A stretch of 62,156 nucleotides of DNA, from NCBI GenBank assembly GCA_036517535.1, contig DATDVS010000005.1, forward strand, positions 1-62,156. The letters are read 5' to 3'. Of this stretch, positions 1 through 62,156 are shown in pieces. The position numbers and the translations under genes are program-made. How positions within the stretch are numbered: position 1 is the first letter of the stretch; each line of letters begins with the position of its first letter. The stretch is from Minisyncoccota bacterium. GTDB taxonomy: Bacteria > Patescibacteriota > Minisyncoccia > Phycocordibacterales > UBA9973. A model generated the notes under the pieces. It was given only the letters and a program-made list of their open reading frames with translations. It did no database searches and was not told the DNA's origin.

Positions 1-1
1 A

Positions 2-241
2 ACTTTTATCCCAAATGATTACTTTGATTTCGTACGGGAACTCGCATCCGGGCTAGTAGAGCAAGTGGAACTGCTCGATAAATATGAAAACGCCGAAAAA
101 TTCGGCGAGGGCAAAATAAGCTATGCTTATCGCATAACATACAGATCACTGGACAGAACGCTGACTTCAGAGGAAATAGACCAGGTGCACAAAAAATTGG
201 AAGGTGAAACCGCCAAAATATTTAAGGCCACCGTTCGCTAA
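2..241 (+). CDS. pheT: phenylalanine--tRNA ligase beta subunit, C-terminal fragment (gene starts upstream of the window)
   Basis: Frame open from window edge; own translation ...FVRELASGLVEQVELLDKYENAEKFGEGKISYAYRITYRSLDRTLTSEEIDQVHKKLEGETAKIFKATVR*, stop TAA 239-241; typical ferredoxin-fold anticodon-binding C-terminus of PheT. Confidence 0.7.
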   Translation, partial: TFIPNDYFDFVRELASGLVEQVELLDKYENAEKFGEGKISYAYRITYRSLDRTLTSEEIDQVHKKLEGETAKIFKATVR

Positions 242-3171
242 ACCCAAAGAACTTTCGCCAGTTCACAATATTCACACACGGCACCGGCTTTGCCGTAGGA
301 ATTGAAATGGCACTCCCTATTTATCCATTCGCCTGACTTTACTAAATTATCATAATCTGCAATATCTTGCACTAGTAAATCAATATCTTCTGTTGTAATC
401 ACCCGATCATAAAAAGTTTCTTTTGGGTTCTTGGTTTCCAGGAATTCAAGTCTGCTCTCGCGCGCGTCGGTGGCCCACTTCGGATTATTGCGAAGTAGAT
501 ATGAATACATAGCTAGCTGCCTTAAATTCCCGCTCATGCGGCCTTCATCATCCAGCTTTTCTATATCAGACTTTTTCCTTAGACTCCCGGTTTTAAAATC
601 AGTAACCCGGACTTCTTTTTTGTCTAAATTCTCAATCAAGTCAATTTTGCCGTAAATTTTCAGGTGCGGAAAACGCTTGTCGGTGGCGGAGATTGATTCC
701 TCGGTTTTGCGCGCGAGCTTTATTTCCGGCAGCCTATTCTTTACCCATGCCTGGAGTACATTTTCTATTTCTCTGCCCGCCCTGGCGCGAGCCTTGTCAT
801 CCCCTCTGCCTCTGGCAACCACTTCCCTTATTAGCTCCCCCAATTCCGTGTCGCTCGGGGCTTTTGGCATCTTTAGGATCTGGTCCACCACCGCATGCAT
901 GGCAATACCGAATTCCAAACTCTCCGCCGGTGGCGTCGGTAATTGAAGTAAATTCTGAAAATACCACTTCCAGGCACACTCAAAGAAATTATTCAGGAGC
1001 GAAGCCGAAACATATCGCTCGGCATATTTGGCTCTCGTTAGTTTTTTTAATTCGGGCAAAGTATTTAATTTGGCTTTCCCGCCTGCATCGCTATGCGAAG
1101 CATCGCGGGCAGGTTGTTTAACGAATACCTCCTCCGGCAATTCCGTTATCACTCGAGCCAGGGCTTGCTCGAACTCCCGGTGAGAATAGGTAGCATACGA
1201 GAGCGTGCAGAACCTCTTGGCGCGAGTTATAGCTACATATAGTTTACGCTTGATGGCATCCACATCCCGTTCTTCTACCCGGCCAGCAATACTCTCCGGC
1301 AGGGCGAATCCTCCGCGCCGGCCCCCCGAGAGCGACCACTCATCCATATGCGCGATCCATACATAATCAAACTCTCGCCCCTTAGACGAGTGCATGGTGA
1401 GCACTTTTACTCCCCCCTTCTCGCCCACGATTATGGGCACTTCGTCACCATAGGTTTCTAGCCGCTCTAGATAAGTAGCAAATTGTGGAAGTGTAAGTTG
1501 GGAATTCTTTTCTATTTGTTTGGTAAGTAAATCTAGTATCGTATCCGTAATTTCTTTACCTGAGACTAGCTCTTGCTCGCTTGGAGCGGCAAAAAGTTCC
1601 TCGCCGATAGTTTTAATTAAAGAAGGCAAATCACTTTTCTCTTTATCTTTTAGCCATTTAGATATTTTATTTTTCCAAGATTCCACGCTATTCGTAAACA
1701 GCGAGGGAGCGCTCTCTTGCAGAAAAGATGTCAGGGAAAATTCCCGCATATTCCGCCCCGCGAAAAACGCATGGGCCTCTAGCGGAGGAATACCGGAATA
1801 TTTGTCCAGAATTGAAAGCGCCAGAGCATTCGTGTCTCCCGTACTCAATATTTTTAAAATGTGTAAAAAGGCCTGCGTTTCTTCCTGATCAAAAAGGTTT
1901 AGGCCCTCGCCGGAAGACACCGGCAAGCCTTCGTGATGTAATATTCCGAGCGCCTGCCGCGCCTGCACATTCTTTGGCACCAGGACGGCACAGTCATCAA
2001 TTTTCAATTTTCCATTTTCAATTTTCAATTTAATATCGGCGGCGCAGGCAATGATTTCCGCCTCCGGATTGCCGGCTTCTATTAGGCGTATAGGGTGGCT
2101 GTCTTTCGACTGGCTTATCAGCTTTTTGTCCGACATTACGCTTTGAAGTAGCGCGTGCGCAGCATCCAGGATGACTTGGGTGGAGCGGTAATTGTTGACC
2201 AGAGTTATGAGCTTGGCGCCAGGAAAAGATTTCTTAAAGCCAGCAAAGTGCTCGATGGATGCGCCGGAAAAGCCGTAAATGAGCTGGCGATCATCTCCCA
2301 CCACGAAAATATCCGGACTCTCGAGCGGACCCCACACACTTTTCAAAAATTCATTCTGCACCCGGCTGGAGTCCTGATGCTCGTCTACCAGGACGTAGAG
2401 ATACGCCTCGCGGATGTCTGCCGCGGCATCTTCTGACACCTCGACTATTTTTACCAGGCTAGTGAGCACATCATCATAATCTAGAACATTTTTTTCTTTC
2501 TTCACCTCTCCATACACCTCCATAAATTTAGCCACTTCGCGGGTCCGTTCCAAGCTACCGAGCTTGGTCATAACTTCTTTTTTTAATTTGCCTTTGCTCT
2601 CCCCGCGGGTGGACATGCTCTCTTCGCTCTCAGTCAGGGATTTAATTTCACTTTCAACTTCCGACAGGAAATCTTCCTTGCCTATTTGTTCACGCGCGAG
2701 TAAAGACATCAGCGTCCTTAGGTCTTTATAATATCGGGTGGCCTCCCCGCGAGGTCGCAAGTACTTCCAGTCATTGCCTTCTAATATTTCATGGAAGAAT
2801 ACGGCAACATCGGTCTCCTCCAGCAGCTTCGGCACAGAGGGCATACCAAGTACAGAAAAATATTTTTCAATTATTTTCATGCCGAAGCTGTGAAAGGTGG
2901 AGACATTTACCTTTTCCCCCGCCTCCCCGATATAACGCACCAGCCTTTTAGTCATTTCCCCGACTGCGGATTTAGTGAAGGTCAGGCACAGAACTCCGTC
3001 CGGCTTTATGTCTGTCTTGGTAAGGATGTTGGCTATGCGCAGAGCGAGCACCTGGGTCTTGCCCGTTCCCGGGCCCGCCACCACCATGACTGGCCCGGAG
3101 AGAGTGTCCACCGCATCCTTTTGTTCCTTGTTTAATTTTTTATATTCGGTTTCAAAAAGCGCACTTTTCAT
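238..3171 (-). CDS. UvrD/PcrA-family SF1 helicase fused to a C-terminal PD-(D/E)XK (AddB/Cas4-like, 4-Cys) nuclease
   Basis: 977-aa ORF; AGPGTGKT Walker A, VDEHQD, VGDDRQLIYGF, TMHSSKGREFD, YVAITRAK; C-terminus GKIDLIE...VTDFKTG plus Cys in FFEC and C-x11-C-x2-C. Confidence 0.85.
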   Translation of the reverse strand: MKSALFETEYKKLNKEQKDAVDTLSGPVMVVAGPGTGKTQVLALRIANILTKTDIKPDGVLCLTFTKSAVGEMTKRLVRYIGEAGEKVNVSTFHSFGMKIIEKYFSVLGMPSVPKLLEETDVAVFFHEILEGNDWKYLRPRGEATRYYKDLRTLMSLLAREQIGKEDFLSEVESEIKSLTESEESMSTRGESKGKLKKEVMTKLGSLERTREVAKFMEVYGEVKKEKNVLDYDDVLTSLVKIVEVSEDAAADIREAYLYVLVDEHQDSSRVQNEFLKSVWGPLESPDIFVVGDDRQLIYGFSGASIEHFAGFKKSFPGAKLITLVNNYRSTQVILDAAHALLQSVMSDKKLISQSKDSHPIRLIEAGNPEAEIIACAADIKLKIENGKLKIDDCAVLVPKNVQARQALGILHHEGLPVSSGEGLNLFDQEETQAFLHILKILSTGDTNALALSILDKYSGIPPLEAHAFFAGRNMREFSLTSFLQESAPSLFTNSVESWKNKISKWLKDKEKSDLPSLIKTIGEELFAAPSEQELVSGKEITDTILDLLTKQIEKNSQLTLPQFATYLERLETYGDEVPIIVGEKGGVKVLTMHSSKGREFDYVWIAHMDEWSLSGGRRGGFALPESIAGRVEERDVDAIKRKLYVAITRAKRFCTLSYATYSHREFEQALARVITELPEEVFVKQPARDASHSDAGGKAKLNTLPELKKLTRAKYAERYVSASLLNNFFECAWKWYFQNLLQLPTPPAESLEFGIAMHAVVDQILKMPKAPSDTELGELIREVVARGRGDDKARARAGREIENVLQAWVKNRLPEIKLARKTEESISATDKRFPHLKIYGKIDLIENLDKKEVRVTDFKTGSLRKKSDIEKLDDEGRMSGNLRQLAMYSYLLRNNPKWATDARESRLEFLETKNPKETFYDRVITTEDIDLLVQDIADYDNLVKSGEWINRECHFNSYGKAGAVCEYCELAKVLWV

Positions 3172-3179
3172 TTTTTTCT

Positions 3180-4100
3180 TTATATTTTATCTTTACCCAA
3201 AACGATCTTCGATTTGAAGAAAAAGAAGCCAATTATGATAAACGTAGCTAGGGGCGAGAGGTATTCCGGAACACGGAACCCGAAGCTGTGCAGGATCATG
3301 ATGACCCCGAGCACGAATATGGAATACATCGCACCGTGCTTGAGGTACACATATTTTTTTATATTCTCAATGTTGCGGATAGTGAGCTCCCGCACCACGA
3401 CTGCGCCGAGCCCGTTGCCGAGGAGTATGAGCGGCACGGACAAAGTGAAGGCAAAAGAGCCAAGGACTCCGTCGATCGAAAATGTGCTGTCGATGATTTC
3501 GAGAAAAAAAAGCTTGGAGAGATCCGAACGTGCGCTACCAAGTAATTTTTTCTCCTGTTCCTCAGCATTTTGCTTGAAGCCATGGGTAATGAAAAATAAA
3601 GTTGAACCCACCACCGCGCCGAAGCCCATCAGATTGCTTTGCTTGAGAGCAAACCAAGAGATAATTGTAAGAATAACGGATACCACGGCGTAAAACCAAA
3701 TGCCCTTGGACATGAAAAACCTTTCCGCGCGCGGCAGGCCGAGCCTCTTGTCCTCCAGGAATAACCAGTGCAGGAATAAAAACAAAAGAAAAACCCCGCC
3801 GGCCACCAGGAGGATCGGGGCGGATTTCCCTATCGATTCGGCCACCACCGGATCACTCGACCATGCCGCCGAAAGGACTTGCATAGGCGTGAGCGAAGTG
3901 TTGAAGGCCCAGACGATGAGAAACGGCAGTAGCCCCCGAACCAAGAACACGGAGAAGAACATCCCCCAGGTCAAAAACCATCTTTTAGCCCTAGCGCCCA
4001 TGCCGGAGAGCACCTCTGCATTGATGATGGCGTTGTCTACCGAGGAAATAGCCTCAAAAAGCGAGAGGCCCAGTATTGTAATTATGGCTCCAAATAACAT
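3180..4100 (-). CDS. integral membrane protein, DUF475/TerC-like
   Basis: 306-aa multi-TM ORF with N-terminal ...EAISSVDNAIINAEVL motif typical of the TerC/DUF475 group. Confidence 0.55.
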   Translation of the reverse strand: MLFGAIITILGLSLFEAISSVDNAIINAEVLSGMGARAKRWFLTWGMFFSVFLVRGLLPFLIVWAFNTSLTPMQVLSAAWSSDPVVAESIGKSAPILLVAGGVFLLFLFLHWLFLEDKRLGLPRAERFFMSKGIWFYAVVSVILTIISWFALKQSNLMGFGAVVGSTLFFITHGFKQNAEEQEKKLLGSARSDLSKLFFLEIIDSTFSIDGVLGSFAFTLSVPLILLGNGLGAVVVRELTIRNIENIKKYVYLKHGAMYSIFVLGVIMILHSFGFRVPEYLSPLATFIIIGFFFFKSKIVLGKDKI

Positions 4101-4181
4101 CTCTATATTTTACTCCACCCGGCGGAACTTGCCTATTATACGTAGGCGTTATGCATAGGTCTGTGGGAACTATATTTTTTA

Positions 4182-4595
4182 TTACCGCCACAATACGAGA
4201 ATAGCGGTCATGAGGACCATCGCAACCAATTGCTCAACGGCATTTAGGATAAAAAGCTGGAGAGGCTTGCCCTCCCAGAGGTAGCCGCTTAAAGCTCCGG
4301 TCGCCAAAAATCCAAGCCAAACCCAGAAGGCAAGCTCGAAAGCGGCGCCGAAGTTGATCGCGCCCCAGACGAACGCGAAAAGAGCCAGAACATAGGCCAT
4401 GACGAGAGAGGCCGCAAAACCAAGCACCATTGCCCTGGTAGGAGTCATCTTCATACTCTTCATTGATTCGTCTGTGAAGCCCATCAGGCTCTTCCACATC
4501 TTGCCAAAGACAGGCCCATACCAAAGGTACCCTACAACCATATTGGCTACCGCTGCCACTATAGCGGCCCACCAATTTATCGAGATATCAACCAT
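4182..4595 (-). CDS. DUF1761-like small membrane protein
   Basis: 137 aa, 4 TM; N-terminus INWWAAIVAAVANMVVGYLWYGPVFGKMW resembles DUF1761 family. Confidence 0.55.
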   Translation of the reverse strand: MVDISINWWAAIVAAVANMVVGYLWYGPVFGKMWKSLMGFTDESMKSMKMTPTRAMVLGFAASLVMAYVLALFAFVWGAINFGAAFELAFWVWLGFLATGALSGYLWEGKPLQLFILNAVEQLVAMVLMTAILVLWR

Positions 4596-4660
4596 AGTCT
4601 TATAAAGAATTAATAATTATAATTGATTAATTATAGCATAAATAGTAGATTAGATAATAC

Positions 4661-4748
4661 GGAACCGTCGCATAGCGGTCTAGTGCGCTCGCTTGGAAAG
4701 CGAGTAGGCTGAAAGGTCTCGCGAGTTCGAATCTCGCCGGTTCCGCCA
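4661..4748 (+). tRNA. tRNA-Ser (anticodon GGA), CCA encoded
   Basis: Hand fold: acceptor GGAACCG/CGGTTCC, D arm GCAT/GTGC, anticodon stem CTCGC/GCGAG with loop TTGGAAA, long variable arm, T arm GCGAG-TTCGAAT-CTCGC, discriminator G, CCA. Confidence 0.9.
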
Positions 4749-4752
4749 AGTT
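4720..4752 (+). repeat. 33-nt direct repeat, copy 1 (T arm to 4 nt past the CCA of tRNA-Ser); att-like
   Basis: CGCGAGTTCGAATCTCGCCGGTTCCGCCAAGTT, identical to 5251-5283. Confidence 0.9.
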
Positions 4753-4762
4753 AGGAAAATTT

Positions 4763-5245
4763 ATGAACGAACATTTTACAAATAAACCTCAAGAGCAGTC
4801 AGGTCCGCAGAGATTAGTACGTCCGAAAGGGGGATGGGGACATCTAGATAAATTCGGCAGAATTCCGTACTTAATAAATGTCAGACTTAATTTGGATGAA
4901 TTCGTTGACGCTGGTTGGGATGATTATGTTAGGAGGACAGATTTCTTAACTAAAGATTTAAGTAAAAAACATCCTGCGTCTTTCACGTTAAAGAATCTTA
5001 CTGAGAAAGAAGGGCATTATTTAGAGATAGTCATGCATTGGAATATTCCAAAAGAATTTGAGGAGGTCGTTTTATTTCATGAATTGAGAGAGGCTGAGAT
5101 GTTATACGGCGATAATGTAAAATGGGAAGAATCGCATCAATTAGCGGAAAAGGAAACTACAGAATATGCTCAAAGATATCTTAACGCAGAACAGTTCGAA
5201 AGATATAAAAAATGGATAGAAAGTCTGAAGGAAGAAGTGAAGTAA
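4763..5245 (+). CDS. hypothetical protein (orphan cargo between tRNA 3'-end repeats)
   Basis: 160-aa ORF filling the space between the two 33-nt repeats; visibly more A+T-rich than neighbours; contains FHELREAE; no family recognised. Confidence 0.5.
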   Translation: MNEHFTNKPQEQSGPQRLVRPKGGWGHLDKFGRIPYLINVRLNLDEFVDAGWDDYVRRTDFLTKDLSKKHPASFTLKNLTEKEGHYLEIVMHWNIPKEFEEVVLFHELREAEMLYGDNVKWEESHQLAEKETTEYAQRYLNAEQFERYKKWIESLKEEVK

Positions 5246-5250
5246 TCCGC

Positions 5251-5283
5251 CGCGAGTTCGAATCTCGCCGGTTCCGCCAAGTT
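5251..5283 (+). repeat. 33-nt direct repeat, copy 2 (orphan duplicate of tRNA-Ser 3' end)
   Basis: Identical to 4720-4752; not attached to a tRNA body. Confidence 0.9.
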
Positions 5284-5312
5284 TTACATTCAGCGAAGAG
5301 GAAAGCTTCTCG

Positions 5313-5321
5313 TGTTATAAT
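5313..5321 (+). promoter_or_regulatory. extended -10 box TGTTATAAT, 6 nt before ATG 5328 (leaderless-type start)
   Basis: cgTGTTATAATgaatcaATG read directly. Confidence 0.55.
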
Positions 5322-5327
5322 GAATCA

Positions 5328-5789
5328 ATGAGCAAAGAACTGCGGGAAAAAATAATTGCTTTCCTGGGTATTCAAAAGGACAAGATCGGGGTGATAAGCA
5401 CGGTCAGCCCGGAAAACAAGCCGGAGTCGGCTTTTGTGTACTACACATTTGATCTGGAGCTCAACATTTATTTCGCCTGCAAAGACAGCAGCCGCAAGTA
5501 CAAAAATATTCTGGAAAATAAGGATGTCGCTTTCACCATCGCAGCCGGCGACCCGCCTCAGACGCTGCAGCTCGAAGGGAGGGCCAGTGTGGAGAGTAGC
5601 ATCGGGGCCCAAAAGCGCCTTTTTGAAGAGCTGGTAGCCCTCGCCTCAAGCAAAAGCTTTGCCGCTCCAATTACCCAAATGCCCGCCGGAGGATTGCAGT
5701 TCGTAAAGATCTCCCCCGCCTGGATACGATTTGGAAACTTTGAGGTCAGGAAGCACGGAGATACTTTTCAAGAAATCAATCTAGGGTAG
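5328..5789 (+). CDS. pyridoxamine 5'-phosphate oxidase-like FMN-binding split-barrel protein
   Basis: 153 aa; layout and sequence (VISTVSPENKPESAFVYY...YFACKDSSRKYKNILENKDVAFTI...LQLEGRA) typical of PNPOx-like family. Confidence 0.65.
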   Translation: MSKELREKIIAFLGIQKDKIGVISTVSPENKPESAFVYYTFDLELNIYFACKDSSRKYKNILENKDVAFTIAAGDPPQTLQLEGRASVESSIGAQKRLFEELVALASSKSFAAPITQMPAGGLQFVKISPAWIRFGNFEVRKHGDTFQEINLG

Positions 5790-5798
5790 AGTGAAAAA

Positions 5799-6188
5799 TC
5801 AGTCTTCTTTCATGAACGCGCCTCGGACGCTCTTGGTGGAGAGGTAGGCGGAAAAGAAAAACAGTATGGATAAAAATTGATTTGTCCAGAAGAACCATAC
5901 GTGCCGGGGTTCGCTCGGCGGAAGGTTCAGGTAGGCATGCACGGCGGAATATTCAAAGAAAGGAAAAGCGACGACAGAGATCATCGCGCCCAAAATTATC
6001 ACCCATTTCCAGCGGGGATTCATCAGCCCGCCAAACACCGCCAGGACGATACATCCGGTCAAGGCGAGCCACATCGGAGCGCTGATGAAAGACTTGAAAA
6101 AGGGATAGGTTGTCGCCATTATTACTCCGGCAATGAAAAATATTATCCGGGTTACGTCTCCATAATAATGTTTCGCGTTGCTGTCCAT
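5799..6188 (-). CDS. hypothetical membrane protein (4 TM)
   Basis: 129-aa hydrophobic ORF, no recognisable family. Confidence 0.45.
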   Translation of the reverse strand: MDSNAKHYYGDVTRIIFFIAGVIMATTYPFFKSFISAPMWLALTGCIVLAVFGGLMNPRWKWVIILGAMISVVAFPFFEYSAVHAYLNLPPSEPRHVWFFWTNQFLSILFFFSAYLSTKSVRGAFMKED

Positions 6189-6198
6189 ATTTTTTAAA

Positions 6199-6639
6199 TT
6201 AACTGGTAAAAGAAAGTTCGCGCCCCTTGCTTTTGATCGCCAGAAGTGCCAGGACTAGGGCATAGACGATGTGCTCGTCGATGATGGGGTTGTTCGCCGG
6301 GAAAAGGAGCGCGAGCCACATGGACACCATCAAAATAATTCCGACAAGCGCTCCCCAGAAAACATATTTATTGAAAAGGAGGGTCAAGCCGATAAATAGG
6401 AGCGCCGCCATGAAAAGCCAGTCAACTGCACCTACTCCGGCTAGGGAGTGAAATAATCCGGCGAAAGGTCCCTGCACCCCTAGAGAGAGGAATCCTGTGG
6501 TCGGCGAGCCGCCGGCAAGCCAGGCCTTCTCGGAGGTGGTCGCAAAACCAAGCCCGAATAATTTATCGGCAAACGCCCAGAGGAAAATGAACGACATTAC
6601 AAAACGGAGTTTTAATAGCACAATTTTTTGCATATTCAT
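6199..6639 (-). CDS. DoxX-like membrane protein
   Basis: 146 aa, 4 TM, N-terminal LRFVMSFIFLWAFADKLFGLGF resembles DoxX/DoxD family. Confidence 0.4.
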   Translation of the reverse strand: MNMQKIVLLKLRFVMSFIFLWAFADKLFGLGFATTSEKAWLAGGSPTTGFLSLGVQGPFAGLFHSLAGVGAVDWLFMAALLFIGLTLLFNKYVFWGALVGIILMVSMWLALLFPANNPIIDEHIVYALVLALLAIKSKGRELSFTS

Positions 6640-6672
6640 GCCTACATTATACCACGGAAAATAGAAAGAGGG

Positions 6673-7422
6673 CTACTCCAGGAACACCAGGGCCACCATG
6701 GCCAGGACTCCGAGGATGACCGCAGCCACCTGGAGAATAGCATGACGGCTTTCTTTCGCCTTATGGAGCTCCGGGATGAGGTCCGCCACGGCTATATAAA
6801 TGAACCCTCCGGCGGCAAGGGGCAGTATCCACACCGATATGGCCTCGCCCGCCCCGCCCAAAATCATAGCGGCGACGGCCCCCAATACGGCGAAAAGTGC
6901 GGAAATGAAGTTGAGCCACAGTGCGCGTTTTTTCGTATAACCCGCGTGGATCAAGACCGCGAAGTCGCCTATCTCCTGCGGTATTTCGTGTAAGATCACG
7001 GCCAGCGTCGTAGCGACGCCCAAGGGCACACTGGCCAGGAAGCTCACACCGACTATCAATCCGTCAATTAAATTATGCACTCCATCAGAGATCAGCACGA
7101 GCCTGCCGGCCGGGTGGATATGATGTTCATCATGATCGTCTCCATGGTGATGCCAGTGCATGAATTTTTCCAAAACAAAGAAGATTAAAATGCCACCTAT
7201 GATCAGGTTGCTTGTCAGAAGCGAGCCAAGCGAGCCCTCGAAAGCTTCGGGAATAAGGTGGATGAATGCATCGCCCAGAAGCGCCCCCACTGCGATGCTC
7301 ACAAAGATAAAAATATATTTCTTTAAAAATTGTTCTTGAATAGAAAGGAGCAACACTCCCACCAGAGAAACCAGACTGACCAATATGACACTCGCAAAGA
7401 TATAAATAGATATCAAAGTCAT
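6673..7422 (-). CDS. ZIP-family divalent metal (zinc) transporter
   Basis: 249 aa; His-rich loop HWHHHGDDHDEHHIH, HNLIDGL and HEIPQEIGDFAVL motifs. Confidence 0.85.
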   Translation of the reverse strand: MTLISIYIFASVILVSLVSLVGVLLLSIQEQFLKKYIFIFVSIAVGALLGDAFIHLIPEAFEGSLGSLLTSNLIIGGILIFFVLEKFMHWHHHGDDHDEHHIHPAGRLVLISDGVHNLIDGLIVGVSFLASVPLGVATTLAVILHEIPQEIGDFAVLIHAGYTKKRALWLNFISALFAVLGAVAAMILGGAGEAISVWILPLAAGGFIYIAVADLIPELHKAKESRHAILQVAAVILGVLAMVALVFLE

Positions 7423-7434
7423 TGTAAAGTTATA

Positions 7435-9521
<2,087 letters not shown>

Positions 9522-9534
9522 GAAAAGGCGCTGA

Positions 9535-10032
9535 TTAATAAGTGGTCTGGATTTCTCGCTCTACGCGGTTGGCGTTCGACGAATTACACGAGGCATTGCC
9601 GATGTTGTATCCTTTGGAGACTATGGTGGTGGTGCCCGCTCCCAAATTCTTTACCACCGACACGGTCACGCAGGACTGTCCGCTCGAACCGAGTCCATAG
9701 ACGACGAAGCTCCAGGACGGCGAGGCGCCGGAGAGGGTTATTGCCGAACCGGCGCAATTCATCGAGGCGGTACCAACAAAAGCATTTTCCGTAGCGTCCG
9801 ATCGGTCATGGCGCAGCGCGCATTCTATGCCCGTATCAGCCGCAAAAAAAGCGTCGTTGGTATCTTTGGCCGAAGTACTGAAATTGACCTGCTTTAGCGC
9901 GATGTTGGCCACTCCGATCGAGATCGCCAAGAGGATGCTCGAGAGTATTACCGAGAAAAGCAATGCAAACCCTGCAGAGCCTTCGGCTCTTGATATTTCA
10001 ATATTTAAATATTTAAATATTTTTTTCTTCAT
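9535..10032 (-). CDS. PilX-like minor pseudopilin (start moved to MKKKIFKYLNIEI...)
   Basis: Hydrophobic N-terminal segment GFALLFSVILSSILLAISIG after basic leader; last gene of the pilin operon; upstream part of the 199-aa ORF overlaps the preceding gene. Confidence 0.55.
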   Translation of the reverse strand: MKKKIFKYLNIEISRAEGSAGFALLFSVILSSILLAISIGVANIALKQVNFSTSAKDTNDAFFAADTGIECALRHDRSDATENAFVGTASMNCAGSAITLSGASPSWSFVVYGLGSSGQSCVTVSVVKNLGAGTTTIVSKGYNIGNASCNSSNANRVEREIQTTY

Positions 10033-10033
10033 T

Positions 10034-10624
10034 TTATTCCGCCCAATTAAATACACTTTCTGAAAAAGTAATGCTAAACGAACTCGAGGCGGTAGACCAG
10101 GAAACGGTCGAGAAAACTTTCGTTTCATCCGCACTTATCGAGGTTATCTTGATCTTTCTGACGTAAGTAGTGGACACGCCGGAAGCATAGCCGTATTTAA
10201 TGGTCGAGCTGTCATAGCGAAGGGCGGGACAGCTTGATCCGCAAGCGGCCATGGTGATCGCCGTCATCGGCTGAGCATTGCTTCCGAAATTCAAGCCCTG
10301 GTCGTCAAAGTAGCAGCCGTTGGAGAGCTGGCAGGATGCGCCGGTAAGCTTGGACATAAACTGACTCCAGCCATTTTGCGCGCCCGAACCGTCGTAGAGG
10401 ACATAAGTGTCCCGTAAATTCCTGACATATTCGATGCCTTCCTGGGCCAAATAAGAAGAGACCATTTTCTGCTTGGCGTAATTGGTGTTCGAGATGCCCC
10501 CCCCGAGCACTACCATCAGGTTAACGACCGAAACGGAAAATATGGATACGGCAACCAGCGTCTCCACCAGAGTGAAACCTCCATTTATCCGCCTAAATTT
10601 TTTTATTTTATATCTTTTAATCAT
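10034..10624 (-). CDS. prepilin-type N-terminal cleavage/methylation domain protein (minor pseudopilin)
   Basis: MIKRYKIKKFRRINGG|FTLVETLVAVSIFSV. Confidence 0.7.
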   Translation of the reverse strand: MIKRYKIKKFRRINGGFTLVETLVAVSIFSVSVVNLMVVLGGGISNTNYAKQKMVSSYLAQEGIEYVRNLRDTYVLYDGSGAQNGWSQFMSKLTGASCQLSNGCYFDDQGLNFGSNAQPMTAITMAACGSSCPALRYDSSTIKYGYASGVSTTYVRKIKITSISADETKVFSTVSWSTASSSFSITFSESVFNWAE

Positions 10625-10655
10625 TGCGTTTTGTTATGGGAAAAATTTTGGTGGA

Positions 10656-11288
10656 TTAAATATCTATGGTCCTCTGCGACGCTGAAGTCTGAAGCGAAAA
10701 AGGCGTAGTGACATTTTTATAAGTTATGGTTCCCACCAGCTTGATTATCACAAACGGCTGCTGGAGGTTGCCTCCCGGCGCCTCCGCCCCCAACACGGAA
10801 AATCCGGATACGGAATTGATTGCGACCTCCGGAGGATTGAGCTGGACGAAACTCTGCGCGCCGTCCACGGATTTGAGGACATTGTAGGTCGCGCCTCCGT
10901 CGTTCGACTCGATCTTGTAGACCCACTGGTCGGTGCCTACCGTATTGTTGCCGAAAGCGTATTCGAAGGCGATAGCGCCACCGGAAGCACAGCTCCGCGG
11001 AGCCACGATCGTACCCATCGCGAAATTCCCGTCATTGATGCAATGATAATCATATCCCGTCCTTAAGTTCCTGGACATATCCTCCAAAATGAAGCTTAGG
11101 TTGTCCATGAGCGATGCCATGTCCTGCGATTTTTGGTGGAGCAGGTTGGCGTTTAGGAGCGCCCCCATGCCGGCGGTGATAATGATGAGGAAAAGCGAAA
11201 TGGCTATCATCGTCTCGAGGATCGTGTAGCCATCCTGCTTCGCAGGGCATATTTCAATATTTAAATATTTAAATATCTTTTTTTTCAT
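10656..11288 (-). CDS. prepilin-type minor pseudopilin
   Basis: MKKKIFKYLNIEICPAKQDG|YTILETMIAISLFLII. Confidence 0.65.
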   Translation of the reverse strand: MKKKIFKYLNIEICPAKQDGYTILETMIAISLFLIIITAGMGALLNANLLHQKSQDMASLMDNLSFILEDMSRNLRTGYDYHCINDGNFAMGTIVAPRSCASGGAIAFEYAFGNNTVGTDQWVYKIESNDGGATYNVLKSVDGAQSFVQLNPPEVAINSVSGFSVLGAEAPGGNLQQPFVIIKLVGTITYKNVTTPFSLQTSASQRTIDI

Positions 11289-11903
11289 TTAATTTATTTG
11301 AATTCTGCCGGAAACATAAAGTTTTATCTTCGCGCTAATGGAATGCAGAGAACTGATTGTTATTTGCACATAAGAAATATTCGGACTGGAGAGCGATGTA
11401 GAGGTGATGGTGGCGCCCGAGTTGGGCCTCTTAAAGGTAGCTGCGATGTTGGCCACATTTTGCACCGGGGTCCCGTCCGTGTAGTACACGTCTAGGCTCG
11501 ATATCGTATTCCCCTTGGTGATGCTCACCTTGGTAGAGCATTCCCCCGCGCAGTCCGATCCGTCATACAAGTTGTTGTTATTGGCGTCGGTAAAATATAT
11601 GAAGCTCTTGTTGTCGCTTGCCAAATTCATATAAACACCGTAGGAAGGCTTCCAGCCGGCTATCAAGATGCCCTGCTGGACAGCGGGCGGCAGGCGGCCA
11701 GCCAGAGAAGATTTCTGAGCCTCAACGATCTTCAGAGCTATATCGTTGGCAAGATTCTTTATGTCCACTTTCGCCTGAAAGCCTCCGTAATTGAAAAGTA
11801 CCACGTTCGACATAACGGCAAAAATACCGAGCACTACGACGAGCTCCACATAGGTCATCCCTCGAGAATACGGCGCTTTCGATTTTTTTTTAAACAAAGC
11901 CAT
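11289..11903 (-). CDS. prepilin-type minor pseudopilin (start moved to MALFKKK...)
   Basis: MALFKKKSKAPYSRG|MTYVELVVVLGIFAV; the longer 285-aa ORF overlaps pilD and is unlikely. Confidence 0.65.
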   Translation of the reverse strand: MALFKKKSKAPYSRGMTYVELVVVLGIFAVMSNVVLFNYGGFQAKVDIKNLANDIALKIVEAQKSSLAGRLPPAVQQGILIAGWKPSYGVYMNLASDNKSFIYFTDANNNNLYDGSDCAGECSTKVSITKGNTISSLDVYYTDGTPVQNVANIAATFKRPNSGATITSTSLSSPNISYVQITISSLHSISAKIKLYVSGRIQIN

Positions 11904-11911
11904 ATGTATCC

Positions 11912-12715
11912 TTAAAATCCCGGTAAAAGAGACAACTCGAAAAGAAATACCGCGGCGGCGCCAAAAACCAAAAACGGGGCGAAGGGAATCTCGCTTTTTA
12001 TCCCGTGTTTCCAGCCGAATAAAATAAGAAATATTCCGACTAAGGCCCCCGTCCAGAAAGCAAGTATCGTCGCAGACAAGACCCTGCTGAGCCCCAGAAA
12101 CCACCCCAGGCCCACCGCGAGCTTCGCGTCGCCCAACCCCATCCACCTTCCCCTCGACAAAAACCAGAACAAGGCGAACGGGATGGCGATCACTAGACCG
12201 GAGAGAAATGAGGATAGGGCCGGAACATGGATACGGACTCCCTGCGAAGAAAATAAGAACAACCCGAGGAATGCAAGTGCGCCGAAAACAAAGGCGAGGG
12301 TATCGGGAATTATTTTGTGCCTCAGGTCATACGCGGCAATGACCAAGAGGAGCGAAAACATTGCGGCCGAGTAAGCGTACAGCCCGGCAAAGGCGAGGGT
12401 TGAGGTAAAGAAAAAATTTTGAAATTTTAAAAAGAGGGCGGCAAAAATTATGCCGGTTATGCTTTCGACCAGCGGGTATTGGAGCGAAATTTTTACCTTA
12501 CAGCTTTTACACCTCGCGCCAAGCGCGAGGAAGCTCAAAAGCGGGATAAGCTCATACCAGGAGAGCGTGGTGTTGCAAGACATGCAGACGCTCCGCCCTC
12601 CGAAAGATTTCGAGGTGTTGTACCGGCAGATGGCGACATTCAAAAAGGATCCGATGATAAGGCCGAAAACAAAAAAAATAATTGTGAGCAGGGTCACGAG
12701 GGTCATTAGTTGCAA
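11912..12715 (-). CDS. pilD: prepilin peptidase / N-methyltransferase (A24 family)
   Basis: 267 aa, multi-TM; two CxxC pairs (CMSC, CKSC), catalytic Asp contexts AAYDLRH and GLGDAKL. Confidence 0.9.
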   Translation of the reverse strand: MQLMTLVTLLTIIFFVFGLIIGSFLNVAICRYNTSKSFGGRSVCMSCNTTLSWYELIPLLSFLALGARCKSCKVKISLQYPLVESITGIIFAALFLKFQNFFFTSTLAFAGLYAYSAAMFSLLLVIAAYDLRHKIIPDTLAFVFGALAFLGLFLFSSQGVRIHVPALSSFLSGLVIAIPFALFWFLSRGRWMGLGDAKLAVGLGWFLGLSRVLSATILAFWTGALVGIFLILFGWKHGIKSEIPFAPFLVFGAAAVFLFELSLLPGF

Positions 12716-13185
12716 GTGAAAGTGCCGGAATTAATGGCTAGAGACGGGACGGACGCCACCACCTTGGCCGATCCCGCATTGTCCACGCACCAGGAAGTGC
12801 CGGGGTTTAGCTTGAGGCCCACCGCCACCGCCCAGGCCTCACCGGAGTTCGAGCAAGAGCTACCGACCCCGCGCTTGACTGCCTCGGCTATGGCGGCCGC
12901 AATCGTCGGGTTTTTCGCCAGCATATTTGTCCCGGATGCATCATAGGTCGGACAGGTGCCGACGCCGAAATTCTCTCCGCCCAGAGGCAGATACGAATTG
13001 AGGTTGTCGAGATAGAAGATCTCGCTGACGGAGCGGATAGTGTCTAAATTGCCTTTGACCGCTGTATCGTCCCCTTTTGACTTGCTCTGCCCCAAATAAC
13101 CGAGGGTGATGGATGCAAGCAGTCCTATAATTGCCACCACTACCAATAATTCGATCAGGGTAAAGCCTCTTTTTTTGTTTTCCAT
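12706..13185 (-). CDS. type IV pilin (start at MENKKRG|FTLIELLVV)
   Basis: Canonical class III signal KRG|FTLIELLVVVAIIGLLA; C-terminal Cys pair. Confidence 0.85.
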   Translation of the reverse strand: MENKKRGFTLIELLVVVAIIGLLASITLGYLGQSKSKGDDTAVKGNLDTIRSVSEIFYLDNLNSYLPLGGENFGVGTCPTYDASGTNMLAKNPTIAAAIAEAVKRGVGSSCSNSGEAWAVAVGLKLNPGTSWCVDNAGSAKVVASVPSLAINSGTFTCN

Positions 13186-13214
13186 AAAAAATCTATTGGC
13201 TAATAAGCTCATAC

Positions 13215-13223
13215 ATTATAACA
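13215..13223 (-). promoter_or_regulatory. extended -10 TGTTATAAT upstream of second pilin gene
   Basis: minus strand GGATGTTATAATgt; only 2 nt before the first in-frame ATG (13212), which argues for the 13185 start. Confidence 0.45.
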
Positions 13224-13290
13224 TCCGGGTAAAACAAAAACCACTCCGGTCTGAGCCGGAGCGGCTTTTGTTGTTGAGTCTAAAGCAATG

Positions 13291-13755
13291 CTAGCAAGCG
13301 GTGCCGGAAGCCAAAGCCGCCTTGCCAACCGAAACTCCCGTAGAATCCACACACCAGTGGGTGTTGGTTCCTTCAGCGACTTTAAGCGGTATAGATGCCA
13401 CCCACTCAGAAGTGCTGGATCCGCAGAATCCTGTGCCGCCGGATGAGGCTAGGGCTGCCTGAATAGCGTTGTAAATAGGAGCACTCGTACCGGAGCTCAC
13501 GAAGAGTGAGCTGGCAGTCGGGCTGGTGCAGGAAGAGGCATTAGCCGCTGTGCCGTAACCGTTAGGAGAGGTAGAATCGTATACAAGCTCCGCCTGAGCC
13601 CGGATGTTCGCCAAGTTTGCCTTGATAGCGGCATTCGCACCCTTGGCCCGAGCGGTGTTGAGGGATGCCAAGACGACCGAAGCCAAAATACCGATGATTG
13701 CCACCACGACCAAAAGCTCGATCAAGGTGAAACCTTTCTTAAAATTTATTTTCAT
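13291..13755 (-). CDS. type IV pilin (likely major pilin)
   Basis: MKINFKKG|FTLIELLVVVAIIGILASVVLASLNTARAKG; first gene of the cluster. Confidence 0.85.
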   Translation of the reverse strand: MKINFKKGFTLIELLVVVAIIGILASVVLASLNTARAKGANAAIKANLANIRAQAELVYDSTSPNGYGTAANASSCTSPTASSLFVSSGTSAPIYNAIQAALASSGGTGFCGSSTSEWVASIPLKVAEGTNTHWCVDSTGVSVGKAALASGTAC

Positions 13756-13880
13756 AATTTTCTAATGATTAATAATAACTAATAATTTTATCCGCCTACG
13801 GCGAAATTTTCGACTTGTTGTAATAGCCTTATTATATAATAGGCTGGCAATAAAGTTATCCACAGCAACAGCCAGTCGAA

Positions 13881-14081
13881 TTATCTATAACCTTTGGTTA
13901 AAAGTACGGTTAGTATGAAAACCAAAACCAAAAGGATGACATAAGGCACCTTCCACCACCAGTTCTTCTCCCCCATCACTTTCTTCAGCATGCCCCAGCC
14001 CTCCATGAGCATATAAAAAGGCAGGACAGCGATCATGTACCAAATGACGAAAAATAAAAAGCCCATGGGGGTATTATACAC
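13881..14081 (-). CDS. small 2-TM hypothetical protein
   Basis: 66-aa hydrophobic ORF; start uncertain (GTG 14081 or ATG 14066). Confidence 0.4.
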   Translation of the reverse strand: MYNTPMGFLFFVIWYMIAVLPFYMLMEGWGMLKKVMGEKNWWWKVPYVILLVLVFILTVLLTKGYR

Positions 14082-14144
14082 CTCACCCGGCCCTTCGATA
14101 AACTCAGGGCCACCCTCTCCTAGCCAGGAGAGGGGTTGGGTTGT
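14081..14144. repeat. R2 element, long nested-palindrome form, copy A
   Basis: CCTCACCCGGCCCTTCGATAAACTCAGGGCCACCCTCTCCTAGCCAGGAGAGGGGTTGGGTTGT; near-identical left half to 18108-18175. Confidence 0.8.
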
Positions 14145-14146
14145 AA

Positions 14147-14620
14147 TTATTTCTGTATCAGAATAGTCGCTACGTTCTGAGATTTATCGCAGTCCACCAG
14201 CCAGGTAGCAGGTAGAGCGGAACTCGAGAGTTTTACTATCTTGAAGCCCCAAGCTTTGATGTTGTAAGTAGAACCGACTCGCACTGTGCGATCCAGTGAT
14301 GAGCGATTATCTATCATAATCTCTGAGCCGTTCTTGAAAGTAGTATTGGTCAGGCTGGCGCGGCATTCCTGGTCGAGCTGAATACGAGCATCCGCATATT
14401 TTTTAAGCGCGTTGGCATAGCTGATAGTAGCGGCCTTGGACGCAGAATTGACACTGCCGGAGCTCGTGTCCTCCACAGAATCCGCGGGTTCGAGAGCCGT
14501 GTCCCCGGTCGTGTTGTCCCCGACCGTTATGTCCGCGGGAGTGCTTTTAGCCCACCAAATGAGTCCTGCAACGACAACTATCACCACCGCGATGCTGATC
14601 CATAAATTTTTATTTTCCAT
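14147..14620 (-). CDS. hypothetical secreted/membrane-anchored protein
   Basis: 157 aa, N-terminal TM LWISIAVVIVVVAGLIWWA. Confidence 0.5.
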   Translation of the reverse strand: MENKNLWISIAVVIVVVAGLIWWAKSTPADITVGDNTTGDTALEPADSVEDTSSGSVNSASKAATISYANALKKYADARIQLDQECRASLTNTTFKNGSEIMIDNRSSLDRTVRVGSTYNIKAWGFKIVKLSSSALPATWLVDCDKSQNVATILIQK

Positions 14621-14710
14621 ATGTTTTTATTTTATTAAACTTTTAATACCCTAATTATAGCACACTCTAATATTTTAATGTCAAATTAATGTGTGTATAA
14701 ATACTCCACC

Positions 14711-14735
14711 CTTTGCGGGTGTCCAACACCCGCAG
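14711..14735. repeat. RAYT-flanking hairpin (downstream copy)
   Basis: CTTTGCGGGTGTCCAACACCCGCAG (8-bp stem, 3-nt loop); exact inverted copy at 15422-15446. Confidence 0.85.
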
Positions 14736-14740
14736 TCAAT

Positions 14741-15400
14741 TTACGGAAGCGGATCATCCTCCAAAAGAGAAGTCAGGCCCCTTTCTTCACGAATAAATGA
14801 TATAACGTCCAGACATTCTCTTTTGAAGTTTTTATTGCCTCCATAGAAATCCAGCAATTCTTTCGCCTCGGCTTTTGAAACAAGAACAAAATTATTCGCA
14901 TCATACTCTTTTTCACTTGATAAAACTAAATGTCTTTTTTCTTTCGGAATGTTGTGTACTAAATAATTTAAATGAGTATAGGGACGAATTTTCAAAAAAT
15001 AAGCGTCATCATCTATTAAATGAGATTTGAACCTTCCTTGAAAAAGTGCTCCGCTTCTTTGATGTATTAAATTAAAATAATTTGTATATCCGCCCAGTAA
15101 ACGCTTGAAAAACTCTGAAATACCACCATCTACCTCCTGTTTCAAAATAAAATGAAAATGGTTGGGATTGAAACAATAACAAACAATAGAAACCAGCCTC
15201 GTCGGGTGTCCAACACCCGACGATTCTTTTAACTCAGTAAGGCGCTCTTTTATACTGCCAATAGGTTTAACCACATTGAACTCTTTGACACTCAACACAA
15301 ACCTGTCCAGGTCAGCTTTATTCATAAATATATCTCTTTTATCCACGCCTCTATTGTAAATATGATAATAAAGCCCTGTTATCAACGGATCTTTTCTCAT
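14741..15400 (-). mobile_element. IS200/IS605-type Y1 (HUH) transposase, RAYT-like (start moved to MRKDPLITG...)
   Basis: YYHIYNRGVDKRDIF N-terminus, HUH motif NHFHFIL, C-terminal Tyr region YTHLNYLVHN; flanked by inverted hairpins. Confidence 0.7.
15201..15221. repeat. third copy of the RAYT hairpin core, inside the RAYT ORF (in frame, encodes GVGHPT)
   Basis: GTCGGGTGTCCAACACCCGAC. Confidence 0.75.
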
Positions 15401-15421
15401 AAAAGTATTGTACCACAACCC

Positions 15422-15446
15422 CTGCGGGTGTTGGACACCCGCAAAG
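15422..15446. repeat. RAYT-flanking hairpin (upstream copy, inverted)
   Basis: CTGCGGGTGTTGGACACCCGCAAAG, the reverse complement of 14711-14735. Confidence 0.85.
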
Positions 15447-15450
15447 CTGA

Positions 15451-15490
15451 AAAACAAAAAGCCCCAAAATAGAATTGAGAGGGCTTTTTG
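15451..15490 (-). terminator. rho-independent terminator after the 294-aa PG-binding protein gene
   Basis: minus strand AAAAAGCCC-loop-GGGCTTTTTGTTTT. Confidence 0.65.
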
Positions 15491-15533
15491 TTTTTACTAG
15501 CACCTAGAAACTAGTCGCTAGAACTTAATTACT

Positions 15534-16418
15534 TTATTGCGCGTTCATCATCGCCTTGGTCTTCGGGCCTACTAGACCGTCAGATACTAGGCCGTTGTCC
15601 CTCTGCCATGTCTTGATGACAGCAATGGTCTTGGGACCGAGTTTGCCATCAACTACAAGCCCGAGATTCAACTTAGCATTCAAGAATCTTTGCAGTTCCT
15701 TGACCGCTTCGCCTCTGCTACCATTTCTCAATGTAGTAGTGCCGAAGTTGTATTTGCCGGAAGCAACCGCGCTGACCATATTGCCGACGCAAGATGCGCC
15801 AGAAGTAGTGCTGAAGCCGCTCGTGCGAGCATCACAGCCAGGAACGGATACAACGGCCGGAGTAGCCGGCACAGTAGCCGTGTTACCCACGCACGACACC
15901 CCAGAAGCTGTGCTGAAGCCGGTGGTCCTGTTGCCACAGCCGACAATTGTATTGCCGGGAGTAGCTGGAGTGGCCGGAGTCACCGCAGCCGGAGTAGGCG
16001 TTGGTGTCGGAGTAGGTGTAGGAGTGCTTCCTCCACCGCCGCCGCCACCTCCCCCTCCACCACCACTAGAACAAGTGGCAGTTGCGTCCGGGGTGATTAT
16101 CACGGAAGTAACTGCGCCGTTCAAGCGGAGCGCGGAAACTGAACTGTCACACTGGATTGACTGCCCAATGCTGTTGTTCAAGAGATATTTCCCGGCAGAA
16201 GTGATGTTGAAGTAGGATCCGGAAGGCACGGTCACCGTAATGGTGGTCGCACCCACAATCACCGAAGTCGCCTCCGAGCCGGCTTGAATGATGTAATCAT
16301 TCGAGTCGACACTAAGCGTAGTGTTGTTGGTGTAGACTAGGTCCGCCGCGGAAGCCACACCTGCGAACGCAAGTGATAGAACCCCCACAAGCAAACCGAT
16401 TTTTAATTTATTAATCAT
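15534..16418 (-). CDS. secreted protein with C-terminal peptidoglycan-binding (PG_binding_1-like) domain
   Basis: Signal peptide; G12 and (TP)5 linkers; two Cys-bounded GC..RT.GFST.SG.SCVGN motifs; C-terminus GSRGEAVKELQRFLN...VDGKLGPKT...LVSDGLVGPKT. Confidence 0.75.
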   Translation of the reverse strand: MINKLKIGLLVGVLSLAFAGVASAADLVYTNNTTLSVDSNDYIIQAGSEATSVIVGATTITVTVPSGSYFNITSAGKYLLNNSIGQSIQCDSSVSALRLNGAVTSVIITPDATATCSSGGGGGGGGGGGGSTPTPTPTPTPTPAAVTPATPATPGNTIVGCGNRTTGFSTASGVSCVGNTATVPATPAVVSVPGCDARTSGFSTTSGASCVGNMVSAVASGKYNFGTTTLRNGSRGEAVKELQRFLNAKLNLGLVVDGKLGPKTIAVIKTWQRDNGLVSDGLVGPKTKAMMNAQ

Positions 16419-16511
16419 TTTGTTTTTTTAATTTTCGTTAACACAGAATTCGACCCTAAGAAGTCCTAACAAAATTCTGTATGGGTTAATAATAGTTAAG
16501 AAACAAAATAA

Positions 16512-17906
16512 TTATTGAGCGAAAGAAGCGCAAGTAACCAAAGTCGCTGTGAGAATATTACACTCAATCCAGTCACCCGCTAAGTCAACTGCGGCACCCG
16601 CGGCCGCGACTGTGGCAACAGTCAAAGTATCGTTAGCAACAACAGTCAGTGCGCCAGTATTTGCCCCGTGACCAAACATGAGCGTGCGGCCAATGTCGCC
16701 CGCGTCGAAGGATTCCCCCGCGCTACCAAGAGTCACAGCAACGGCCGTGGCACCGGTTGTGTCAACTAAGAAATAACTGGCCGCCTGTAGAGTGGCCTTT
16801 GAAAGAGCACCCGTAGCAGTGATAGTCGTACCATTTGTAACTCTATAAGCATCAGCAGCCATGAAAGTAGTAGCGGTAGAAGAGACAAATGTCGCAACAC
16901 CCGGACTTGTAATGCTCCACTCCGCGTCAGCCAAAGCAAGAGAACTTGCTGCGCCTCCGATTGTTATTACGTTGACTAGAGAAGCATCATCACCAATGTG
17001 AATTGTTTCCAATCCTGTAGTACCAGTACCAATATTGATAGTGCCTAATCCATCACCTGTACTAATATTCACTGTAGGAGTTGCTCCATCACCTGTAGCA
17101 ATATTCACTATTTGTGAAGCACCACTAGTTGAACCGAGAGTAATTGCTCCTGTTCCAGCAGCGGCACCGATTACAATCGTACCTGTTGTCTGCGGGGTAA
17201 GAGCAATAGCTGCTGTCCCGCTACCACCTTGAATGGTTGTAGTAGAAGCAAAATCTCCATCTGTACCAATAGTGATCAAGTTCGTACCTGAGCCTGTTGG
17301 GTCAGTAGTACCAATGTTGATAGTCTTACCACCGGCAGCTGTAGCAGCGCCTGTACCTATATTGACAGTATCTACTACCGCTGAAGTTCCTCCAGCAATA
17401 GTTGTCGTACGAGCAGCAGTCGGAGCAATGTTGCCGAGGCCGATTGTTGTCACTCGAGTATTGTTACCAATTGCCAATACTCCTGCACCAGCTGTACCTA
17501 CACCAGACATAATGTTGACGGTTGTATTTGCAGCAGATGCACCATTAGCGATAGAAACTGTTTGAGCTACGGTGTTGACACCATTAGCAACAGTGACTGC
17601 GCTACCGGTTGTGGCATTAGCAATGTTAACAGTCGTAATAGCAGTTGAAGCCGAATCACCGATATCAATTTCACCAGTCTGCGCCGCGCCTCCAAGAACT
17701 ATTGTGCTTGTAGTAGCCGCATTAAGACCGATACCAGCAAGAGCAGCTGTCGTACCGGTGCCTACGCCTGTTAATTTAAGCAAACCGCTTTCTGATATGC
17801 TATTTGCTGTAAATGTAGTCGTTGCCCCTGCCGAGCCTGCTCCGACTCCTACGACGAGGGCGAGAGCCAAGAAACCAATACCTAAACCTTTTAATAGTTT
17901 TTTCAT
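16512..17906 (-). CDS. secreted Ala/Gly/Thr-rich repetitive surface protein
   Basis: 464 aa, signal peptide, degenerate repeats (..TINIGT.., ..VNIATG..), essentially no charged stretches. Confidence 0.6.
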   Translation of the reverse strand: MKKLLKGLGIGFLALALVVGVGAGSAGATTTFTANSISESGLLKLTGVGTGTTAALAGIGLNAATTSTIVLGGAAQTGEIDIGDSASTAITTVNIANATTGSAVTVANGVNTVAQTVSIANGASAANTTVNIMSGVGTAGAGVLAIGNNTRVTTIGLGNIAPTAARTTTIAGGTSAVVDTVNIGTGAATAAGGKTINIGTTDPTGSGTNLITIGTDGDFASTTTIQGGSGTAAIALTPQTTGTIVIGAAAGTGAITLGSTSGASQIVNIATGDGATPTVNISTGDGLGTINIGTGTTGLETIHIGDDASLVNVITIGGAASSLALADAEWSITSPGVATFVSSTATTFMAADAYRVTNGTTITATGALSKATLQAASYFLVDTTGATAVAVTLGSAGESFDAGDIGRTLMFGHGANTGALTVVANDTLTVATVAAAGAAVDLAGDWIECNILTATLVTCASFAQ

Positions 17907-18070
17907 ACTTTATAATAAAACCTTTATCCACTTAAAAGCAGATAAAATTACTAATAATTTTCTAATAATTTTTTCCTAGATTATCTACTATGCATTTATA
18001 GACAATCAAAGGGGACAAGAGCGCATTCGACACGCTGATGTGTCCATAATTATACCAATACCCATAACAT

Positions 18071-18102
18071 AAAAGAAGTTATACCTGTGCATAACTTCTT
18101 TT
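18071..18102. terminator. bidirectional hairpin terminator
   Basis: AAAAGAAGTTAT-ACCTGTGC-ATAACTTCTTTT (12-bp stem with A/T runs on both sides), downstream of 18179..18541. Confidence 0.65.
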
Positions 18103-18107
18103 ATTGA

Positions 18108-18175
18108 CCTCACCCGGCCCTTCGATAAACTCAGGGCCACCCTCTCCTTAATAAGGAGAGGGGCTGGGGGTGAGG
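18108..18175. repeat. R2 element, long nested-palindrome form, copy B
   Basis: CCTCACCCGGCCCTTCGATAAACTCAGGGCCACCCTCTCCTTAATAAGGAGAGGGGCTGGGGGTGAGG. Confidence 0.85.
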
Positions 18176-18178
18176 TGA

Positions 18179-18541
18179 TTATTTGCCCTCTTTAGCCAGA
18201 GTTTCAGCGATCTTGCTGGTCGGCAGAAGAGCTCCGTAGAAGACAACATTCTTCGCGGTTAAATGAAGGCTCTTGGGTGCCCAGAGAGCCTGGTCGAGCG
18301 GCTGGAGCGAGAAATTGTTCTTCGTAGCATCCGCCGGATCCTTGGTTACCTGTAAAATATACCCATTTTTAAGGGTAAAACCACCAAAAGTGGACAACTG
18401 GCCCACATAGACCTCCCCTGTCGTCAGGTAGACTACCGAGTACCCATTTCCTGCGACTCTATATTTCCAAAATAGACCTGCACCGACTACAACCAGAACC
18501 AAAACCACTGCAATAATTAAATTCTTCTTATTTTGCAACAT
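18179..18541 (-). CDS. hypothetical membrane-anchored protein
   Basis: 120 aa with N-terminal TM. Confidence 0.5.
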   Translation of the reverse strand: MLQNKKNLIIAVVLVLVVVGAGLFWKYRVAGNGYSVVYLTTGEVYVGQLSTFGGFTLKNGYILQVTKDPADATKNNFSLQPLDQALWAPKSLHLTAKNVVFYGALLPTSKIAETLAKEGK

Positions 18542-18551
18542 ATATTATATG

Positions 18552-19145
18552 TTAATTAATAATTTTAACCTCTAACTCTTTAATTCTATCCTTATAACCC
18601 TGATTATCAGGATACCTCTCCAGCAGGACTTTGTAAATAGCCAGGGCATCCTTGTAGGACCCGTGCGCCGCAAGGAAAGAAGCGTAATTGAGGTAGATAT
18701 TGGTGTTTTCAATGGTGGATTTGAGCGAATCATCATATACCTTCTGGACTTCAGTGAAAGGCTTCTTCATATAGTCCTGATAAAGCTCTATTTTCGCCAT
18801 CCAAAGCACCGAATCCCCCGCTATCTTAAGGCCCCCATCGTAAGCGACCTCCGCGCTGGCATAATCCCCGAGGGCCTTGTAAACATTGCCCATATTCAGA
18901 TACGGGAGCCATATTTTGCCCTCTGTATCGACGATTATTGCCTTATATAGGTCTATTGCCTTCTGATACGCCTGTTTGTCCCCTTGTGCGCCCTCGGACT
19001 TGTATTGATTAGCAAGAGTCATATCTGCTAAATACTTCGGGTCTTCCCGGTCTGTCTGAGCAGATGGTAAAAATTTCCACACGGCTATGCCGGCAACCAG
19101 AAGGACCACTAAAGACATAAGCGTTATTATTTGTTTCTTACTCAT
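18552..19145 (-). CDS. TPR-repeat protein, membrane anchored (ATG start MSKKQ...)
   Basis: N-terminal TM then TPR-like A..Y..A repeats (AYQKAIDLYKA, GDYASAEVAYDG, GSYKDALAIYKVLLERYPDN). Confidence 0.6.
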   Translation of the reverse strand: MSKKQIITLMSLVVLLVAGIAVWKFLPSAQTDREDPKYLADMTLANQYKSEGAQGDKQAYQKAIDLYKAIIVDTEGKIWLPYLNMGNVYKALGDYASAEVAYDGGLKIAGDSVLWMAKIELYQDYMKKPFTEVQKVYDDSLKSTIENTNIYLNYASFLAAHGSYKDALAIYKVLLERYPDNQGYKDRIKELEVKIIN

Positions 19146-19152
19146 GACCAAT

Positions 19153-19158
19153 ATTATA
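19153..19158 (-). promoter_or_regulatory. -10 box TATAAT, 7 nt before ATG 19145
   Basis: minus strand TATAATattggtcATG. Confidence 0.45.
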
Positions 19159-19168
19159 TATTATAGGT

Positions 19169-19207
19169 AAACAAAAAACCACCCCCGAAGGAGTGGTTTT
19201 TTGTTTA
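19169..19207. terminator. bidirectional rho-independent terminator after the giant surface-protein gene
   Basis: AAACAAAAAACCACCCC-CGAA-GGAGTGGTTTTTTGTTT. Confidence 0.75.
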
Positions 19208-19281
19208 CCCGTCCATAGCTCTTGCGAGCTACGGCGGGTTGTTCAGAACTTTGTCTGACTAAACTAACTTATAGTTAGTTA

Positions 19282-22200
19282 TTAGTAGGTCAAAGTCTTC
19301 ACAGGCACCAATGGCAAGCTGTCAATGTGCAGGATTGTGGTAGTGATACCATCGCCCCATGCTACACCGGTAGCCGCATCAGTAGAGATAGGCTGGATGG
19401 TGAAGCTCTTGTCGCTTGTAGCATCCTGCGTATCAGCTGTTACCCAAATGGTCTTTGAAGAGCCAGCCGCGATGACTACGTCAACGAAGCGAGCGCCTGT
19501 CAAACCATCAGTGGTATTAGCATTGGTAGCGCCAAATCTGTCCTCAGTAGTATCGCCGGAATCACCCGAGTCGATACATGCGAGGGTAGCTGCAGGCGTA
19601 CAACTGATAGTGTTGTGAGTATCATACTCAACAGTCGCTAGAAGGTTACCGGTTGTAATAGTATCCTTGTAGATTTTCACATTTCTGTCAACTTCTGCCG
19701 TTAGGGCGATAGTTGAAGAAATGCTCTGGCCGAAGAGTTCGAGAGTAGCATCGAAGTTACCAGCATTAGCTGAGTTAGATACGATGTACTTTGCCACAAC
19801 CTGACCGCTCATACCGGATGAAGATCCGTTTGGAGAGTCAGAAGCGTAAGCCACAGTAAGCTTGGTGCGGTATACAGTAGCTGAGTTCGCACTGAGGTCT
19901 GCAGAAGCAGCATCAGTGGAAAGATCAGCACCGGAACCAACACCTTGCGCTGTAACCACAGCTCCAAGTTCAGTGTTGGTATCGTATTGCAGTGAGAACA
20001 CGACACCGTTATCACCCGCAGCGTTGGAAGAAGTAGCGTTAGGGTAAGTGGAAACATCCGCCTTAAGGACGAGGACAACTGAGCCATTTGCAGGTACTCG
20101 TAGTGAGAGGCCTTCAAATGTTATCAAGCCGTCGAGGTCTTCAGAAGTTGTTCCAGCTACACCAGCAGAAGCGACAGTGCCTACAGGATTGACCAAGTCT
20201 GTAGACTTGTACAATCGGTAGTTACCGAAGTCTCCGCGGACACTAGCCTCATCATCAGTCGCAGCAACTCCACCAGTCATAGCAACGACGATCTTAGATA
20301 CGTCGATGTCTTCCGAGGAAGATGCAGCGAATTTGAACTTGGCTAGAGTCTGATCCGTAGAACCCATGACATACTGCGCAGCAGCCGGGGTATCGGAATC
20401 AAGGCTCAAAGTAAGAGCACCAGAGGTAGCAATGTAGACATTTTGCAAGTCAACTACAGTAGAGTAGCTTGCATCCGCACTGGTGTTAACACCGGTAGCG
20501 GAAACACTTACAAACTCAAGACCTGTGCGAGCGGTACCGAATCCAGCAGCGCCAGTCAGGATGTCGGCGTAGGCGTCAACAACGTATTGCTGACCAGCCG
20601 CGACAGTAACCGTAGGCGAGATGTTGAAGGTGAAGTCAGCGCCAGCCGTGCCGGAGAGAGTTCCGTTTGCGCTTGAACTAATGGATACTCCATTGTGCTC
20701 AAGAACCAAATTCTGGAAGTTGTCTCCGAAGTCTTCGGAAGTGTTGTCACCATCATCACCGACTACCATCTGGGTAATGTTTACAGCTTCACCGGAACCA
20801 GCAGTGACAACGAACGAAGCCACTTTTACATGGGTTGCGCCCTTGACACCGTTAGGGTTGGTGGAAGTCCTGTCTGCGAAAGCAGAGTTCTTGGTAGCGG
20901 TAAGCGTACCAGTCTTGATGGTAAGAGTGTTGCCGGTAGCACTTGCAGGTGTGAGGTTAGTCAAAGATGTCTGACCAACAGCATCACCAGATGAACCAGC
21001 ATTTAGAGTTACAACAACAGTACCGTCCGCAGTAAGGTCTGTACCGTCTGCCTGCTCCACGTTCGCACGGTATTCAAACACGCCAGTTGTGCCGGCAGGA
21101 ATGATTACAGTGTTTCCGAGAGAGTAGACTTCGACAGTGACATCTGCAACAGAATCATCGGTAGTACCTACCTGTGAACCGTTGAAGTAAAGCTTACCGT
21201 CATTCATGGTTACGCCCTGAGAGTTGTTCACGTTAACTCGTACGTACGCAACCTTGATGTCTTCACCGGCCGCCTTGTAATCAAAGCGAGCGAGAGCGAC
21301 ATCCAGGCCTCCGGAAACGATGTTGCCGGTAGGTGAATTCGTAGAACGAGAAACTGTAATCGTACCGTTGTTGATGTTCGTACCATCAGCATCAGCATCA
21401 GGATCAACCACCGTAAGAGCAGCGCCAGCGTTTAGAGGAGCTGTGTCTACATTGTAGTTGAGGTCTGTGGATACGAAATCAGCAGTTGAACGGATAGTAA
21501 ACTTGAATGCGCGGCCTGTGCCCTTAGCCACTATGCCGTTAAGAACAAAAACTTTGTTCTGGCCGGATAGTATTTGGTAAGGAGCACCAGATAGATCAAA
21601 GACAACTTTGTTGTCAGAGCCAATTTGCGCGGTAGCGCCAACCTGTACTCCAGCGACAGTCAAAGTTAAGTCTTGCAGGTCGCCAGGGGAGATCGTGCCA
21701 ACCATAGTTAGGACAATTCTCTTGACAGCCATTTTCTGAGCGTTCGCAGTAGCGGTAAACCTCCAGAGCTCTTGTGAAACTGTAGAAGGATTAACCGTAG
21801 CTGGGAACGTAGTTGTACTCGAGAGGTTGATGTAGCCGAGGTCGGTGATGAACGCAGTCTGGAAGAGGTTGCCACTGATAGGGAATGATCCGCCAGTAGT
21901 GGAAGCCGTCGTGACTACATCGGAAGCAGAGTTGACCGTGAAGCCAACGCTGTTAGCACCTGCGGTATCGGCAGTCATGCTTACACCGACCCAGATAGCT
22001 CGTGAGCTGTTAGCCGGGACAGTGAATAGGCCACCTGAATTGTTGAATGAGAATATCTTGTTAGATACAGAGCTCATATCAGCAAGCTTGGTAGCGCCAT
22101 CATATAGGTACACGTTGTTGACGTCGCCGTCGGACGCGATACCTGTGCGAGTTAGCTTGACTGTGTTTACCTTGACTTCAGAGCTAGTGCCGTTCGCAAA

Positions 22201-22791
22201 GTTTAATTTGAGAACAGGAGTAGCATTCTGCATTACGCCAGTAGTGTCATCGATAAGCAGAGTTCCGGCTGCTGGATTATCAGAAGCCAGAGAAACTGTG
22301 ACCACACCCGTGACTACTACAGCACCACCGCCAGAACATGACTGTCCTGTAGTTGGAGAGAAGCCTGAAGTTGAAGTACAACCTGCTGGAAGTCCTGTAC
22401 CAGTACCACTATTACATGGTGCTCCGGTGGTAGGACTGAATCCTGAAGTTGAAGTACAACCTGCTGGAAGTCCGCCAGAAGAAGGTGCGCCTGCGAGAGC
22501 TGCGCGGGTCAAAGGACCCACAACTCCATCAGCTACCAATCCGTGACCTGACTGCCAAGCCATGACAGCGGCTTTAGTCAGAGGACCGAACTTGCCATCA
22601 GCTGAAGCTCCTACGATAGTCTGCAAGCATTGAACTTGGACACCGACAGAACCTACTCTCAGCGTAGATGTGATTGAACAATCGGCGTTTGCATTTTGAA
22701 CAGCAACCATTCCGAATGTTGCGAGTACAGCTACCGCCAACACAACGATGGCGAGAAACTTTACTCCTTTTAAATTCAATAAATTACTCAT
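19282..22791 (-). CDS. giant secreted surface protein with N-terminal PG-binding domain (start moved to MSNLLNLKG...)
   Basis: 1169 aa; signal/TM KFLAIVVLAVAVLATFGMVAV; GSVGVQVQCLQTIV...DGKFGPLT...LVADGVVGPLT; tandem LPAGCTSTSGFSPTTG..C x2; long Thr/Ser/Ala/Val-rich beta-type body. Confidence 0.75.
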   Translation of the reverse strand: MSNLLNLKGVKFLAIVVLAVAVLATFGMVAVQNANADCSITSTLRVGSVGVQVQCLQTIVGASADGKFGPLTKAAVMAWQSGHGLVADGVVGPLTRAALAGAPSSGGLPAGCTSTSGFSPTTGAPCNSGTGTGLPAGCTSTSGFSPTTGQSCSGGGAVVVTGVVTVSLASDNPAAGTLLIDDTTGVMQNATPVLKLNFANGTSSEVKVNTVKLTRTGIASDGDVNNVYLYDGATKLADMSSVSNKIFSFNNSGGLFTVPANSSRAIWVGVSMTADTAGANSVGFTVNSASDVVTTASTTGGSFPISGNLFQTAFITDLGYINLSSTTTFPATVNPSTVSQELWRFTATANAQKMAVKRIVLTMVGTISPGDLQDLTLTVAGVQVGATAQIGSDNKVVFDLSGAPYQILSGQNKVFVLNGIVAKGTGRAFKFTIRSTADFVSTDLNYNVDTAPLNAGAALTVVDPDADADGTNINNGTITVSRSTNSPTGNIVSGGLDVALARFDYKAAGEDIKVAYVRVNVNNSQGVTMNDGKLYFNGSQVGTTDDSVADVTVEVYSLGNTVIIPAGTTGVFEYRANVEQADGTDLTADGTVVVTLNAGSSGDAVGQTSLTNLTPASATGNTLTIKTGTLTATKNSAFADRTSTNPNGVKGATHVKVASFVVTAGSGEAVNITQMVVGDDGDNTSEDFGDNFQNLVLEHNGVSISSSANGTLSGTAGADFTFNISPTVTVAAGQQYVVDAYADILTGAAGFGTARTGLEFVSVSATGVNTSADASYSTVVDLQNVYIATSGALTLSLDSDTPAAAQYVMGSTDQTLAKFKFAASSSEDIDVSKIVVAMTGGVAATDDEASVRGDFGNYRLYKSTDLVNPVGTVASAGVAGTTSEDLDGLITFEGLSLRVPANGSVVLVLKADVSTYPNATSSNAAGDNGVVFSLQYDTNTELGAVVTAQGVGSGADLSTDAASADLSANSATVYRTKLTVAYASDSPNGSSSGMSGQVVAKYIVSNSANAGNFDATLELFGQSISSTIALTAEVDRNVKIYKDTITTGNLLATVEYDTHNTISCTPAATLACIDSGDSGDTTEDRFGATNANTTDGLTGARFVDVVIAAGSSKTIWVTADTQDATSDKSFTIQPISTDAATGVAWGDGITTTILHIDSLPLVPVKTLTY

Positions 22792-23437
22792 AAATTTTTC
22801 TAATTTGTTCCCGGTAGTAGAGCTTGGTGATGTTTTGGCTTTAGCCAAAACGCACTCTCGTGCTTCACCAAGTCTCACTACCGGGTGTTACGCCATTAAT
22901 TAGTTTCGACTAAACCAAAAGCGTATTTTCCCATCATTACCCTCTCCGCTGAATAATTAATAATAATATAATAATGTAGCGGATACTAATAATGAACAGA
23001 GATAAACTAAACACTGAAAACATATTTGACCCCAAAAAGAAAATCAGCGATTAAGATAATTTTCCAGGGATCTATGGTGTTTTCAATGACCTTTCCCTTT
23101 GTTCCCCCGAATTGTTATTTGCAATTTTTTCGACGAAATCACAAACAAGAATACAGCGAGAACAAATCAATTTGCGAATACAGAATACACACAAAAAGTG
23201 CAATCCGTATACACAAGCATTATAGTATATAGCCATAAAAATTACAGCAATATACCATGTGGATAACTACTCGTTTTCAGCGAGTATTTACGGCCTCAAA
23301 GAGACTATCTGCAGAGGCTGGTATCCATGCCCGTAATCATTGCATATTTTAAGGGAAAATGCAACCTGCGGGCACATAACCCTAGACGGAGGCGAGGGGG
23401 GTGGTATTACATGAATTAGGGGGCTAGGGGCTGGCTG

Positions 23438-24214
23438 TTAGGGGGCTAGGAAGTACCGGCTCCACCTCTTCTTTCCCGTCTTCTTAAGGACACCCTCTTT
23501 GACCATTAGAATCAGCTCCCTTTGCAGGGTCTTTTCACTGCACGATAGCAACTGTCCTTGAGCCTTAGACTTGATGTCCGTTATGGTTGCACTGCCTCCA
23601 TTTATTTTAATCACAGCCGTTATATCCTGCCTCCTCTGTTTCTTAAGGACATCGAATTCGGAGTTAGTTTTATCGGACAGGGCGCGTAAAAGTGTGTGTC
23701 CTTTCTGCACGCCGATGCGTGTCCTTGATGCATTGGATGAAGCCGGCCGGCCGGCCTCGGTGATTGTAAAAATATTTTTCTTCGTCGGATTGTTTTCTTT
23801 GTCGTCTTCTTTGAAAAGGTCCGAAAGCAAGGTCGGAGTATTAAAAAATTGAGAAGTTTGAGTATATTCCAGTACGGATTGCTTCAGTTCCAGAAATTCT
23901 TTTTTGAGGATCCCGGCGTTCATCTGGGAGATCAGGCCGAGGGTGGACCCGATGTCTAAAAAGGAAAGGATTGCATTTGTTTTGGACACCACCGGGCCCG
24001 GGTTGGATTGTATGTCCATTATGATTTCGGTGCCCAATGTCCTTAATTTATTACGCAGAGGTTCATCCTTGTCCATGATGTCCGTGACCATATAAAGCCC
24101 TGTAATTAGCTTGTTCGTTTTGGTATAGGAGATGGGTAGCGGAGTGTCCGTTATCGCTAACTCTTGCGGGGAAGAGGTGTCCTTTAAATTTAGATTGTGG
24201 TTCTCGCCGGGCAT
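23438..24214 (-). CDS. hypothetical protein with C-terminal winged-helix-like DNA-binding region
   Basis: 258 aa; C-terminus ATITDIKSKAQGQLLSCSEKTLQRELILMVKEGVLKKTGKKRWSRYFL resembles a wHTH. Confidence 0.45.
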   Translation of the reverse strand: MPGENHNLNLKDTSSPQELAITDTPLPISYTKTNKLITGLYMVTDIMDKDEPLRNKLRTLGTEIIMDIQSNPGPVVSKTNAILSFLDIGSTLGLISQMNAGILKKEFLELKQSVLEYTQTSQFFNTPTLLSDLFKEDDKENNPTKKNIFTITEAGRPASSNASRTRIGVQKGHTLLRALSDKTNSEFDVLKKQRRQDITAVIKINGGSATITDIKSKAQGQLLSCSEKTLQRELILMVKEGVLKKTGKKRWSRYFLAP

Positions 24215-24435
24215 TTGTCCATTATATATAGGACACTGAGAAATGCAAGATGCTTTTTCCGGCAGGGAGTGGTCCCTAAAATGAAGCAGAAATAGTTTTT
24301 AAAAAGCCTTTCGCAGGAGCTTAGAGAATAAAGTAAGTACTCTTACTATTATTCTCTTGAGCGACGAGAAGTTCGCCCCGCAAGCTTGCGGGGATAGATT
24401 GCTTTTTAAAAATTCATTTCTGCGCAACTTGTAAG

Positions 24436-24446
24436 TGTGATAAAAT
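24436..24446 (+). promoter_or_regulatory. extended -10 TGTGATAAAAT, 6 nt before ftsK ATG
   Basis: TGTGATAAAATactcgaATG. Confidence 0.55.
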
Positions 24447-24452
24447 ACTCGA

Positions 24453-26582
24453 ATGGCGAAGAAAAAACCGAAGGAGACGGATGGCAAACCCGCACGCTTA
24501 AAACAAGAAACCAAACACGGCATCTGGGCACTGATATTTTTCGTCCTCGCCTTATTTTTTTTGATGGCATATTTCTCCATGGCCGGCCGAGCCGGCACTT
24601 TCATCTACGACATCTTGTCCTACCTGCTCGGGGTCGGCTACATTCTCCTGCCCGCTCTGTGTGTCCTGCTCGGTTCTTCTTTTATGAAATCCGGCGCGCC
24701 GCACGTGGGCGCTACCCGCACAGTAAGCTCGATATTGTTTCTCCTGTCTTCCCTCGGCATGATCGACATCTCTTCCGGCACTCATGCGGGAGGATTTTTG
24801 GGCAAAGTCCTGTCGACGCCATTCATGGCGCTCTTTGACACATACGCAAGTTTGGTTTTCTTGGGAGCAATTTTAATTATTTCCATTTTAGTAATGTTCG
24901 ACGCCAAGCTTGACCTGTCTTACCTGTGGAATAAATTCTTTGGGAAGAAAGTCCGACCAGAGTCGGACTCCGACACGGAGGTCGGAGAAGAAAGTTATGA
25001 AGAAGAATACGAAGATGAGGAAGAGCCGGAAGAAATAGTCGCTTCCCCAGTTAAAACACCAGAGCCGATAAAAAATGAGGAGGAAGAATTTTTGAACCCG
25101 AAGCTGAAAGCTAGAAACCGAAAGCTGTCAGCTAACTATGTCCCCCCGCCGCTGTCGCTCCTGGAGGAAGACAAAGGCAAACCCAATACCGGCGACATCA
25201 AAGCAAACGCGAACATCATCAAGCGAACTTTGGCGAACTTCGGCATCGAAGTGGAGATGGATGAGATCACGGTAGGGCCCACAGTTACTCGCTATGCCTT
25301 AAAGCCGGCCGAAGGAGTAAAGCTCTCGCGCATCGTGGGCCTGCAGAATGATCTGGCCTTGGCGCTGGCCGCCCACCCCATCCGCATCGAAGCTCCAATC
25401 CCGGGTAAATCCCTGGTAGGAATTGAAATTCCGAATAAAGCCAAGTCCATCGTCGGTCTCGCCACTCTCCTGTCCGACGACAAGTTTCAGAATTCTGCCA
25501 AGGCACTCACCATTGCCCTCGGTCGCAGTATTGCCGGCAAAGCAGTCTTCGGCAACCTGGCCAAAATGCCGCACTGCCTGGTGGCCGGCACGACCGGCTC
25601 CGGGAAGTCTGTCGCCATTCACGCTATGATCACTTCGCTCCTCTACCGCAATGGCCCGGATGACCTTAAACTCATCATGATTGACCCAAAACGCGTGGAG
25701 CTCACCCTCTACAACAACATCCCACACCTCCTGACCCCCGTTATCACCGAGGCGAAGAAAACAATTCTGGCGCTCAAATGGGCCGCCAAGGAAATGGATC
25801 GCCGTTACGATATCCTGGAAGCGGAATCCGTGCGCGACATAGAGTCCTACCACAACAATGTTGCAAGCAAGAATAAAGAGGCGGACCGCATGCCCTACAT
25901 CGTCATAATGATCGACGAATTGGCGGATATCATGAGCACCTACCCGCGCGAGCTGGAGAGCGCAATTGTCCGCCTGGCCCAGATGTCGCGGGCGGTGGGC
26001 ATCCACTTGGTACTTTCCACCCAGCGCCCGGAGGTCAACATCATCACCGGGCTCATCAAGGCGAACATCCCGGCCCGGGTGGCGCTGAAAGTGTCTTCCC
26101 AAGTTGACTCCCGCACCATTCTCGATGCCGGAGGGGCGGAAAAGCTTCTCGGCGCGGGCGACATGCTCTACTCTTCCGGCGAGGCCCAGCCGGAGAGACT
26201 GCAATCGGCTTTCATCTCCGAAGCAGAAGTGAAAAAAGTGGTAAAATATTTGGCCGATACCTATAGAGACGAAATATCCGAAGAAATATCCTTGAGTCAG
26301 GGCTCGATTTCTCACGACAAATCTATTTTCGAGTCCGCGCTCGAGGATGAGGCAAGCGAGGACGATGATGAAATGTATGAGGAAGCCCGGGCCTGTGTGA
26401 TAGAGGCCGGCAAAGCCTCCACTTCGTACCTGCAAAGGAAATTAAAATTAGGCTACGCCAGAGCGGCACGGCTGATGGATATGCTCGAGGAGCGCGGAGT
26501 GATCGGCCCCGGAGACGGAGCCAAGCCGCGCGAAGTCTTGGAGCAAATAAACAGAGATGAAAACGGGCAGAATATTATTTAA
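24453..26582 (+). CDS. ftsK: DNA translocase FtsK/SpoIIIE
   Basis: 709 aa; N-terminal TMs, acidic linker, Walker A GTTGSGKS, Walker B MIDELAD, C-terminal gamma wHTH (TSYLQRKLKLGYARAARLMDMLEERGVI). Confidence 0.95.
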   Translation: MAKKKPKETDGKPARLKQETKHGIWALIFFVLALFFLMAYFSMAGRAGTFIYDILSYLLGVGYILLPALCVLLGSSFMKSGAPHVGATRTVSSILFLLSSLGMIDISSGTHAGGFLGKVLSTPFMALFDTYASLVFLGAILIISILVMFDAKLDLSYLWNKFFGKKVRPESDSDTEVGEESYEEEYEDEEEPEEIVASPVKTPEPIKNEEEEFLNPKLKARNRKLSANYVPPPLSLLEEDKGKPNTGDIKANANIIKRTLANFGIEVEMDEITVGPTVTRYALKPAEGVKLSRIVGLQNDLALALAAHPIRIEAPIPGKSLVGIEIPNKAKSIVGLATLLSDDKFQNSAKALTIALGRSIAGKAVFGNLAKMPHCLVAGTTGSGKSVAIHAMITSLLYRNGPDDLKLIMIDPKRVELTLYNNIPHLLTPVITEAKKTILALKWAAKEMDRRYDILEAESVRDIESYHNNVASKNKEADRMPYIVIMIDELADIMSTYPRELESAIVRLAQMSRAVGIHLVLSTQRPEVNIITGLIKANIPARVALKVSSQVDSRTILDAGGAEKLLGAGDMLYSSGEAQPERLQSAFISEAEVKKVVKYLADTYRDEISEEISLSQGSISHDKSIFESALEDEASEDDDEMYEEARACVIEAGKASTSYLQRKLKLGYARAARLMDMLEERGVIGPGDGAKPREVLEQINRDENGQNII

Positions 26583-26901
26583 AAGAGTTGCTCTTTCCGT
26601 CTTTTTTATTTTTATAATTGTTTATTCCTTTTTCAATACCCGGGGCATCATCTTTGGGGTAAAAATTAAAAATGTTAATATAGTAGACGGAGCGACCATT
26701 AGTGAGGATGTCCTCAAAATTACTGGCAATGCGAAAAATGCCGTAAATTTGACTTTGAATGGCCGGGAGATTTCGATCGACCAGGCAGGCAACTGGAGTG
26801 AAAGCCTAGCCCTACTCCCCGGCTATAATGTCATAGAGATAAAAGCTGTCGATAAATTTGGATATTCGGATGAGGAAATTTATAAATTAATTAAAAATTA
26901 G
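26557..26901 (+). CDS. hypothetical membrane-anchored protein
   Basis: 114 aa, N-terminal TM, beta-rich remainder; overlaps ftsK end by 26 nt. Confidence 0.4.
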
Positions 26902-26902
26902 T

Positions 26903-27976
26903 ATGCAAAGGAATAAAGAGAAAAAAGAAAAGAAAGAGGACAAGACAGTAGGAACAGAGTTATTAGAAAATACTTTGAAGGGCATCCAGGCCAAGTTCGG
27001 CGAAGGCTCCATCATGAAGTTCGGCGACTCGCCGAAAGTGGACATCAACGTCATCCCCACCGGTTCGATCGGCCTGGACATGGCGCTCGGCGTCGGCGGC
27101 ATCCCGCGCGGCCGCATCATTGAAATTTTTGGCCCGGAATCCTCCGGCAAAACCACTCTCTCGCTCCACATCGTGGCGGAAGCGCAGAAGAAAGGCGGCA
27201 TCTGCGCCTACATCGATGCGGAGCACGCGATGGATCCGGAATATACCAAGAAGCTCGGGGTAAACATCAACGAACTTTTGATTTCTCAGCCGGACAACGG
27301 CGAGCAGGCGCTTGAAATCGTGGAGAGCTTGGTGCGCACTGGGAAAATTGATGTGATCGTCGTCGACTCCGTGGCGGCGCTTACCCCGAAGGATGAAATC
27401 GAGGGCGACATGGGCGCCTACCATGTGGGCAAGCAAGCTCGCCTGATGAGCCAAGCTCTCCGCAAGTTGACAGCCATCGTGGCTCGCTCCAAAACCGTGG
27501 TAATTTTCATAAACCAGATCCGCATGCAGATAGGCGTGATGTTCGGCAACCCGGAAACTACCCCAGGCGGCAAGGCTTTGAAATTCTACACCTCGGTCCG
27601 CCTCGACATCCGGAAAATTGCGCAGATTAAAAAGGGCGAAGAGGTAGTGGGTTCCCGCACCCGAGTAAAAATAGTGAAAAATAAAGTGGCGGCGCCCTTC
27701 AAGCAGACGGAATTCGACATTATTTACAACGAAGGGATTTCTAAAGAGGGCGAGATCATGGCGCTGGGGGAAAAATACAAGATCGTAGAGAAAGTCGGCA
27801 ATTCGTATTTTTATGTACCCCCACCTGACCTCCCCCTACATAAGGGTGAGGAGAAAAGTGAAAAAATAAAGCTTGGCGTAGGCTACGATGCGACTCGCAA
27901 ATTCCTGAAAGAAGATAAAAAAGTCGCCGTGCAAATACTAAAAGAGATAAAGAAGAAATTTGCGGAGCCAGAATAA
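26903..27976 (+). CDS. recA: recombinase RecA (carries an in-frame R2 insertion near the C-terminus)
   Basis: 357 aa; Walker [39 protein letters not shown]. Confidence 0.97.
27817..27853. repeat. R2 element, short form, in frame inside recA
   Basis: ACCCCCACCTGACCTCCCCCTACATAAGGGTGAGGAG; encodes [13 protein letters not shown]. Confidence 0.8.
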
Positions 27977-27985
27977 ATCTGTTAG

Positions 27986-27991
27986 TATAAT
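27986..27991 (+). promoter_or_regulatory. -10 box TATAAT, 4 nt before efp ATG 27996
   Basis: gttagTATAATccgcATG. Confidence 0.45.
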
Positions 27992-27995
27992 CCGC

Positions 27996-28577
27996 ATGTC
28001 CCAACTGGAATACAGTGAAATTCGCGAGAAGAAAATAATTATTTACGATGGTGAACCAGCTGAAGTGGTGGAAAGCCATGTCGCCCGCACTCAGCAGAGG
28101 AAACCCCAGAACCAGGTGAAGCTCAAGAGCCTAATCTCCGGCAAAACCATCGCCGCCACTTTCCATGTGTCCGAATCAGCCGATGAGGCGGATGTGGAGA
28201 AAAAGGAAATTAAATTCCTATATCATAATCGCGGCGAGTACTGGTTCTGCGAGCCGAATAACCCGGCCAACAGATTTAAACTGGATGCCAGCCTGCTCGA
28301 TAATTCAGTAAAATTCCTGAAAGAAAACGGCCTAGTTACCGCCCTGGTCTGGACTAATGAAGACGAGGAGGAAAAAATAATTAAAATCACCCTGCCGATA
28401 AAAATGGAATTTAAGGTCAAAGACGCTCCGCCGGCAGTCCGCGGCGACACTTCCAAAGGCGGCAACAAGCTTATCACGCTCGAGAACGGCGCAACTCTGA
28501 ACGTGCCCATGTTTATCTCCCCCGGCGAATCTATCCGGGTCAACACCGAAACCGGCGAATACGTCGAGCGCGTATAA
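27996..28577 (+). CDS. efp: elongation factor P
   Basis: 193 aa from MSQLEYSEIREKKIIIYDGEPAEVVESHVARTQQRKPQNQVKLKSLISGK; three-domain EF-P length. Confidence 0.9.
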   Translation: MSQLEYSEIREKKIIIYDGEPAEVVESHVARTQQRKPQNQVKLKSLISGKTIAATFHVSESADEADVEKKEIKFLYHNRGEYWFCEPNNPANRFKLDASLLDNSVKFLKENGLVTALVWTNEDEEEKIIKITLPIKMEFKVKDAPPAVRGDTSKGGNKLITLENGATLNVPMFISPGESIRVNTETGEYVERV

Positions 28578-28581
28578 CCAT

Positions 28582-28600
28582 GACAAGGTTAAACCTTGTC
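28582..28600. terminator. hairpin between convergent efp and rpsR
   Basis: GACAAGGT-TAA-ACCTTGTC, 8-bp stem. Confidence 0.5.
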
Positions 28601-28607
28601 CTAAGTT

Positions 28608-28808
28608 TTACTTAGCTACGAAAGGCAGGAGTCCAAAAAAGCGGGCATGCTTGATGGCGGTAGAGAGAGCGCGCTGATTCTTGGCGGTCACACCGCTTCG
28701 CCTGTGGCTTACGATCTTGCCATTGGGATTTAGAAATCTCTTCAGGATCTCCACATCCTTGTAGTCTATGTATTTTATATTATTGGCTGAAAAATAATCT
28801 TGTTTCAT
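28608..28808 (-). CDS. rpsR: 30S ribosomal protein S18
   Basis: 66 aa; IDYKDVEILKRFLNPNGKIVSHRRSGVTAKNQRALSTAIKHARFFGLLPF. Confidence 0.9.
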   Translation of the reverse strand: MKQDYFSANNIKYIDYKDVEILKRFLNPNGKIVSHRRSGVTAKNQRALSTAIKHARFFGLLPFVAK

Positions 28809-28908
28809 GGTCTTTGACTAGTTGTAAAGTTTATAATGTTGAAAGTTTTTAAAGTTGAATTTATAACGCATTTACTTTATGACTTTATGAACTTGATGAC
28901 TTTCTACT
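28806..28908. repeat. 103-nt perfect direct repeat, copy 1 (ssb-rpsR spacer; built from R3 units in both orientations)
   Basis: Identical to 29378-29480, from the ATG of the downstream gene to the stop region of the upstream gene. Confidence 0.95.
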
Positions 28909-29380
28909 AAAACGGTATATCTTCCGGGTTAATATCTTCCTCTGGGTACTCGATGGAGTCTATCTCGTCAGGTCCTGCGGATGCCGGGCCTTTGGATGCT
29001 CCGCCCGCGCTTGATGTGCCCCCGCTCGGTGCCGCTCCTCCGCTGTTAGCCCCTCTGGGCCCGAACTGCGTTCGGTCCGCAACTATCTCAGTGCGGTATT
29101 TCTTCTCTCCACTCGTCTTGTCATCCCAGCTCCTGGTCTGCATTCGGCCCTCCACCAGCATAGAACTGCCCTTCTTCATGTATTGAGCAACGGTTTCCGC
29201 CTGCCGGCCGAAGACCACCACGTTGTGATAATCGGCTGACTCCTGCTTTACGCCGTTCTTGTCTTTCCAGACGCGATTGGTCGCCAGGGAGAATGAACAA
29301 ACTTTGATGCCGGAGGGCAACGAACGAAGCTCCGGATCGCGAGTAAGGTTGCCTATTACGATTGCTTTATTCAGGTACAT
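28907..29380 (-). CDS. ssb: single-stranded DNA-binding protein
   Basis: 157 aa; OB-fold N-terminus NKAIVIGNLTRDPELR, Gly/Ala/Ser linker, acidic tail EDINPEDIPF. Confidence 0.9.
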   Translation of the reverse strand: MYLNKAIVIGNLTRDPELRSLPSGIKVCSFSLATNRVWKDKNGVKQESADYHNVVVFGRQAETVAQYMKKGSSMLVEGRMQTRSWDDKTSGEKKYRTEIVADRTQFGPRGANSGGAAPSGGTSSAGGASKGPASAGPDEIDSIEYPEEDINPEDIPF

Positions 29381-29480
29381 GGTCTTTGACTAGTTGTAAA
29401 GTTTATAATGTTGAAAGTTTTTAAAGTTGAATTTATAACGCATTTACTTTATGACTTTATGAACTTGATGACTTTCTACT
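29378..29480. repeat. 103-nt perfect direct repeat, copy 2 (rpsF-ssb spacer)
   Basis: Identical to 28806-28908. Confidence 0.95.
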
Positions 29481-29485
29481 GGCAG

Positions 29486-30004
29486 CTAGACTGCTATCAT
29501 TGCGTCGATCTCTTTATCGATCTCTTCTTTGTTAATAGGCGCGGCCTCGCCTTTTTCCTCCGGTTTGTACATCGGGGCAATGCGCCTGTGCGGCATTTCC
29601 CGCCCGATGAACCTTTTGGAAGCTATGGTATTTTCCTTGACGGTCTTAATCATTAAAAATCTTATCAGGTTCGGATCGAGGTCGAGCTTCTTTTTAAGTT
29701 CAATCACATCCTCCGGATCCATGAAAAATTTCATCCAGCCAAAGTAGGCATTGGTGAATTTGTTGCGCACATTCGATATAACTTTAGTCATCGGGTATGC
29801 AAGCGGGATCATTTTCGGCATTTCATCTGCTATGGCCTCGCCACCAAAAGAAGAGACGGCCTCCTTGAGGTCCCCGTAATGGATTGACAGGTCCTCTGGT
29901 GCTATCGTGGGCACCAAAAGGTAGCCGAGCTCGTAAACTCGCGCATCTCCCTCCTCTATGGAGCTCTCTTTTACTTCAATTTCTGTATCCGACATGGATT
30001 TCAT
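29486..30004 (-). CDS. rpsF: 30S ribosomal protein S6 (with N- and C-terminal extensions)
   Basis: 172 aa; core VYELGYLLVPTIAPEDL...; conserved rpsF-ssb-rpsR order. Confidence 0.75.
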   Translation of the reverse strand: MKSMSDTEIEVKESSIEEGDARVYELGYLLVPTIAPEDLSIHYGDLKEAVSSFGGEAIADEMPKMIPLAYPMTKVISNVRNKFTNAYFGWMKFFMDPEDVIELKKKLDLDPNLIRFLMIKTVKENTIASKRFIGREMPHRRIAPMYKPEEKGEAAPINKEEIDKEIDAMIAV

Positions 30005-30035
30005 ACTAGCAAAAGCTCATTAAAAAGTAAAGGAC

Positions 30036-30860
30036 CTATATTTTAAATACTCTTTTGGCGTTTTGGATAATCGCTTCAGCAACCTCGGCTTCCGGCAAGC
30101 CCTTGATTTCCGCGATTTTTTTGGCCACTTCCTTCACGTATACCGGGTCATTGCGCTTGCCGCGGTGGGGCACGGGGGTCACATACGGAGCATCGGTCTC
30201 CGACATGATCATATCAAGCGGGGTATTTTTTATTACTTCGTCATAGTCATGGGTAAAAGTAATCACGCCGGTAAATGAAAGAGTAAAACCTAAATCAAGA
30301 AATTCTTTTGCTTCTCCCCATGTTCCCGCAAAGAAGTGTACATTGCCCCTGACTTTCGCGTGTTCTTTGAGTATTTCTAATGCATCGGCATATGCACTTC
30401 GGATATGCAGCATTAGGGGCTTATTAAATTCATTAGCAAGCTCTATCTGCGCTATGAAATTCTTTTTTTGGTTTTCAATGTAATCCGTATCAGCACGGTA
30501 ATAATCCAGCCCGCACTCCCCTATACCCACCACCTTCGGGTGCTTCAGTAGTTCGCGGTAAGCATCTTTATCTATTTTTTCTCCGCGCGAAGTAAATTCT
30601 TTTCCCTCCTCGCCCAGTTCTTTCTTATCATGAAATGATGCTCCGGTGTGGATGGGGTGCAGGCCCACGATAGCATACACGCCCTCCGGATATTTCTCCG
30701 CCATCTCCACCGCTTTGCGCGAAGTGTCTATCTGGGTGCCCACATTTATGATCCAAGTGTCATTCTCTAGCGCCCGCTTGAGTACTAGATCGCGATCCGC
30801 ATCAAAAGCGGAAAAATTCACATGGGAATGGATGTCTATGTATTTAGGTTCTTTTTTCAT
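30036..30860 (-). CDS. tatD: TatD-family metal-dependent hydrolase/DNase
   Basis: 274 aa; IDIHSHVNF, GIGECGLDY, LMLHIRSA, HFFAG, ETDAPY. Confidence 0.9.
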   Translation of the reverse strand: MKKEPKYIDIHSHVNFSAFDADRDLVLKRALENDTWIINVGTQIDTSRKAVEMAEKYPEGVYAIVGLHPIHTGASFHDKKELGEEGKEFTSRGEKIDKDAYRELLKHPKVVGIGECGLDYYRADTDYIENQKKNFIAQIELANEFNKPLMLHIRSAYADALEILKEHAKVRGNVHFFAGTWGEAKEFLDLGFTLSFTGVITFTHDYDEVIKNTPLDMIMSETDAPYVTPVPHRGKRNDPVYVKEVAKKIAEIKGLPEAEVAEAIIQNAKRVFKI

Positions 30861-30867
30861 AAATTAT

Positions 30868-30934
30868 ACCCCCACCTGATTTTCCCCACATTAAATTATA
30901 CCCCCTCCTAGCCTCCCCCTACATTAGGGGGAGG
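30868..30934 (+). repeat. R2 element (tandem degenerate 1.5 copies ending in perfect hairpin CCTCCCCCT-ACATT-AGGGGGAGG)
   Basis: ACCCCCACCTGATTTTCCCCACATTAAATTATACCCCCTCCTAGCCTCCCCCTACATTAGGGGGAGG; overlaps the last codons (PPPNVGGG*) of the DUF559 ORF. Confidence 0.8.
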
Positions 30935-31294
30935 AATAGTGAGTTCGTGTTTAATCTTTTTTAAAACTTTATCTATGTTAGCACTTATTTCCCTATTCCA
31001 AAAACGTAAAACTTTAATATCATGTATAAGTAAATAATTATCTCTTTCTTTGTCATAATCCTTATTTAATAAATGATGAGAACCATCTAATTCAATACCA
31101 AGTCTTCTTTCAGAACAATAAAAATCTAAAATGTAAGGTCCGACAGAATACTGACGAGTAAATTTATACCCCAAACTTTTTCTTCTTAGTTTCACCCAAA
31201 GCAACTCTTCGTCAACGGTTTCTGCCTTGCGCAAATCTTTACGTCGCGGTTTAAGTTTAGGGTCGTTATATAGAAACATATCTATAATCCCCAA
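30908..31294 (-). CDS. DUF559 (Vsr-like PD-(D/E)XK endonuclease) domain protein
   Basis: 128 aa; LRKAETVDEELLWVKLRRKSLGYKFTRQYSVGPYILDFYCSERRLGIELDGSHH. Confidence 0.85.
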   Translation of the reverse strand: MGIIDMFLYNDPKLKPRRKDLRKAETVDEELLWVKLRRKSLGYKFTRQYSVGPYILDFYCSERRLGIELDGSHHLLNKDYDKERDNYLLIHDIKVLRFWNREISANIDKVLKKIKHELTIPPPNVGGG

Positions 31295-31929
31295 ATTTTA
31301 GCTACTCGCTTCTCCCACATATCTTTTCGCTCGTCTAAAATTGTGGTCAGTTCCTCTGGGTCTTTAATCCTTTGAGACCTTTTTGCTACACTTTGGTCAT
31401 CTCGTTTAAATAAAAGAGCCAGCAAATCGGTTTTAATTGTCTTTCTTTTTTCTACGGATAATCCTTTCAGCCAAACAATATAGGCTTTTCGATATTGTTC
31501 TACTTTGCCTCCAATGGCTAGTCGAGTAAGCACACCAAGAATATGAACAATTTCAAATAATTTCTTTTCTCTATCAAAACCATCGAGGTAATTTAATTCT
31601 TGAGTTTTAATTATATTTACATTGGTTGGAACTAGGTGTATCGGTACTCCAGTTTTCAGAGTAATTTTTTTAGCAGTATCTAACATCTTAACTACGTATT
31701 TACCTTCACCCTCTGGTTCCCAACAATCATGCATGGCAATTACATCAAGGTCAGAATTTAAAGTACTATAACCCGCAACGGTGGAACCGTGTGGAACTAA
31801 ACCCACAAAATGAAGGTCATTTGATAACTCATCTTCTAATTTCCTCAAAACAGCTAGTTCTCTTTTATTTGGCTTTCCTTCGAAGTTACGAGGAATATAA
31901 AGTTTTTTGGTAAATGCGTCTGGGTTCAT
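31282..31929 (-). CDS. putative nucleotidyltransferase-fold (Pol-beta superfamily) protein
   Basis: 215 aa; HGSTVAGYSTLNSDLDVIAM matches the GS..(n)..DxD NTase signature; overlaps the DUF559 gene by 13 nt. Confidence 0.5.
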   Translation of the reverse strand: MNPDAFTKKLYIPRNFEGKPNKRELAVLRKLEDELSNDLHFVGLVPHGSTVAGYSTLNSDLDVIAMHDCWEPEGEGKYVVKMLDTAKKITLKTGVPIHLVPTNVNIIKTQELNYLDGFDREKKLFEIVHILGVLTRLAIGGKVEQYRKAYIVWLKGLSVEKRKTIKTDLLALLFKRDDQSVAKRSQRIKDPEELTTILDERKDMWEKRVAKIWGL

Positions 31930-31935
31930 TTTCTT

Positions 31936-31974
31936 CTCCCTCGCCCTATGTAGGGGGAGGGCTGGGGTAGGGGT
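31936..31974 (-). repeat. R2 element, short form, inverted relative to 30868-30934
   Basis: plus strand CTCCCTCGCCCTATGTAGGGGGAGGGCTGGGGTAGGGGT. Confidence 0.8.
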
Positions 31975-31978
31975 AAAA

Positions 31979-33418
31979 TCAATCTTTGCGTAAGAATAAT
32001 GGGGTCTCCGGCTTCTTGTTAGTCTTAATTAATTCTTTTAGCTTCACGTTGGTTTCTGGTAAAAGTGGGTTAAGCATGCGAGCGATGACATACAGCTCCA
32101 CTACCATTTCCGAAATTAATTTTTTTCCTTTTTCCGGGTCAGTTTTTACAACTTTGAACGGTTCGGTGGCCTGGATCTTCTTGTCGAGCTCCCCTATTTT
32201 ATGCCACACATAATCCGCTGCTTTTTTAATATCGAATGTTTCATAAATCTTGAAATATTCTTCGAAATCGCTTTGTTCTGGAATTTCCGGGCATTTTTCC
32301 AAATATTTCTCCGATAATGTAAGTATCCGCGAGGCTAAATTTCCCAGCCCGTTCGCCAAGTTCGCATTGTAGGCCTCCTTAAAGCGCTCCATAGTAAAAG
32401 GACTGTCTTCAAAAGAGGATATCTCGCGCAGGAGGAAATATCGAAGAGCATCCGTGCCGTATTCTTTTACGATATCCACGGGGTTAACCACATTGCCGAG
32501 CGACTTGGACATTTTCATTCCACCCTCGCCAGCGATGAAGCCATGATAAATGATTCTGTCTGTGTTTGGCAGCCCCGCTGACATCAGCATTCCTTGCCAC
32601 ATGGCTGATTGGAATTTAACCATGTCTTTACCCGCCATCTGCACTTTTTCCGCCTCTTGCCAGAATTTTTTGAAATTCTCTATCTTATTCGGCCACCCTA
32701 AAGTCGAAATATAATTCACAAAAGCATCAAACCATACATACATCACTTGGGTGTCGTCATTCGGCACGGGCACTCCCCAGGAAAAACGTTTTTTGTCGCG
32801 GGAAATGGAGAAATCTTCCATTGCATTCGCAACGTATTCAATTGCCTCATCTCTCCTCCACTCTGGAATAACTGATTCATTTTTTGAAAGATATTTTAAG
32901 AGCTCATTTTTGTAATTACTTAATTTGAAAAAATAATTTTCTTCCTCTATTTCTTCAAGCTTTAAGTTTATATGAATAGCGCAGTGCCCATCGACAATAT
33001 CTTTGTCCATTAGAAATCTCTCACAGCCCACACAGTAAAGTCCTTTATATTTTTTCTTGTATATATCGCCTTTCGCATCGCAGATTCTCCAGAATTCCTG
33101 AGCAGCTTTTATATGCTCTGGATCAGTGGTTCTGATAAAATTATCATTTGATAGATTTAAAAGTTTTTTTAGCTCCATAAACTTTTCCGCATAAAAATCC
33201 ACGTATTTCTGAACTTCCTTACCTTCCCTCAAACTTCCCTCCCAGATTTTTTGTCCGTGTTCGTCCGTTCCTGTACTGAAAAAAACTTCCGAGCCAGCGA
33301 GCCTTTTGTACCGTGCGATCGCATCCGCTTGCACCAGCTCCAGCGCGAAGCCTATATGTGGATCGGCGTTCACGTAAGGGATAGTGGTCGTTATATAAAA
33401 ACTTTTCTTTTTCTCCAT
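31979..33418 (-). CDS. metG: methionine--tRNA ligase (short form, no C-terminal domain)
   Basis: 479 aa; PYVNADPHIGF (HIGH position), Zn knuckle CVGCERF..., KMSKSLGN. Confidence 0.95.
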   Translation of the reverse strand: MEKKKSFYITTTIPYVNADPHIGFALELVQADAIARYKRLAGSEVFFSTGTDEHGQKIWEGSLREGKEVQKYVDFYAEKFMELKKLLNLSNDNFIRTTDPEHIKAAQEFWRICDAKGDIYKKKYKGLYCVGCERFLMDKDIVDGHCAIHINLKLEEIEEENYFFKLSNYKNELLKYLSKNESVIPEWRRDEAIEYVANAMEDFSISRDKKRFSWGVPVPNDDTQVMYVWFDAFVNYISTLGWPNKIENFKKFWQEAEKVQMAGKDMVKFQSAMWQGMLMSAGLPNTDRIIYHGFIAGEGGMKMSKSLGNVVNPVDIVKEYGTDALRYFLLREISSFEDSPFTMERFKEAYNANLANGLGNLASRILTLSEKYLEKCPEIPEQSDFEEYFKIYETFDIKKAADYVWHKIGELDKKIQATEPFKVVKTDPEKGKKLISEMVVELYVIARMLNPLLPETNVKLKELIKTNKKPETPLFLRKD

Positions 33419-33420
33419 AA

Positions 33421-34488
33421 TTAGTCTTTCTCCCGCGCCAGAGCTTTTCGTTTTTCAATATCCGAAACAAGCTCCATCACGAACACAGCTACCGGGATAG
33501 CGATTACCGCTCCCCAGAACGAAGCGACCTCAAAGCCGATAAGGACGGAGAGAATGATGACGATCGGGGAGAGGCCCACGATCTTCTTTATAATGATCGG
33601 CGCGAATAAAAATACTTCGAACTGGTGGACGATAAAGTATGCGGCCGCCACCATCAGTGAGGTTGACACCCCGCCGTCTAGATAGGAGAGGGCAATAGCG
33701 GGCACCACAGCCACCAGCACTCCGTAAGGCACCATCTCCATCAGACCCGCGATAATAGCCAGTATCAGAGCGTAATCGACGTCAAGGAGTGAAAGCATAA
33801 GGTATATGAGCACCGCTACCACGAAGCCAAGCAGCATCTGCCCCTTGACCCAAAGCGCGATCTTGCGGCGAGAGCGTTCCCAAAGGTCCACCACATAATT
33901 TTCGTACCTAGCCGGGAGAATAATGCGCAGAAAATTCTCTATGCCCTTCTCGTCAATGGAAAGATAGAAAGAAATAATGATGATGAGAATGAGATTGAAA
34001 ATTCCCCCGAAGGCCACCGAGAGTGTCTGGAAAAATCCCAAGGAGAGGTTGTCAATGAAAACTTTCGACACCGAGAAAAGCGAGGTGATGGAGAAATTGT
34101 GCGACAAATTGTCCACAATCTCTTTCGCGCCGGAAAAGGCGGAGCTTTTGAAATATTCGAGAAAAGAAACTCCAGGGAGGAAGGTGGAGAGCGTGGTGGA
34201 GAAATTATAAATTTCGGTGATCAGAAGCGGCGCAAACATGTAAAACAATCCGGCAAAAAAAATGATTGCAACGGCATATAAAATCGCCACACTGAAGGCC
34301 CGATTGAGCCCTCTTTTCCTGAAAGGCGGAATAGCGGACTCCACGAAAGAAGCTATGACGATGGAGGTAAGGACGATCAGCACCAGATCCCGCAAAAACC
34401 AGATCAGAAACAAGCCGACGAGAATGAGCACAGCCCGGACCATCGTGCCGGTCGATATGGAGATAGAGGTATGGCTAGTTTCGAACAT
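33421..34488 (-). CDS. AI-2E family transporter (UPF0118/PerM-like); start moved to MFETSH
   Basis: about 355 aa, 7-8 TM, topology and C-terminal half typical of AI-2E family. Confidence 0.65.
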   Translation of the reverse strand: MFETSHTSISISTGTMVRAVLILVGLFLIWFLRDLVLIVLTSIVIASFVESAIPPFRKRGLNRAFSVAILYAVAIIFFAGLFYMFAPLLITEIYNFSTTLSTFLPGVSFLEYFKSSAFSGAKEIVDNLSHNFSITSLFSVSKVFIDNLSLGFFQTLSVAFGGIFNLILIIIISFYLSIDEKGIENFLRIILPARYENYVVDLWERSRRKIALWVKGQMLLGFVVAVLIYLMLSLLDVDYALILAIIAGLMEMVPYGVLVAVVPAIALSYLDGGVSTSLMVAAAYFIVHQFEVFLFAPIIIKKIVGLSPIVIILSVLIGFEVASFWGAVIAIPVAVFVMELVSDIEKRKALAREKD

Positions 34489-34494
34489 ACGGGA

Positions 34495-34503
34495 ATAATA
34501 ACA
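34495..34503 (-). promoter_or_regulatory. extended -10 TGTTATTAT, 6 nt before ATG 34488
   Basis: minus strand TGTTATTATtcccgtATG. Confidence 0.5.
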
Positions 34504-34534
34504 TACAAATTCGCCCGGAACCAACCGGGGTCCT

Positions 34535-35803
34535 TTAAAACTTCAGCATATTTAAAAATTTTCCCTTATTGGAAAACGGACCGATGAGCGCCAGGTTAAG
34601 AGAACTGTCTTTGAAAATTTGGTTGGCGAGATCTTGGATTTCCGTGGCCGTGACTTTCCTTAATTCGTCCGCTTTGTGGTCGGCACTGACGAGCTCGCGC
34701 CGGAGCAGCTCCTGGGCCCCGTAGAAATTCGCGATATCATCACTCGATTCCAAAGAAAGCTTCATATTGCCTATCAGGCATTCTTTCACTTTATTCAATT
34801 CATCCTCGTTCACTCTTTCTTCTTTTAATTTCTTACATTCGGCAAGGACAGCGCGGACCACTTCCTCGATCCTTTTATTGTCCACCCCGGCGGAAATCTG
34901 AAAAAATCCATGGTCGGTGTAGGAGTCGTTATAGGCTCGCACGTAGTACCCCACCCCCATTTCCTCGCGGAGCTTGACGAAAAGCCTCGAGCTCATACCC
35001 CCGCCGAGCACCCCGCCGAGCACCGAGAGCGCGGGATTATTTTTATTGAAGAGTCCATAAGTGCGCACGCCGAGCACAAAGTGCGTCTGGTCGGTTTTCT
35101 TGAACTTTATCAGGGTGTGCGGCTTCTTCTGCGCTTCTTTTACCGTTATCTTCGGCCCTTTCTTGCCCCGCGGTACCTCATTGAAGATTTTCTTCACTTC
35201 CGCCAATACCCGGCCCTCCTTTACCTGCCCGGCCACCACCAGCACTGTCGCCTCCGGCAAGTAGTGGGCTTTTTTATATTCGACAAAGTCTTCGCGCTTC
35301 ATTTTCGTGATATTTTCTTTTCCCCCCGCCACGTTCCACCCGGCCGGCTGGTCGCCATAGAGGAGCTTCATCATCAGGTCCTGCACATGCCGGTGCGGCA
35401 TGTCCTCGTACATATTTATTTCCTCGATGATCACGCCCTTTTCCTTTTCCATCTCTTTCTCGGGGAAAATTGCGTTCAAGTAAATGTCCGAAACAATATC
35501 GAGAATTTGATGAAAGTGCTTGGCGTCGGACTTGGCATAGTATCCGGTGTATTCTTGGGCGGTGAAAGCGTTGTATTGCGAGCCTAGTGCATCGAGCTCG
35601 CGGGAAATGTCGGTCGCCTTCGGGCGTTTGGTGGTGCCCTTGAAGCACATGTGCTCGAGGAAATGCGAAATCCCGTTTAATTGCTTGGTTTCGTATTTAG
35701 AGCCAGCCTCAGCCAGTACTAATACTGTCACCGTAGGATTGTCTTTCATCGGAATTATTATGAGCCGCAGGCCGTTTTTTAGAACTTTTTTAGTAAGCTT
35801 CAT
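34535..35803 (-). CDS. M16-family (pitrilysin/insulinase-like) zinc peptidase
   Basis: 422 aa; inverted zincin motif HFLEHMCFKGT. Confidence 0.85.
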   Translation of the reverse strand: MKLTKKVLKNGLRLIIIPMKDNPTVTVLVLAEAGSKYETKQLNGISHFLEHMCFKGTTKRPKATDISRELDALGSQYNAFTAQEYTGYYAKSDAKHFHQILDIVSDIYLNAIFPEKEMEKEKGVIIEEINMYEDMPHRHVQDLMMKLLYGDQPAGWNVAGGKENITKMKREDFVEYKKAHYLPEATVLVVAGQVKEGRVLAEVKKIFNEVPRGKKGPKITVKEAQKKPHTLIKFKKTDQTHFVLGVRTYGLFNKNNPALSVLGGVLGGGMSSRLFVKLREEMGVGYYVRAYNDSYTDHGFFQISAGVDNKRIEEVVRAVLAECKKLKEERVNEDELNKVKECLIGNMKLSLESSDDIANFYGAQELLRRELVSADHKADELRKVTATEIQDLANQIFKDSSLNLALIGPFSNKGKFLNMLKF

Positions 35804-35809
35804 TTTTTC

Positions 35810-35820
35810 ATTCTAGCACA
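35810..35820 (-). promoter_or_regulatory. extended -10 TGTGCTAGAAT, 6 nt before ATG 35803
   Basis: minus strand TGTGCTAGAATgaaaaaATG. Confidence 0.5.
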
Positions 35821-35823
35821 CTA

Positions 35824-35879
35824 CCTCACCCGGCCTTCAGCCACCCTCTCCTTGACAAGGAGAGGGGCTGGGGGTGAGG
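35824..35879. repeat. R2 element, long form with internal deletion, copy C
   Basis: CCTCACCCGGCCTTCAGCCACCCTCTCCTTGACAAGGAGAGGGGCTGGGGGTGAGG. Confidence 0.85.
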
Positions 35880-35880
35880 T

Positions 35881-37092
35881 CTAGATTCTAGACTTAATAT
35901 AATTTTCCAAATCTTTTACTTTTATGCGCTCTTGATTGCCGCTGTCGCGGTCGCGGACGGTCACCGTGTCGTCGGTCAGGGTATCGAAGTCAATGACGAT
36001 ACAGAAAGGCGTGCCGATCTCGTCCTGACGGCGGTAGCGCTTGCCGATGTTGCCGTTGTCGTCCCAGGCCACCCGGCCGAACAGAGCCTTGAGCGGCGCA
36101 AAAACTTTTACATTCGCATACTCCACGAGCTCCGGCTTGTTCTTCAAAAGTGGCGACACGGCGCAAATCACCGGCGCAATATTTGGCTTGAATTTTAAAT
36201 AGGATCTCGCCTCTCCGTCCTTCTCGTCTTCCGCATAGGCAGACACAAGAAGCGCCAAGATCGCCCGATCAACCCCCATCGATGGCTCAATCACATGCGG
36301 CACCATCTTCTCACTCTTTTCCTCATCGACATAATCAAGGTTGTGTTTGGTTAAATCAAAACCTCCCCGATACGCGAGGCCAAAAAGTTCTTTTCTGCCA
36401 AACGGATATTCAAATTCGAAATCAACTGTCCTCTTTGAGTAGTGGGCGCGGTCAGTATCTGGTACTTCAAGCTCGTGCACTTTACCCATATCGAGCCCTA
36501 CCTCCTCCATCCACTCAAGCATCTCCCCCCGCCAATATTCGAAATATTTCTCCCAGTCTTCCGGCCTTATAAAATATTCTATCTCCATCTGCTCGAACTC
36601 CCTCTGACGGAATATAAAATCCCGCGGAGCGATCTCGTTCCGGAAAGCCTTGCCGATCTGCGCGATGCCGAATGGCAGCTTCGGGTGAAAAGCATCCACC
36701 GTGTTTTTAAAATTTACAAATATCCCCTGAGCTGTTTCGGGGCGGAGATACGACAAGGTGGCTTCCTCGCCAGCGCCCACTTGAGTTTTGAACATGACAT
36801 TAAACTGCTTACCATTCGGCAGCGGGTCGGAAAACCCGGCCACATGTCCGGATGCTTCCCAAGCCTTCGGATTCATAATTATGGCCGCATCCATACCGTA
36901 CACATCGCGCCTAGAGTCTACGAATTTTTTCCACCAATTTTGCTTTAGATTATTTTTTAATGCGACTCCGAAATGCCCCCAGTCGAAAGTTCCCGCCAGT
37001 CCGCCGTAAATTTCCGAGCCCTGGAAAACAAATCCCCGCCTTTTGCAAAGTGAAACTATTTTCTCCATTAAATTATTTTCTTCTTTTTCCAC
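35881..37092 (-). CDS. glyQS: glycine--tRNA ligase (alpha2-type, reduced)
   Basis: 403 aa; RRGFVFQGSEIYGG, YLRPETAQGIF, FRNEIAPR, GVDR; start GTG 37092 or ATG 37068. Confidence 0.9.
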   Translation of the reverse strand: MEKEENNLMEKIVSLCKRRGFVFQGSEIYGGLAGTFDWGHFGVALKNNLKQNWWKKFVDSRRDVYGMDAAIIMNPKAWEASGHVAGFSDPLPNGKQFNVMFKTQVGAGEEATLSYLRPETAQGIFVNFKNTVDAFHPKLPFGIAQIGKAFRNEIAPRDFIFRQREFEQMEIEYFIRPEDWEKYFEYWRGEMLEWMEEVGLDMGKVHELEVPDTDRAHYSKRTVDFEFEYPFGRKELFGLAYRGGFDLTKHNLDYVDEEKSEKMVPHVIEPSMGVDRAILALLVSAYAEDEKDGEARSYLKFKPNIAPVICAVSPLLKNKPELVEYANVKVFAPLKALFGRVAWDDNGNIGKRYRRQDEIGTPFCIVIDFDTLTDDTVTVRDRDSGNQERIKVKDLENYIKSRI

Positions 37093-37123
37093 TTTATAAC
37101 TTTCTACTTTATGAACTTTATAA
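37093..37123 (-). repeat. R3 AT-rich element forming the whole spacer between the 646-aa gene and glyQS
   Basis: minus strand TTATAAAGTTCATAAAGTAGAAAGTTATAAAG. Confidence 0.75.
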
Positions 37124-39064
37124 TTACTCCACCACCCTCTCCCCGCCAGTCGGAAATGCCGGATCGTTGGAGAGCCGGGTATAAAGCGGCGCTTTCGTTG
37201 CCTTCACATCCACATTAGCAAAATCATCATGGCCCGTCAAAACAGCTTCATTTACGATAATGGGCACCGTGCCTACCTGGGAGAGCGAAGGTGCAAAGAT
37301 AATTTGGAAAGAAATCTCTTTGCTCGGCAAGGACACCCCTGTGCCCTTCGGTATGCGGCCCACATTCCATACGAGTTCCCGGGTCGAGGCGTTGTAGGCA
37401 AAATTCTCGCCGCTGGGAGTAAAGGCGCCAGCAAAAGATACCCACTGGGGCAGACTTGAGCGAACTGTGCCTTTCGAAATATTGTTGGCGGTGTTGGTGA
37501 GAGACCACACTACCGTATAAGTCGTTTTCTTTTCCGCTTTTGGAGGTATCGGGCCGCTGTTGGCAAAAGGCCCGGAGTAATAAAGGGCCTTGGTGGCAAA
37601 CCCCACATCGGAGGCAATGCGAACCGTGGAGGAGGTGGAGCTATTGAGCGTCGTAACTTCGTAGCCGGAGAGCTCCTGCTTGCCGGAAATACTTATTTCA
37701 ATGTTGACCAACGGGTCCACCAGTATCCCACCCGAGGATCCAAAAACGGAAACCGGAGGGATGAAGAAAGAAACCGAGCCGGACTCCCCCGGGCTCACTT
37801 CCCTAAACCTGCTTTCGGAATTTCGATCCCAGGTTATTGTGCCCCCAGCCGAATCATAGAAACCGGATCCGCCATCTATTTTCTTTTTATCAACGGCATT
37901 CCCGGAAATTTTTGCGGTGATCACAAGATCGTTTATTTTCGTTTCCAGATTGTTCGCCCAAGTAATCTCCGCATTTATCGGAGTTGCCGTGTCAACGGAA
38001 TATTCGCGCTGATAGGCACCGTTGACGGAGAGTCTCGCTTCTACGGCGGATTTTTTGATTGCCACGGTATGCCCGATGGAATTGAACACAACATCGAGAT
38101 TTGATTTGTTGGTACTGGACTGGGAGCCGGTAAATATATGAAATGTTTTTTCCTCTCCGTCGGACACATCAAGCATGCGGCCCTTTATGGTGATCGTTTT
38201 TTCCGCCCCCGGGGAAAGGTCGCCCAGATTCCAAACATTGTTGCCGAATGAAGGCTTGGGGGAAGCCTCGGTGAAAGCAAAACCGACCGGATAGTCGGCA
38301 GAAACGAGAATAGCAGGAGAGGGCTTGGTGGCGTTGAGCGATGCCTTGATAACAAGCGTAAGCTCCTGATTGGGAGATATGGAGTCCGGCGCCTCTACGC
38401 TTAAGTTTATCGGGGTTGAATTTATGGAAACGTCATAGAGTTTCGTTTTGACGAAAATGGCATTCGATCCCTCTACCCGATACTCCAGCGAAATTTTTAT
38501 CTGCTTGGTACTGCCCTGCTCTCCGAACAAAGTTAGTTTTACATTCTCACTGCGAACGGTGCCCGCCGGGATGGTGCCGAGCGACACCCTAATGCGCTCG
38601 GTGTCCTGCAAATTTGCGGAAGAACTTTTCGGATACTCGAGCACCAGATCCACCAGCTGGAGCGGCGAACTGTTTTTGTTCGTTATCTCGAGTTGCAGGG
38701 ACAATTCTTCCCCCCCGGATGTATAGGCGTTGCCAAAGACTGATATTTCGATATTTTCGGGCGAAACAGTGTTGCCTCCGGCGAAAAACATGTAAGAACC
38801 GTAGACCATCGCCAGGAGAAGAAAACTTAAAGAGAAAATAAAAAGCTTCTTGAAAAGAGAAGTTTTCATGAAAAATTTTTCGCCAAAGTTGGACATACCT
38901 TCTTGAGCGGATTGCCATGAATCCGGGATGTTTTTGGGCTTGTGGCGCGTAAAGGCATCATGGCGTTCTATCCTCATCTCGTAATCTTTACTAAACAGTC
39001 TGCCTTTGAGCTCCTCTAAGCGGTTTAATTTGTTTCGGTCTTGATTTTTCTCCCCCGGCGGCAT
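37124..39064 (-). CDS. large membrane-anchored extracellular protein (repeated beta-sandwich-like segments)
   Basis: 646 aa; cytoplasmic N-terminus, one TM (LFIFSLSFLLLAMVYGSYMFF), long beta-rich ectodomain. Confidence 0.5.
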   Translation of the reverse strand: MPPGEKNQDRNKLNRLEELKGRLFSKDYEMRIERHDAFTRHKPKNIPDSWQSAQEGMSNFGEKFFMKTSLFKKLFIFSLSFLLLAMVYGSYMFFAGGNTVSPENIEISVFGNAYTSGGEELSLQLEITNKNSSPLQLVDLVLEYPKSSSANLQDTERIRVSLGTIPAGTVRSENVKLTLFGEQGSTKQIKISLEYRVEGSNAIFVKTKLYDVSINSTPINLSVEAPDSISPNQELTLVIKASLNATKPSPAILVSADYPVGFAFTEASPKPSFGNNVWNLGDLSPGAEKTITIKGRMLDVSDGEEKTFHIFTGSQSSTNKSNLDVVFNSIGHTVAIKKSAVEARLSVNGAYQREYSVDTATPINAEITWANNLETKINDLVITAKISGNAVDKKKIDGGSGFYDSAGGTITWDRNSESRFREVSPGESGSVSFFIPPVSVFGSSGGILVDPLVNIEISISGKQELSGYEVTTLNSSTSSTVRIASDVGFATKALYYSGPFANSGPIPPKAEKKTTYTVVWSLTNTANNISKGTVRSSLPQWVSFAGAFTPSGENFAYNASTRELVWNVGRIPKGTGVSLPSKEISFQIIFAPSLSQVGTVPIIVNEAVLTGHDDFANVDVKATKAPLYTRLSNDPAFPTGGERVVE

Positions 39065-39082
39065 CCCCTAATAATACCATAT

Positions 39083-39613
39083 TTATAAGTGGGTTTCTTT
39101 CAGCACCTTGTTTATCTCCCGCAAGATTACCAGGCGATGTTCCGGCAGATAATCGAGGTCCCGCATATAGCCCAGGTGGTGGAGAATGCGCAGAACCAGC
39201 ATCGCTTCCCGATGAGGAATTTCATTGCGCGGGGCTTTTTCCAAAAGAAAAAGCCCCGCCAGAACATCCGCAAAGAGCTCGGGATTGGCATCCTCCCCCG
39301 CGAGCAGACGCACCAAGAGGCGCGAAACATTTGCGAAAATTTTCAGATTCTCTTTTTTTGTTTTTATTTCCTCCAATAAATTAGTCTTGGAGGCGCTCGT
39401 AATCCGCCAGAAATCTTTCCCCCGCACCAGATCAATTTTTACATAAGCATAATCCTGGAGGATAAAACGAAGCTTGGAGGGCATCTTGCGCACCCCGGAG
39501 GCGGAGGCATAGATCATGCCCAAGTCGCGGGTAAAAATATTGTAATACTTCCCCGCCTCGCCGTAATTCTTACTCCCCAGTATTATTCCTTCCGTGTGAT
39601 AAATATGGTGCAT
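39083..39613 (-). CDS. recO: DNA repair protein RecO (short)
   Basis: 176 aa; N-terminal OB region HTEGIILGSKNYGEAGKYYNIFTRDLGMIYASASGVRK typical of RecO. Confidence 0.6.
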   Translation of the reverse strand: MHHIYHTEGIILGSKNYGEAGKYYNIFTRDLGMIYASASGVRKMPSKLRFILQDYAYVKIDLVRGKDFWRITSASKTNLLEEIKTKKENLKIFANVSRLLVRLLAGEDANPELFADVLAGLFLLEKAPRNEIPHREAMLVLRILHHLGYMRDLDYLPEHRLVILREINKVLKETHL

Positions 39614-39619
39614 AATTAT

Positions 39620-39630
39620 ATTTTATCACA
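39620..39630 (-). promoter_or_regulatory. extended -10 TGTGATAAAAT, 6 nt before recO ATG
   Basis: minus strand TGTGATAAAATataattATG. Confidence 0.5.
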
Positions 39631-39654
39631 CTTACCAACACACATACTTAATAC

Positions 39655-39687
39655 AACACCTCTTCGCGACCGCGATAGAGTGTTATG
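39655..39687. repeat. 33-nt repeat with core palindrome TCGCGACCGCGA, copy upstream of the recO promoter
   Basis: AACACCTCTTCGCGACCGCGATAGAGTGTTATG; 32/33 identical to 40168-40200. Confidence 0.85.
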
Positions 39688-40156
39688 AGGGCTTTTTTAA
39701 TCTAAACACTCGAACATTTTTATTGATACCGAGAAGTGCTAGCCGCTCGTTGAATTCTTTGGGGAGAGGACCATAACCCAGCCACAAGCTCTTATGGATC
39801 ATTTCAAAATCCCAATACTTTATCTGATTTCGAAGCCAATCCCTAATCTTCTTTTTAGTTTCAGGTATATCAAAGGAAATTAGAATTTTTTCAGCTTTAT
39901 TTGGAAAAATATCTTTCATTACTGAATTCCTGTTAATTGAAAATTTTAGGAGTTTTTCGTTGGAAATACAGATTGTATTGCCATTGGCCTGAATAATCCC
40001 CTTTTTGCGTAGACGATAAAGATGCTGCTCGAAAGCGCCGGTACTCATCTTCTTGTGCCTTGCTTTCATTCTCGACCACAGTATTTCCTTGTAAATCTTC
40101 GTTGAGCGAGCAGAAAACAAAAAGGCAATTAAGTGATCTAGGGCGGTAGGCTTCAT
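39683..40156 (-). CDS. PaaX-like transcriptional regulator (wHTH plus Cas2-like ferredoxin fold)
   Basis: 157 aa; FEQHLYRLRKKGIIQ (wHTH) and ILISFDIPETKKKIRDWLRNQIKYWDFEMIHKSLWLG (PaaX C-terminal-type motif). Confidence 0.55.
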   Translation of the reverse strand: MKPTALDHLIAFLFSARSTKIYKEILWSRMKARHKKMSTGAFEQHLYRLRKKGIIQANGNTICISNEKLLKFSINRNSVMKDIFPNKAEKILISFDIPETKKKIRDWLRNQIKYWDFEMIHKSLWLGYGPLPKEFNERLALLGINKNVRVFRLKKPS

Positions 40157-40167
40157 GGGTATATCAT

Positions 40168-40200
40168 AACACCTCTTCGCGACCGCGATAGTGTGTTATG
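40168..40200. repeat. 33-nt repeat with core palindrome TCGCGACCGCGA, copy overlapping the regulator gene's own promoter
   Basis: AACACCTCTTCGCGACCGCGATAGTGTGTTATG; its TGTTATGAT end forms the -10, 6 nt before ATG 40156. Confidence 0.85.
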
Positions 40201-40206
40201 TGTAAA

Positions 40207-40842
40207 TCATAATTCTTCTTCTTTACCAAGTTCCAATTTTTTAAATAAGATATTGTCTTCTTTAAGAATATTCTCAGGAACTCTGTATATAAAATCTGCC
40301 CAATCATGAATGTGCGCATCGTGTACCGGAAATACTACCCTCGCTTTAAGCATCTTGGCATAATCAATAGCATCTTTAATTCGCATCCAAGGACCTGTTA
40401 TAGGCAGAGCTAAAATATCTACCTCCGATTGTGGATTTTCAAAAGCATCACCGGGAAAACATAAATTATTTATCATGTAGCCCGTATTTTGAACTCTGCC
40501 ATAGGTGTTATAAATTTCAGCGTGTAAATTACCAAAGCTTTTTATATTAATTCCACTAAAATCAAAAGTTTCGCCGCCTTCGACTTTATTAAATTCTATC
40601 CCAGCCTCTATGAGCAATTTGCCCACAGCGGTATTAGTAATAATTTTTGCCTGGGGATTGTTTTTTAAAACTTCTTTTAAAGTATCCAGGTGGTAATGGT
40701 CTTGATGTTCATGAGTATATAAAATAAGATCTATACCTGTTTCGTTCTTTTGGGAAGTCGAAAAAGATCCTGGGTCAGTCATTATCTTCTTTCCGCCTAT
40801 GTCTATCACCAAGCAACAGTGCCCTATCTTTTTGATTTTCAT
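40207..40842 (-). CDS. MBL-fold metallo-hydrolase
   Basis: 211 aa; HEHQDH (HxHxDH) motif. Confidence 0.8.
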   Translation of the reverse strand: MKIKKIGHCCLVIDIGGKKIMTDPGSFSTSQKNETGIDLILYTHEHQDHYHLDTLKEVLKNNPQAKIITNTAVGKLLIEAGIEFNKVEGGETFDFSGINIKSFGNLHAEIYNTYGRVQNTGYMINNLCFPGDAFENPQSEVDILALPITGPWMRIKDAIDYAKMLKARVVFPVHDAHIHDWADFIYRVPENILKEDNILFKKLELGKEEEL

Positions 40843-40846
40843 TCCT

Positions 40847-43800
40847 CTATTTTATCACAAAACCCCGCAGCTCTGCGATTATAGGTGCTACCGTCTCGTC
40901 AGTGATATCTTCGGGCTTTATTGTTGAATTTTTAAAGATTTCCTTTTCTATACCCAGACCACAAGCGATAAGTTTTACTCGATTTTCGTCCACAAAAACA
41001 TCCTCTCGGCCTTTATATCTGACTTCCGCTTCATCCATCCTAGCTTGATACGACATAACTCCACGAGGAGCTACACGCCCATCTGCATAATGCGCAATTT
41101 TCACATTTATGTCGGAATTTTTTAACTGCGTACACAAGAGACTAAACCGATTGCTTTGCGCGATATGAATTACCCTATCAGGCACCCCTATTTCCCGCAT
41201 TAACATTTCGTTAGCGGCGTGCTCATCAGAACCATATTTAGAAACAAATTCATTTTTAACTCCCATCCAATAATCTAATCCTTCCGGCTCATAAAAATCA
41301 GGTAAACTTTCGCTTTTGAACTTAATTATATTCCCTATATCATGCAGTAAACACGCTGAAATAATATTTCCCTTTTCAACTTTAATATTCATTGAATCGC
41401 ATATCAAAGACACTACGGCGGCAACGCGCAGCATGTGCATCTGCAGGGTCGGCATTATTTTATATTTCTTATAAATCTTCTCAATGCTTAAAGGCATTTT
41501 GTCGCCCGGGTTAAGGCCGAGCTTCTTGCGCATATCCTGAAGCTCCCGCATAAACTCGCGGTACTCCCCCTCCGCCTTGAGCGCCGGCGTCATGTTTGTA
41601 TCGAGACTGAACGTTCCAGTTGCGCCATAATTTTTAACATTCAACTCCTCTTTTAGAATCTCCACATATTCTGGCGCAAAGGCGGGCCCGGTCGCGCTCA
41701 AAATCGGTTGCCGGACCGGAATATTTTTTTCTTGTCTTTCTTTCAATAATGTCGAAACGCTATCGCGCACCTTTGCCATATCTCCAATTACAGTTGATTT
41801 TCTGCCGAAAAATCCGAAAAATCCTTTCTTCTTGAACGCCGGCCAGAGTGCCAAATGCACCGACTTTTCATCTTTCTCATTTTTTAACTTAAGCCATATG
41901 TCTTCCGCCGTAAACGGCGCGAAGGGAGCGATAAGTTTGGATAAAGTTTTCAAAACAAAGTATAAAGTTTGCTTCGCTTCACTGTCCCCTTCCTTTATTC
42001 GCTCGCGACTGCGACGCAAGTACCAGGTAGAAAGGTCATTGATGAAGTCTTTCATCGCCCGCACTGGCTCGAGTAGTTTGTAATTGTCTAAATTTTTTGT
42101 ATTGAGTTCTATAACTTCGTCGAGCCGAGCCAAGATCCATTGATCTAGGATGTTATTAGAATTAGGTTCTAGGTTATAGCTTCTAGCTTCTAGTGAACGA
42201 TCTCGGTAAAGCTCGTAAAAGGCTAAAATGTTGTAGAGCAGTCCAAAAACCTGGCGATGTAATTCGAGAACTGTTTTTTCATCGAAATTTTTCGACTCTC
42301 CCGGCTGATTGACCGAATACATCCACAGGCGCAGGGTGTCTACGCCGTATTTATCCATCATCTCCCACGGGTCCACTACGTTGCCGAGCGACTTGGACAT
42401 TTTTTTGCCTTTCGCGTCCATCAAATGCCCCAGGCAAATTACATTTTTGTATGCCTTGCCCCGCCCCATCAGCACCCCCACCGCATGAAGGGTGTAGAAC
42501 CAGCCGCGGGTCTGGTCTATGGCCTCGGAAATAAAGTCCGCCGGGTAGCCCGGCCCCTCCACCCACTCTCTATTTTCAAACGGGTAGTGGTCCTGCGCGA
42601 AGGGCATGGCGCCGGAATCAAACCACACGTCCATAACCTCTTTTGTGCGGATTAAATCTCCGCCGCAGGCTTGCCCTGAGATTGTCGAATGGGCGCACAC
42701 GAGCTCCACCTCATCAATATAAGGGCGGTGTAAGTCGAGTTCGTAACTGGCATCATGGGGAAAGGAAGTAAAAGGAATTTCTTGAACTTCCGCAGTATCG
42801 AACATAACACGCTCGTTAAAATTATCGCTCGTATGCCAAAGAGCAAGATTTTCCATAGTCCAAATTGGACCACCGTGAGAAACTATGAGAATATTTTTAT
42901 TTTGATACTTATTCTCCAATTCAAACAGAAATTCGCCCGTCCTTTTTCGTACTTCTTTAAAATCTGCTTCGTTAAACTCATGCAATCGATCCTCTATATG
43001 AAACATTTCATCTTTCAACCCAAGTTCCGCCTTAACTATTTGGGAAGTTTCCCGAGTACGCAGGAATGGAGAAGTGAAAATAAGATCAATTTTTTTATTC
43101 TTCAATTTTTTTCCTGATTCCGATGCCTCATTTTTACCTTTTTCAGTCAGGTGGTTATTTGGGTCGCCCTTAGGGTCTAGAATGTGCTTCGCGTTATCGA
43201 TTGCCTCGCCATGACGCATAATGAAATATTTGTTTCCGGATTTTTTGGCTTTGTTCTTTAATTCATCTAGGCTGCCTATGACATGCCTCTTCTTGCATTT
43301 AGTGCAATCCCATACCGGCAGTGGCGTGCCCCAGTAGCGCTCGCGGGATATCGCCCAATCCTTGATCTCGCGCAACCATTCGCCGAAGCGTCCGCCCTGG
43401 ATGTGTTCCGGCTCCCAGTTGATGGTTTTGTTCTCGACGATCATTCTGTCTTTAACTTTCGGAGCCGACATTTTGATGTACCATGAATCGCGGGCATAAT
43501 ATATGAGCGCAGTGTGGCATCTCCAGCAATGCGGATATGGGTGTTCGTATTTTTCTTTTTTAAAAAGGAGTCCGCGTAGAGCGAGATCTTTAATCACATC
43601 CACCGCCACCGCCTCGTCCCGCACAAACCTGCCTTCAAATATTCCGGTGCCGGGTAAAAATTTCCCGTCGAGCCCGACTAGGTGATGTTTCGGCAATCCC
43701 ACCTTGGTTCCGAGCTCAAAGTCATCCTGTCCGTACATTACCGCGGTATGAACGATGCCAGTACCGTCCTCCGTGTTTACGAAGTCCGCCGCATATACCT

Positions 43801-44755
43801 TGTACGCCTTGGTAAGGTCGGACCTTGGGGAATTCTTACGGTCCGACCTTAAGGACTCTTGGAGAAAAGGATACAGCGGCTCGTATTCCATACCTACCAT
43901 TTCGGATCCGGCATGCTCGGCTATGACCTCGTACGGTTCCGTTAGGATGGCGAGCCTGTCTTTAGCTAGAACTAAAATTTCATTGCCTACTTTCACCTCC
44001 ATATACATAACTTTTTCTCCCACAGCGAGAGCCACATTACCGGGTAATGTCCATGGCGTAGTCGTCCAAGCAAGAATGTAAGTATTCTCCTGCCCTTTAA
44101 CTTTAAACTTAGCTGTTACAGACAGATCTTTTACATCTTCATACCCCTGCGCAAGCTCGTGCGAGGAGAGCGCGGTGCCGCAACGCGGGCACCAAGGTAC
44201 AACTTTGTAATCCTTGTATAAAAGTTTTTGTTCGTCTACCTTTTTTACGACATTCCAAAGAGATTCGATATATGAATTGTAATATGTAACATACGCATTC
44301 TCCTGGTCCGCCCAATAACCCATTCGCTTGGTAAAACTTTTCCATGATTCAACATATTTCCAGACACTGTCTTTGCATTCTTGATTGAATTTCGCGATTC
44401 CATATTCTTCGATCTCTTTTTTTGATTTAATTCCTAATTCTTTCTCAACCTGTAATTCCACAGGCAAACCGTGGGTGTCCCATCCGCCCTTGCGGCGCAC
44501 ATGGTAGCCGCGCATAGTTTTGTAGCGTGGAATGGCATCTTTAAAGGAAAACGGCACCATGGTGTGCAGTACGGGCTTGGAATTAGCTGTCACTGGGCCA
44601 TCGTAGAAGACAAACTCACCTTTGGACGACTTCTTCTCCAGTGATTTATTAAAAATTTTATTCTCGCGCCAAAACTCGAGAATTTTTTCTTCTCTTAAGG
44701 CTGATTCTGATTTACTTGCCCCGAGCTTAATCGAGGGGTTTGTTTCTTCGCTCAT
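40847..44755 (-). CDS. ileS: isoleucine--tRNA ligase with inserted histidine-phosphatase domain and C-terminal HD domain (start moved to MSEETNPS...)
   Basis: 1302 aa; IleRS core (WDTHGLP, editing-domain TTTPWTLPGN, GTGIVHTA, WISRERYWGTP, KMSKSLGN); RHG...SHG histidine-phosphatase segment at 42746-43237; LLHDIGN HD segment at 40850-41467. Confidence 0.9.
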   Translation of the reverse strand: MSEETNPSIKLGASKSESALREEKILEFWRENKIFNKSLEKKSSKGEFVFYDGPVTANSKPVLHTMVPFSFKDAIPRYKTMRGYHVRRKGGWDTHGLPVELQVEKELGIKSKKEIEEYGIAKFNQECKDSVWKYVESWKSFTKRMGYWADQENAYVTYYNSYIESLWNVVKKVDEQKLLYKDYKVVPWCPRCGTALSSHELAQGYEDVKDLSVTAKFKVKGQENTYILAWTTTPWTLPGNVALAVGEKVMYMEVKVGNEILVLAKDRLAILTEPYEVIAEHAGSEMVGMEYEPLYPFLQESLRSDRKNSPRSDLTKAYKVYAADFVNTEDGTGIVHTAVMYGQDDFELGTKVGLPKHHLVGLDGKFLPGTGIFEGRFVRDEAVAVDVIKDLALRGLLFKKEKYEHPYPHCWRCHTALIYYARDSWYIKMSAPKVKDRMIVENKTINWEPEHIQGGRFGEWLREIKDWAISRERYWGTPLPVWDCTKCKKRHVIGSLDELKNKAKKSGNKYFIMRHGEAIDNAKHILDPKGDPNNHLTEKGKNEASESGKKLKNKKIDLIFTSPFLRTRETSQIVKAELGLKDEMFHIEDRLHEFNEADFKEVRKRTGEFLFELENKYQNKNILIVSHGGPIWTMENLALWHTSDNFNERVMFDTAEVQEIPFTSFPHDASYELDLHRPYIDEVELVCAHSTISGQACGGDLIRTKEVMDVWFDSGAMPFAQDHYPFENREWVEGPGYPADFISEAIDQTRGWFYTLHAVGVLMGRGKAYKNVICLGHLMDAKGKKMSKSLGNVVDPWEMMDKYGVDTLRLWMYSVNQPGESKNFDEKTVLELHRQVFGLLYNILAFYELYRDRSLEARSYNLEPNSNNILDQWILARLDEVIELNTKNLDNYKLLEPVRAMKDFINDLSTWYLRRSRERIKEGDSEAKQTLYFVLKTLSKLIAPFAPFTAEDIWLKLKNEKDEKSVHLALWPAFKKKGFFGFFGRKSTVIGDMAKVRDSVSTLLKERQEKNIPVRQPILSATGPAFAPEYVEILKEELNVKNYGATGTFSLDTNMTPALKAEGEYREFMRELQDMRKKLGLNPGDKMPLSIEKIYKKYKIMPTLQMHMLRVAAVVSLICDSMNIKVEKGNIISACLLHDIGNIIKFKSESLPDFYEPEGLDYWMGVKNEFVSKYGSDEHAANEMLMREIGVPDRVIHIAQSNRFSLLCTQLKNSDINVKIAHYADGRVAPRGVMSYQARMDEAEVRYKGREDVFVDENRVKLIACGLGIEKEIFKNSTIKPEDITDETVAPIIAELRGFVIK
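40849..40859 (-). promoter_or_regulatory. extended -10 TGTGATAAAAT, 6 nt before ATG 40842 (inside the ileS 3' end)
   Basis: minus strand TGTGATAAAATagaggaATG. Confidence 0.5.
43814..43850. repeat. R1 palindromic element, in frame in ileS
   Basis: AAGGTCGGACCTT GGGGAATTCTT ACGGTCCGACCTT; coding strand [14 protein letters not shown]. Confidence 0.9.
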
Positions 44756-44990
44756 AAAATAAAAACTCGTCCACGAACTACAACCGAAGTTATAATTCAA
44801 GGACGAGTCTCAAGCCCGTTTACGGTGAGCTTGTCGAACCGTGGTACCACCTTGTTTGCTTCTCATTTACTGGGTTCTACTTTTCGCAAGGACGGTCCTT
44901 GTGAATTTCTCCCCAAAGCTCGGGCCGTTCAAGGCTCTGAATAGCCTCTCAGGCTCACGAAGAGGTGATGTCCCCTTCAACGCTTGTGCA
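44756..44990 (-). promoter_or_regulatory. T-box-like riboswitch leader of ileS
   Basis: minus strand contains AAGGTGGTACCACGG (T-box core GGUGGUACC) at 44840-44851, a 5' hairpin GAAGGGG-ACAUCA-CCUCUUC (44959-44978) with AUC+A in the loop, and a terminator. Confidence 0.5.
44760..44810 (-). terminator. intrinsic terminator at the 3' end of the ileS leader
   Basis: minus strand ACTCGTCC-28 nt-GGACGAGTTTTTATTTT, ending 5 nt before the ileS ATG. Confidence 0.6.
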
Positions 44991-45008
44991 TTTAATATAT
45001 CATATTCG

Positions 45009-45051
45009 AATAAAATGCGAAACGGACCGTGGGTATACCCCGACGGTCCGT
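45009..45051 (-). terminator. hairpin terminator after the small ORF
   Basis: minus strand ACGGACCGT-CGGGGTATACCC-ACGGTCCGT followed by TTCGCATTTTATT. Confidence 0.55.
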
Positions 45052-45079
45052 CTTCTTGTTGTGCGCGGACTAAAACGGA

Positions 45080-45280
45080 CTAAAAACTGTCAGCAAAAAG
45101 GCAGAGCAGGGCCTCTTTGTTGGCCCTTTTCGTACCCCCATGCTGATCGCAGTATGGTCCGAAAACGATGGTGGGTTCATCTTCCACCATCATTCCCACT
45201 GCCGGGACTGCGGTAGGAATCTTGCACTCCCGGCAACTCATCAGCCGGGTGGTCCCGCCGATTCTCAGCGTAGTATTCAA
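45080..45280 (-). CDS. possible small Cys-containing (CxxC...CxxH) protein, TTG start
   Basis: 66 codons; GGAGG 6 nt upstream of TTG; own terminator. The region is GC-rich and hairpin-dense, so a structured RNA is an alternative. Confidence 0.3.
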   Translation of the reverse strand: MNTTLRIGGTTRLMSCRECKIPTAVPAVGMMVEDEPTIVFGPYCDQHGGTKRANKEALLCLFADSF

Positions 45281-45327
45281 GGGGCACCTCCGTTATTTTT
45301 ATTACCATATGCTGAATAAAAAGTAAA

Positions 45328-47079
45328 TTACATCCTCTCCGGAGCTGCGATGCCGAGGAGGTGCAGGCCATTGCGGAGGACGATGGAGAATGCTTCGGTG
45401 AGTGCTACGCGGTAGGCGGAAAGCGGGTCATTTTTGTCGATAATTTTGGTGTTGCCGTAGTAGGTATTGAATGAACGGGAGAGTTCGATTAGAAAGTTCG
45501 CGATGTAGTGCGGAGCATATTCCTCCCCTGCTCTGTGCGCCGCTTCAGGGAACCGGCATAACAGCCTTTCAAGCTCGGAGACATTCTCCGGCAAATTGCC
45601 AAAGCCCGGCGCCACTCCCTCGGCCTCCGCTTTATTTAAAATTGACCTCGCCCGCGCGTAGGAATACTGCAAGTAGGGGCCCGAATCCCCTTCGAAGGAA
45701 ATAGATTTTTCAAAATCATAGATGATGTCCCCGCCGATCGAGGACTTTAAAATGGAGTACTTCAAGGCCGCCACGCCCACGCCGGAAGCCACTTCTTCTC
45801 TTTCTTGATCACTGAAATCCCGATCCGATATTTTCTCCAGTATCGCCGCCCGGGCATCCCGGATGAGCGACTCGCCGGTCACTACATTGCCTTTTCTCGA
45901 GCTCATTTTCCCGGCGGCAAAACGCATCATGCCATGGGTAATGTGCTTCATTTTTTTCTCATGCTCACTTCCATTGGGCTCGATCATTGAAAGAGCCTTG
46001 GCGACCACCCGCATGTAGTCCGCTTGTTCGTTGGCAGTTATGACCAAAGACAGATCCAGATCCGCCCTGGTTTCAAATTTCGCTTCGGTCAAGCCAAGCT
46101 CTTTCGTTTCATATGTCGGTAGCCCTCCGGAAGTGATGAAAACTCTAGTATGGAGCCTTGGATCATACTTCTCCGCTTTAAATACAATCGCGCCGTCGCT
46201 CGCTTCAAAAACTTTACCAACATTATCCCGCACCAACTTCTCCCCCAAGGCTGCCACTTCGCTTTCAAGAAAATACAGATCAAATTTAGTGCCCAGTATT
46301 TTATACAAGCCCTCAAAGGCCTCCATTGTAGTTTTGAAACCCCAATCATATATTTCATTTATTTTCTCGTTGCCAGCCCCGTTTATTCCCTCGTATATTT
46401 TTTTATTTATTTCATCTATTTCTTTTTTTATGTTGTCATTCTCGTACGCTTCCGCGCCCTTGACATAGCACTCACCGATCCAGGATGCCGCCACGGCAAC
46501 ATCTCCGCCTAAATCGATAAATTCCTTTCTTTTTTCATATTCTTCGCTCTTTAGAATGCCCCAGATAGCTTTGGCAATGTGGAGCCCCGCGTCGCCTTGG
46601 TAGTTGGCGCGCAGAACTTTGGCTCCGCCGTTCTCCACTATCCGGGAAATAGACTCCCCGATCGCGTTGGTCATCAGGTGGCCGATGTGAAATGGCTTGA
46701 AAGGGTTCGGATCGGTGTATTCGATCATTATCTTCTTGCTTTTAAAGAGGTGGTTGCGCCCGAAATTCTTGTTGTCGAGAATCTTCTTTACACTCTCCTG
46801 GAAAAAGTATTTGTTCAGATAAAAATTGACGAATCCGGAAACCGCTTCAATTTTCTCAAGGTCCGACCTTGGGGAATTTTTAAGGTTGGACCTTAATTGC
46901 CCTGCAATCTTCTCCGCGAGCTCTACCGGGCTAGTTTTAAGCTTCTTCGCCAGAATAAAAGCGACGTTAGTGGAGTAATCCCCCATCTGTAGATCCGCCG
47001 GGCGTTCGAGAACAACTTCCTTTGCCTCAATTTTAATATCCAGCGCATTCTTAATTAAATTTTTTATTTGCTCCTGCAT
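45328..47079 (-). CDS. argS: arginine--tRNA ligase
   Basis: 583 aa; FHIGHLM (HIGH), GKMSSRKGN, DALR anticodon-binding C-terminus. Confidence 0.95.
   Translation of the reverse strand: MQEQIKNLIKNALDIKIEAKEVVLERPADLQMGDYSTNVAFILAKKLKTSPVELAEKIAGQLRSNLKNSPRSDLEKIEAVSGFVNFYLNKYFFQESVKKILDNKNFGRNHLFKSKKIMIEYTDPNPFKPFHIGHLMTNAIGESISRIVENGGAKVLRANYQGDAGLHIAKAIWGILKSEEYEKRKEFIDLGGDVAVAASWIGECYVKGAEAYENDNIKKEIDEINKKIYEGINGAGNEKINEIYDWGFKTTMEAFEGLYKILGTKFDLYFLESEVAALGEKLVRDNVGKVFEASDGAIVFKAEKYDPRLHTRVFITSGGLPTYETKELGLTEAKFETRADLDLSLVITANEQADYMRVVAKALSMIEPNGSEHEKKMKHITHGMMRFAAGKMSSRKGNVVTGESLIRDARAAILEKISDRDFSDQEREEVASGVGVAALKYSILKSSIGGDIIYDFEKSISFEGDSGPYLQYSYARARSILNKAEAEGVAPGFGNLPENVSELERLLCRFPEAAHRAGEEYAPHYIANFLIELSRSFNTYYGNTKIIDKNDPLSAYRVALTEAFSIVLRNGLHLLGIAAPERM
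46858..46894. repeat. R1 palindromic element, in frame in argS
   Basis: AAGGTCCGACCTT GGGGAATTTTT AAGGTTGGACCTT; coding strand [14 protein letters not shown]. Confidence 0.9.
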
Positions 47080-47114
47080 TTTACTTTATAACTTTATACT
47101 TTATGAACTTTCAA
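47080..47114 (-). repeat. R3 AT-rich element forming the whole dut-argS spacer
   Basis: minus strand TTGAAAGTTCATAAAGTATAAAGTTATAAAGTAAA then ATG. Confidence 0.75.
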
Positions 47115-47540
47115 CTATTTATGCCCGGTGCTGCCTTCCCGGCCTGTCCCGCGTACGGTTTGCGATACCTCATGCACTTCCACCACATCACAATGCTCAA
47201 ACTTCTGGATTATCATCTGAGCAGCCTTGTGCCCTTGGGCGAGTAGCACTTCCTTGTTCGAGACATTGAGGAAATTCATGATTATTTCCCCCCGATAGCC
47301 AGCATCTATAACCCCGCCCATCATTTTAAGACCTAGGTTAAATGAAATGCTCGATTTGTCCCAGATAAGGCCCACATGGCCTTCGGGAATTTCAATAGCG
47401 ATGCCGGTGCGCACCCGCTCCTGACGCCCTGGTGGAAAGCGCACATCCTCGAGCGCATACAAATCCATCCCCGCGTCACCAGGATGCCCGTGTGTCGGGA
47501 GCTTCGCGTGCTTCTCGAGTTTTTTGACCTTTAAAATCAT
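47115..47540 (-). CDS. dut: dUTP diphosphatase
   Basis: 141 aa; GDAGMDLYA, IDAGYRGEI, GREGSTG. Confidence 0.9.
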   Translation of the reverse strand: MILKVKKLEKHAKLPTHGHPGDAGMDLYALEDVRFPPGRQERVRTGIAIEIPEGHVGLIWDKSSISFNLGLKMMGGVIDAGYRGEIIMNFLNVSNKEVLLAQGHKAAQMIIQKFEHCDVVEVHEVSQTVRGTGREGSTGHK

Positions 47541-48199
47541 CGGATTATATTCTTAATTTTAGCATAGATTTTATTATGTATATTTTCTCTTGTGTCTATT
47601 TTGCCGTCTTTCACACAGTCAATTTTCACCCAATTTTTTTGGGTTTTGGCGAGCCAGAGCGCGCTTTGGCGCGAATTTTCCAGGAATTTCGTGTCTTTTT
47701 CATGCGCATCTTTTTTGTTACCTCTGCCTTTGATTAAAGATCTGGTAATTTTAATAGGCACATTCAGATAAAACACGGCGTCCGGCTGGGGAATCTTAAA
47801 AACCTTGTATTCCATCTCCGCCAACCATTTTAAAAACGCTTCGCGTTTTTTAGTATTTGAAATTTTACCTCCTTGATGAATCTGATTCGCACTCGCGTAA
47901 CGATTGGCCACAACTATGTTCCCCTCCTTAATCCATTTCTCAATCTTGCCGCTTGATTCGAATCGGTCTGCAGCATAAAGCACTGAGGCAATCTTCGGGT
48001 GCACTTTTACGAAATCATAATACCGCTCGGAGAGGCAGTGTCCGATGAATTTACCAAAGAAATTGGAAGAATAATCGGGGAAATCAACTACTTTGACCTT
48101 CTTCCCATCCTTTTTTAAATGCTTAACTAAAAGCCCTGTTTGTGTAGCTTTCCCCGACCCATCCGTACCGTCTATTACAATCAATCTCCCGTGTTTCAT
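47537..48199 (-). CDS. tmk: thymidylate kinase-like (dTMP kinase)
   Basis: 220 aa; P-loop IDGTDGSGKATQ; overlaps dut and the nudix gene by 4 nt each. Confidence 0.8.
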   Translation of the reverse strand: MKHGRLIVIDGTDGSGKATQTGLLVKHLKKDGKKVKVVDFPDYSSNFFGKFIGHCLSERYYDFVKVHPKIASVLYAADRFESSGKIEKWIKEGNIVVANRYASANQIHQGGKISNTKKREAFLKWLAEMEYKVFKIPQPDAVFYLNVPIKITRSLIKGRGNKKDAHEKDTKFLENSRQSALWLAKTQKNWVKIDCVKDGKIDTRENIHNKIYAKIKNIIR

Positions 48200-48600
48200 A
48201 TTTTTCCCAGTACTTCTCTCGCATAAGGGTCTAACGAGGATTCATTTTTCATTTCTTCTAAAGTCAGCCACTTAAAAGAATCATGGAATTCATCCAAAAC
48301 AGGCTCGCCTTCAATTTCCCCCAGGTATGTTAGGCGCACCACATGCTTATCCGTCCTTAAAATATCCTGCGCAGAAATTAATTTTGGTTCTTTGGTTAAA
48401 TTAAGTTTTGTCTCTTCGAAAATTTCGCGTTTTAAATTCTCGAGAAGCGGTGTTCCTTTTTCAATCCTGCCACCGACAATATCCCAAGACTGATCCTTCT
48501 TCACTTCAGGATATTTATCCCAATTTCTATGCAATAGCAAAAATTTTCCTTTCTTGTTTTTTAATAAAATTTTCACCCCGACTTGTAGCTGTAGCTCCAT
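48196..48600 (-). CDS. NUDIX hydrolase
   Basis: 134 aa; Nudix box GGRIEKGTPLLENLKREIFEETKL. Confidence 0.85.
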   Translation of the reverse strand: MELQLQVGVKILLKNKKGKFLLLHRNWDKYPEVKKDQSWDIVGGRIEKGTPLLENLKREIFEETKLNLTKEPKLISAQDILRTDKHVVRLTYLGEIEGEPVLDEFHDSFKWLTLEEMKNESSLDPYAREVLGKI

Positions 48601-48605
48601 ATTTT

Positions 48606-49850
48606 TTACACAAAACTTTTAGGAATCGGGAATTTTTTGGCGAGGGCTTTGATTTCTTTATGTACGGAGTCTTTTATTTTTTTATTATCTTTATTTTTGA
48701 GCACTTTGATCATTAGCTCCGCCACCCGCTTGCATTCTTTTTCTTTGAATCCTCGCGTAGTGATCGCTGGCGTACCGAAACGGATTCCAGAAGGATCTAG
48801 AGGCTTTCTGGTATCCCCCGCGATTGAATTCATATTTAAAGTAATCCCTACTTCGTCGAGCACCGTCTGTGCTTCCTTGCCGGTAACTCCGAGAGATCCG
48901 AAAACATCGGCTAAAATAAGGTGATTGTCGGTGCCTCCGCCGATCATGCGAACTTTGTTCTTTTTTAGAACTTCAGCCATAGCCTTGGCATTCTTTAGAA
49001 TTTGTTTCGCATACTGCTTGTACTTTGGGGTCATGGCTTCGCCGAAAGCAACGGCCTTCGCTGCGATAGTATGCATATGCGGTCCGCCTTGGATGCCGGG
49101 GAAAATTGATTTATCTATTTTTTTAGCGATTTCCTCGCTCTCGCGGGTTAAAATTATTCCGCCGCGAGGCCCGCGGAGTGTTTTGTGCGTGGTCGAAGTG
49201 ATAATATCAAATCCATCATCAAATGGATTGCGGAGCGCTCCAGCGGCAATCAGTCCAGCGATGTGTGCCATGTCCGCCATCGTAATCGCTCCCACTTCCT
49301 TGGCAATCGATACGAATTTTTTATAATCCAAAGTACGCGGATATGCGGAAAAGCCGGCAATAATTAATTTTGGTTTGTGCTCTAGGGCTACTCTTCGCAT
49401 ATCTGCATAATCAATCTCTCCCGTGTCCGGATTTTTCATTTTGTAGGTGACAAATTTGTAGATTTTAGCCGGCAAGGTCATCGGGTGTCCGTGAGTCAGA
49501 TGCCCTCCATGCGAGAGGTCCATACCAAGCACCGTATCCCCCGGCTGGAGAAGCGCAGCGTAGACAGCTAGGTTTGCCGGCGCACCCGAATGCGGCTGGA
49601 CGTTTGCAAATTTGCAATTAAAAAGCTTCTTGGCGCGTTCTATCGCCAAAGTTTCCACTTGGTCGGTAAAATCCTGTCCGCCGTAGTAGCGGCGGCCGGG
49701 GTAGCCTTCGGAGTATTTGTTGGTAAATACGGAGCCGTTGGCGGCTAGGACGTCCTGCGACACGTAGTTTTCCGAGGGAATGAGCTCGAGCCCCTCGCGT
49801 TGGCGCTTTTCCTCGCCGGTGATCAGCTTTTCCACTTTTTTATCTCGCAT
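48606..49850 (-). CDS. glyA: serine hydroxymethyltransferase
   Basis: 414 aa; LIPSENY, TNKYSEGYPGRRYYGG, TTHKTLRGPRGG. Confidence 0.97.
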   Translation of the reverse strand: MRDKKVEKLITGEEKRQREGLELIPSENYVSQDVLAANGSVFTNKYSEGYPGRRYYGGQDFTDQVETLAIERAKKLFNCKFANVQPHSGAPANLAVYAALLQPGDTVLGMDLSHGGHLTHGHPMTLPAKIYKFVTYKMKNPDTGEIDYADMRRVALEHKPKLIIAGFSAYPRTLDYKKFVSIAKEVGAITMADMAHIAGLIAAGALRNPFDDGFDIITSTTHKTLRGPRGGIILTRESEEIAKKIDKSIFPGIQGGPHMHTIAAKAVAFGEAMTPKYKQYAKQILKNAKAMAEVLKKNKVRMIGGGTDNHLILADVFGSLGVTGKEAQTVLDEVGITLNMNSIAGDTRKPLDPSGIRFGTPAITTRGFKEKECKRVAELMIKVLKNKDNKKIKDSVHKEIKALAKKFPIPKSFV

Positions 49851-50709
49851 ATTGCCATCTTAACACAGACCCATCTGACTTAACAATCACGGTTCCGGAT
49901 AAATCGGTGCGGAGAATCTTAGCCCCTATTTTACCCAATATATCGAGAGTTTCCCTATGCGGATGCCCATAATTATTGCTCTTGCCGTCGGAAATGAGGG
50001 CGTACTCGGGTGCCACAGCTTTTACGAATTCATCGGAGGTTGAAGTACGCGACCCATGATGCCCGACTTTCAAAATCGTGCTCGCAAGTTTTGATTTTGA
50101 ATTATTTTTTAAAATTATTTCTTCTGTCTTCTTGGTAGCATCACCAGTAAGCATTACTGACGTATCACCATAACTAAGTCGTGCAATTATTGAGCCATCG
50201 TTAGCATCCCAGAGCGACACATCACGGTCCGGAAACAAAATTTCGATCACGGCCCCTCCGCCCAAGTGAAGCCGCATTCCCTTTTTCGCCAAGATGTCGG
50301 GGATTTTTTGCTTTTTGATTTCACTTTTCAAATTCTGGAATGTTTTCGAGTCATTTATAGTTCCAGGCTCGAGTACTAGCCCCACTTTATATGACTTCAG
50401 TATGTCGAGGAATCCACCGATGTGGTCCGCGTCGGGGTTAGTAATCACAATCGCATCAATTTCTTTATCATAGAAAGGCATCACTCGCGAAAGGGGCCCT
50501 AGAACTTTATGCGCTGATCCGGCGTCAAACATTATTTGGGTTCCGGTCGGAGATTCGATGAAAAGCCCGTCGCCTTGGCCCACATCCAGCATGGCAAAAG
50601 TCAGCCCCTTGTGAGAATTTTTATAATCCAGATTAACTAGAAATACAGCCAAAAATAAAAGGGCAAAAGTACCGCAAAGCAACCAATATTTTTTGACCAA
50701 AGGAAGCAT
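49840..50709 (-). CDS. stand-alone ComEC-type MBL-fold domain protein (membrane anchored)
   Basis: 289 aa; N-terminal TM, MLDVGQGDG, ITNPDADHIGG, VGHHGS. Confidence 0.7.
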   Translation of the reverse strand: MLPLVKKYWLLCGTFALLFLAVFLVNLDYKNSHKGLTFAMLDVGQGDGLFIESPTGTQIMFDAGSAHKVLGPLSRVMPFYDKEIDAIVITNPDADHIGGFLDILKSYKVGLVLEPGTINDSKTFQNLKSEIKKQKIPDILAKKGMRLHLGGGAVIEILFPDRDVSLWDANDGSIIARLSYGDTSVMLTGDATKKTEEIILKNNSKSKLASTILKVGHHGSRTSTSDEFVKAVAPEYALISDGKSNNYGHPHRETLDILGKIGAKILRTDLSGTVIVKSDGSVLRWQYAR

Positions 50710-50717
50710 GCTATAAT
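50709..50717 (+). promoter_or_regulatory. extended -10 TGCTATAAT, 6 nt before ATG 50724; overlaps the start codon of the divergent gene
   Basis: caTGCTATAATagtataATG. Confidence 0.55.
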
Positions 50718-50723
50718 AGTATA

Positions 50724-51326
50724 ATGGAAAAATTTACAGAGTTAAAATTTAATATTCCGGAGCTCAAGGGTATCTCCCAGAAAAACATCGAGGAACATCT
50801 GAAACTCTATGCGGGGTATGTGAAAAATACGAGTCTTATTTTAGAGAAAATTCCTGAATACGAGGGCTACGCAAAAGAGGACACTTTTGCACCATACGTC
50901 GTAAGCGAGATCCAGCGCAGATTTAGTTTCGAGTTTAATGGTATGCGCAATCACGAATATTATTTCAAATCCCTCGAAGGCGGGGCAAGGCCATTGCCGG
51001 AGGGCTCGCAATTCAAGGCGGTGATTGAAAAACAAGCTCCCTCGCTCGAAGTTGCCATAGCGGGTTTTAAAACTCTCGCCATGACCCGTGGCATCGGCTG
51101 GGCAATGCTCTACTATGATCCGCAAACCAAAAGACTTTTGAATGCATGGGTAGATGAACAGCATCTAGGACAGCTCGCAACTTGTAAAATAATCCTCGCG
51201 CTCGACATGTGGGAACATGCGTATGTATATGACTACCCGACCTCGGAGAAGAAAAAATATGTAGAAGCATTTTTCGAGAATCTAAACTGGGACGTGATAG
51301 AGGAGAATTTTAAAGCGGCTCAGTAA
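50724..51326 (+). CDS. Fe/Mn superoxide dismutase family protein
   Basis: 200 aa; IEEH..., NHEYYF, DMWEHAYVYDY. Confidence 0.75.
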   Translation: MEKFTELKFNIPELKGISQKNIEEHLKLYAGYVKNTSLILEKIPEYEGYAKEDTFAPYVVSEIQRRFSFEFNGMRNHEYYFKSLEGGARPLPEGSQFKAVIEKQAPSLEVAIAGFKTLAMTRGIGWAMLYYDPQTKRLLNAWVDEQHLGQLATCKIILALDMWEHAYVYDYPTSEKKKYVEAFFENLNWDVIEENFKAAQ

Positions 51327-52788
51327 AGAATTGTTTGATAGTCCTCCCGAAAAGTCTATGCGTAAAATAGATGTAAATTAGAATAGTCAGAATCAGCGGA
51401 AAATGAGGGAGTTGAATGGAGGCCAGAGGAATATTTGCGAAGAAATCTATGACTTTTAGCTCGTAGTTTAAGAATATATAAGAAAGGTAGCCGAACGGCA
51501 CGGCGAGCCAATGATAGATAAGCCCAGCGAAGCCAGTGAGAAAACCAAAAAGCATCGTCCAGGGAATAAAGGGTAAAATTAAAACATTTGCCGGCAAAGC
51601 AACCAGGGATAGGGTACCCATTTTGTAGAGAATAAATGGCGCGACCAGAATGTAAGCCGCAGTGGTGACGCTCGCTATGTCGCGCAGCTTAAATTTATCC
51701 GTAATCCACATAAAATGTTTTTCGATCCGAGGCGAGAGGAAGATCACTGCAATGGTCGCAATAAAAGAGAGCTGGAAAGACACATCGTAAACCAAAATAA
51801 ATGGATTGATGAGCACCATGATAATGGCAGCGAGTATCAGTGCCCGCGCGACATCATAATTCCTGCCCGTCGCGCGGGCCAAGAGCGCGAGTGAGGCCAT
51901 GATGCCAGCCCGGATGGCGGTGGAGCTTGCGCCAGTCATCAGAACAAAAAGTAAAATCGCCAGTATCCCCGCTCCGATTCCAAAATAGAACGGTAAAAAT
52001 GTAAACAGCTTCATAATCCACTCAGCCACTATGGTCACATTGTAGCCGGAAAGCGCTACTATGTGGATCGTGCCCGTATCCACGAATTTTTGCCGCAGAT
52101 CCTCGCTAAATGCCGACTTCTCTCCCAAGATGAGGCCAGCCATCAGTAAATTCTCTGGGTTTGGGATAAAACTATTCACCTTTTCTAAGAACTTTTCTTT
52201 TACAGAAAACAGGGTATTCTTTATAAAATTCCCGTGGCCGATCGAAACAACCTTGATGTCCGGATAGCTGGAAATATAATAAATTCCGTCCTTCCTTAAA
52301 TAATTTATATAATCAAACTCCTTGCCCTGATCGGTGATGAAGTTCTCTGGTTTTTCTATTTCCCCGTTGAAACTCACCTCATCGCCGTATTTGTAGCTAT
52401 TTTCGAAATCAGTGGTAATTAAAATCTTGGCGGAAAAAGGTCTGGCCTTAAGGGAGTCCAAGGCCAGACCTTGAGGAGCCAAAAGCACCGTCAGCTTTTG
52501 ATTGTTTTCACGAATATCCGGCGCATCCACGATAATTCCTGAGTTGGAAACATTTATCGGCGCGGGTATATCGACTATAGCGAACCTAAACATTCCCAGC
52601 GAAAACGCCAATACAAAAACACTTCCAACAATCCCCCAATTATTTCTATCCAGTAGAAACACCAGCATCACACAAAACCCAACGATCGTCAGCAACCATA
52701 TCACGTACCAATTTATAAAAACAAAAGAGCGCAAAAGCACTCCCGCCAAGAATCCGAAACAAATAGAATATAAAATCCTACCCTGCAT
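51310..52788 (-). CDS. comEC: ComEC/Rec2 DNA-uptake channel (OB plus competence domains, no MBL domain)
   Basis: 492 aa, many TMs; typical competence-domain segment GTIHIVALSGYNVTIV. Confidence 0.8.
   Translation of the reverse strand: MQGRILYSICFGFLAGVLLRSFVFINWYVIWLLTIVGFCVMLVFLLDRNNWGIVGSVFVLAFSLGMFRFAIVDIPAPINVSNSGIIVDAPDIRENNQKLTVLLAPQGLALDSLKARPFSAKILITTDFENSYKYGDEVSFNGEIEKPENFITDQGKEFDYINYLRKDGIYYISSYPDIKVVSIGHGNFIKNTLFSVKEKFLEKVNSFIPNPENLLMAGLILGEKSAFSEDLRQKFVDTGTIHIVALSGYNVTIVAEWIMKLFTFLPFYFGIGAGILAILLFVLMTGASSTAIRAGIMASLALLARATGRNYDVARALILAAIIMVLINPFILVYDVSFQLSFIATIAVIFLSPRIEKHFMWITDKFKLRDIASVTTAAYILVAPFILYKMGTLSLVALPANVLILPFIPWTMLFGFLTGFAGLIYHWLAVPFGYLSYIFLNYELKVIDFFANIPLASIQLPHFPLILTILIYIYFTHRLFGRTIKQFFTEPL
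52437..52472. repeat. R1-related diverged palindromic element, in frame in comEC
   Basis: AAGGTCTGGCCTT AAGGGAGTCC AAGGCCAGACCTT; arms still exact reverse complements; coding strand QGLALDSLKARP. Confidence 0.7.
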
Positions 52789-53281
52789 TTTCTAGCTTTA
52801 CTGGCTCTCCCTCCGCAAAACTGGTAGCAATTAAATCCGCGCGGTGGTTGTATTTGTCTTCATGATGGCCTTTCACGTAGGCCCACTTTGGCTTTAGCTC
52901 CTGGTTCAACTCGTAGAGCTCTTCCCAGAGCTCGCGATTCATCACCGGCTTCTTCTGGGCATTGCGCCAGTTATTCTTCACCCAATTCCCTATCCATTCA
53001 GTGATTCCTAAAATCACATACTTTGAATCCGAAATAATTTCTATGTTACTCTTAGCTAGGTCTTGCCTAGCTAGAATATATTTCAAGGCTTTAATCGGCG
53101 CCGTGAGCTCCATTATGTTATTCGTAGCGTGTGACGAAAAACCACCAATTTCTAATACTTTCAACTTTATAACTTTACGAACTTTTAACTTGTCATTATC
53201 GCCAAAGATAATGACGGCCCCCCAGCCCGCTCTCCCTGGGTTGCCCTTCGCCGCCCCATCGGTGTAAATAGTGATTTTCAT
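52778..53281 (-). CDS. rnhA: ribonuclease HI (carries an in-frame R3 copy)
   Basis: 167 aa; IYTDGAAKGNPG, TNNIMEL, SDSKY, C-terminal H..D. Confidence 0.85.
   Translation of the reverse strand: MKITIYTDGAAKGNPGRAGWGAVIIFGDNDKLKVRKVIKLKVLEIGGFSSHATNNIMELTAPIKALKYILARQDLAKSNIEIISDSKYVILGITEWIGNWVKNNWRNAQKKPVMNRELWEELYELNQELKPKWAYVKGHHEDKYNHRADLIATSFAEGEPVKLENAG
53157..53191 (-). repeat. R3 AT-rich element, in frame in rnhA
   Basis: minus strand AAGTTAAAAGTTCGTAAAGTTATAAAGTTGAAAGT encodes KLKVRKVIKLKV. Confidence 0.65.
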
Positions 53282-53285
53282 GCGT

Positions 53286-54947
53286 TTACATTATATCAAT
53301 TACTCGCAGGCGAAGCTCCTCGCGACCCCGAAATCTGGACAAATCGAAGGTCGCAAGCAAATTTACTTTTTTATTTTCTTCCAGGGGTATCTTGAAAGAA
53401 TCCAATCCGGAGAAAAAAGAAACTGCCACCGCTTTCTTCTGGCTAGGGTCAGAAAAAATAATTTCCAAATGCTCGCCTGACCCATTCTTGCCGAACTTTT
53501 TCACTTTCTCCACCTTCACGCCTTCAAACAGGAAGACCGGCTTCGGGTTATCCATGCCGAAGGGGGCTAACTTTTCAATTTCCTTCCAATGTTTCATGTT
53601 TACATCGGCGAGAGATAATTTTAAATCATGCTTCAAGGTCGGACCTTGGGGATTTTTAAGGTCCGACCTTTTATTCAATTTCTCAAAAGATTCTGATAGA
53701 ATCTCCTCCAAAAAATGCACTTTCTCGGCCACCAGGGTAAACCCGCCCGCAAGTTCATGCCCGCCGAAGTCTAAAAATGAATCCCCCGTCGCCCCCATGA
53801 GCTCTACCACCGACACCGAGCCGTCAGACCGGCAGGAGCCCTTGATACAGTCGTTCTCGTCTTTGCCCCAGACGAAGACGGGCTTCTGGTAAGTGTCCGA
53901 GATTTTCCCGGCCACGAGCCCGAGCACTCCTACCCGCCACTGGTTGTTGCCTATTACTATCACATTCTTTTCACTTTCCCTTTTTCCCAATTTTTTATTG
54001 GCTTCGCGCATGATGCTCGCCACCAGAGTTTTCCGCTCATCATTTATTTTCGATAAATGGTCCGCCAGGATCCCCGCCTGTACTTCGTCTGTGGTCGAGA
54101 GTATCTCAAAAGCGCGCATCGGGTCATCCATGCGCGAGGCGGCGTTGAGCCGCGGGGCAAGCATGAAGCCGATGTCGTCTTCGGAGAGGTACTGCTGGTC
54201 AATATTCATCTTGGCCAGCATTTTCTGCAGGCCCGGCCGCGGAGATTTGCGCATGACTTTCATGCCGAAGTGCGCGATGGCCCGATTCTCGCCCAGGAGC
54301 GGCACCCGGTCAGATAGGGTGGCGAGCCCTGCCATATCAAGAAGCCATTTTTCCCAGCCCACCGGCTTGTCTGCCCGATCCTTCACTAACGCCTGAATCA
54401 ATTTAAATACCACCCCCGCTCCGCAGAGCATCTTCTCCGGATAGCTTATTCCATTTTTTGCCACTTTCGGATTTAAAATTGCAAAAGCGGGCGGTAAGGT
54501 GGCAGGAGGAATATGGTGGTCAGTTATGATTATGTTTACCCCATTTTTTTCTGCGAGTTTTACCTCCTCCACGGCGCTGATGCCAAGGTCTACGGTTATC
54601 AGAAGCCCCACTTTCTGATTAATGAATTGCTTGATTGCCTCGATATTGAGCCCGTAGCCTTCGGAATTTCTTTGGGGAATATATACTTCGTAATTTTTGT
54701 AGCCGATTTTTTTGAAAAGATCCGAAAGCATAACTGCGCCGGGTATGCCGTCGCAGTCGTAGTCGGCATAGATAACAATTTTCTCTTTTTTTTCTATAGC
54801 TTCAAGGATTCGTTCACAGGCCTTTTTCATATCCCCAAGAAGAAACGGGTCATGAAAATCCCGCTCATAGTGGGGATTTAAAAAAACATCCCGGTTTTTT
54901 ATGCCTCTTTTCTCTAAAAGCGTGTCTAATAGCTCGTTTGCAATCAT
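53286..54947 (-). CDS. recJ: single-stranded-DNA-specific exonuclease RecJ
   Basis: 553 aa; DYDCDG, ITDHH, DHHA1 region GGHELAGG. Confidence 0.9.
   Translation of the reverse strand: MIANELLDTLLEKRGIKNRDVFLNPHYERDFHDPFLLGDMKKACERILEAIEKKEKIVIYADYDCDGIPGAVMLSDLFKKIGYKNYEVYIPQRNSEGYGLNIEAIKQFINQKVGLLITVDLGISAVEEVKLAEKNGVNIIITDHHIPPATLPPAFAILNPKVAKNGISYPEKMLCGAGVVFKLIQALVKDRADKPVGWEKWLLDMAGLATLSDRVPLLGENRAIAHFGMKVMRKSPRPGLQKMLAKMNIDQQYLSEDDIGFMLAPRLNAASRMDDPMRAFEILSTTDEVQAGILADHLSKINDERKTLVASIMREANKKLGKRESEKNVIVIGNNQWRVGVLGLVAGKISDTYQKPVFVWGKDENDCIKGSCRSDGSVSVVELMGATGDSFLDFGGHELAGGFTLVAEKVHFLEEILSESFEKLNKRSDLKNPQGPTLKHDLKLSLADVNMKHWKEIEKLAPFGMDNPKPVFLFEGVKVEKVKKFGKNGSGEHLEIIFSDPSQKKAVAVSFFSGLDSFKIPLEENKKVNLLATFDLSRFRGREELRLRVIDIM
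53635..53670. repeat. R1 palindromic element (36-nt variant), in frame in recJ
   Basis: AAGGTCGGACCTT GGGGATTTTT AAGGTCCGACCTT; coding strand KRSDLKNPQGPTLK. Confidence 0.9.
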
Positions 54948-54948
54948 T

Positions 54949-54957
54949 TGCTATAAT
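54949..54957 (+). promoter_or_regulatory. extended -10 TGCTATAAT, 7 nt before ATG 54965
   Basis: ttTGCTATAATattatacATG; only 17 nt separate the divergent recJ and HIT start codons. Confidence 0.55.
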
Positions 54958-54964
54958 ATTATAC

Positions 54965-55321
54965 ATGGAAAACTGTATTTTTTGTAAAATCGTGAAGGGT
55001 GAAGTGCCCTCGACTAGAATCTATGAAAACGATGATTTTTTGGCATTTCTGGACATTAGCCCGCTGGGCGCAGGCCACACCCAAGTAATACCGAAAAAGC
55101 ACTACCGCTGGGTGTGGGACGTGCCGGAAGCGGGGGAATATTTCGAAATCGTCAGAAAGATTGCCCTGGCGCAAAAAAAGGCATTCGGGGTTGAAATAGT
55201 GCGCTCACAAGTATATGGCGAACAAGTGCCGCATGCACATATATGGATCTGGCCGGAGATTGAAGAAGGTAAAACAGATTTCGCCGGAAATGCCGCAAAG
55301 ATCATCCAAGCGCTTGGATAG
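54965..55321 (+). CDS. HIT-family (histidine triad) nucleotide hydrolase
   Basis: MENCIFCKIV..., HTQVIPKKH, histidine triad VPHAHIWIWP. Confidence 0.85.
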   Translation: MENCIFCKIVKGEVPSTRIYENDDFLAFLDISPLGAGHTQVIPKKHYRWVWDVPEAGEYFEIVRKIALAQKKAFGVEIVRSQVYGEQVPHAHIWIWPEIEEGKTDFAGNAAKIIQALG

Positions 55322-56420
55322 CCGGCAGGGTGCCTTTGTCTAGGAACTCAAGAGTGGCCCCGCCGCCGGTAGAAACAAAGGAAAATTTGTCCTCCATTTT
55401 CATTTCGGAAATGAGCGCTACTGTATCTCCCCCGCCTATTATGCTCTCGGCCTTGGAGCCAGCCACCATTTTTAAAATCTCCTTGGTTGCCCCTCCGCCA
55501 CCTGCTTCATACTTGCCGAGCGGCCCGTTCCAAAGTATCAGTTTCGATTTTTGTATGTATGGTTCGAGAGCTTGGATGGATTCCTGTCCGATATCAAGGA
55601 TGTAATCGTTCTTTTCCACTTCATCTATTTTTTTAGCAAGCAATTTCCCAGATTTATCCTCCACCACCACATCCGCCGGCACGATAATTTTCTTATTGCC
55701 GATAATTTTCTCAATCCCAAAGTTCTCGTCGGAGAGGAGCGACCGGCCCACTTCATAGCCTTTGGCTTTCAGGAGGTCGTTCAAGAGCGCTCCGCCGATA
55801 AAAACATGATCGGCGAGCTTTAAATATTTTTCTATCAGGGGTAGCTTGGTGGAGAATTTCGCTCCACCCAGAATAAACAAGAATGGGTGCTTGGGCTTAT
55901 CGAAAACTTTGGATAGATTTTTTACTTCTTTCTCGAGCTGGAGCCCGGCATAGGCCGGTATGAGCTTCGGCAATAAAACAAGTGAGGCATCCTGCCGATG
56001 GTCCACCGGAAAAGCTTCGTTTACATAAATATCAGCGAGCTTTGCCAAATTCATGGCAAAAAACTGACTGCATTCCTTCTCGCCTTTGTCATTGCGCAAA
56101 TTCTCGAGCAGTACCACCTCTCCGTCCTGCATATTCGCTACGGCCTGTGTGCTCTTCGGGCCTAGTATCTCACCCGTGAACTCCGCTTTGATAAATTTAT
56201 TTAAAGATTTCGCAACCGGCGCCAAAGTATCTCCCCCCTTGCCCAAATGAGTGATGAGTATTATTTTTGCCCCCTTCGTTGTTAAAAATTCGATAGTCGG
56301 TAGAGCCTTTTTTATGCGAAAATCATCCTCCACCTTGCCATCTTTGACCGGCACATTGAAATCCACCCGGACCAAAACTTTTTTACCTTTTATATTTCTT
56401 AACCCTTTAATGCTTCGCAT
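55302..56420 (-). CDS. pgk: phosphoglycerate kinase
   Basis: 372 aa; VRVDFNVP, ITHLGKG, WNGPLGKYE, GGGDT. Confidence 0.95.
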   Translation of the reverse strand: MRSIKGLRNIKGKKVLVRVDFNVPVKDGKVEDDFRIKKALPTIEFLTTKGAKIILITHLGKGGDTLAPVAKSLNKFIKAEFTGEILGPKSTQAVANMQDGEVVLLENLRNDKGEKECSQFFAMNLAKLADIYVNEAFPVDHRQDASLVLLPKLIPAYAGLQLEKEVKNLSKVFDKPKHPFLFILGGAKFSTKLPLIEKYLKLADHVFIGGALLNDLLKAKGYEVGRSLLSDENFGIEKIIGNKKIIVPADVVVEDKSGKLLAKKIDEVEKNDYILDIGQESIQALEPYIQKSKLILWNGPLGKYEAGGGGATKEILKMVAGSKAESIIGGGDTVALISEMKMEDKFSFVSTGGGATLEFLDKGTLPAIQALG

Positions 56421-57163
56421 ATTTTTATAATTTCTACAAATTTTTTAGCGTCCAAGCTATCCCGCCCAACCAAGAATCCATCCGCTTCGCCGGTTTTCAA
56501 AAAATCTGCGGAATTTTTCGGGTTGACCGAGCCTCCATAAAGTATCCTGGTCTTTGAAACATTCCCTACGCCGAATTTATCGCTCAGCGTTTTCTGGATG
56601 AAGATACTCATTTCCAAGAATTCCTCGGCTGTCGCCTCGCGCATTGCGTTCTTGCCTATGGCCCACACGGGCTCATAGGCGATTATTATTTTGGAAATAA
56701 AATTTTTCGATACTCCGGCGAGGGCCGTTTCGATTTGTGTTTTTACAAAATGAAGGTAATTGTGTTTCTCGTCCCTTTCCTTCTCCCCCACGCAGACTAT
56801 CGGCACAAGTCCCGCGTTGAGGGCTCTTTTTACTTTGCGATTTACTTCCATGTTGCCCTCACCGAGAGCTCTCCGCTCCGAATGGCCTAAAATTACATAC
56901 CTTGCTCCGAGGTCGTAAAGCATGGCGGAGGAAATTTCTCCGGTATATGCTCCCGCCTCTTCATAGAAAGCATCCTGGGCACCCAGTTCTATTTTCCTGG
57001 ATAGTTTTTTCAGATTTGCCAGATATACGAACGGGGGGCATACTACGATACCGGCTTTTTTAATCCGCAAAAGGGATTTAGCAACACTACTAAACAATCT
57101 CTCCGCGTCTTTGAAGGTAACGGGGTTCATTTTCCAGTTGCCGATTATGATTCTTTTTGTCAT
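56399..57163 (-). CDS. tpiA: triosephosphate isomerase
   Basis: 254 aa; IIGNWKMN, LGHSERR, AYEPVWAIG, YGGSV. Confidence 0.95.
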   Translation of the reverse strand: MTKRIIIGNWKMNPVTFKDAERLFSSVAKSLLRIKKAGIVVCPPFVYLANLKKLSRKIELGAQDAFYEEAGAYTGEISSAMLYDLGARYVILGHSERRALGEGNMEVNRKVKRALNAGLVPIVCVGEKERDEKHNYLHFVKTQIETALAGVSKNFISKIIIAYEPVWAIGKNAMREATAEEFLEMSIFIQKTLSDKFGVGNVSKTRILYGGSVNPKNSADFLKTGEADGFLVGRDSLDAKKFVEIIKICEALKG

Positions 57164-57170
57164 TGAAGGT

Positions 57171-57181
57171 ATTTTAGCACA
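57171..57181 (-). promoter_or_regulatory. extended -10 TGTGCTAAAAT, 7 nt before tpiA ATG
   Basis: minus strand TGTGCTAAAATaccttcaATG. Confidence 0.5.
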
Positions 57182-57182
57182 A

Positions 57183-58457
57183 TTACTCTGTTTCCTTCCA
57201 TGTACCTAGAATCCACCCCCCTCCCGGCCCGCTGGTGAAATTCACATTAATGATGCCGGAGCCATACTCCACGCCTACATTGTTTTTCAATTCTATCTTA
57301 TTGGCCACCACTTCCTTTACGCCAGCGTTGTTCTTGAAATATATGGTCCCCTTTTGGGCATTTACGATGGAGATGCTCGAATTATTGTTCACTTCTATAG
57401 CGTTGCGTCCGTTACAGGGGTCGCCGGACATGCTCTCATCGCAGCTGCTCTCGGAGAGGAGCATAATATAGCTGCCCGTCGTACCGGAATCTTCGAAATC
57501 CACGCCTCCATTAATGATGATGTATCCGTCCGCGATTATTATGGCCGAGGTTGCGCCATAAGAAGTAGCCAGCCTCACCGTATCGCTGATAGTTATATTA
57601 CCGGTGACATAAAGCGTACCAGCCACAGTCAGGGTGTCATTCACGGTCAAATTTCCGGCGATTTTCCTCGGGCCCAGGGTGGTCGGCGAAGAAATAGTTA
57701 CATTGCCACTCGTGGTACCTCCGGAAGATGCATCGTTTTTCCATTCGGATATCTCTTCGTCGGTTATCGGCATATCTTCATCCTCCGGATCGGCTTGGGA
57801 AGTGTTGCAAGATTTATTGTTGCCTGAACCCGTCTGGCAATAAAGAGCGCCGGTGATGGTAGAGCCAGTGACCGTGTGAGCCCGCGCATCACCAGTACCA
57901 CCATAACCCACCCGCATATTCGAGATTGATCCAGAGCTACCGGCTACGAACGCATCCCCGGTGATATAGGCGCCGTTCGAGCCTATGATGTCGCCATTCG
58001 AGTAGAACGAGCCATCTAAATAGGAATTGTTATGAAAGACGATTCCTCCCTGCCCCGCCTGCGACCCGTATTTAAATACGACCCCCTCCCCCTCCGTCAA
58101 AGTAAGAAATGTCTTCCGGTGGTTGCTCCTCACTTCGCCGAGCGAAACAATCTCTTTTTGGCTGCCACTGATCGAGGTGATGCTGGTGGTGGCCGAATTG
58201 AAGTCTAAGACTATAGTTTCACTGGTGCCGATACTCTTGCCGGTCAAGATGCGATACACCGCATCTTCGCTGCCGGACTCCGCCAGAAAGTAAGATTTTT
58301 TGGAATTTAAATTCTGATTGGCGTTTTTGAATTCGCGAATTGATGGCGACACCAGTCCGGAGATGATGGCAAGCGAAATGAACAGGAAAAAGATCACCGC
58401 TATCATCATCGCCGCCCCTGACTGATTATTAATTTTGCGTTTTATTTCTTTTTTCAT
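57183..58457 (-). CDS. PilX-like N-terminal domain protein, putative pilus-associated beta-helical protein (ATG start MKKEIKRK...)
   Basis: Basic leader then GAAMMIAVIFFLFISLAIISGL; Gly/Ser/Thr/Asn-rich repetitive body. Confidence 0.5.
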   Translation of the reverse strand: MKKEIKRKINNQSGAAMMIAVIFFLFISLAIISGLVSPSIREFKNANQNLNSKKSYFLAESGSEDAVYRILTGKSIGTSETIVLDFNSATTSITSISGSQKEIVSLGEVRSNHRKTFLTLTEGEGVVFKYGSQAGQGGIVFHNNSYLDGSFYSNGDIIGSNGAYITGDAFVAGSSGSISNMRVGYGGTGDARAHTVTGSTITGALYCQTGSGNNKSCNTSQADPEDEDMPITDEEISEWKNDASSGGTTSGNVTISSPTTLGPRKIAGNLTVNDTLTVAGTLYVTGNITISDTVRLATSYGATSAIIIADGYIIINGGVDFEDSGTTGSYIMLLSESSCDESMSGDPCNGRNAIEVNNNSSISIVNAQKGTIYFKNNAGVKEVVANKIELKNNVGVEYGSGIINVNFTSGPGGGWILGTWKETE

Positions 58458-58463
58458 TCTCAC

Positions 58464-58497
58464 TTTATAACTTTCTACTTTATGAACTTTACAACTA
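58464..58497 (-). repeat. R3 AT-rich element forming the spacer upstream of the PilX-like gene
   Basis: minus strand TAGTTGTAAAGTTCATAAAGTAGAAAGTTATAAAGTgagaATG. Confidence 0.75.
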
Positions 58498-59007
58498 TTA
58501 ATAACCTCCTCTCAATACTACCGTATCATAAAAATCATAGCTCCGAGTCAGGGTGTCCTCCTCCGCACGGAGTGTCATCGATATTTTGACCGCTACGCCT
58601 TTCGCCGTCGTGATCTGGGTGAAAGAAAGCGCCGAAACAGTGATATTCGGCGAATTTAAATTGCCGATCAGCGCGTTGTTCTCGAGCAGTTGCACATCGC
58701 CGCCGGATAATGAAAACTCAACCGTTTTTGGCGCACCTTCGCTGTCGGTGGTATTGACCTTAAGGGAGCTCGCGCCAATGGAAGCTATGCTCGATGCCCC
58801 CCTCGCCTCCCTGACGATCCTCTCCATCACGCCGCCGGATTGCATCAACTCGCTTTGGATACTGGTTTCCCGGAAGGCCTTGGTCATAGTGATCATCGCA
58901 TTTATCACTACGAGGGTTACAACCGCAAAGATAGAAATATAAAAAATAAGCTCCACCACACCGTAGCCTTGTTTGGAATTTTCAGTTTTTAATTTTGGAA
59001 TTTGCAT
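58498..59007 (-). CDS. pseudopilin-like protein
   Basis: MQIPKLKTENSKQG|YGVVELIFYISIFAVVTLVV. Confidence 0.6.
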   Translation of the reverse strand: MQIPKLKTENSKQGYGVVELIFYISIFAVVTLVVINAMITMTKAFRETSIQSELMQSGGVMERIVREARGASSIASIGASSLKVNTTDSEGAPKTVEFSLSGGDVQLLENNALIGNLNSPNITVSALSFTQITTAKGVAVKISMTLRAEEDTLTRSYDFYDTVVLRGGY

Positions 59008-59036
59008 TTGTTAAATTGTAAATTGAGAATTGAAAA

Positions 59037-59534
59037 TTAACTGAATATATCCATTATGTAAAACGGCAGAGTCCGCGTGATCGTGGTTCCGCCTTCCGGC
59101 CACGATACGGTAATGGTGAACAACTTGGTGCCCGGATCATCGGTGCCTGCACTTGCGATGTCGCCCGTCGAATCATCACGGTTTACATCGGCCACATTGA
59201 CCGTCCGAGTAAAAATTCCGACAGTGGATGCCGTGACGGATAGGGTCCATGTTCCGCCTGAAAACTCCGGATAATAAGTCGTGGCCGTATTTAAATTGGA
59301 AATATTGCTCCAGCCGTTGTCGCGCAGGATTCGCACTGCCTCGGCTCCTTCCTCCAGAAGGAACGCCGCTTGGGTGGCATGAAATGCTTGGCGCGACACG
59401 TAAATCGACTTTTGCGAGACGGCCATCGCGGCCAAAATCGCCACCGTAATTATTGCTGTGACTATCAGAACCTCGACCAACATGAAGCCTTTGTTCATCC
59501 GCCTAAATTTTTTTAAAAATATACGTTTTTTCAT
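59037..59534 (-). CDS. prepilin-type minor pseudopilin
   Basis: MKKRIFLKKFRRMNKG|FMLVEVLIVTAIITV. Confidence 0.7.
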   Translation of the reverse strand: MKKRIFLKKFRRMNKGFMLVEVLIVTAIITVAILAAMAVSQKSIYVSRQAFHATQAAFLLEEGAEAVRILRDNGWSNISNLNTATTYYPEFSGGTWTLSVTASTVGIFTRTVNVADVNRDDSTGDIASAGTDDPGTKLFTITVSWPEGGTTITRTLPFYIMDIFS

Positions 59535-59564
59535 TTTTTTGGTATTGTGAAAAATTTCGGCGGA

Positions 59565-60005
59565 TTAATTTGAACTGGCTACCCCGGTGGCGGAGATGGT
59601 AATGGTTTTGGAATAATTCGGAGTAGTGATGGTTATGGCGCCAGTATTCGAGGGTGCTCCGGTCAGGCGGTTAAAATATACATCAAAGTTGCCGCTCGTA
59701 ATCGAGGCGGGAGATACGATGCTCACGGTTTCATTATTTGAGTCTCCGGAGGAATAAGAAGTGCCCTTAAAAATTACAATTTGGCCGGCTTCAAAATGCA
59801 CGCCGTAAGAAGAAGAATGGAGAGACGAGAGCGTATTGGCCCGCGCTTTATCTAGGGAAGATAAAATATCCTCCACCCCGCTCTTTAATACCTGATTTTC
59901 CCGAACTTTCGAAAATTGTGGCAGCACAACCGTCGCGATGACAGCAAGAACCGCAATTACTATGAGCACCTCTATGAGCGAGAATCCTTTACGGTAAAAA
60001 TTCAC
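59565..60005 (-). CDS. prepilin-type minor pilin (GspH/FimT-like)
   Basis: MNFYRKG|FSLIEVLIVIAVLAVIA. Confidence 0.7.
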   Translation of the reverse strand: MNFYRKGFSLIEVLIVIAVLAVIATVVLPQFSKVRENQVLKSGVEDILSSLDKARANTLSSLHSSSYGVHFEAGQIVIFKGTSYSSGDSNNETVSIVSPASITSGNFDVYFNRLTGAPSNTGAITITTPNYSKTITISATGVASSN

Positions 60006-60170
60006 TTCTTAATTATATCACTAAGCTGCGAAGTCAGATTCCCTAACGGCAGACCACCTGCGAGGCAAGGCCTCGCAGGTATAGAGAAGCTGTCAATTAC
60101 TTGGCCTAGCAACCAGAGGATGCCCGTGTCAAAGAGACACTTTGACAGGATGGATTTGAGGGTAGCGTGG

Positions 60171-61388
60171 CTAATTTATATTGTTGAGGATGGAGTACAG
60201 CGGAGAGATCATGGAGATGGCGAAGAAGCCGACTCCGCCGCCGATAATAATCATCAGGAACGGCTCGATGATGGTCGAGAGATTTCGGGTCTTGTTTTCA
60301 ATCTCCGCTTCGTAGAACAGCGCGACTTCGAGCAGCATGTCGGAGAGCTTGCCCGTTTCCTCCCCCACTTCGATCATCTCGGACATCATCACCGGATAGA
60401 GATTCGGATTATCGACAAAGGCCTGGGAAAAGGGCGCGCCCCGCTCCACCGCCTTTTTCGAATCTAGGAGAACCTGTTTATAGTAAACGTTCTGCACCAC
60501 CTCGCCGGTAATTTCCACGGCCCGGGTAATCGATACTCCGGCAAGCAAAAGCGAAGCCATCGTCCGGGTAGTGCGGGCGGTATTCAATTCCCTGGCAATA
60601 TTGCCTATCACCGGTATTCTAAGAACCACGAAATCGATGTATTTGCTCATAAATTTGGCCCGGAAAAGGGCCACCAGCCCAAAGGCCAAGCCGATCAGCA
60701 AGACGAAAGTAATGATGAGGTTATTGGAAAAAAAGTTTCCCATGGCGATGATCACCCGGGTGGAGACAGGCAAAGCTACTCCGAGCTCCTTGAATGTGTT
60801 GGCAAGGGTCGGCACCACAAAAGCGAACATCAGCACCCCCACCAGCACCATCGCGGAGAGGATTACTCCCGGGTAAATAAGCGCTCCTCGTATTTTCTTG
60901 TTCAGAGAATTGGATTTCTCCAGGCTTATCCCGATATCGGACAGCGCTCCGGCTAAATTGCCGGACTCCTCGCCCGCCCGGGTCATTGAAACAAAAAGTT
61001 TTGAAAAAACATCCGGGAACTTAGCCAGGCCGGAGGACAAGGTGCCCCCGGAATTTATTTCCGCTCCGAGGGCGGTTAAAATTTTGCTCATCTGGGATTT
61101 CTTGGTTTGTTTTTGGAGCACGAGTAGCGCGCGGTAGAGGGAAAGCCCGGCCTTGATCATGCCGGAAAGGTTGTTGGTGAAAATTATCAGCTCTGTGGTA
61201 TTTATTTTTGAAAAGAAACGGGAAAATAGCGAATCTATATCGATCCCGCTTTTACCCTTTTCGCTTATGGATATAGGCGAGTTGCCGCGGCTACGAAGCT
61301 CGCGAGCTAGGGTAAAGCGGTCGGTGGCTTCGGCTTGTCCCCTTAAGATCTCTCCGTTCTTTGGTTTTGCTATATAAGAATAAAGCAT
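60171..61388 (-). CDS. pilC: type IV pilus platform protein PilC (T2SS F family)
   Basis: 405 aa; two T2SSF repeats, 3 TM blocks. Confidence 0.9.
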   Translation of the reverse strand: MLYSYIAKPKNGEILRGQAEATDRFTLARELRSRGNSPISISEKGKSGIDIDSLFSRFFSKINTTELIIFTNNLSGMIKAGLSLYRALLVLQKQTKKSQMSKILTALGAEINSGGTLSSGLAKFPDVFSKLFVSMTRAGEESGNLAGALSDIGISLEKSNSLNKKIRGALIYPGVILSAMVLVGVLMFAFVVPTLANTFKELGVALPVSTRVIIAMGNFFSNNLIITFVLLIGLAFGLVALFRAKFMSKYIDFVVLRIPVIGNIARELNTARTTRTMASLLLAGVSITRAVEITGEVVQNVYYKQVLLDSKKAVERGAPFSQAFVDNPNLYPVMMSEMIEVGEETGKLSDMLLEVALFYEAEIENKTRNLSTIIEPFLMIIIGGGVGFFAISMISPLYSILNNIN

Positions 61389-61391
61389 GGG

Positions 61392-62156
61392 TTATTCCGA
61401 TACCACCCGGAAGACCTCTTCCAGGGTCGTCACTCCGAGCACCGCCTGGAAAACTCCGTCTTCGAGCATCGTCATCATGCCCTCCTTCTTCGCCTGCTCC
61501 TCAATCTCATCCTGTGATTTTCCAGCGATGATCATTTCCTTGATAGTGGAAGTGACTTTCAAAACTTCATGCATACCGGTGCGGCTCGAGTATCCGTCCG
61601 GGGATTCTGCGGACTTTACTGGCCTGAAAAAATGGATCGTCTCCCATGTATCTTTTTCTCCTACGATCTTTTCATTCTTAAGCAGGACGAGCACGCGATC
61701 CAGGTCGACGATTTTGCCCAAGTTTTTTATTTCTGTCGGCGAAAGCAGATATTTCTCTTTATTGGGCAGAAGTTTTCTTACCAGCCTCTGGGCAATCACG
61801 GTTTTCACGGTAGAAATTATCAAAAATGGTTCTACGCCCATGTCGATGAGTCGGGGGATGGCCCCGGCCGCGGAGTTGGTATGAATGGTGGAGAGTACCA
61901 GGTGCCCGGTAAGCGATGCATTGATCGCCAGCCCCGCCGTTTCCCCGTCGCGGATCTCCCCCACCATCACGATGTCCGGGTCCTGGCGCAAGAGCGAACG
62001 TAATCCGTTTGCGAAACTCAAACCTATCTCCGGCTTTACCTGCGTCTGGTTCACCCGGGGCATCTGGTATTCGATCGGGTCCTCCACGGTGGAAATATTG
62101 ACTTCCGGCTTGTTCAAAATATCGAGCATGGTGTAGAGCGTAGTGGTCTTGCCCGA
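61392..62156 (-). CDS. pilB: type IV pilus assembly ATPase PilB/GspE, C-terminal part (continues beyond window)
   Basis: Frame open to window edge: SGKTTTLYT (Walker A), [18 protein letters not shown] (Walker B), [12 protein letters not shown] (His box), VIAQRLVR. Confidence 0.9.

Follow-up and report, generated by a model that had tools for sequence, protein, structure and literature searches.

An in-frame GC-rich palindrome in recA of a Parcubacteria genome as a probable copy of a repeat element associated with DUF559 nuclease genes

A short palindrome within the RecA C-terminal domain

Comparison of recA in the analyzed window (the whole 62,156-nt stretch, contig DATDVS010000005.1 of Minisyncoccota assembly GCA_036517535.1) with its orthologues revealed a gain of 24 nt. 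Most probably (we estimate about 80%), this segment is an in-frame and translated copy of a repeat element, hereafter R2, that is short, GC-rich and built as a nested palindrome. All inferences on the movement of this element are comparative. The features within recA are as follows.

26903..27976, + strand: recA CDS, host of the R2 insert; a single ORF of 357 aa
27816..27853, + strand: R2 copy in recA; left outer arm plus hairpin, right outer arm absent
27820..27843, + strand: net gain in recA; 24 nt (8 codons) relative to the closest uninserted orthologues

The host gene encodes a full-length RecA, whose best match to RecA in the PDB (E = 1e-120) spans residues 18 to 353, including the C-terminal domain; precomputed Pfam annotation assigns it RecA_N and RecA_C, and its nearest named relatives are RecA proteins of Parcubacteria/Nomurabacteria. 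The R2 copy comprises the left outer arm TACCCCCACC (27816-27825), a TGA spacer and the inner hairpin CCTCCCCCT-ACATA-AGGGTGAGG (27829-27851), and window positions 27817 to 27853 (ACCCCCACCTGACCTCCCCCTACATAAGGGTGAGGAG) are read in the recA frame as 13 residues. A sequence-only reading of this DNA had described a GC-rich palindrome in frame in recA, with one mismatch in its hairpin, and both the sequence and the ORF agree with it. The reading frame is uninterrupted across R2 here and in eight sequenced orthologues, and we assume from the intact frame that the segment is translated as a Pro/Gly-rich peptide; the C-rich and G-rich arms are free of stops in every frame. As DNA, the window recA hairpin folds weakly (-5.8 kcal/mol, z = -1.5), and with one outer arm also missing, this copy may be an inert relic. 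A scan of the elements against Rfam matched no known RNA family.

About 13 extra residues had been claimed for this RecA relative to that of Escherichia coli. The protein is indeed longer overall, but the element supplies only 8 of these residues and the rest belong to a clade-wide extension of the loop. Distant Parcubacteria RecA proteins read SYSYG-EEKLGRGYD, as in E. coli, whereas the Nomurabacteria-like clade has an 8-residue extension throughout compared with other Parcubacteria, and the closest palindrome-free orthologues (~90% protein identity) are exactly 8 residues (24 nt) shorter than the window protein at the insertion point. The proposal of an insertion thus withstands the ortholog alignment, since relatives without the palindrome also lack the 8 residues instead of sharing the longer loop. 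In a codon-aware alignment of 20 recA genes, together with protein alignments, the boundaries of the gain can be placed only to within a few nucleotides, as GTACC and GGTGAG on either side resemble the ends of the element. The insertion point aligns directly after Y293 of E. coli RecA, at the K294-G295-E296 turn of a β-hairpin in the C-terminal domain, which answers the earlier suggestion to place the site on a structure. This alignment to E. coli RecA suggests a surface position; the AlphaFold2 model (60 close homologues, a shallow alignment) was too poor to use, with a pLDDT of 45.6. The insert probably has little or no effect on RecA function.

Relatives differ widely at this place. Among 120 close RecA clusters, 57 have a short loop (e.g., YFYTPSGEKAEKVKLGVGYD) and 62 have loops of at least 13 aa, with inserts from several families; a P-x-L-P-L-x-K-G-E-E insert occupies the window insertion point in 20. 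The recA genes of L204 and L205, 98.6% identical as DNA, differ by a clean 39-nt palindrome indel, a second copy of which lies in the FtsK ORF of L205, and RecA from P0249 carries the same family elsewhere in the loop. Judged by sequence comparison, this loop of RecA serves as a hot spot for several palindromic families. Neighbor-joining trees of RecA protein, recA DNA and eight concatenated neighboring proteins are star-like (backbone support 17 to 69% in the eight-protein tree) and recA synonymous sites are saturated, so that a single old gain followed by many losses is inseparable from repeated insertions.

Other members of the repeat family and the DUF559 cassette

Searches with the hairpin pattern located the element elsewhere in the window and in relatives, both between and inside genes, in a check of the kind that the first reading had proposed. 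Within the window, the pattern CCTCCCCCT-N5-AGGGNGAGG matches solely 27829-27851 and 30912-30934 (0.00 matches expected from shuffles), and the 12-mer ACCCCCACCTGA occurs solely at 27817 and 30868 (0.10 expected). An inverted copy at 31934-31965 was recovered independently as repeat I12 (32 nt, 78% complementary). In total, the window holds six copies of the family. A complete element is ~50 nt long (50 to 55 nt), with the structure TACCCC(C/T)(A/T)CC(C) - N3-4 - CCTCCCCCT(T) - loop - (A)AGGGGGAGG - N3-5 - GGAGGGGGTA, and has TA at both ends (TACCCC...GGGGTA), which may be part of the palindrome. The unit in window recA measures 36 nt, and net gains across relatives range from 8 to 15 residues (24 to 45 nt).

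The two copies nearest to recA had been noted at 30868-30934 and, inverted, at 31936-31974. Both are present, but instead of being simply intergenic they form the inverted repeats at the two ends of a cassette that lies between metG and tatD and carries a DUF559 gene.

30867..30934, + strand: cassette-end repeat on the 3' side of the DUF559 gene; folds as DNA at -10.9 kcal/mol (z = -3.3)
30908..31279, - strand: DUF559 (Vsr-like PD-(D/E)XK nuclease) gene; Pfam PF04480, E = 3.7e-31
31282..31929, - strand: extra ORF inside the cassette, 215 aa; weak nucleotidyltransferase similarity, with Pfam matches below curated cut-offs
31938..31975, + strand: repeat at the opposite cassette end, in reverse orientation to the copy in recA; folds as DNA at -9.7 kcal/mol (z = -3.1)

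The repeat on the 3' side of the gene comprises the inner hairpin (30912-30934), the outer arm TACCCCCTCC (30899-30908) and a duplicated second outer arm, TACCCCCACCTGA (30867-30879); the other repeat comprises the hairpin CCCTCGCCC-TATGTA-GGGGGAGGG (31938-31961) and the outer arm GGGGTAGGGGTA (31964-31975). The DUF559 protein scores 107.7 bits against PF04480 (gathering cut-off, 20.6), and its nearest solved structure is 3HRL, an "endonuclease-like protein" (E = 7e-15). Its start at MFLYND was chosen from homologues, the ORF as such extending to 31294. The hairpin at 30912-30934 overlaps the end of the gene, where the final codons (IPPPNVGGG) are translated hairpin, and some 70 of 120 DUF559 homologues likewise end in a translated repeat, P[PH]P[ND]VGGGx[VE]GV. 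The matching ACATA loops of the recA copy and its own cassette were considered as a sign of concerted evolution and this was dropped, since a His codon (CAT) that other recA copies also have and one synonymous CTT-to-CTA change suffice to explain them.

Among relatives, the metG/tatD junction is empty in seven genomes, holds a solo nested palindrome of ~50 nt in L005, L011 and L202 and a remnant in L015, and carries a full DUF559 cassette in the window, L001, L012, L014, L204 and L205. The 215-aa ORF is found only in the window cassette and not in those of the other five. At 34 of 36 positions, the window recA copy agrees with the right terminal repeat of the L001 cassette when that repeat is reverse-complemented. 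A C-rich hairpin lies within 120 nt downstream of the DUF559 gene in 11 of 11 cases and upstream as well in 8 of the 11, compared with a background in which 2% of positions are that close to one (1.36 Mb of related loci contain 115 C-rich hairpins). Further DUF559 genes have hairpins of their own: a second one in L001 is flanked by the 18107-type sister subfamily described below, and another occupies the glyS/peptidase-M16 junction in L014, L015 and L201. Pfam searches over ~60 window ORFs returned no recognized transposase, RAYT or Y1 transposase.

Three longer nested repeats in the window had been linked to the recA element by their tail.

14080..14143, + strand: sister-subfamily solo nested palindrome, intergenic; ACCTCACCC ... 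CCCTCTCCT hairpin, repeat family D20
18107..18176, + strand: sister-subfamily solo nested palindrome, immediately past the stop codon of the - strand gene at 18179-18541
35823..35880, + strand: sister-subfamily solo nested palindrome, at the glyS/peptidase-M16 junction

They have in common an outer arm, a C-rich hairpin and a GCTGGGG(G)T(A/G)(G/A)GGT tail, and repeat family D11 joins them to R2 at 66% identity over 41 nt. The shared architecture upholds the link, but by their sequence these repeats are a sister subfamily of R2 and not the same element. The palindrome at 18107..18176 has a DNA fold of -24.8 kcal/mol (z = -6.4). A role of the solo copies as intrinsic terminators is unlikely by eye, their stems being followed by no T-run.

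Core genes other than recA also host such sequences, and recA is one hot spot among several. In-frame hairpins were found at one site of MetG in 10 of 17 genomes, and in FtsK and TatD of relatives. The R1 repeat, with a 12-residue translation, lies in frame in LigA, IleRS, ArgRS and RecJ, which bears out the view that R2 is a second family behaving like R1.

Proposed origin and spread of the element

Units made of an outer arm and a hairpin serve as the terminal inverted repeats of DUF559 cassettes, and solo palindromes and single units are scattered between and inside genes. The recA copy is one such single unit, which by alignment sits at the tip of a β-hairpin, in a loop that already has an extension specific to the clade and is rich in varied palindromic inserts. 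Its signature lies in the DNA: at 4-fold sites of eight insert-bearing recA genes, identity is 0.86 within the element versus 0.38 over 110 background columns (resampling P < 1e-5). We propose that spread or upkeep occurs by a process at the DNA level, which could be transposition-like insertion or templated repair/gene conversion between copies, and that the likeness of the element ends to the target (CC...GGTGAG) assists it. Selection would then keep only in-phase copies in permissive loops, giving rise to the in-frame pattern.

The analogy with RAYT and REP makes the DUF559 nuclease the most likely protein partner of the repeats, and its association with them suggests that it may also mobilize them. 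We tentatively extend this analogy to an undescribed nuclease-repeat partnership resembling RAYT/REPIN, in which DUF559 would recognize or cut the hairpin or cruciform ends of its cognate nested hairpins and thereby spread or homogenize palindromes in Parcubacteria genomes, remodeling loops of RecA, MetG, FtsK and TatD; we consider this possible, with the balance of our judgment somewhat against it.

Alternative explanations

An unlikely alternative is that the patch in recA was copied by templated repair or ectopic gene conversion and not by an insertion step that the element itself encodes. Repair of a broken recA loop, or of a fork stalled there, would have used the hairpin of the DUF559 cassette, ~3 to 4 kb away, as template, primed by microhomology of the loop (CCN...GGTGAG) to the repeat arms, and the hot spot would reflect target similarity together with hairpin scars that attract further copies. 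Several observations are consistent with such copying. Uninserted orthologues read xTA CCN GNN GGT GAG at the site and already overlap both ends of the inserted unit, and no clean target-site duplication was visible in the comparisons of filled and empty sites (recA, the cassette junction and L204/L205). The window recA holds a partial element of one outer arm and a hairpin, inserts are nested or double in RecA from L014 and P0048, and MetG inserts of differing families share one terminal ...ENL scar that suggests replacement at an occupied site. However, templated repair leaves unexplained why one nested palindrome occurs at many unrelated sites across genomes and why DUF559 genes are constantly bracketed by repeats, and the clean indel between the near-identical L204 and L205 alleles looks like a discrete element.

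Less probable still is that the segment has been retained for its usefulness, either as a Pro/Gly-rich RecA loop or as a DNA/RNA site (for DUF559 binding or cleavage, or as a regulatory hairpin), instead of through selfish spread. Conservation of the arms at synonymous sites, where the loop codon varies (H, L, P, G, N or T), speaks for it. The insert is also common to the sister genomes L202 and L011 (bootstrap 100), and the divergence of the DUF559 gene and its repeats is similar to that of neighboring genes, as if vertically inherited. Yet roughly half of the close relatives have no insert at all, other lineages have unrelated inserts at the same place in RecA, the window copy combines a mismatch with a weak fold, and no Rfam family was found at the element.

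It is extremely improbable that the segment is an old feature of the RecA loop whose likeness to the repeat is a chance convergence of low-complexity C- or G-rich sequence, or an assembly artifact, since the low complexity and the clade-wide 8-residue extension that might suggest this are set against a 12-mer and a 23-nt hairpin shared where 0.00 to 0.10 matches are expected, the 34/36 identity to a cassette repeat of another genome, codon usage foreign to recA (Pro codons in R2 are all CCC, elsewhere in the gene mostly CCG and CCA) and the R2-type insert in at least eight independent assemblies and 20 protein clusters. An intein, an intron and a homing-endonuclease insertion were rejected for a segment of 24 nt, in frame and encoding no domain.

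Comparison with known repeat systems

Under the favored explanation, a translated copy of a repeat element, the R2-type element can be compared with known systems: it is RPE-like in behavior and RAYT/REPIN-like in layout, and a member of neither family. Rickettsia palindromic elements (RPEs; Ogata et al. 2000, Science 290:347) are ~100 to 150 bp long and encode 30 to 50 residues (PMC10969869). Like R2, they are palindromes that lie in intergenic DNA and, with unusual frequency, in frame in conserved genes, where the ORF is kept and a peptide is added without destroying the protein, and several families coexist in small, reduced genomes. Unlike RPEs, R2 is only ~36 to 55 nt long, is a GC-rich nested hairpin that recurs in hot-spot loops, flanks a coding partner (DUF559) and resides in Parcubacteria/Paceibacteria (candidate phyla radiation [CPR]) instead of Rickettsia, a distinction drawn from host and description. 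RPEs are not known to have an encoded partner.

The resemblance to REP/REPIN-RAYT systems (PMC3116915, PMC3337134, PMC3733652) lies in short, imperfect, GC-rich, multi-copy palindromes of 20 to 40 nt, in a single small gene bracketed by inverted copies of the repeat, in gene paralogues each with their own cognate repeats and in a seemingly mostly vertical inheritance. In REPs, the base of the stem bears a conserved tetranucleotide, GTAG or CGTC (PMC3733652); this tag is missing here, and CPR copies begin with (G/A/T)TACCCC. CTAC was seen only in some metagenome variants, ~11 nt from the stem. In addition, the bracketed gene is DUF559 (PF04480) and not an HUH tyrosine transposase of the IS200/IS605 type, and R2-type copies are not confined to extragenic DNA.

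Miniature inverted-repeat elements (MITEs) such as the Coxiella QMITEs (PMC5896051) and ERIC, BOX and Correia elements (PMC10969869) are likewise small and apparently non-autonomous, with terminal inverted repeats and occasional in-frame fusions. R2 is a short multi-copy unit of nested palindromes with matching outer arms, in keeping with the terminal inverted repeats of MITEs, and its solo forms resemble internal-deletion derivatives of the gene-carrying unit, with L015 as an intermediate. It is, however, much shorter than typical MITEs, and the unit that shares its ends contains DUF559 and no recognized transposase, so that derivation from an insertion sequence was not apparent. The GC clusters of yeast mitochondria are short, GC-rich, hairpin-forming mobile sequences in an AT-richer genome, and an optional one lies in frame in var1. 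They differ in being organellar, in having no sequence relation to R2 and in lacking DUF559. Within the literature library searched, none of the 25 papers mentioning DUF559 linked it to repeats, and there was no earlier description of in-frame palindromes or MITEs in CPR bacteria.

Implications and wider distribution

The best-known cases of in-frame "selfish" palindromes in core genes come from Rickettsia, and a much shorter GC-rich version in the CPR would show that such palindromes shape protein loops more widely among reduced genomes; here the same loops of RecA and MetG are struck repeatedly and by several families. Marker genes such as recA look more divergent than they are because of these inserts, which also yield proline/glycine-rich "tails" on called proteins. 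The tight bracketing of DUF559 by repeats, as seen in these sequences, provides a concrete and testable hypothesis of function for a large family that has so far had none.

Beyond these genomes, all-against-all BLAST of the ORFs beside 134 metagenome copies of the motif revealed no recurrent protein family, and only 5 of the 134 lay within 300 nt of a DUF559 gene detectable by tblastn with CPR DUF559 seeds, which speaks against the proposed DUF559 role. The motif of outer arm plus hairpin, in the form ttcTACCCCCWCCCTARCCCTCCCCCTGCAAGGGGGAGGG, occurs in contigs of 35 to 72% GC, which hints at related elements well beyond the CPR.

An in-frame palindrome in recA

The extra residues in the window's RecA probably derive from an in-frame copy of a nested-palindrome repeat element, a reading to which we assign a probability of about 0.8. 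The host belongs to the Parcubacteria/Paceibacteria (CPR), and its best named RecA relatives are from Nomurabacteria and "Parcubacteria group" MAGs.

26903-27976, + strand: recA ORF, 357 aa

At 27815-27853, recA reads GTA CCC CCA CCT GAC CTC CCC CTA CAT AAG GGT GAG GAG, 13 residues in frame, and includes the stem-loop CCTCCCCCT/ACATA/AGGGTGAGG with a single mismatch. Within the window, the pattern CCTCCCCCT-N5-AGGGNGAGG matches only here and at 30912-30934 (0.00 expected from shuffles), and the 12-mer beside the hairpin, ACCCCCACCTGA, has just two occurrences, at 27817 and 30868 (0.10 expected). A third copy of this repeat (R2), inverted and more diverged, lies at 31934-31975. The sequence, the ORF, and the pattern search thus bear out the sequence-only reading of a one-mismatch hairpin in frame in recA: the observation is correct as first written, and its interpretation is supported with amendments. 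The recA form is shorter, lacking the right outer arm, and its fold is modest (DNA, -5.8 kcal/mol, z = -1.5; RNA, -11.8 kcal/mol, z = -1.4).

Among the best 120 RecA clusters, all approximately 83 to 93% identical to the window protein, the usual protein has 346 aa and reads ...GNSYFYTPSGEKAEKVKLGVGYD..., with 10 residues in the loop. The loop has 11 or fewer residues in 57 clusters and 13 or more in 62, and the window-type insert, [PL]P-x-LP[LF]-x-K-G-E-E, is found in 20, of which 7 also carry ...EKGGGK. This alignment confirms the insertion and revises its size: the proposed excess of about 13 residues holds relative to E. coli, but the gain over the nearest uninserted orthologs is 8 residues (24 nt, at approximately 27820-27843), the rest being a clade-wide loop extension. 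More distant Parcubacteria have the canonical form (SGTSYSYG-EEKLGRGYD; E. coli, AWYSY-KGE-KIGQG). Aligned to solved structures, Y304 of the window RecA corresponds to E. coli Y293, which places the insert at the K294-G295-E296 turn of a β-hairpin in the C-terminal domain.

Conservation of the insert at the DNA level

Across eight insert-bearing genomes (the window and related loci L001, L011, L014, L015, L201, L202, and L203), recA is saturated at synonymous sites, with a pairwise identity at 4-fold sites of 0.27 to 0.44 (mean 0.38 over 110 columns); at the five such sites within the element, identity is 0.86 (resampling P < 1e-5). Proline is always encoded by CCC in the element and mostly by CCG and CCA in the remainder of recA, while the hairpin loop codon is free to vary (CAT, CTC, CCT, GGC, AAT, ACT). 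Protein-level selection on the loop does not predict such a synonymous-site pattern, which points to a DNA element, either inserted repeatedly or with its nucleotide sequence held constant. L203, L014, and the seven clusters with ...EKGGGK have the nested palindrome in full, TACCCCTACCC-GG-CCTCCCCCTT-AAT-AAGGGGGAGG-AGAAA-GGAGGGGGTA; the L203 copy has folding energies of -15.2 kcal/mol (DNA) and -32.9 kcal/mol (RNA).

Insert-bearing recA genes are scattered in every tree, the backbones of which lack support; R2 may have entered recA a single time and been lost often since, or may have entered it on several occasions. The well-supported sister pair L202/L011 has the insert in common. L002 and L012, paired with bootstrap 99, have different states at the recA loop and at the metG|tatD junction, and what separates L204 from L205 (bootstrap 100) is an insert of another family, R3, encoding PARNASSIAGAGG.

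A DUF559 cassette bounded by the same repeat

The two further R2 copies had been described as intergenic. Both are present, but they are the ends of a small cassette between metG and tatD.

30036-30860, - strand: tatD, flanking the cassette
30908-31279: DUF559 gene (PF04480, E = 3.7e-31; nearest structure, 3HRL)
31282-31929, - strand: additional ORF of 215 aa, weakly similar to nucleotidyltransferases (below threshold)
31979-33418, - strand: metG, flanking the cassette

With the genes read forward, the cassette opens with an outer arm (TACCCCTACCCC) and a hairpin and, after the genes, closes with a hairpin and an outer arm (GGAGGGGGTA); its ends form terminal inverted repeats of approximately 36 nt. 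In L001, the reverse complement of the repeat on the right of the cassette, TACCCCCACCTGACCTCCCCCTACATTAGGGCGAGG, matches the window recA insert at 34 of 36 positions, and the insert is therefore one terminal unit. The 215-aa ORF, which lies between the left repeat and the start of DUF559 in this genome only, may be cargo. The junction itself is kept across Parcubacteria and takes four states.

States of the metG|tatD junction
Empty, 6-24 nt between metG and tatD: L003, L006, L007, L008, L009, L010, L013
Solo nested palindrome, ~50 nt: L005, L011, L202
Both hairpins, 16 nt apart (deletion remnant): L015
Full cassette: window, L001, L012, L014, L204, L205

Other DUF559 paralogs have their own cognate hairpins on both sides, at recA-efp in L001 and at glyS|peptidase-M16 in L014, L015, and L201. 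In 1.36 Mb of related loci, a C-rich hairpin lies within 120 nt downstream of all 11 DUF559 genes and also upstream of 8, compared with a background of 2% of positions lying as near to one. The repeat even enters the coding sequence: approximately 70 of the best 120 DUF559 homologs end in xP[PH]P[ND]VGGGx[VE]GV, a tail that is translated repeat, with the stop codon immediately 3' of GGGGGTA.

Three long nested palindromes in the window had been linked to R2 through their tail.

14080-14143, 18107-18176, 35823-35880: nested palindromes, inner stem CCCTCTCCT

The layout and the GCTGGGG-T-RGGG tail are indeed common to both, but the inner stem differs, making these a sister subfamily. The L001 DUF559 paralog uses the ACCTCACCC/CCCCTCTCC subfamily, which in the window is found as solo copies only, and the solo copy at 35823-35880 occupies the glyS|M16 junction, as DUF559 does in L014, L015, and L201.

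Hot spots for in-frame inserts

In the best 120 clusters, several palindromic families that are unrelated to one another have entered the RecA loop, making it a hot spot.

RecA-loop insert types: PARNASSIAGAGG; AVVSTKAGV/ALAKAG; APASAKGSSETK; AKSGKARSPDASGEASR; PDPTLRPPLDKGRVGEGSKG; a 40-residue double insert

The recA genes of L204 and L205 are 98.6% identical (15 mismatches in 1,041 nt). A palindrome of 39 nt, CCTGCCCGCAATGCTTCCAGCATAGCTGGTGCAGGCGGG, cleanly separates the two: it encodes PARNASSIAGAGG at 4552-4590 of L204 and is absent from L205 recA; a second copy lies inside the L205 FtsK ORF (56-94). Turnover at the loop is recent. The insertion point of this family differs between RecA clusters P0249 and P0245. 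In L028, from a more distant Parcubacteria genome, RecA has hairpin-encoded GKTPGVKDAPTPGVEE in its loop, and an unrelated ORF of 508 aa has it too (4915-4935 and 14393-14413).

The MetG loop, YISTLGW-[loop]-FEKFW, is a second hot spot. Its base state is 6 residues (in the window, YISTLGW-PNKIEN-FKKFW at about 32640-32660), and differing hairpin inserts of 13 to 20 residues are found in 10 of 17 genomes (L001, L002, L010-L014, L201-L203). All finish in ...ENL, a common scar, as if a new insert took the place of an older one where the site was already filled. In-frame hairpins also occur in FtsK and TatD of relatives. FtsK has two or three C-rich ones in several relatives (L011 at 7793 and 8672; L014 at 7835, 7903, and 8768; L201 at 1607 and 1673), for example ...SSPDKGRLGGV... 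immediately before RLPYIVI, and the L050 TatD hairpin, at 13535, is PLPTLPLIRGGQGWG.

That R2 is a second family, unrelated to R1, with the same habit of in-frame insertion was also claimed from the outset and stands: R1 is found in the reading frames of LigA (two copies), IleRS, ArgRS, and RecJ, each time encoding much the same 12-residue peptide.

8185-8221, 8977-9021, 43814-43858, 46856-46894, 53633-53671: R1 repeat, AAGGTCCGACCTT-N11-AAGGTCGGACCTT

Besides its R1 insert, the IleRS-like ORF (40847-44800, - strand, 1,317 aa) has a histidine-phosphatase domain (His_Phos_1, aa 526-610) embedded in the synthetase core.

Distribution in metagenomes

Scanning metagenomes with TACCCCYWCC-N3-5-CCTCCCCCT recovered at least 120 contigs (L081-L200) of 35 to 72% GC. 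In 105 of the 134 matches listed, the complementary arm comes next, although the search pattern left it open; the motif plus hairpin is therefore real and widespread. As TACCCCC(A/T)CCC-N3-4-CCCTCCCCCT-loop-AGGGGGAGGG, it reaches far past CPR-like contigs, a frequent variant being ttcTACCCCCWCCCTARCCCTCCCCCTGCAAGGGGGAGGGGA. Among the matches listed, 18 are the complete nested form, nearly all on low-GC, CPR-like contigs, and 5 of the 134 have a detectable DUF559 nearby; no other recurring neighbor protein family was found beside these copies. The four G-runs of the G-rich strand look like a possible G-quadruplex motif.

Relation to known elements and possible mechanism

Rickettsia palindromic elements (RPE) are selfish repeats that core genes tolerate within their reading frames (Ogata et al. 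2000, as summarized in PMC10969869). R2 is functionally the same phenomenon but departs from RPE in size and host. Its anatomy is MITE-like, with solo forms resembling deletion derivatives, but it lacks a recognized transposase (none was found by profile search of the window ORFs) and a clear target duplication. RAYT genes have REP sequences on both sides (PMC3116915, PMC3337134), and the R2 cassette shares this RAYT/REPIN layout; in contrast, its gene encodes a Vsr-like PD-(D/E)XK nuclease rather than an HUH transposase, and R2 has no GTAG tag and also occurs inside genes. Rfam gave no match to the elements. The literature searched, whose coverage was incomplete such that an earlier description elsewhere is possible, yielded no such CPR elements and no link between DUF559 and repeats.

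Because the C-rich and G-rich arms are stop-free in any frame, in-phase copies in tolerant surface loops would persist; other insertions would be purged, leaving survivors in which the protein keeps working. Copies may be spread or homogenized by a DNA-level process. By analogy with RAYT and REP, the bracketed DUF559 nuclease would be the best candidate for a protein acting on the hairpins, its putative role in repeat behavior being one of association. That DUF559 and hairpins form a partnership remodeling essential proteins at hot-spot loops is a tentative proposal, less likely than not. Templated repair, with no insertion step encoded by the element, is a serious alternative for the origin of the copies; no clear target-site duplication was found for R2 at its insertion sites. 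Hot spots may arise from target likeness to the element ends, and uninserted recA already has xTA CCN ... GGT GAG at the site. Alternatively, an existing hairpin scar might attract more copies, as suggested by the ENL scar shared among MetG inserts and by nested inserts in L014 and P0048.

Other repeats in the window

A further hairpin family, (C)TGCGGGTGT-CCA-ACACCCGCA(G), occurs at 14711-14735, 15199-15223, and 15422-15446, and perfect 25-nt inverted copies of it stand on either side of the ORF at 14741-15457. The two intergenic spacers in the rpsF-ssb-rpsR cluster are formed by one 103-nt sequence, perfectly repeated in direct orientation (28806-28908 and 29378-29480); within it is an AT-rich motif of the ACTTTATrACTTT type, which is found again upstream of further genes, at 37090, 47082, 53156, and 58461.
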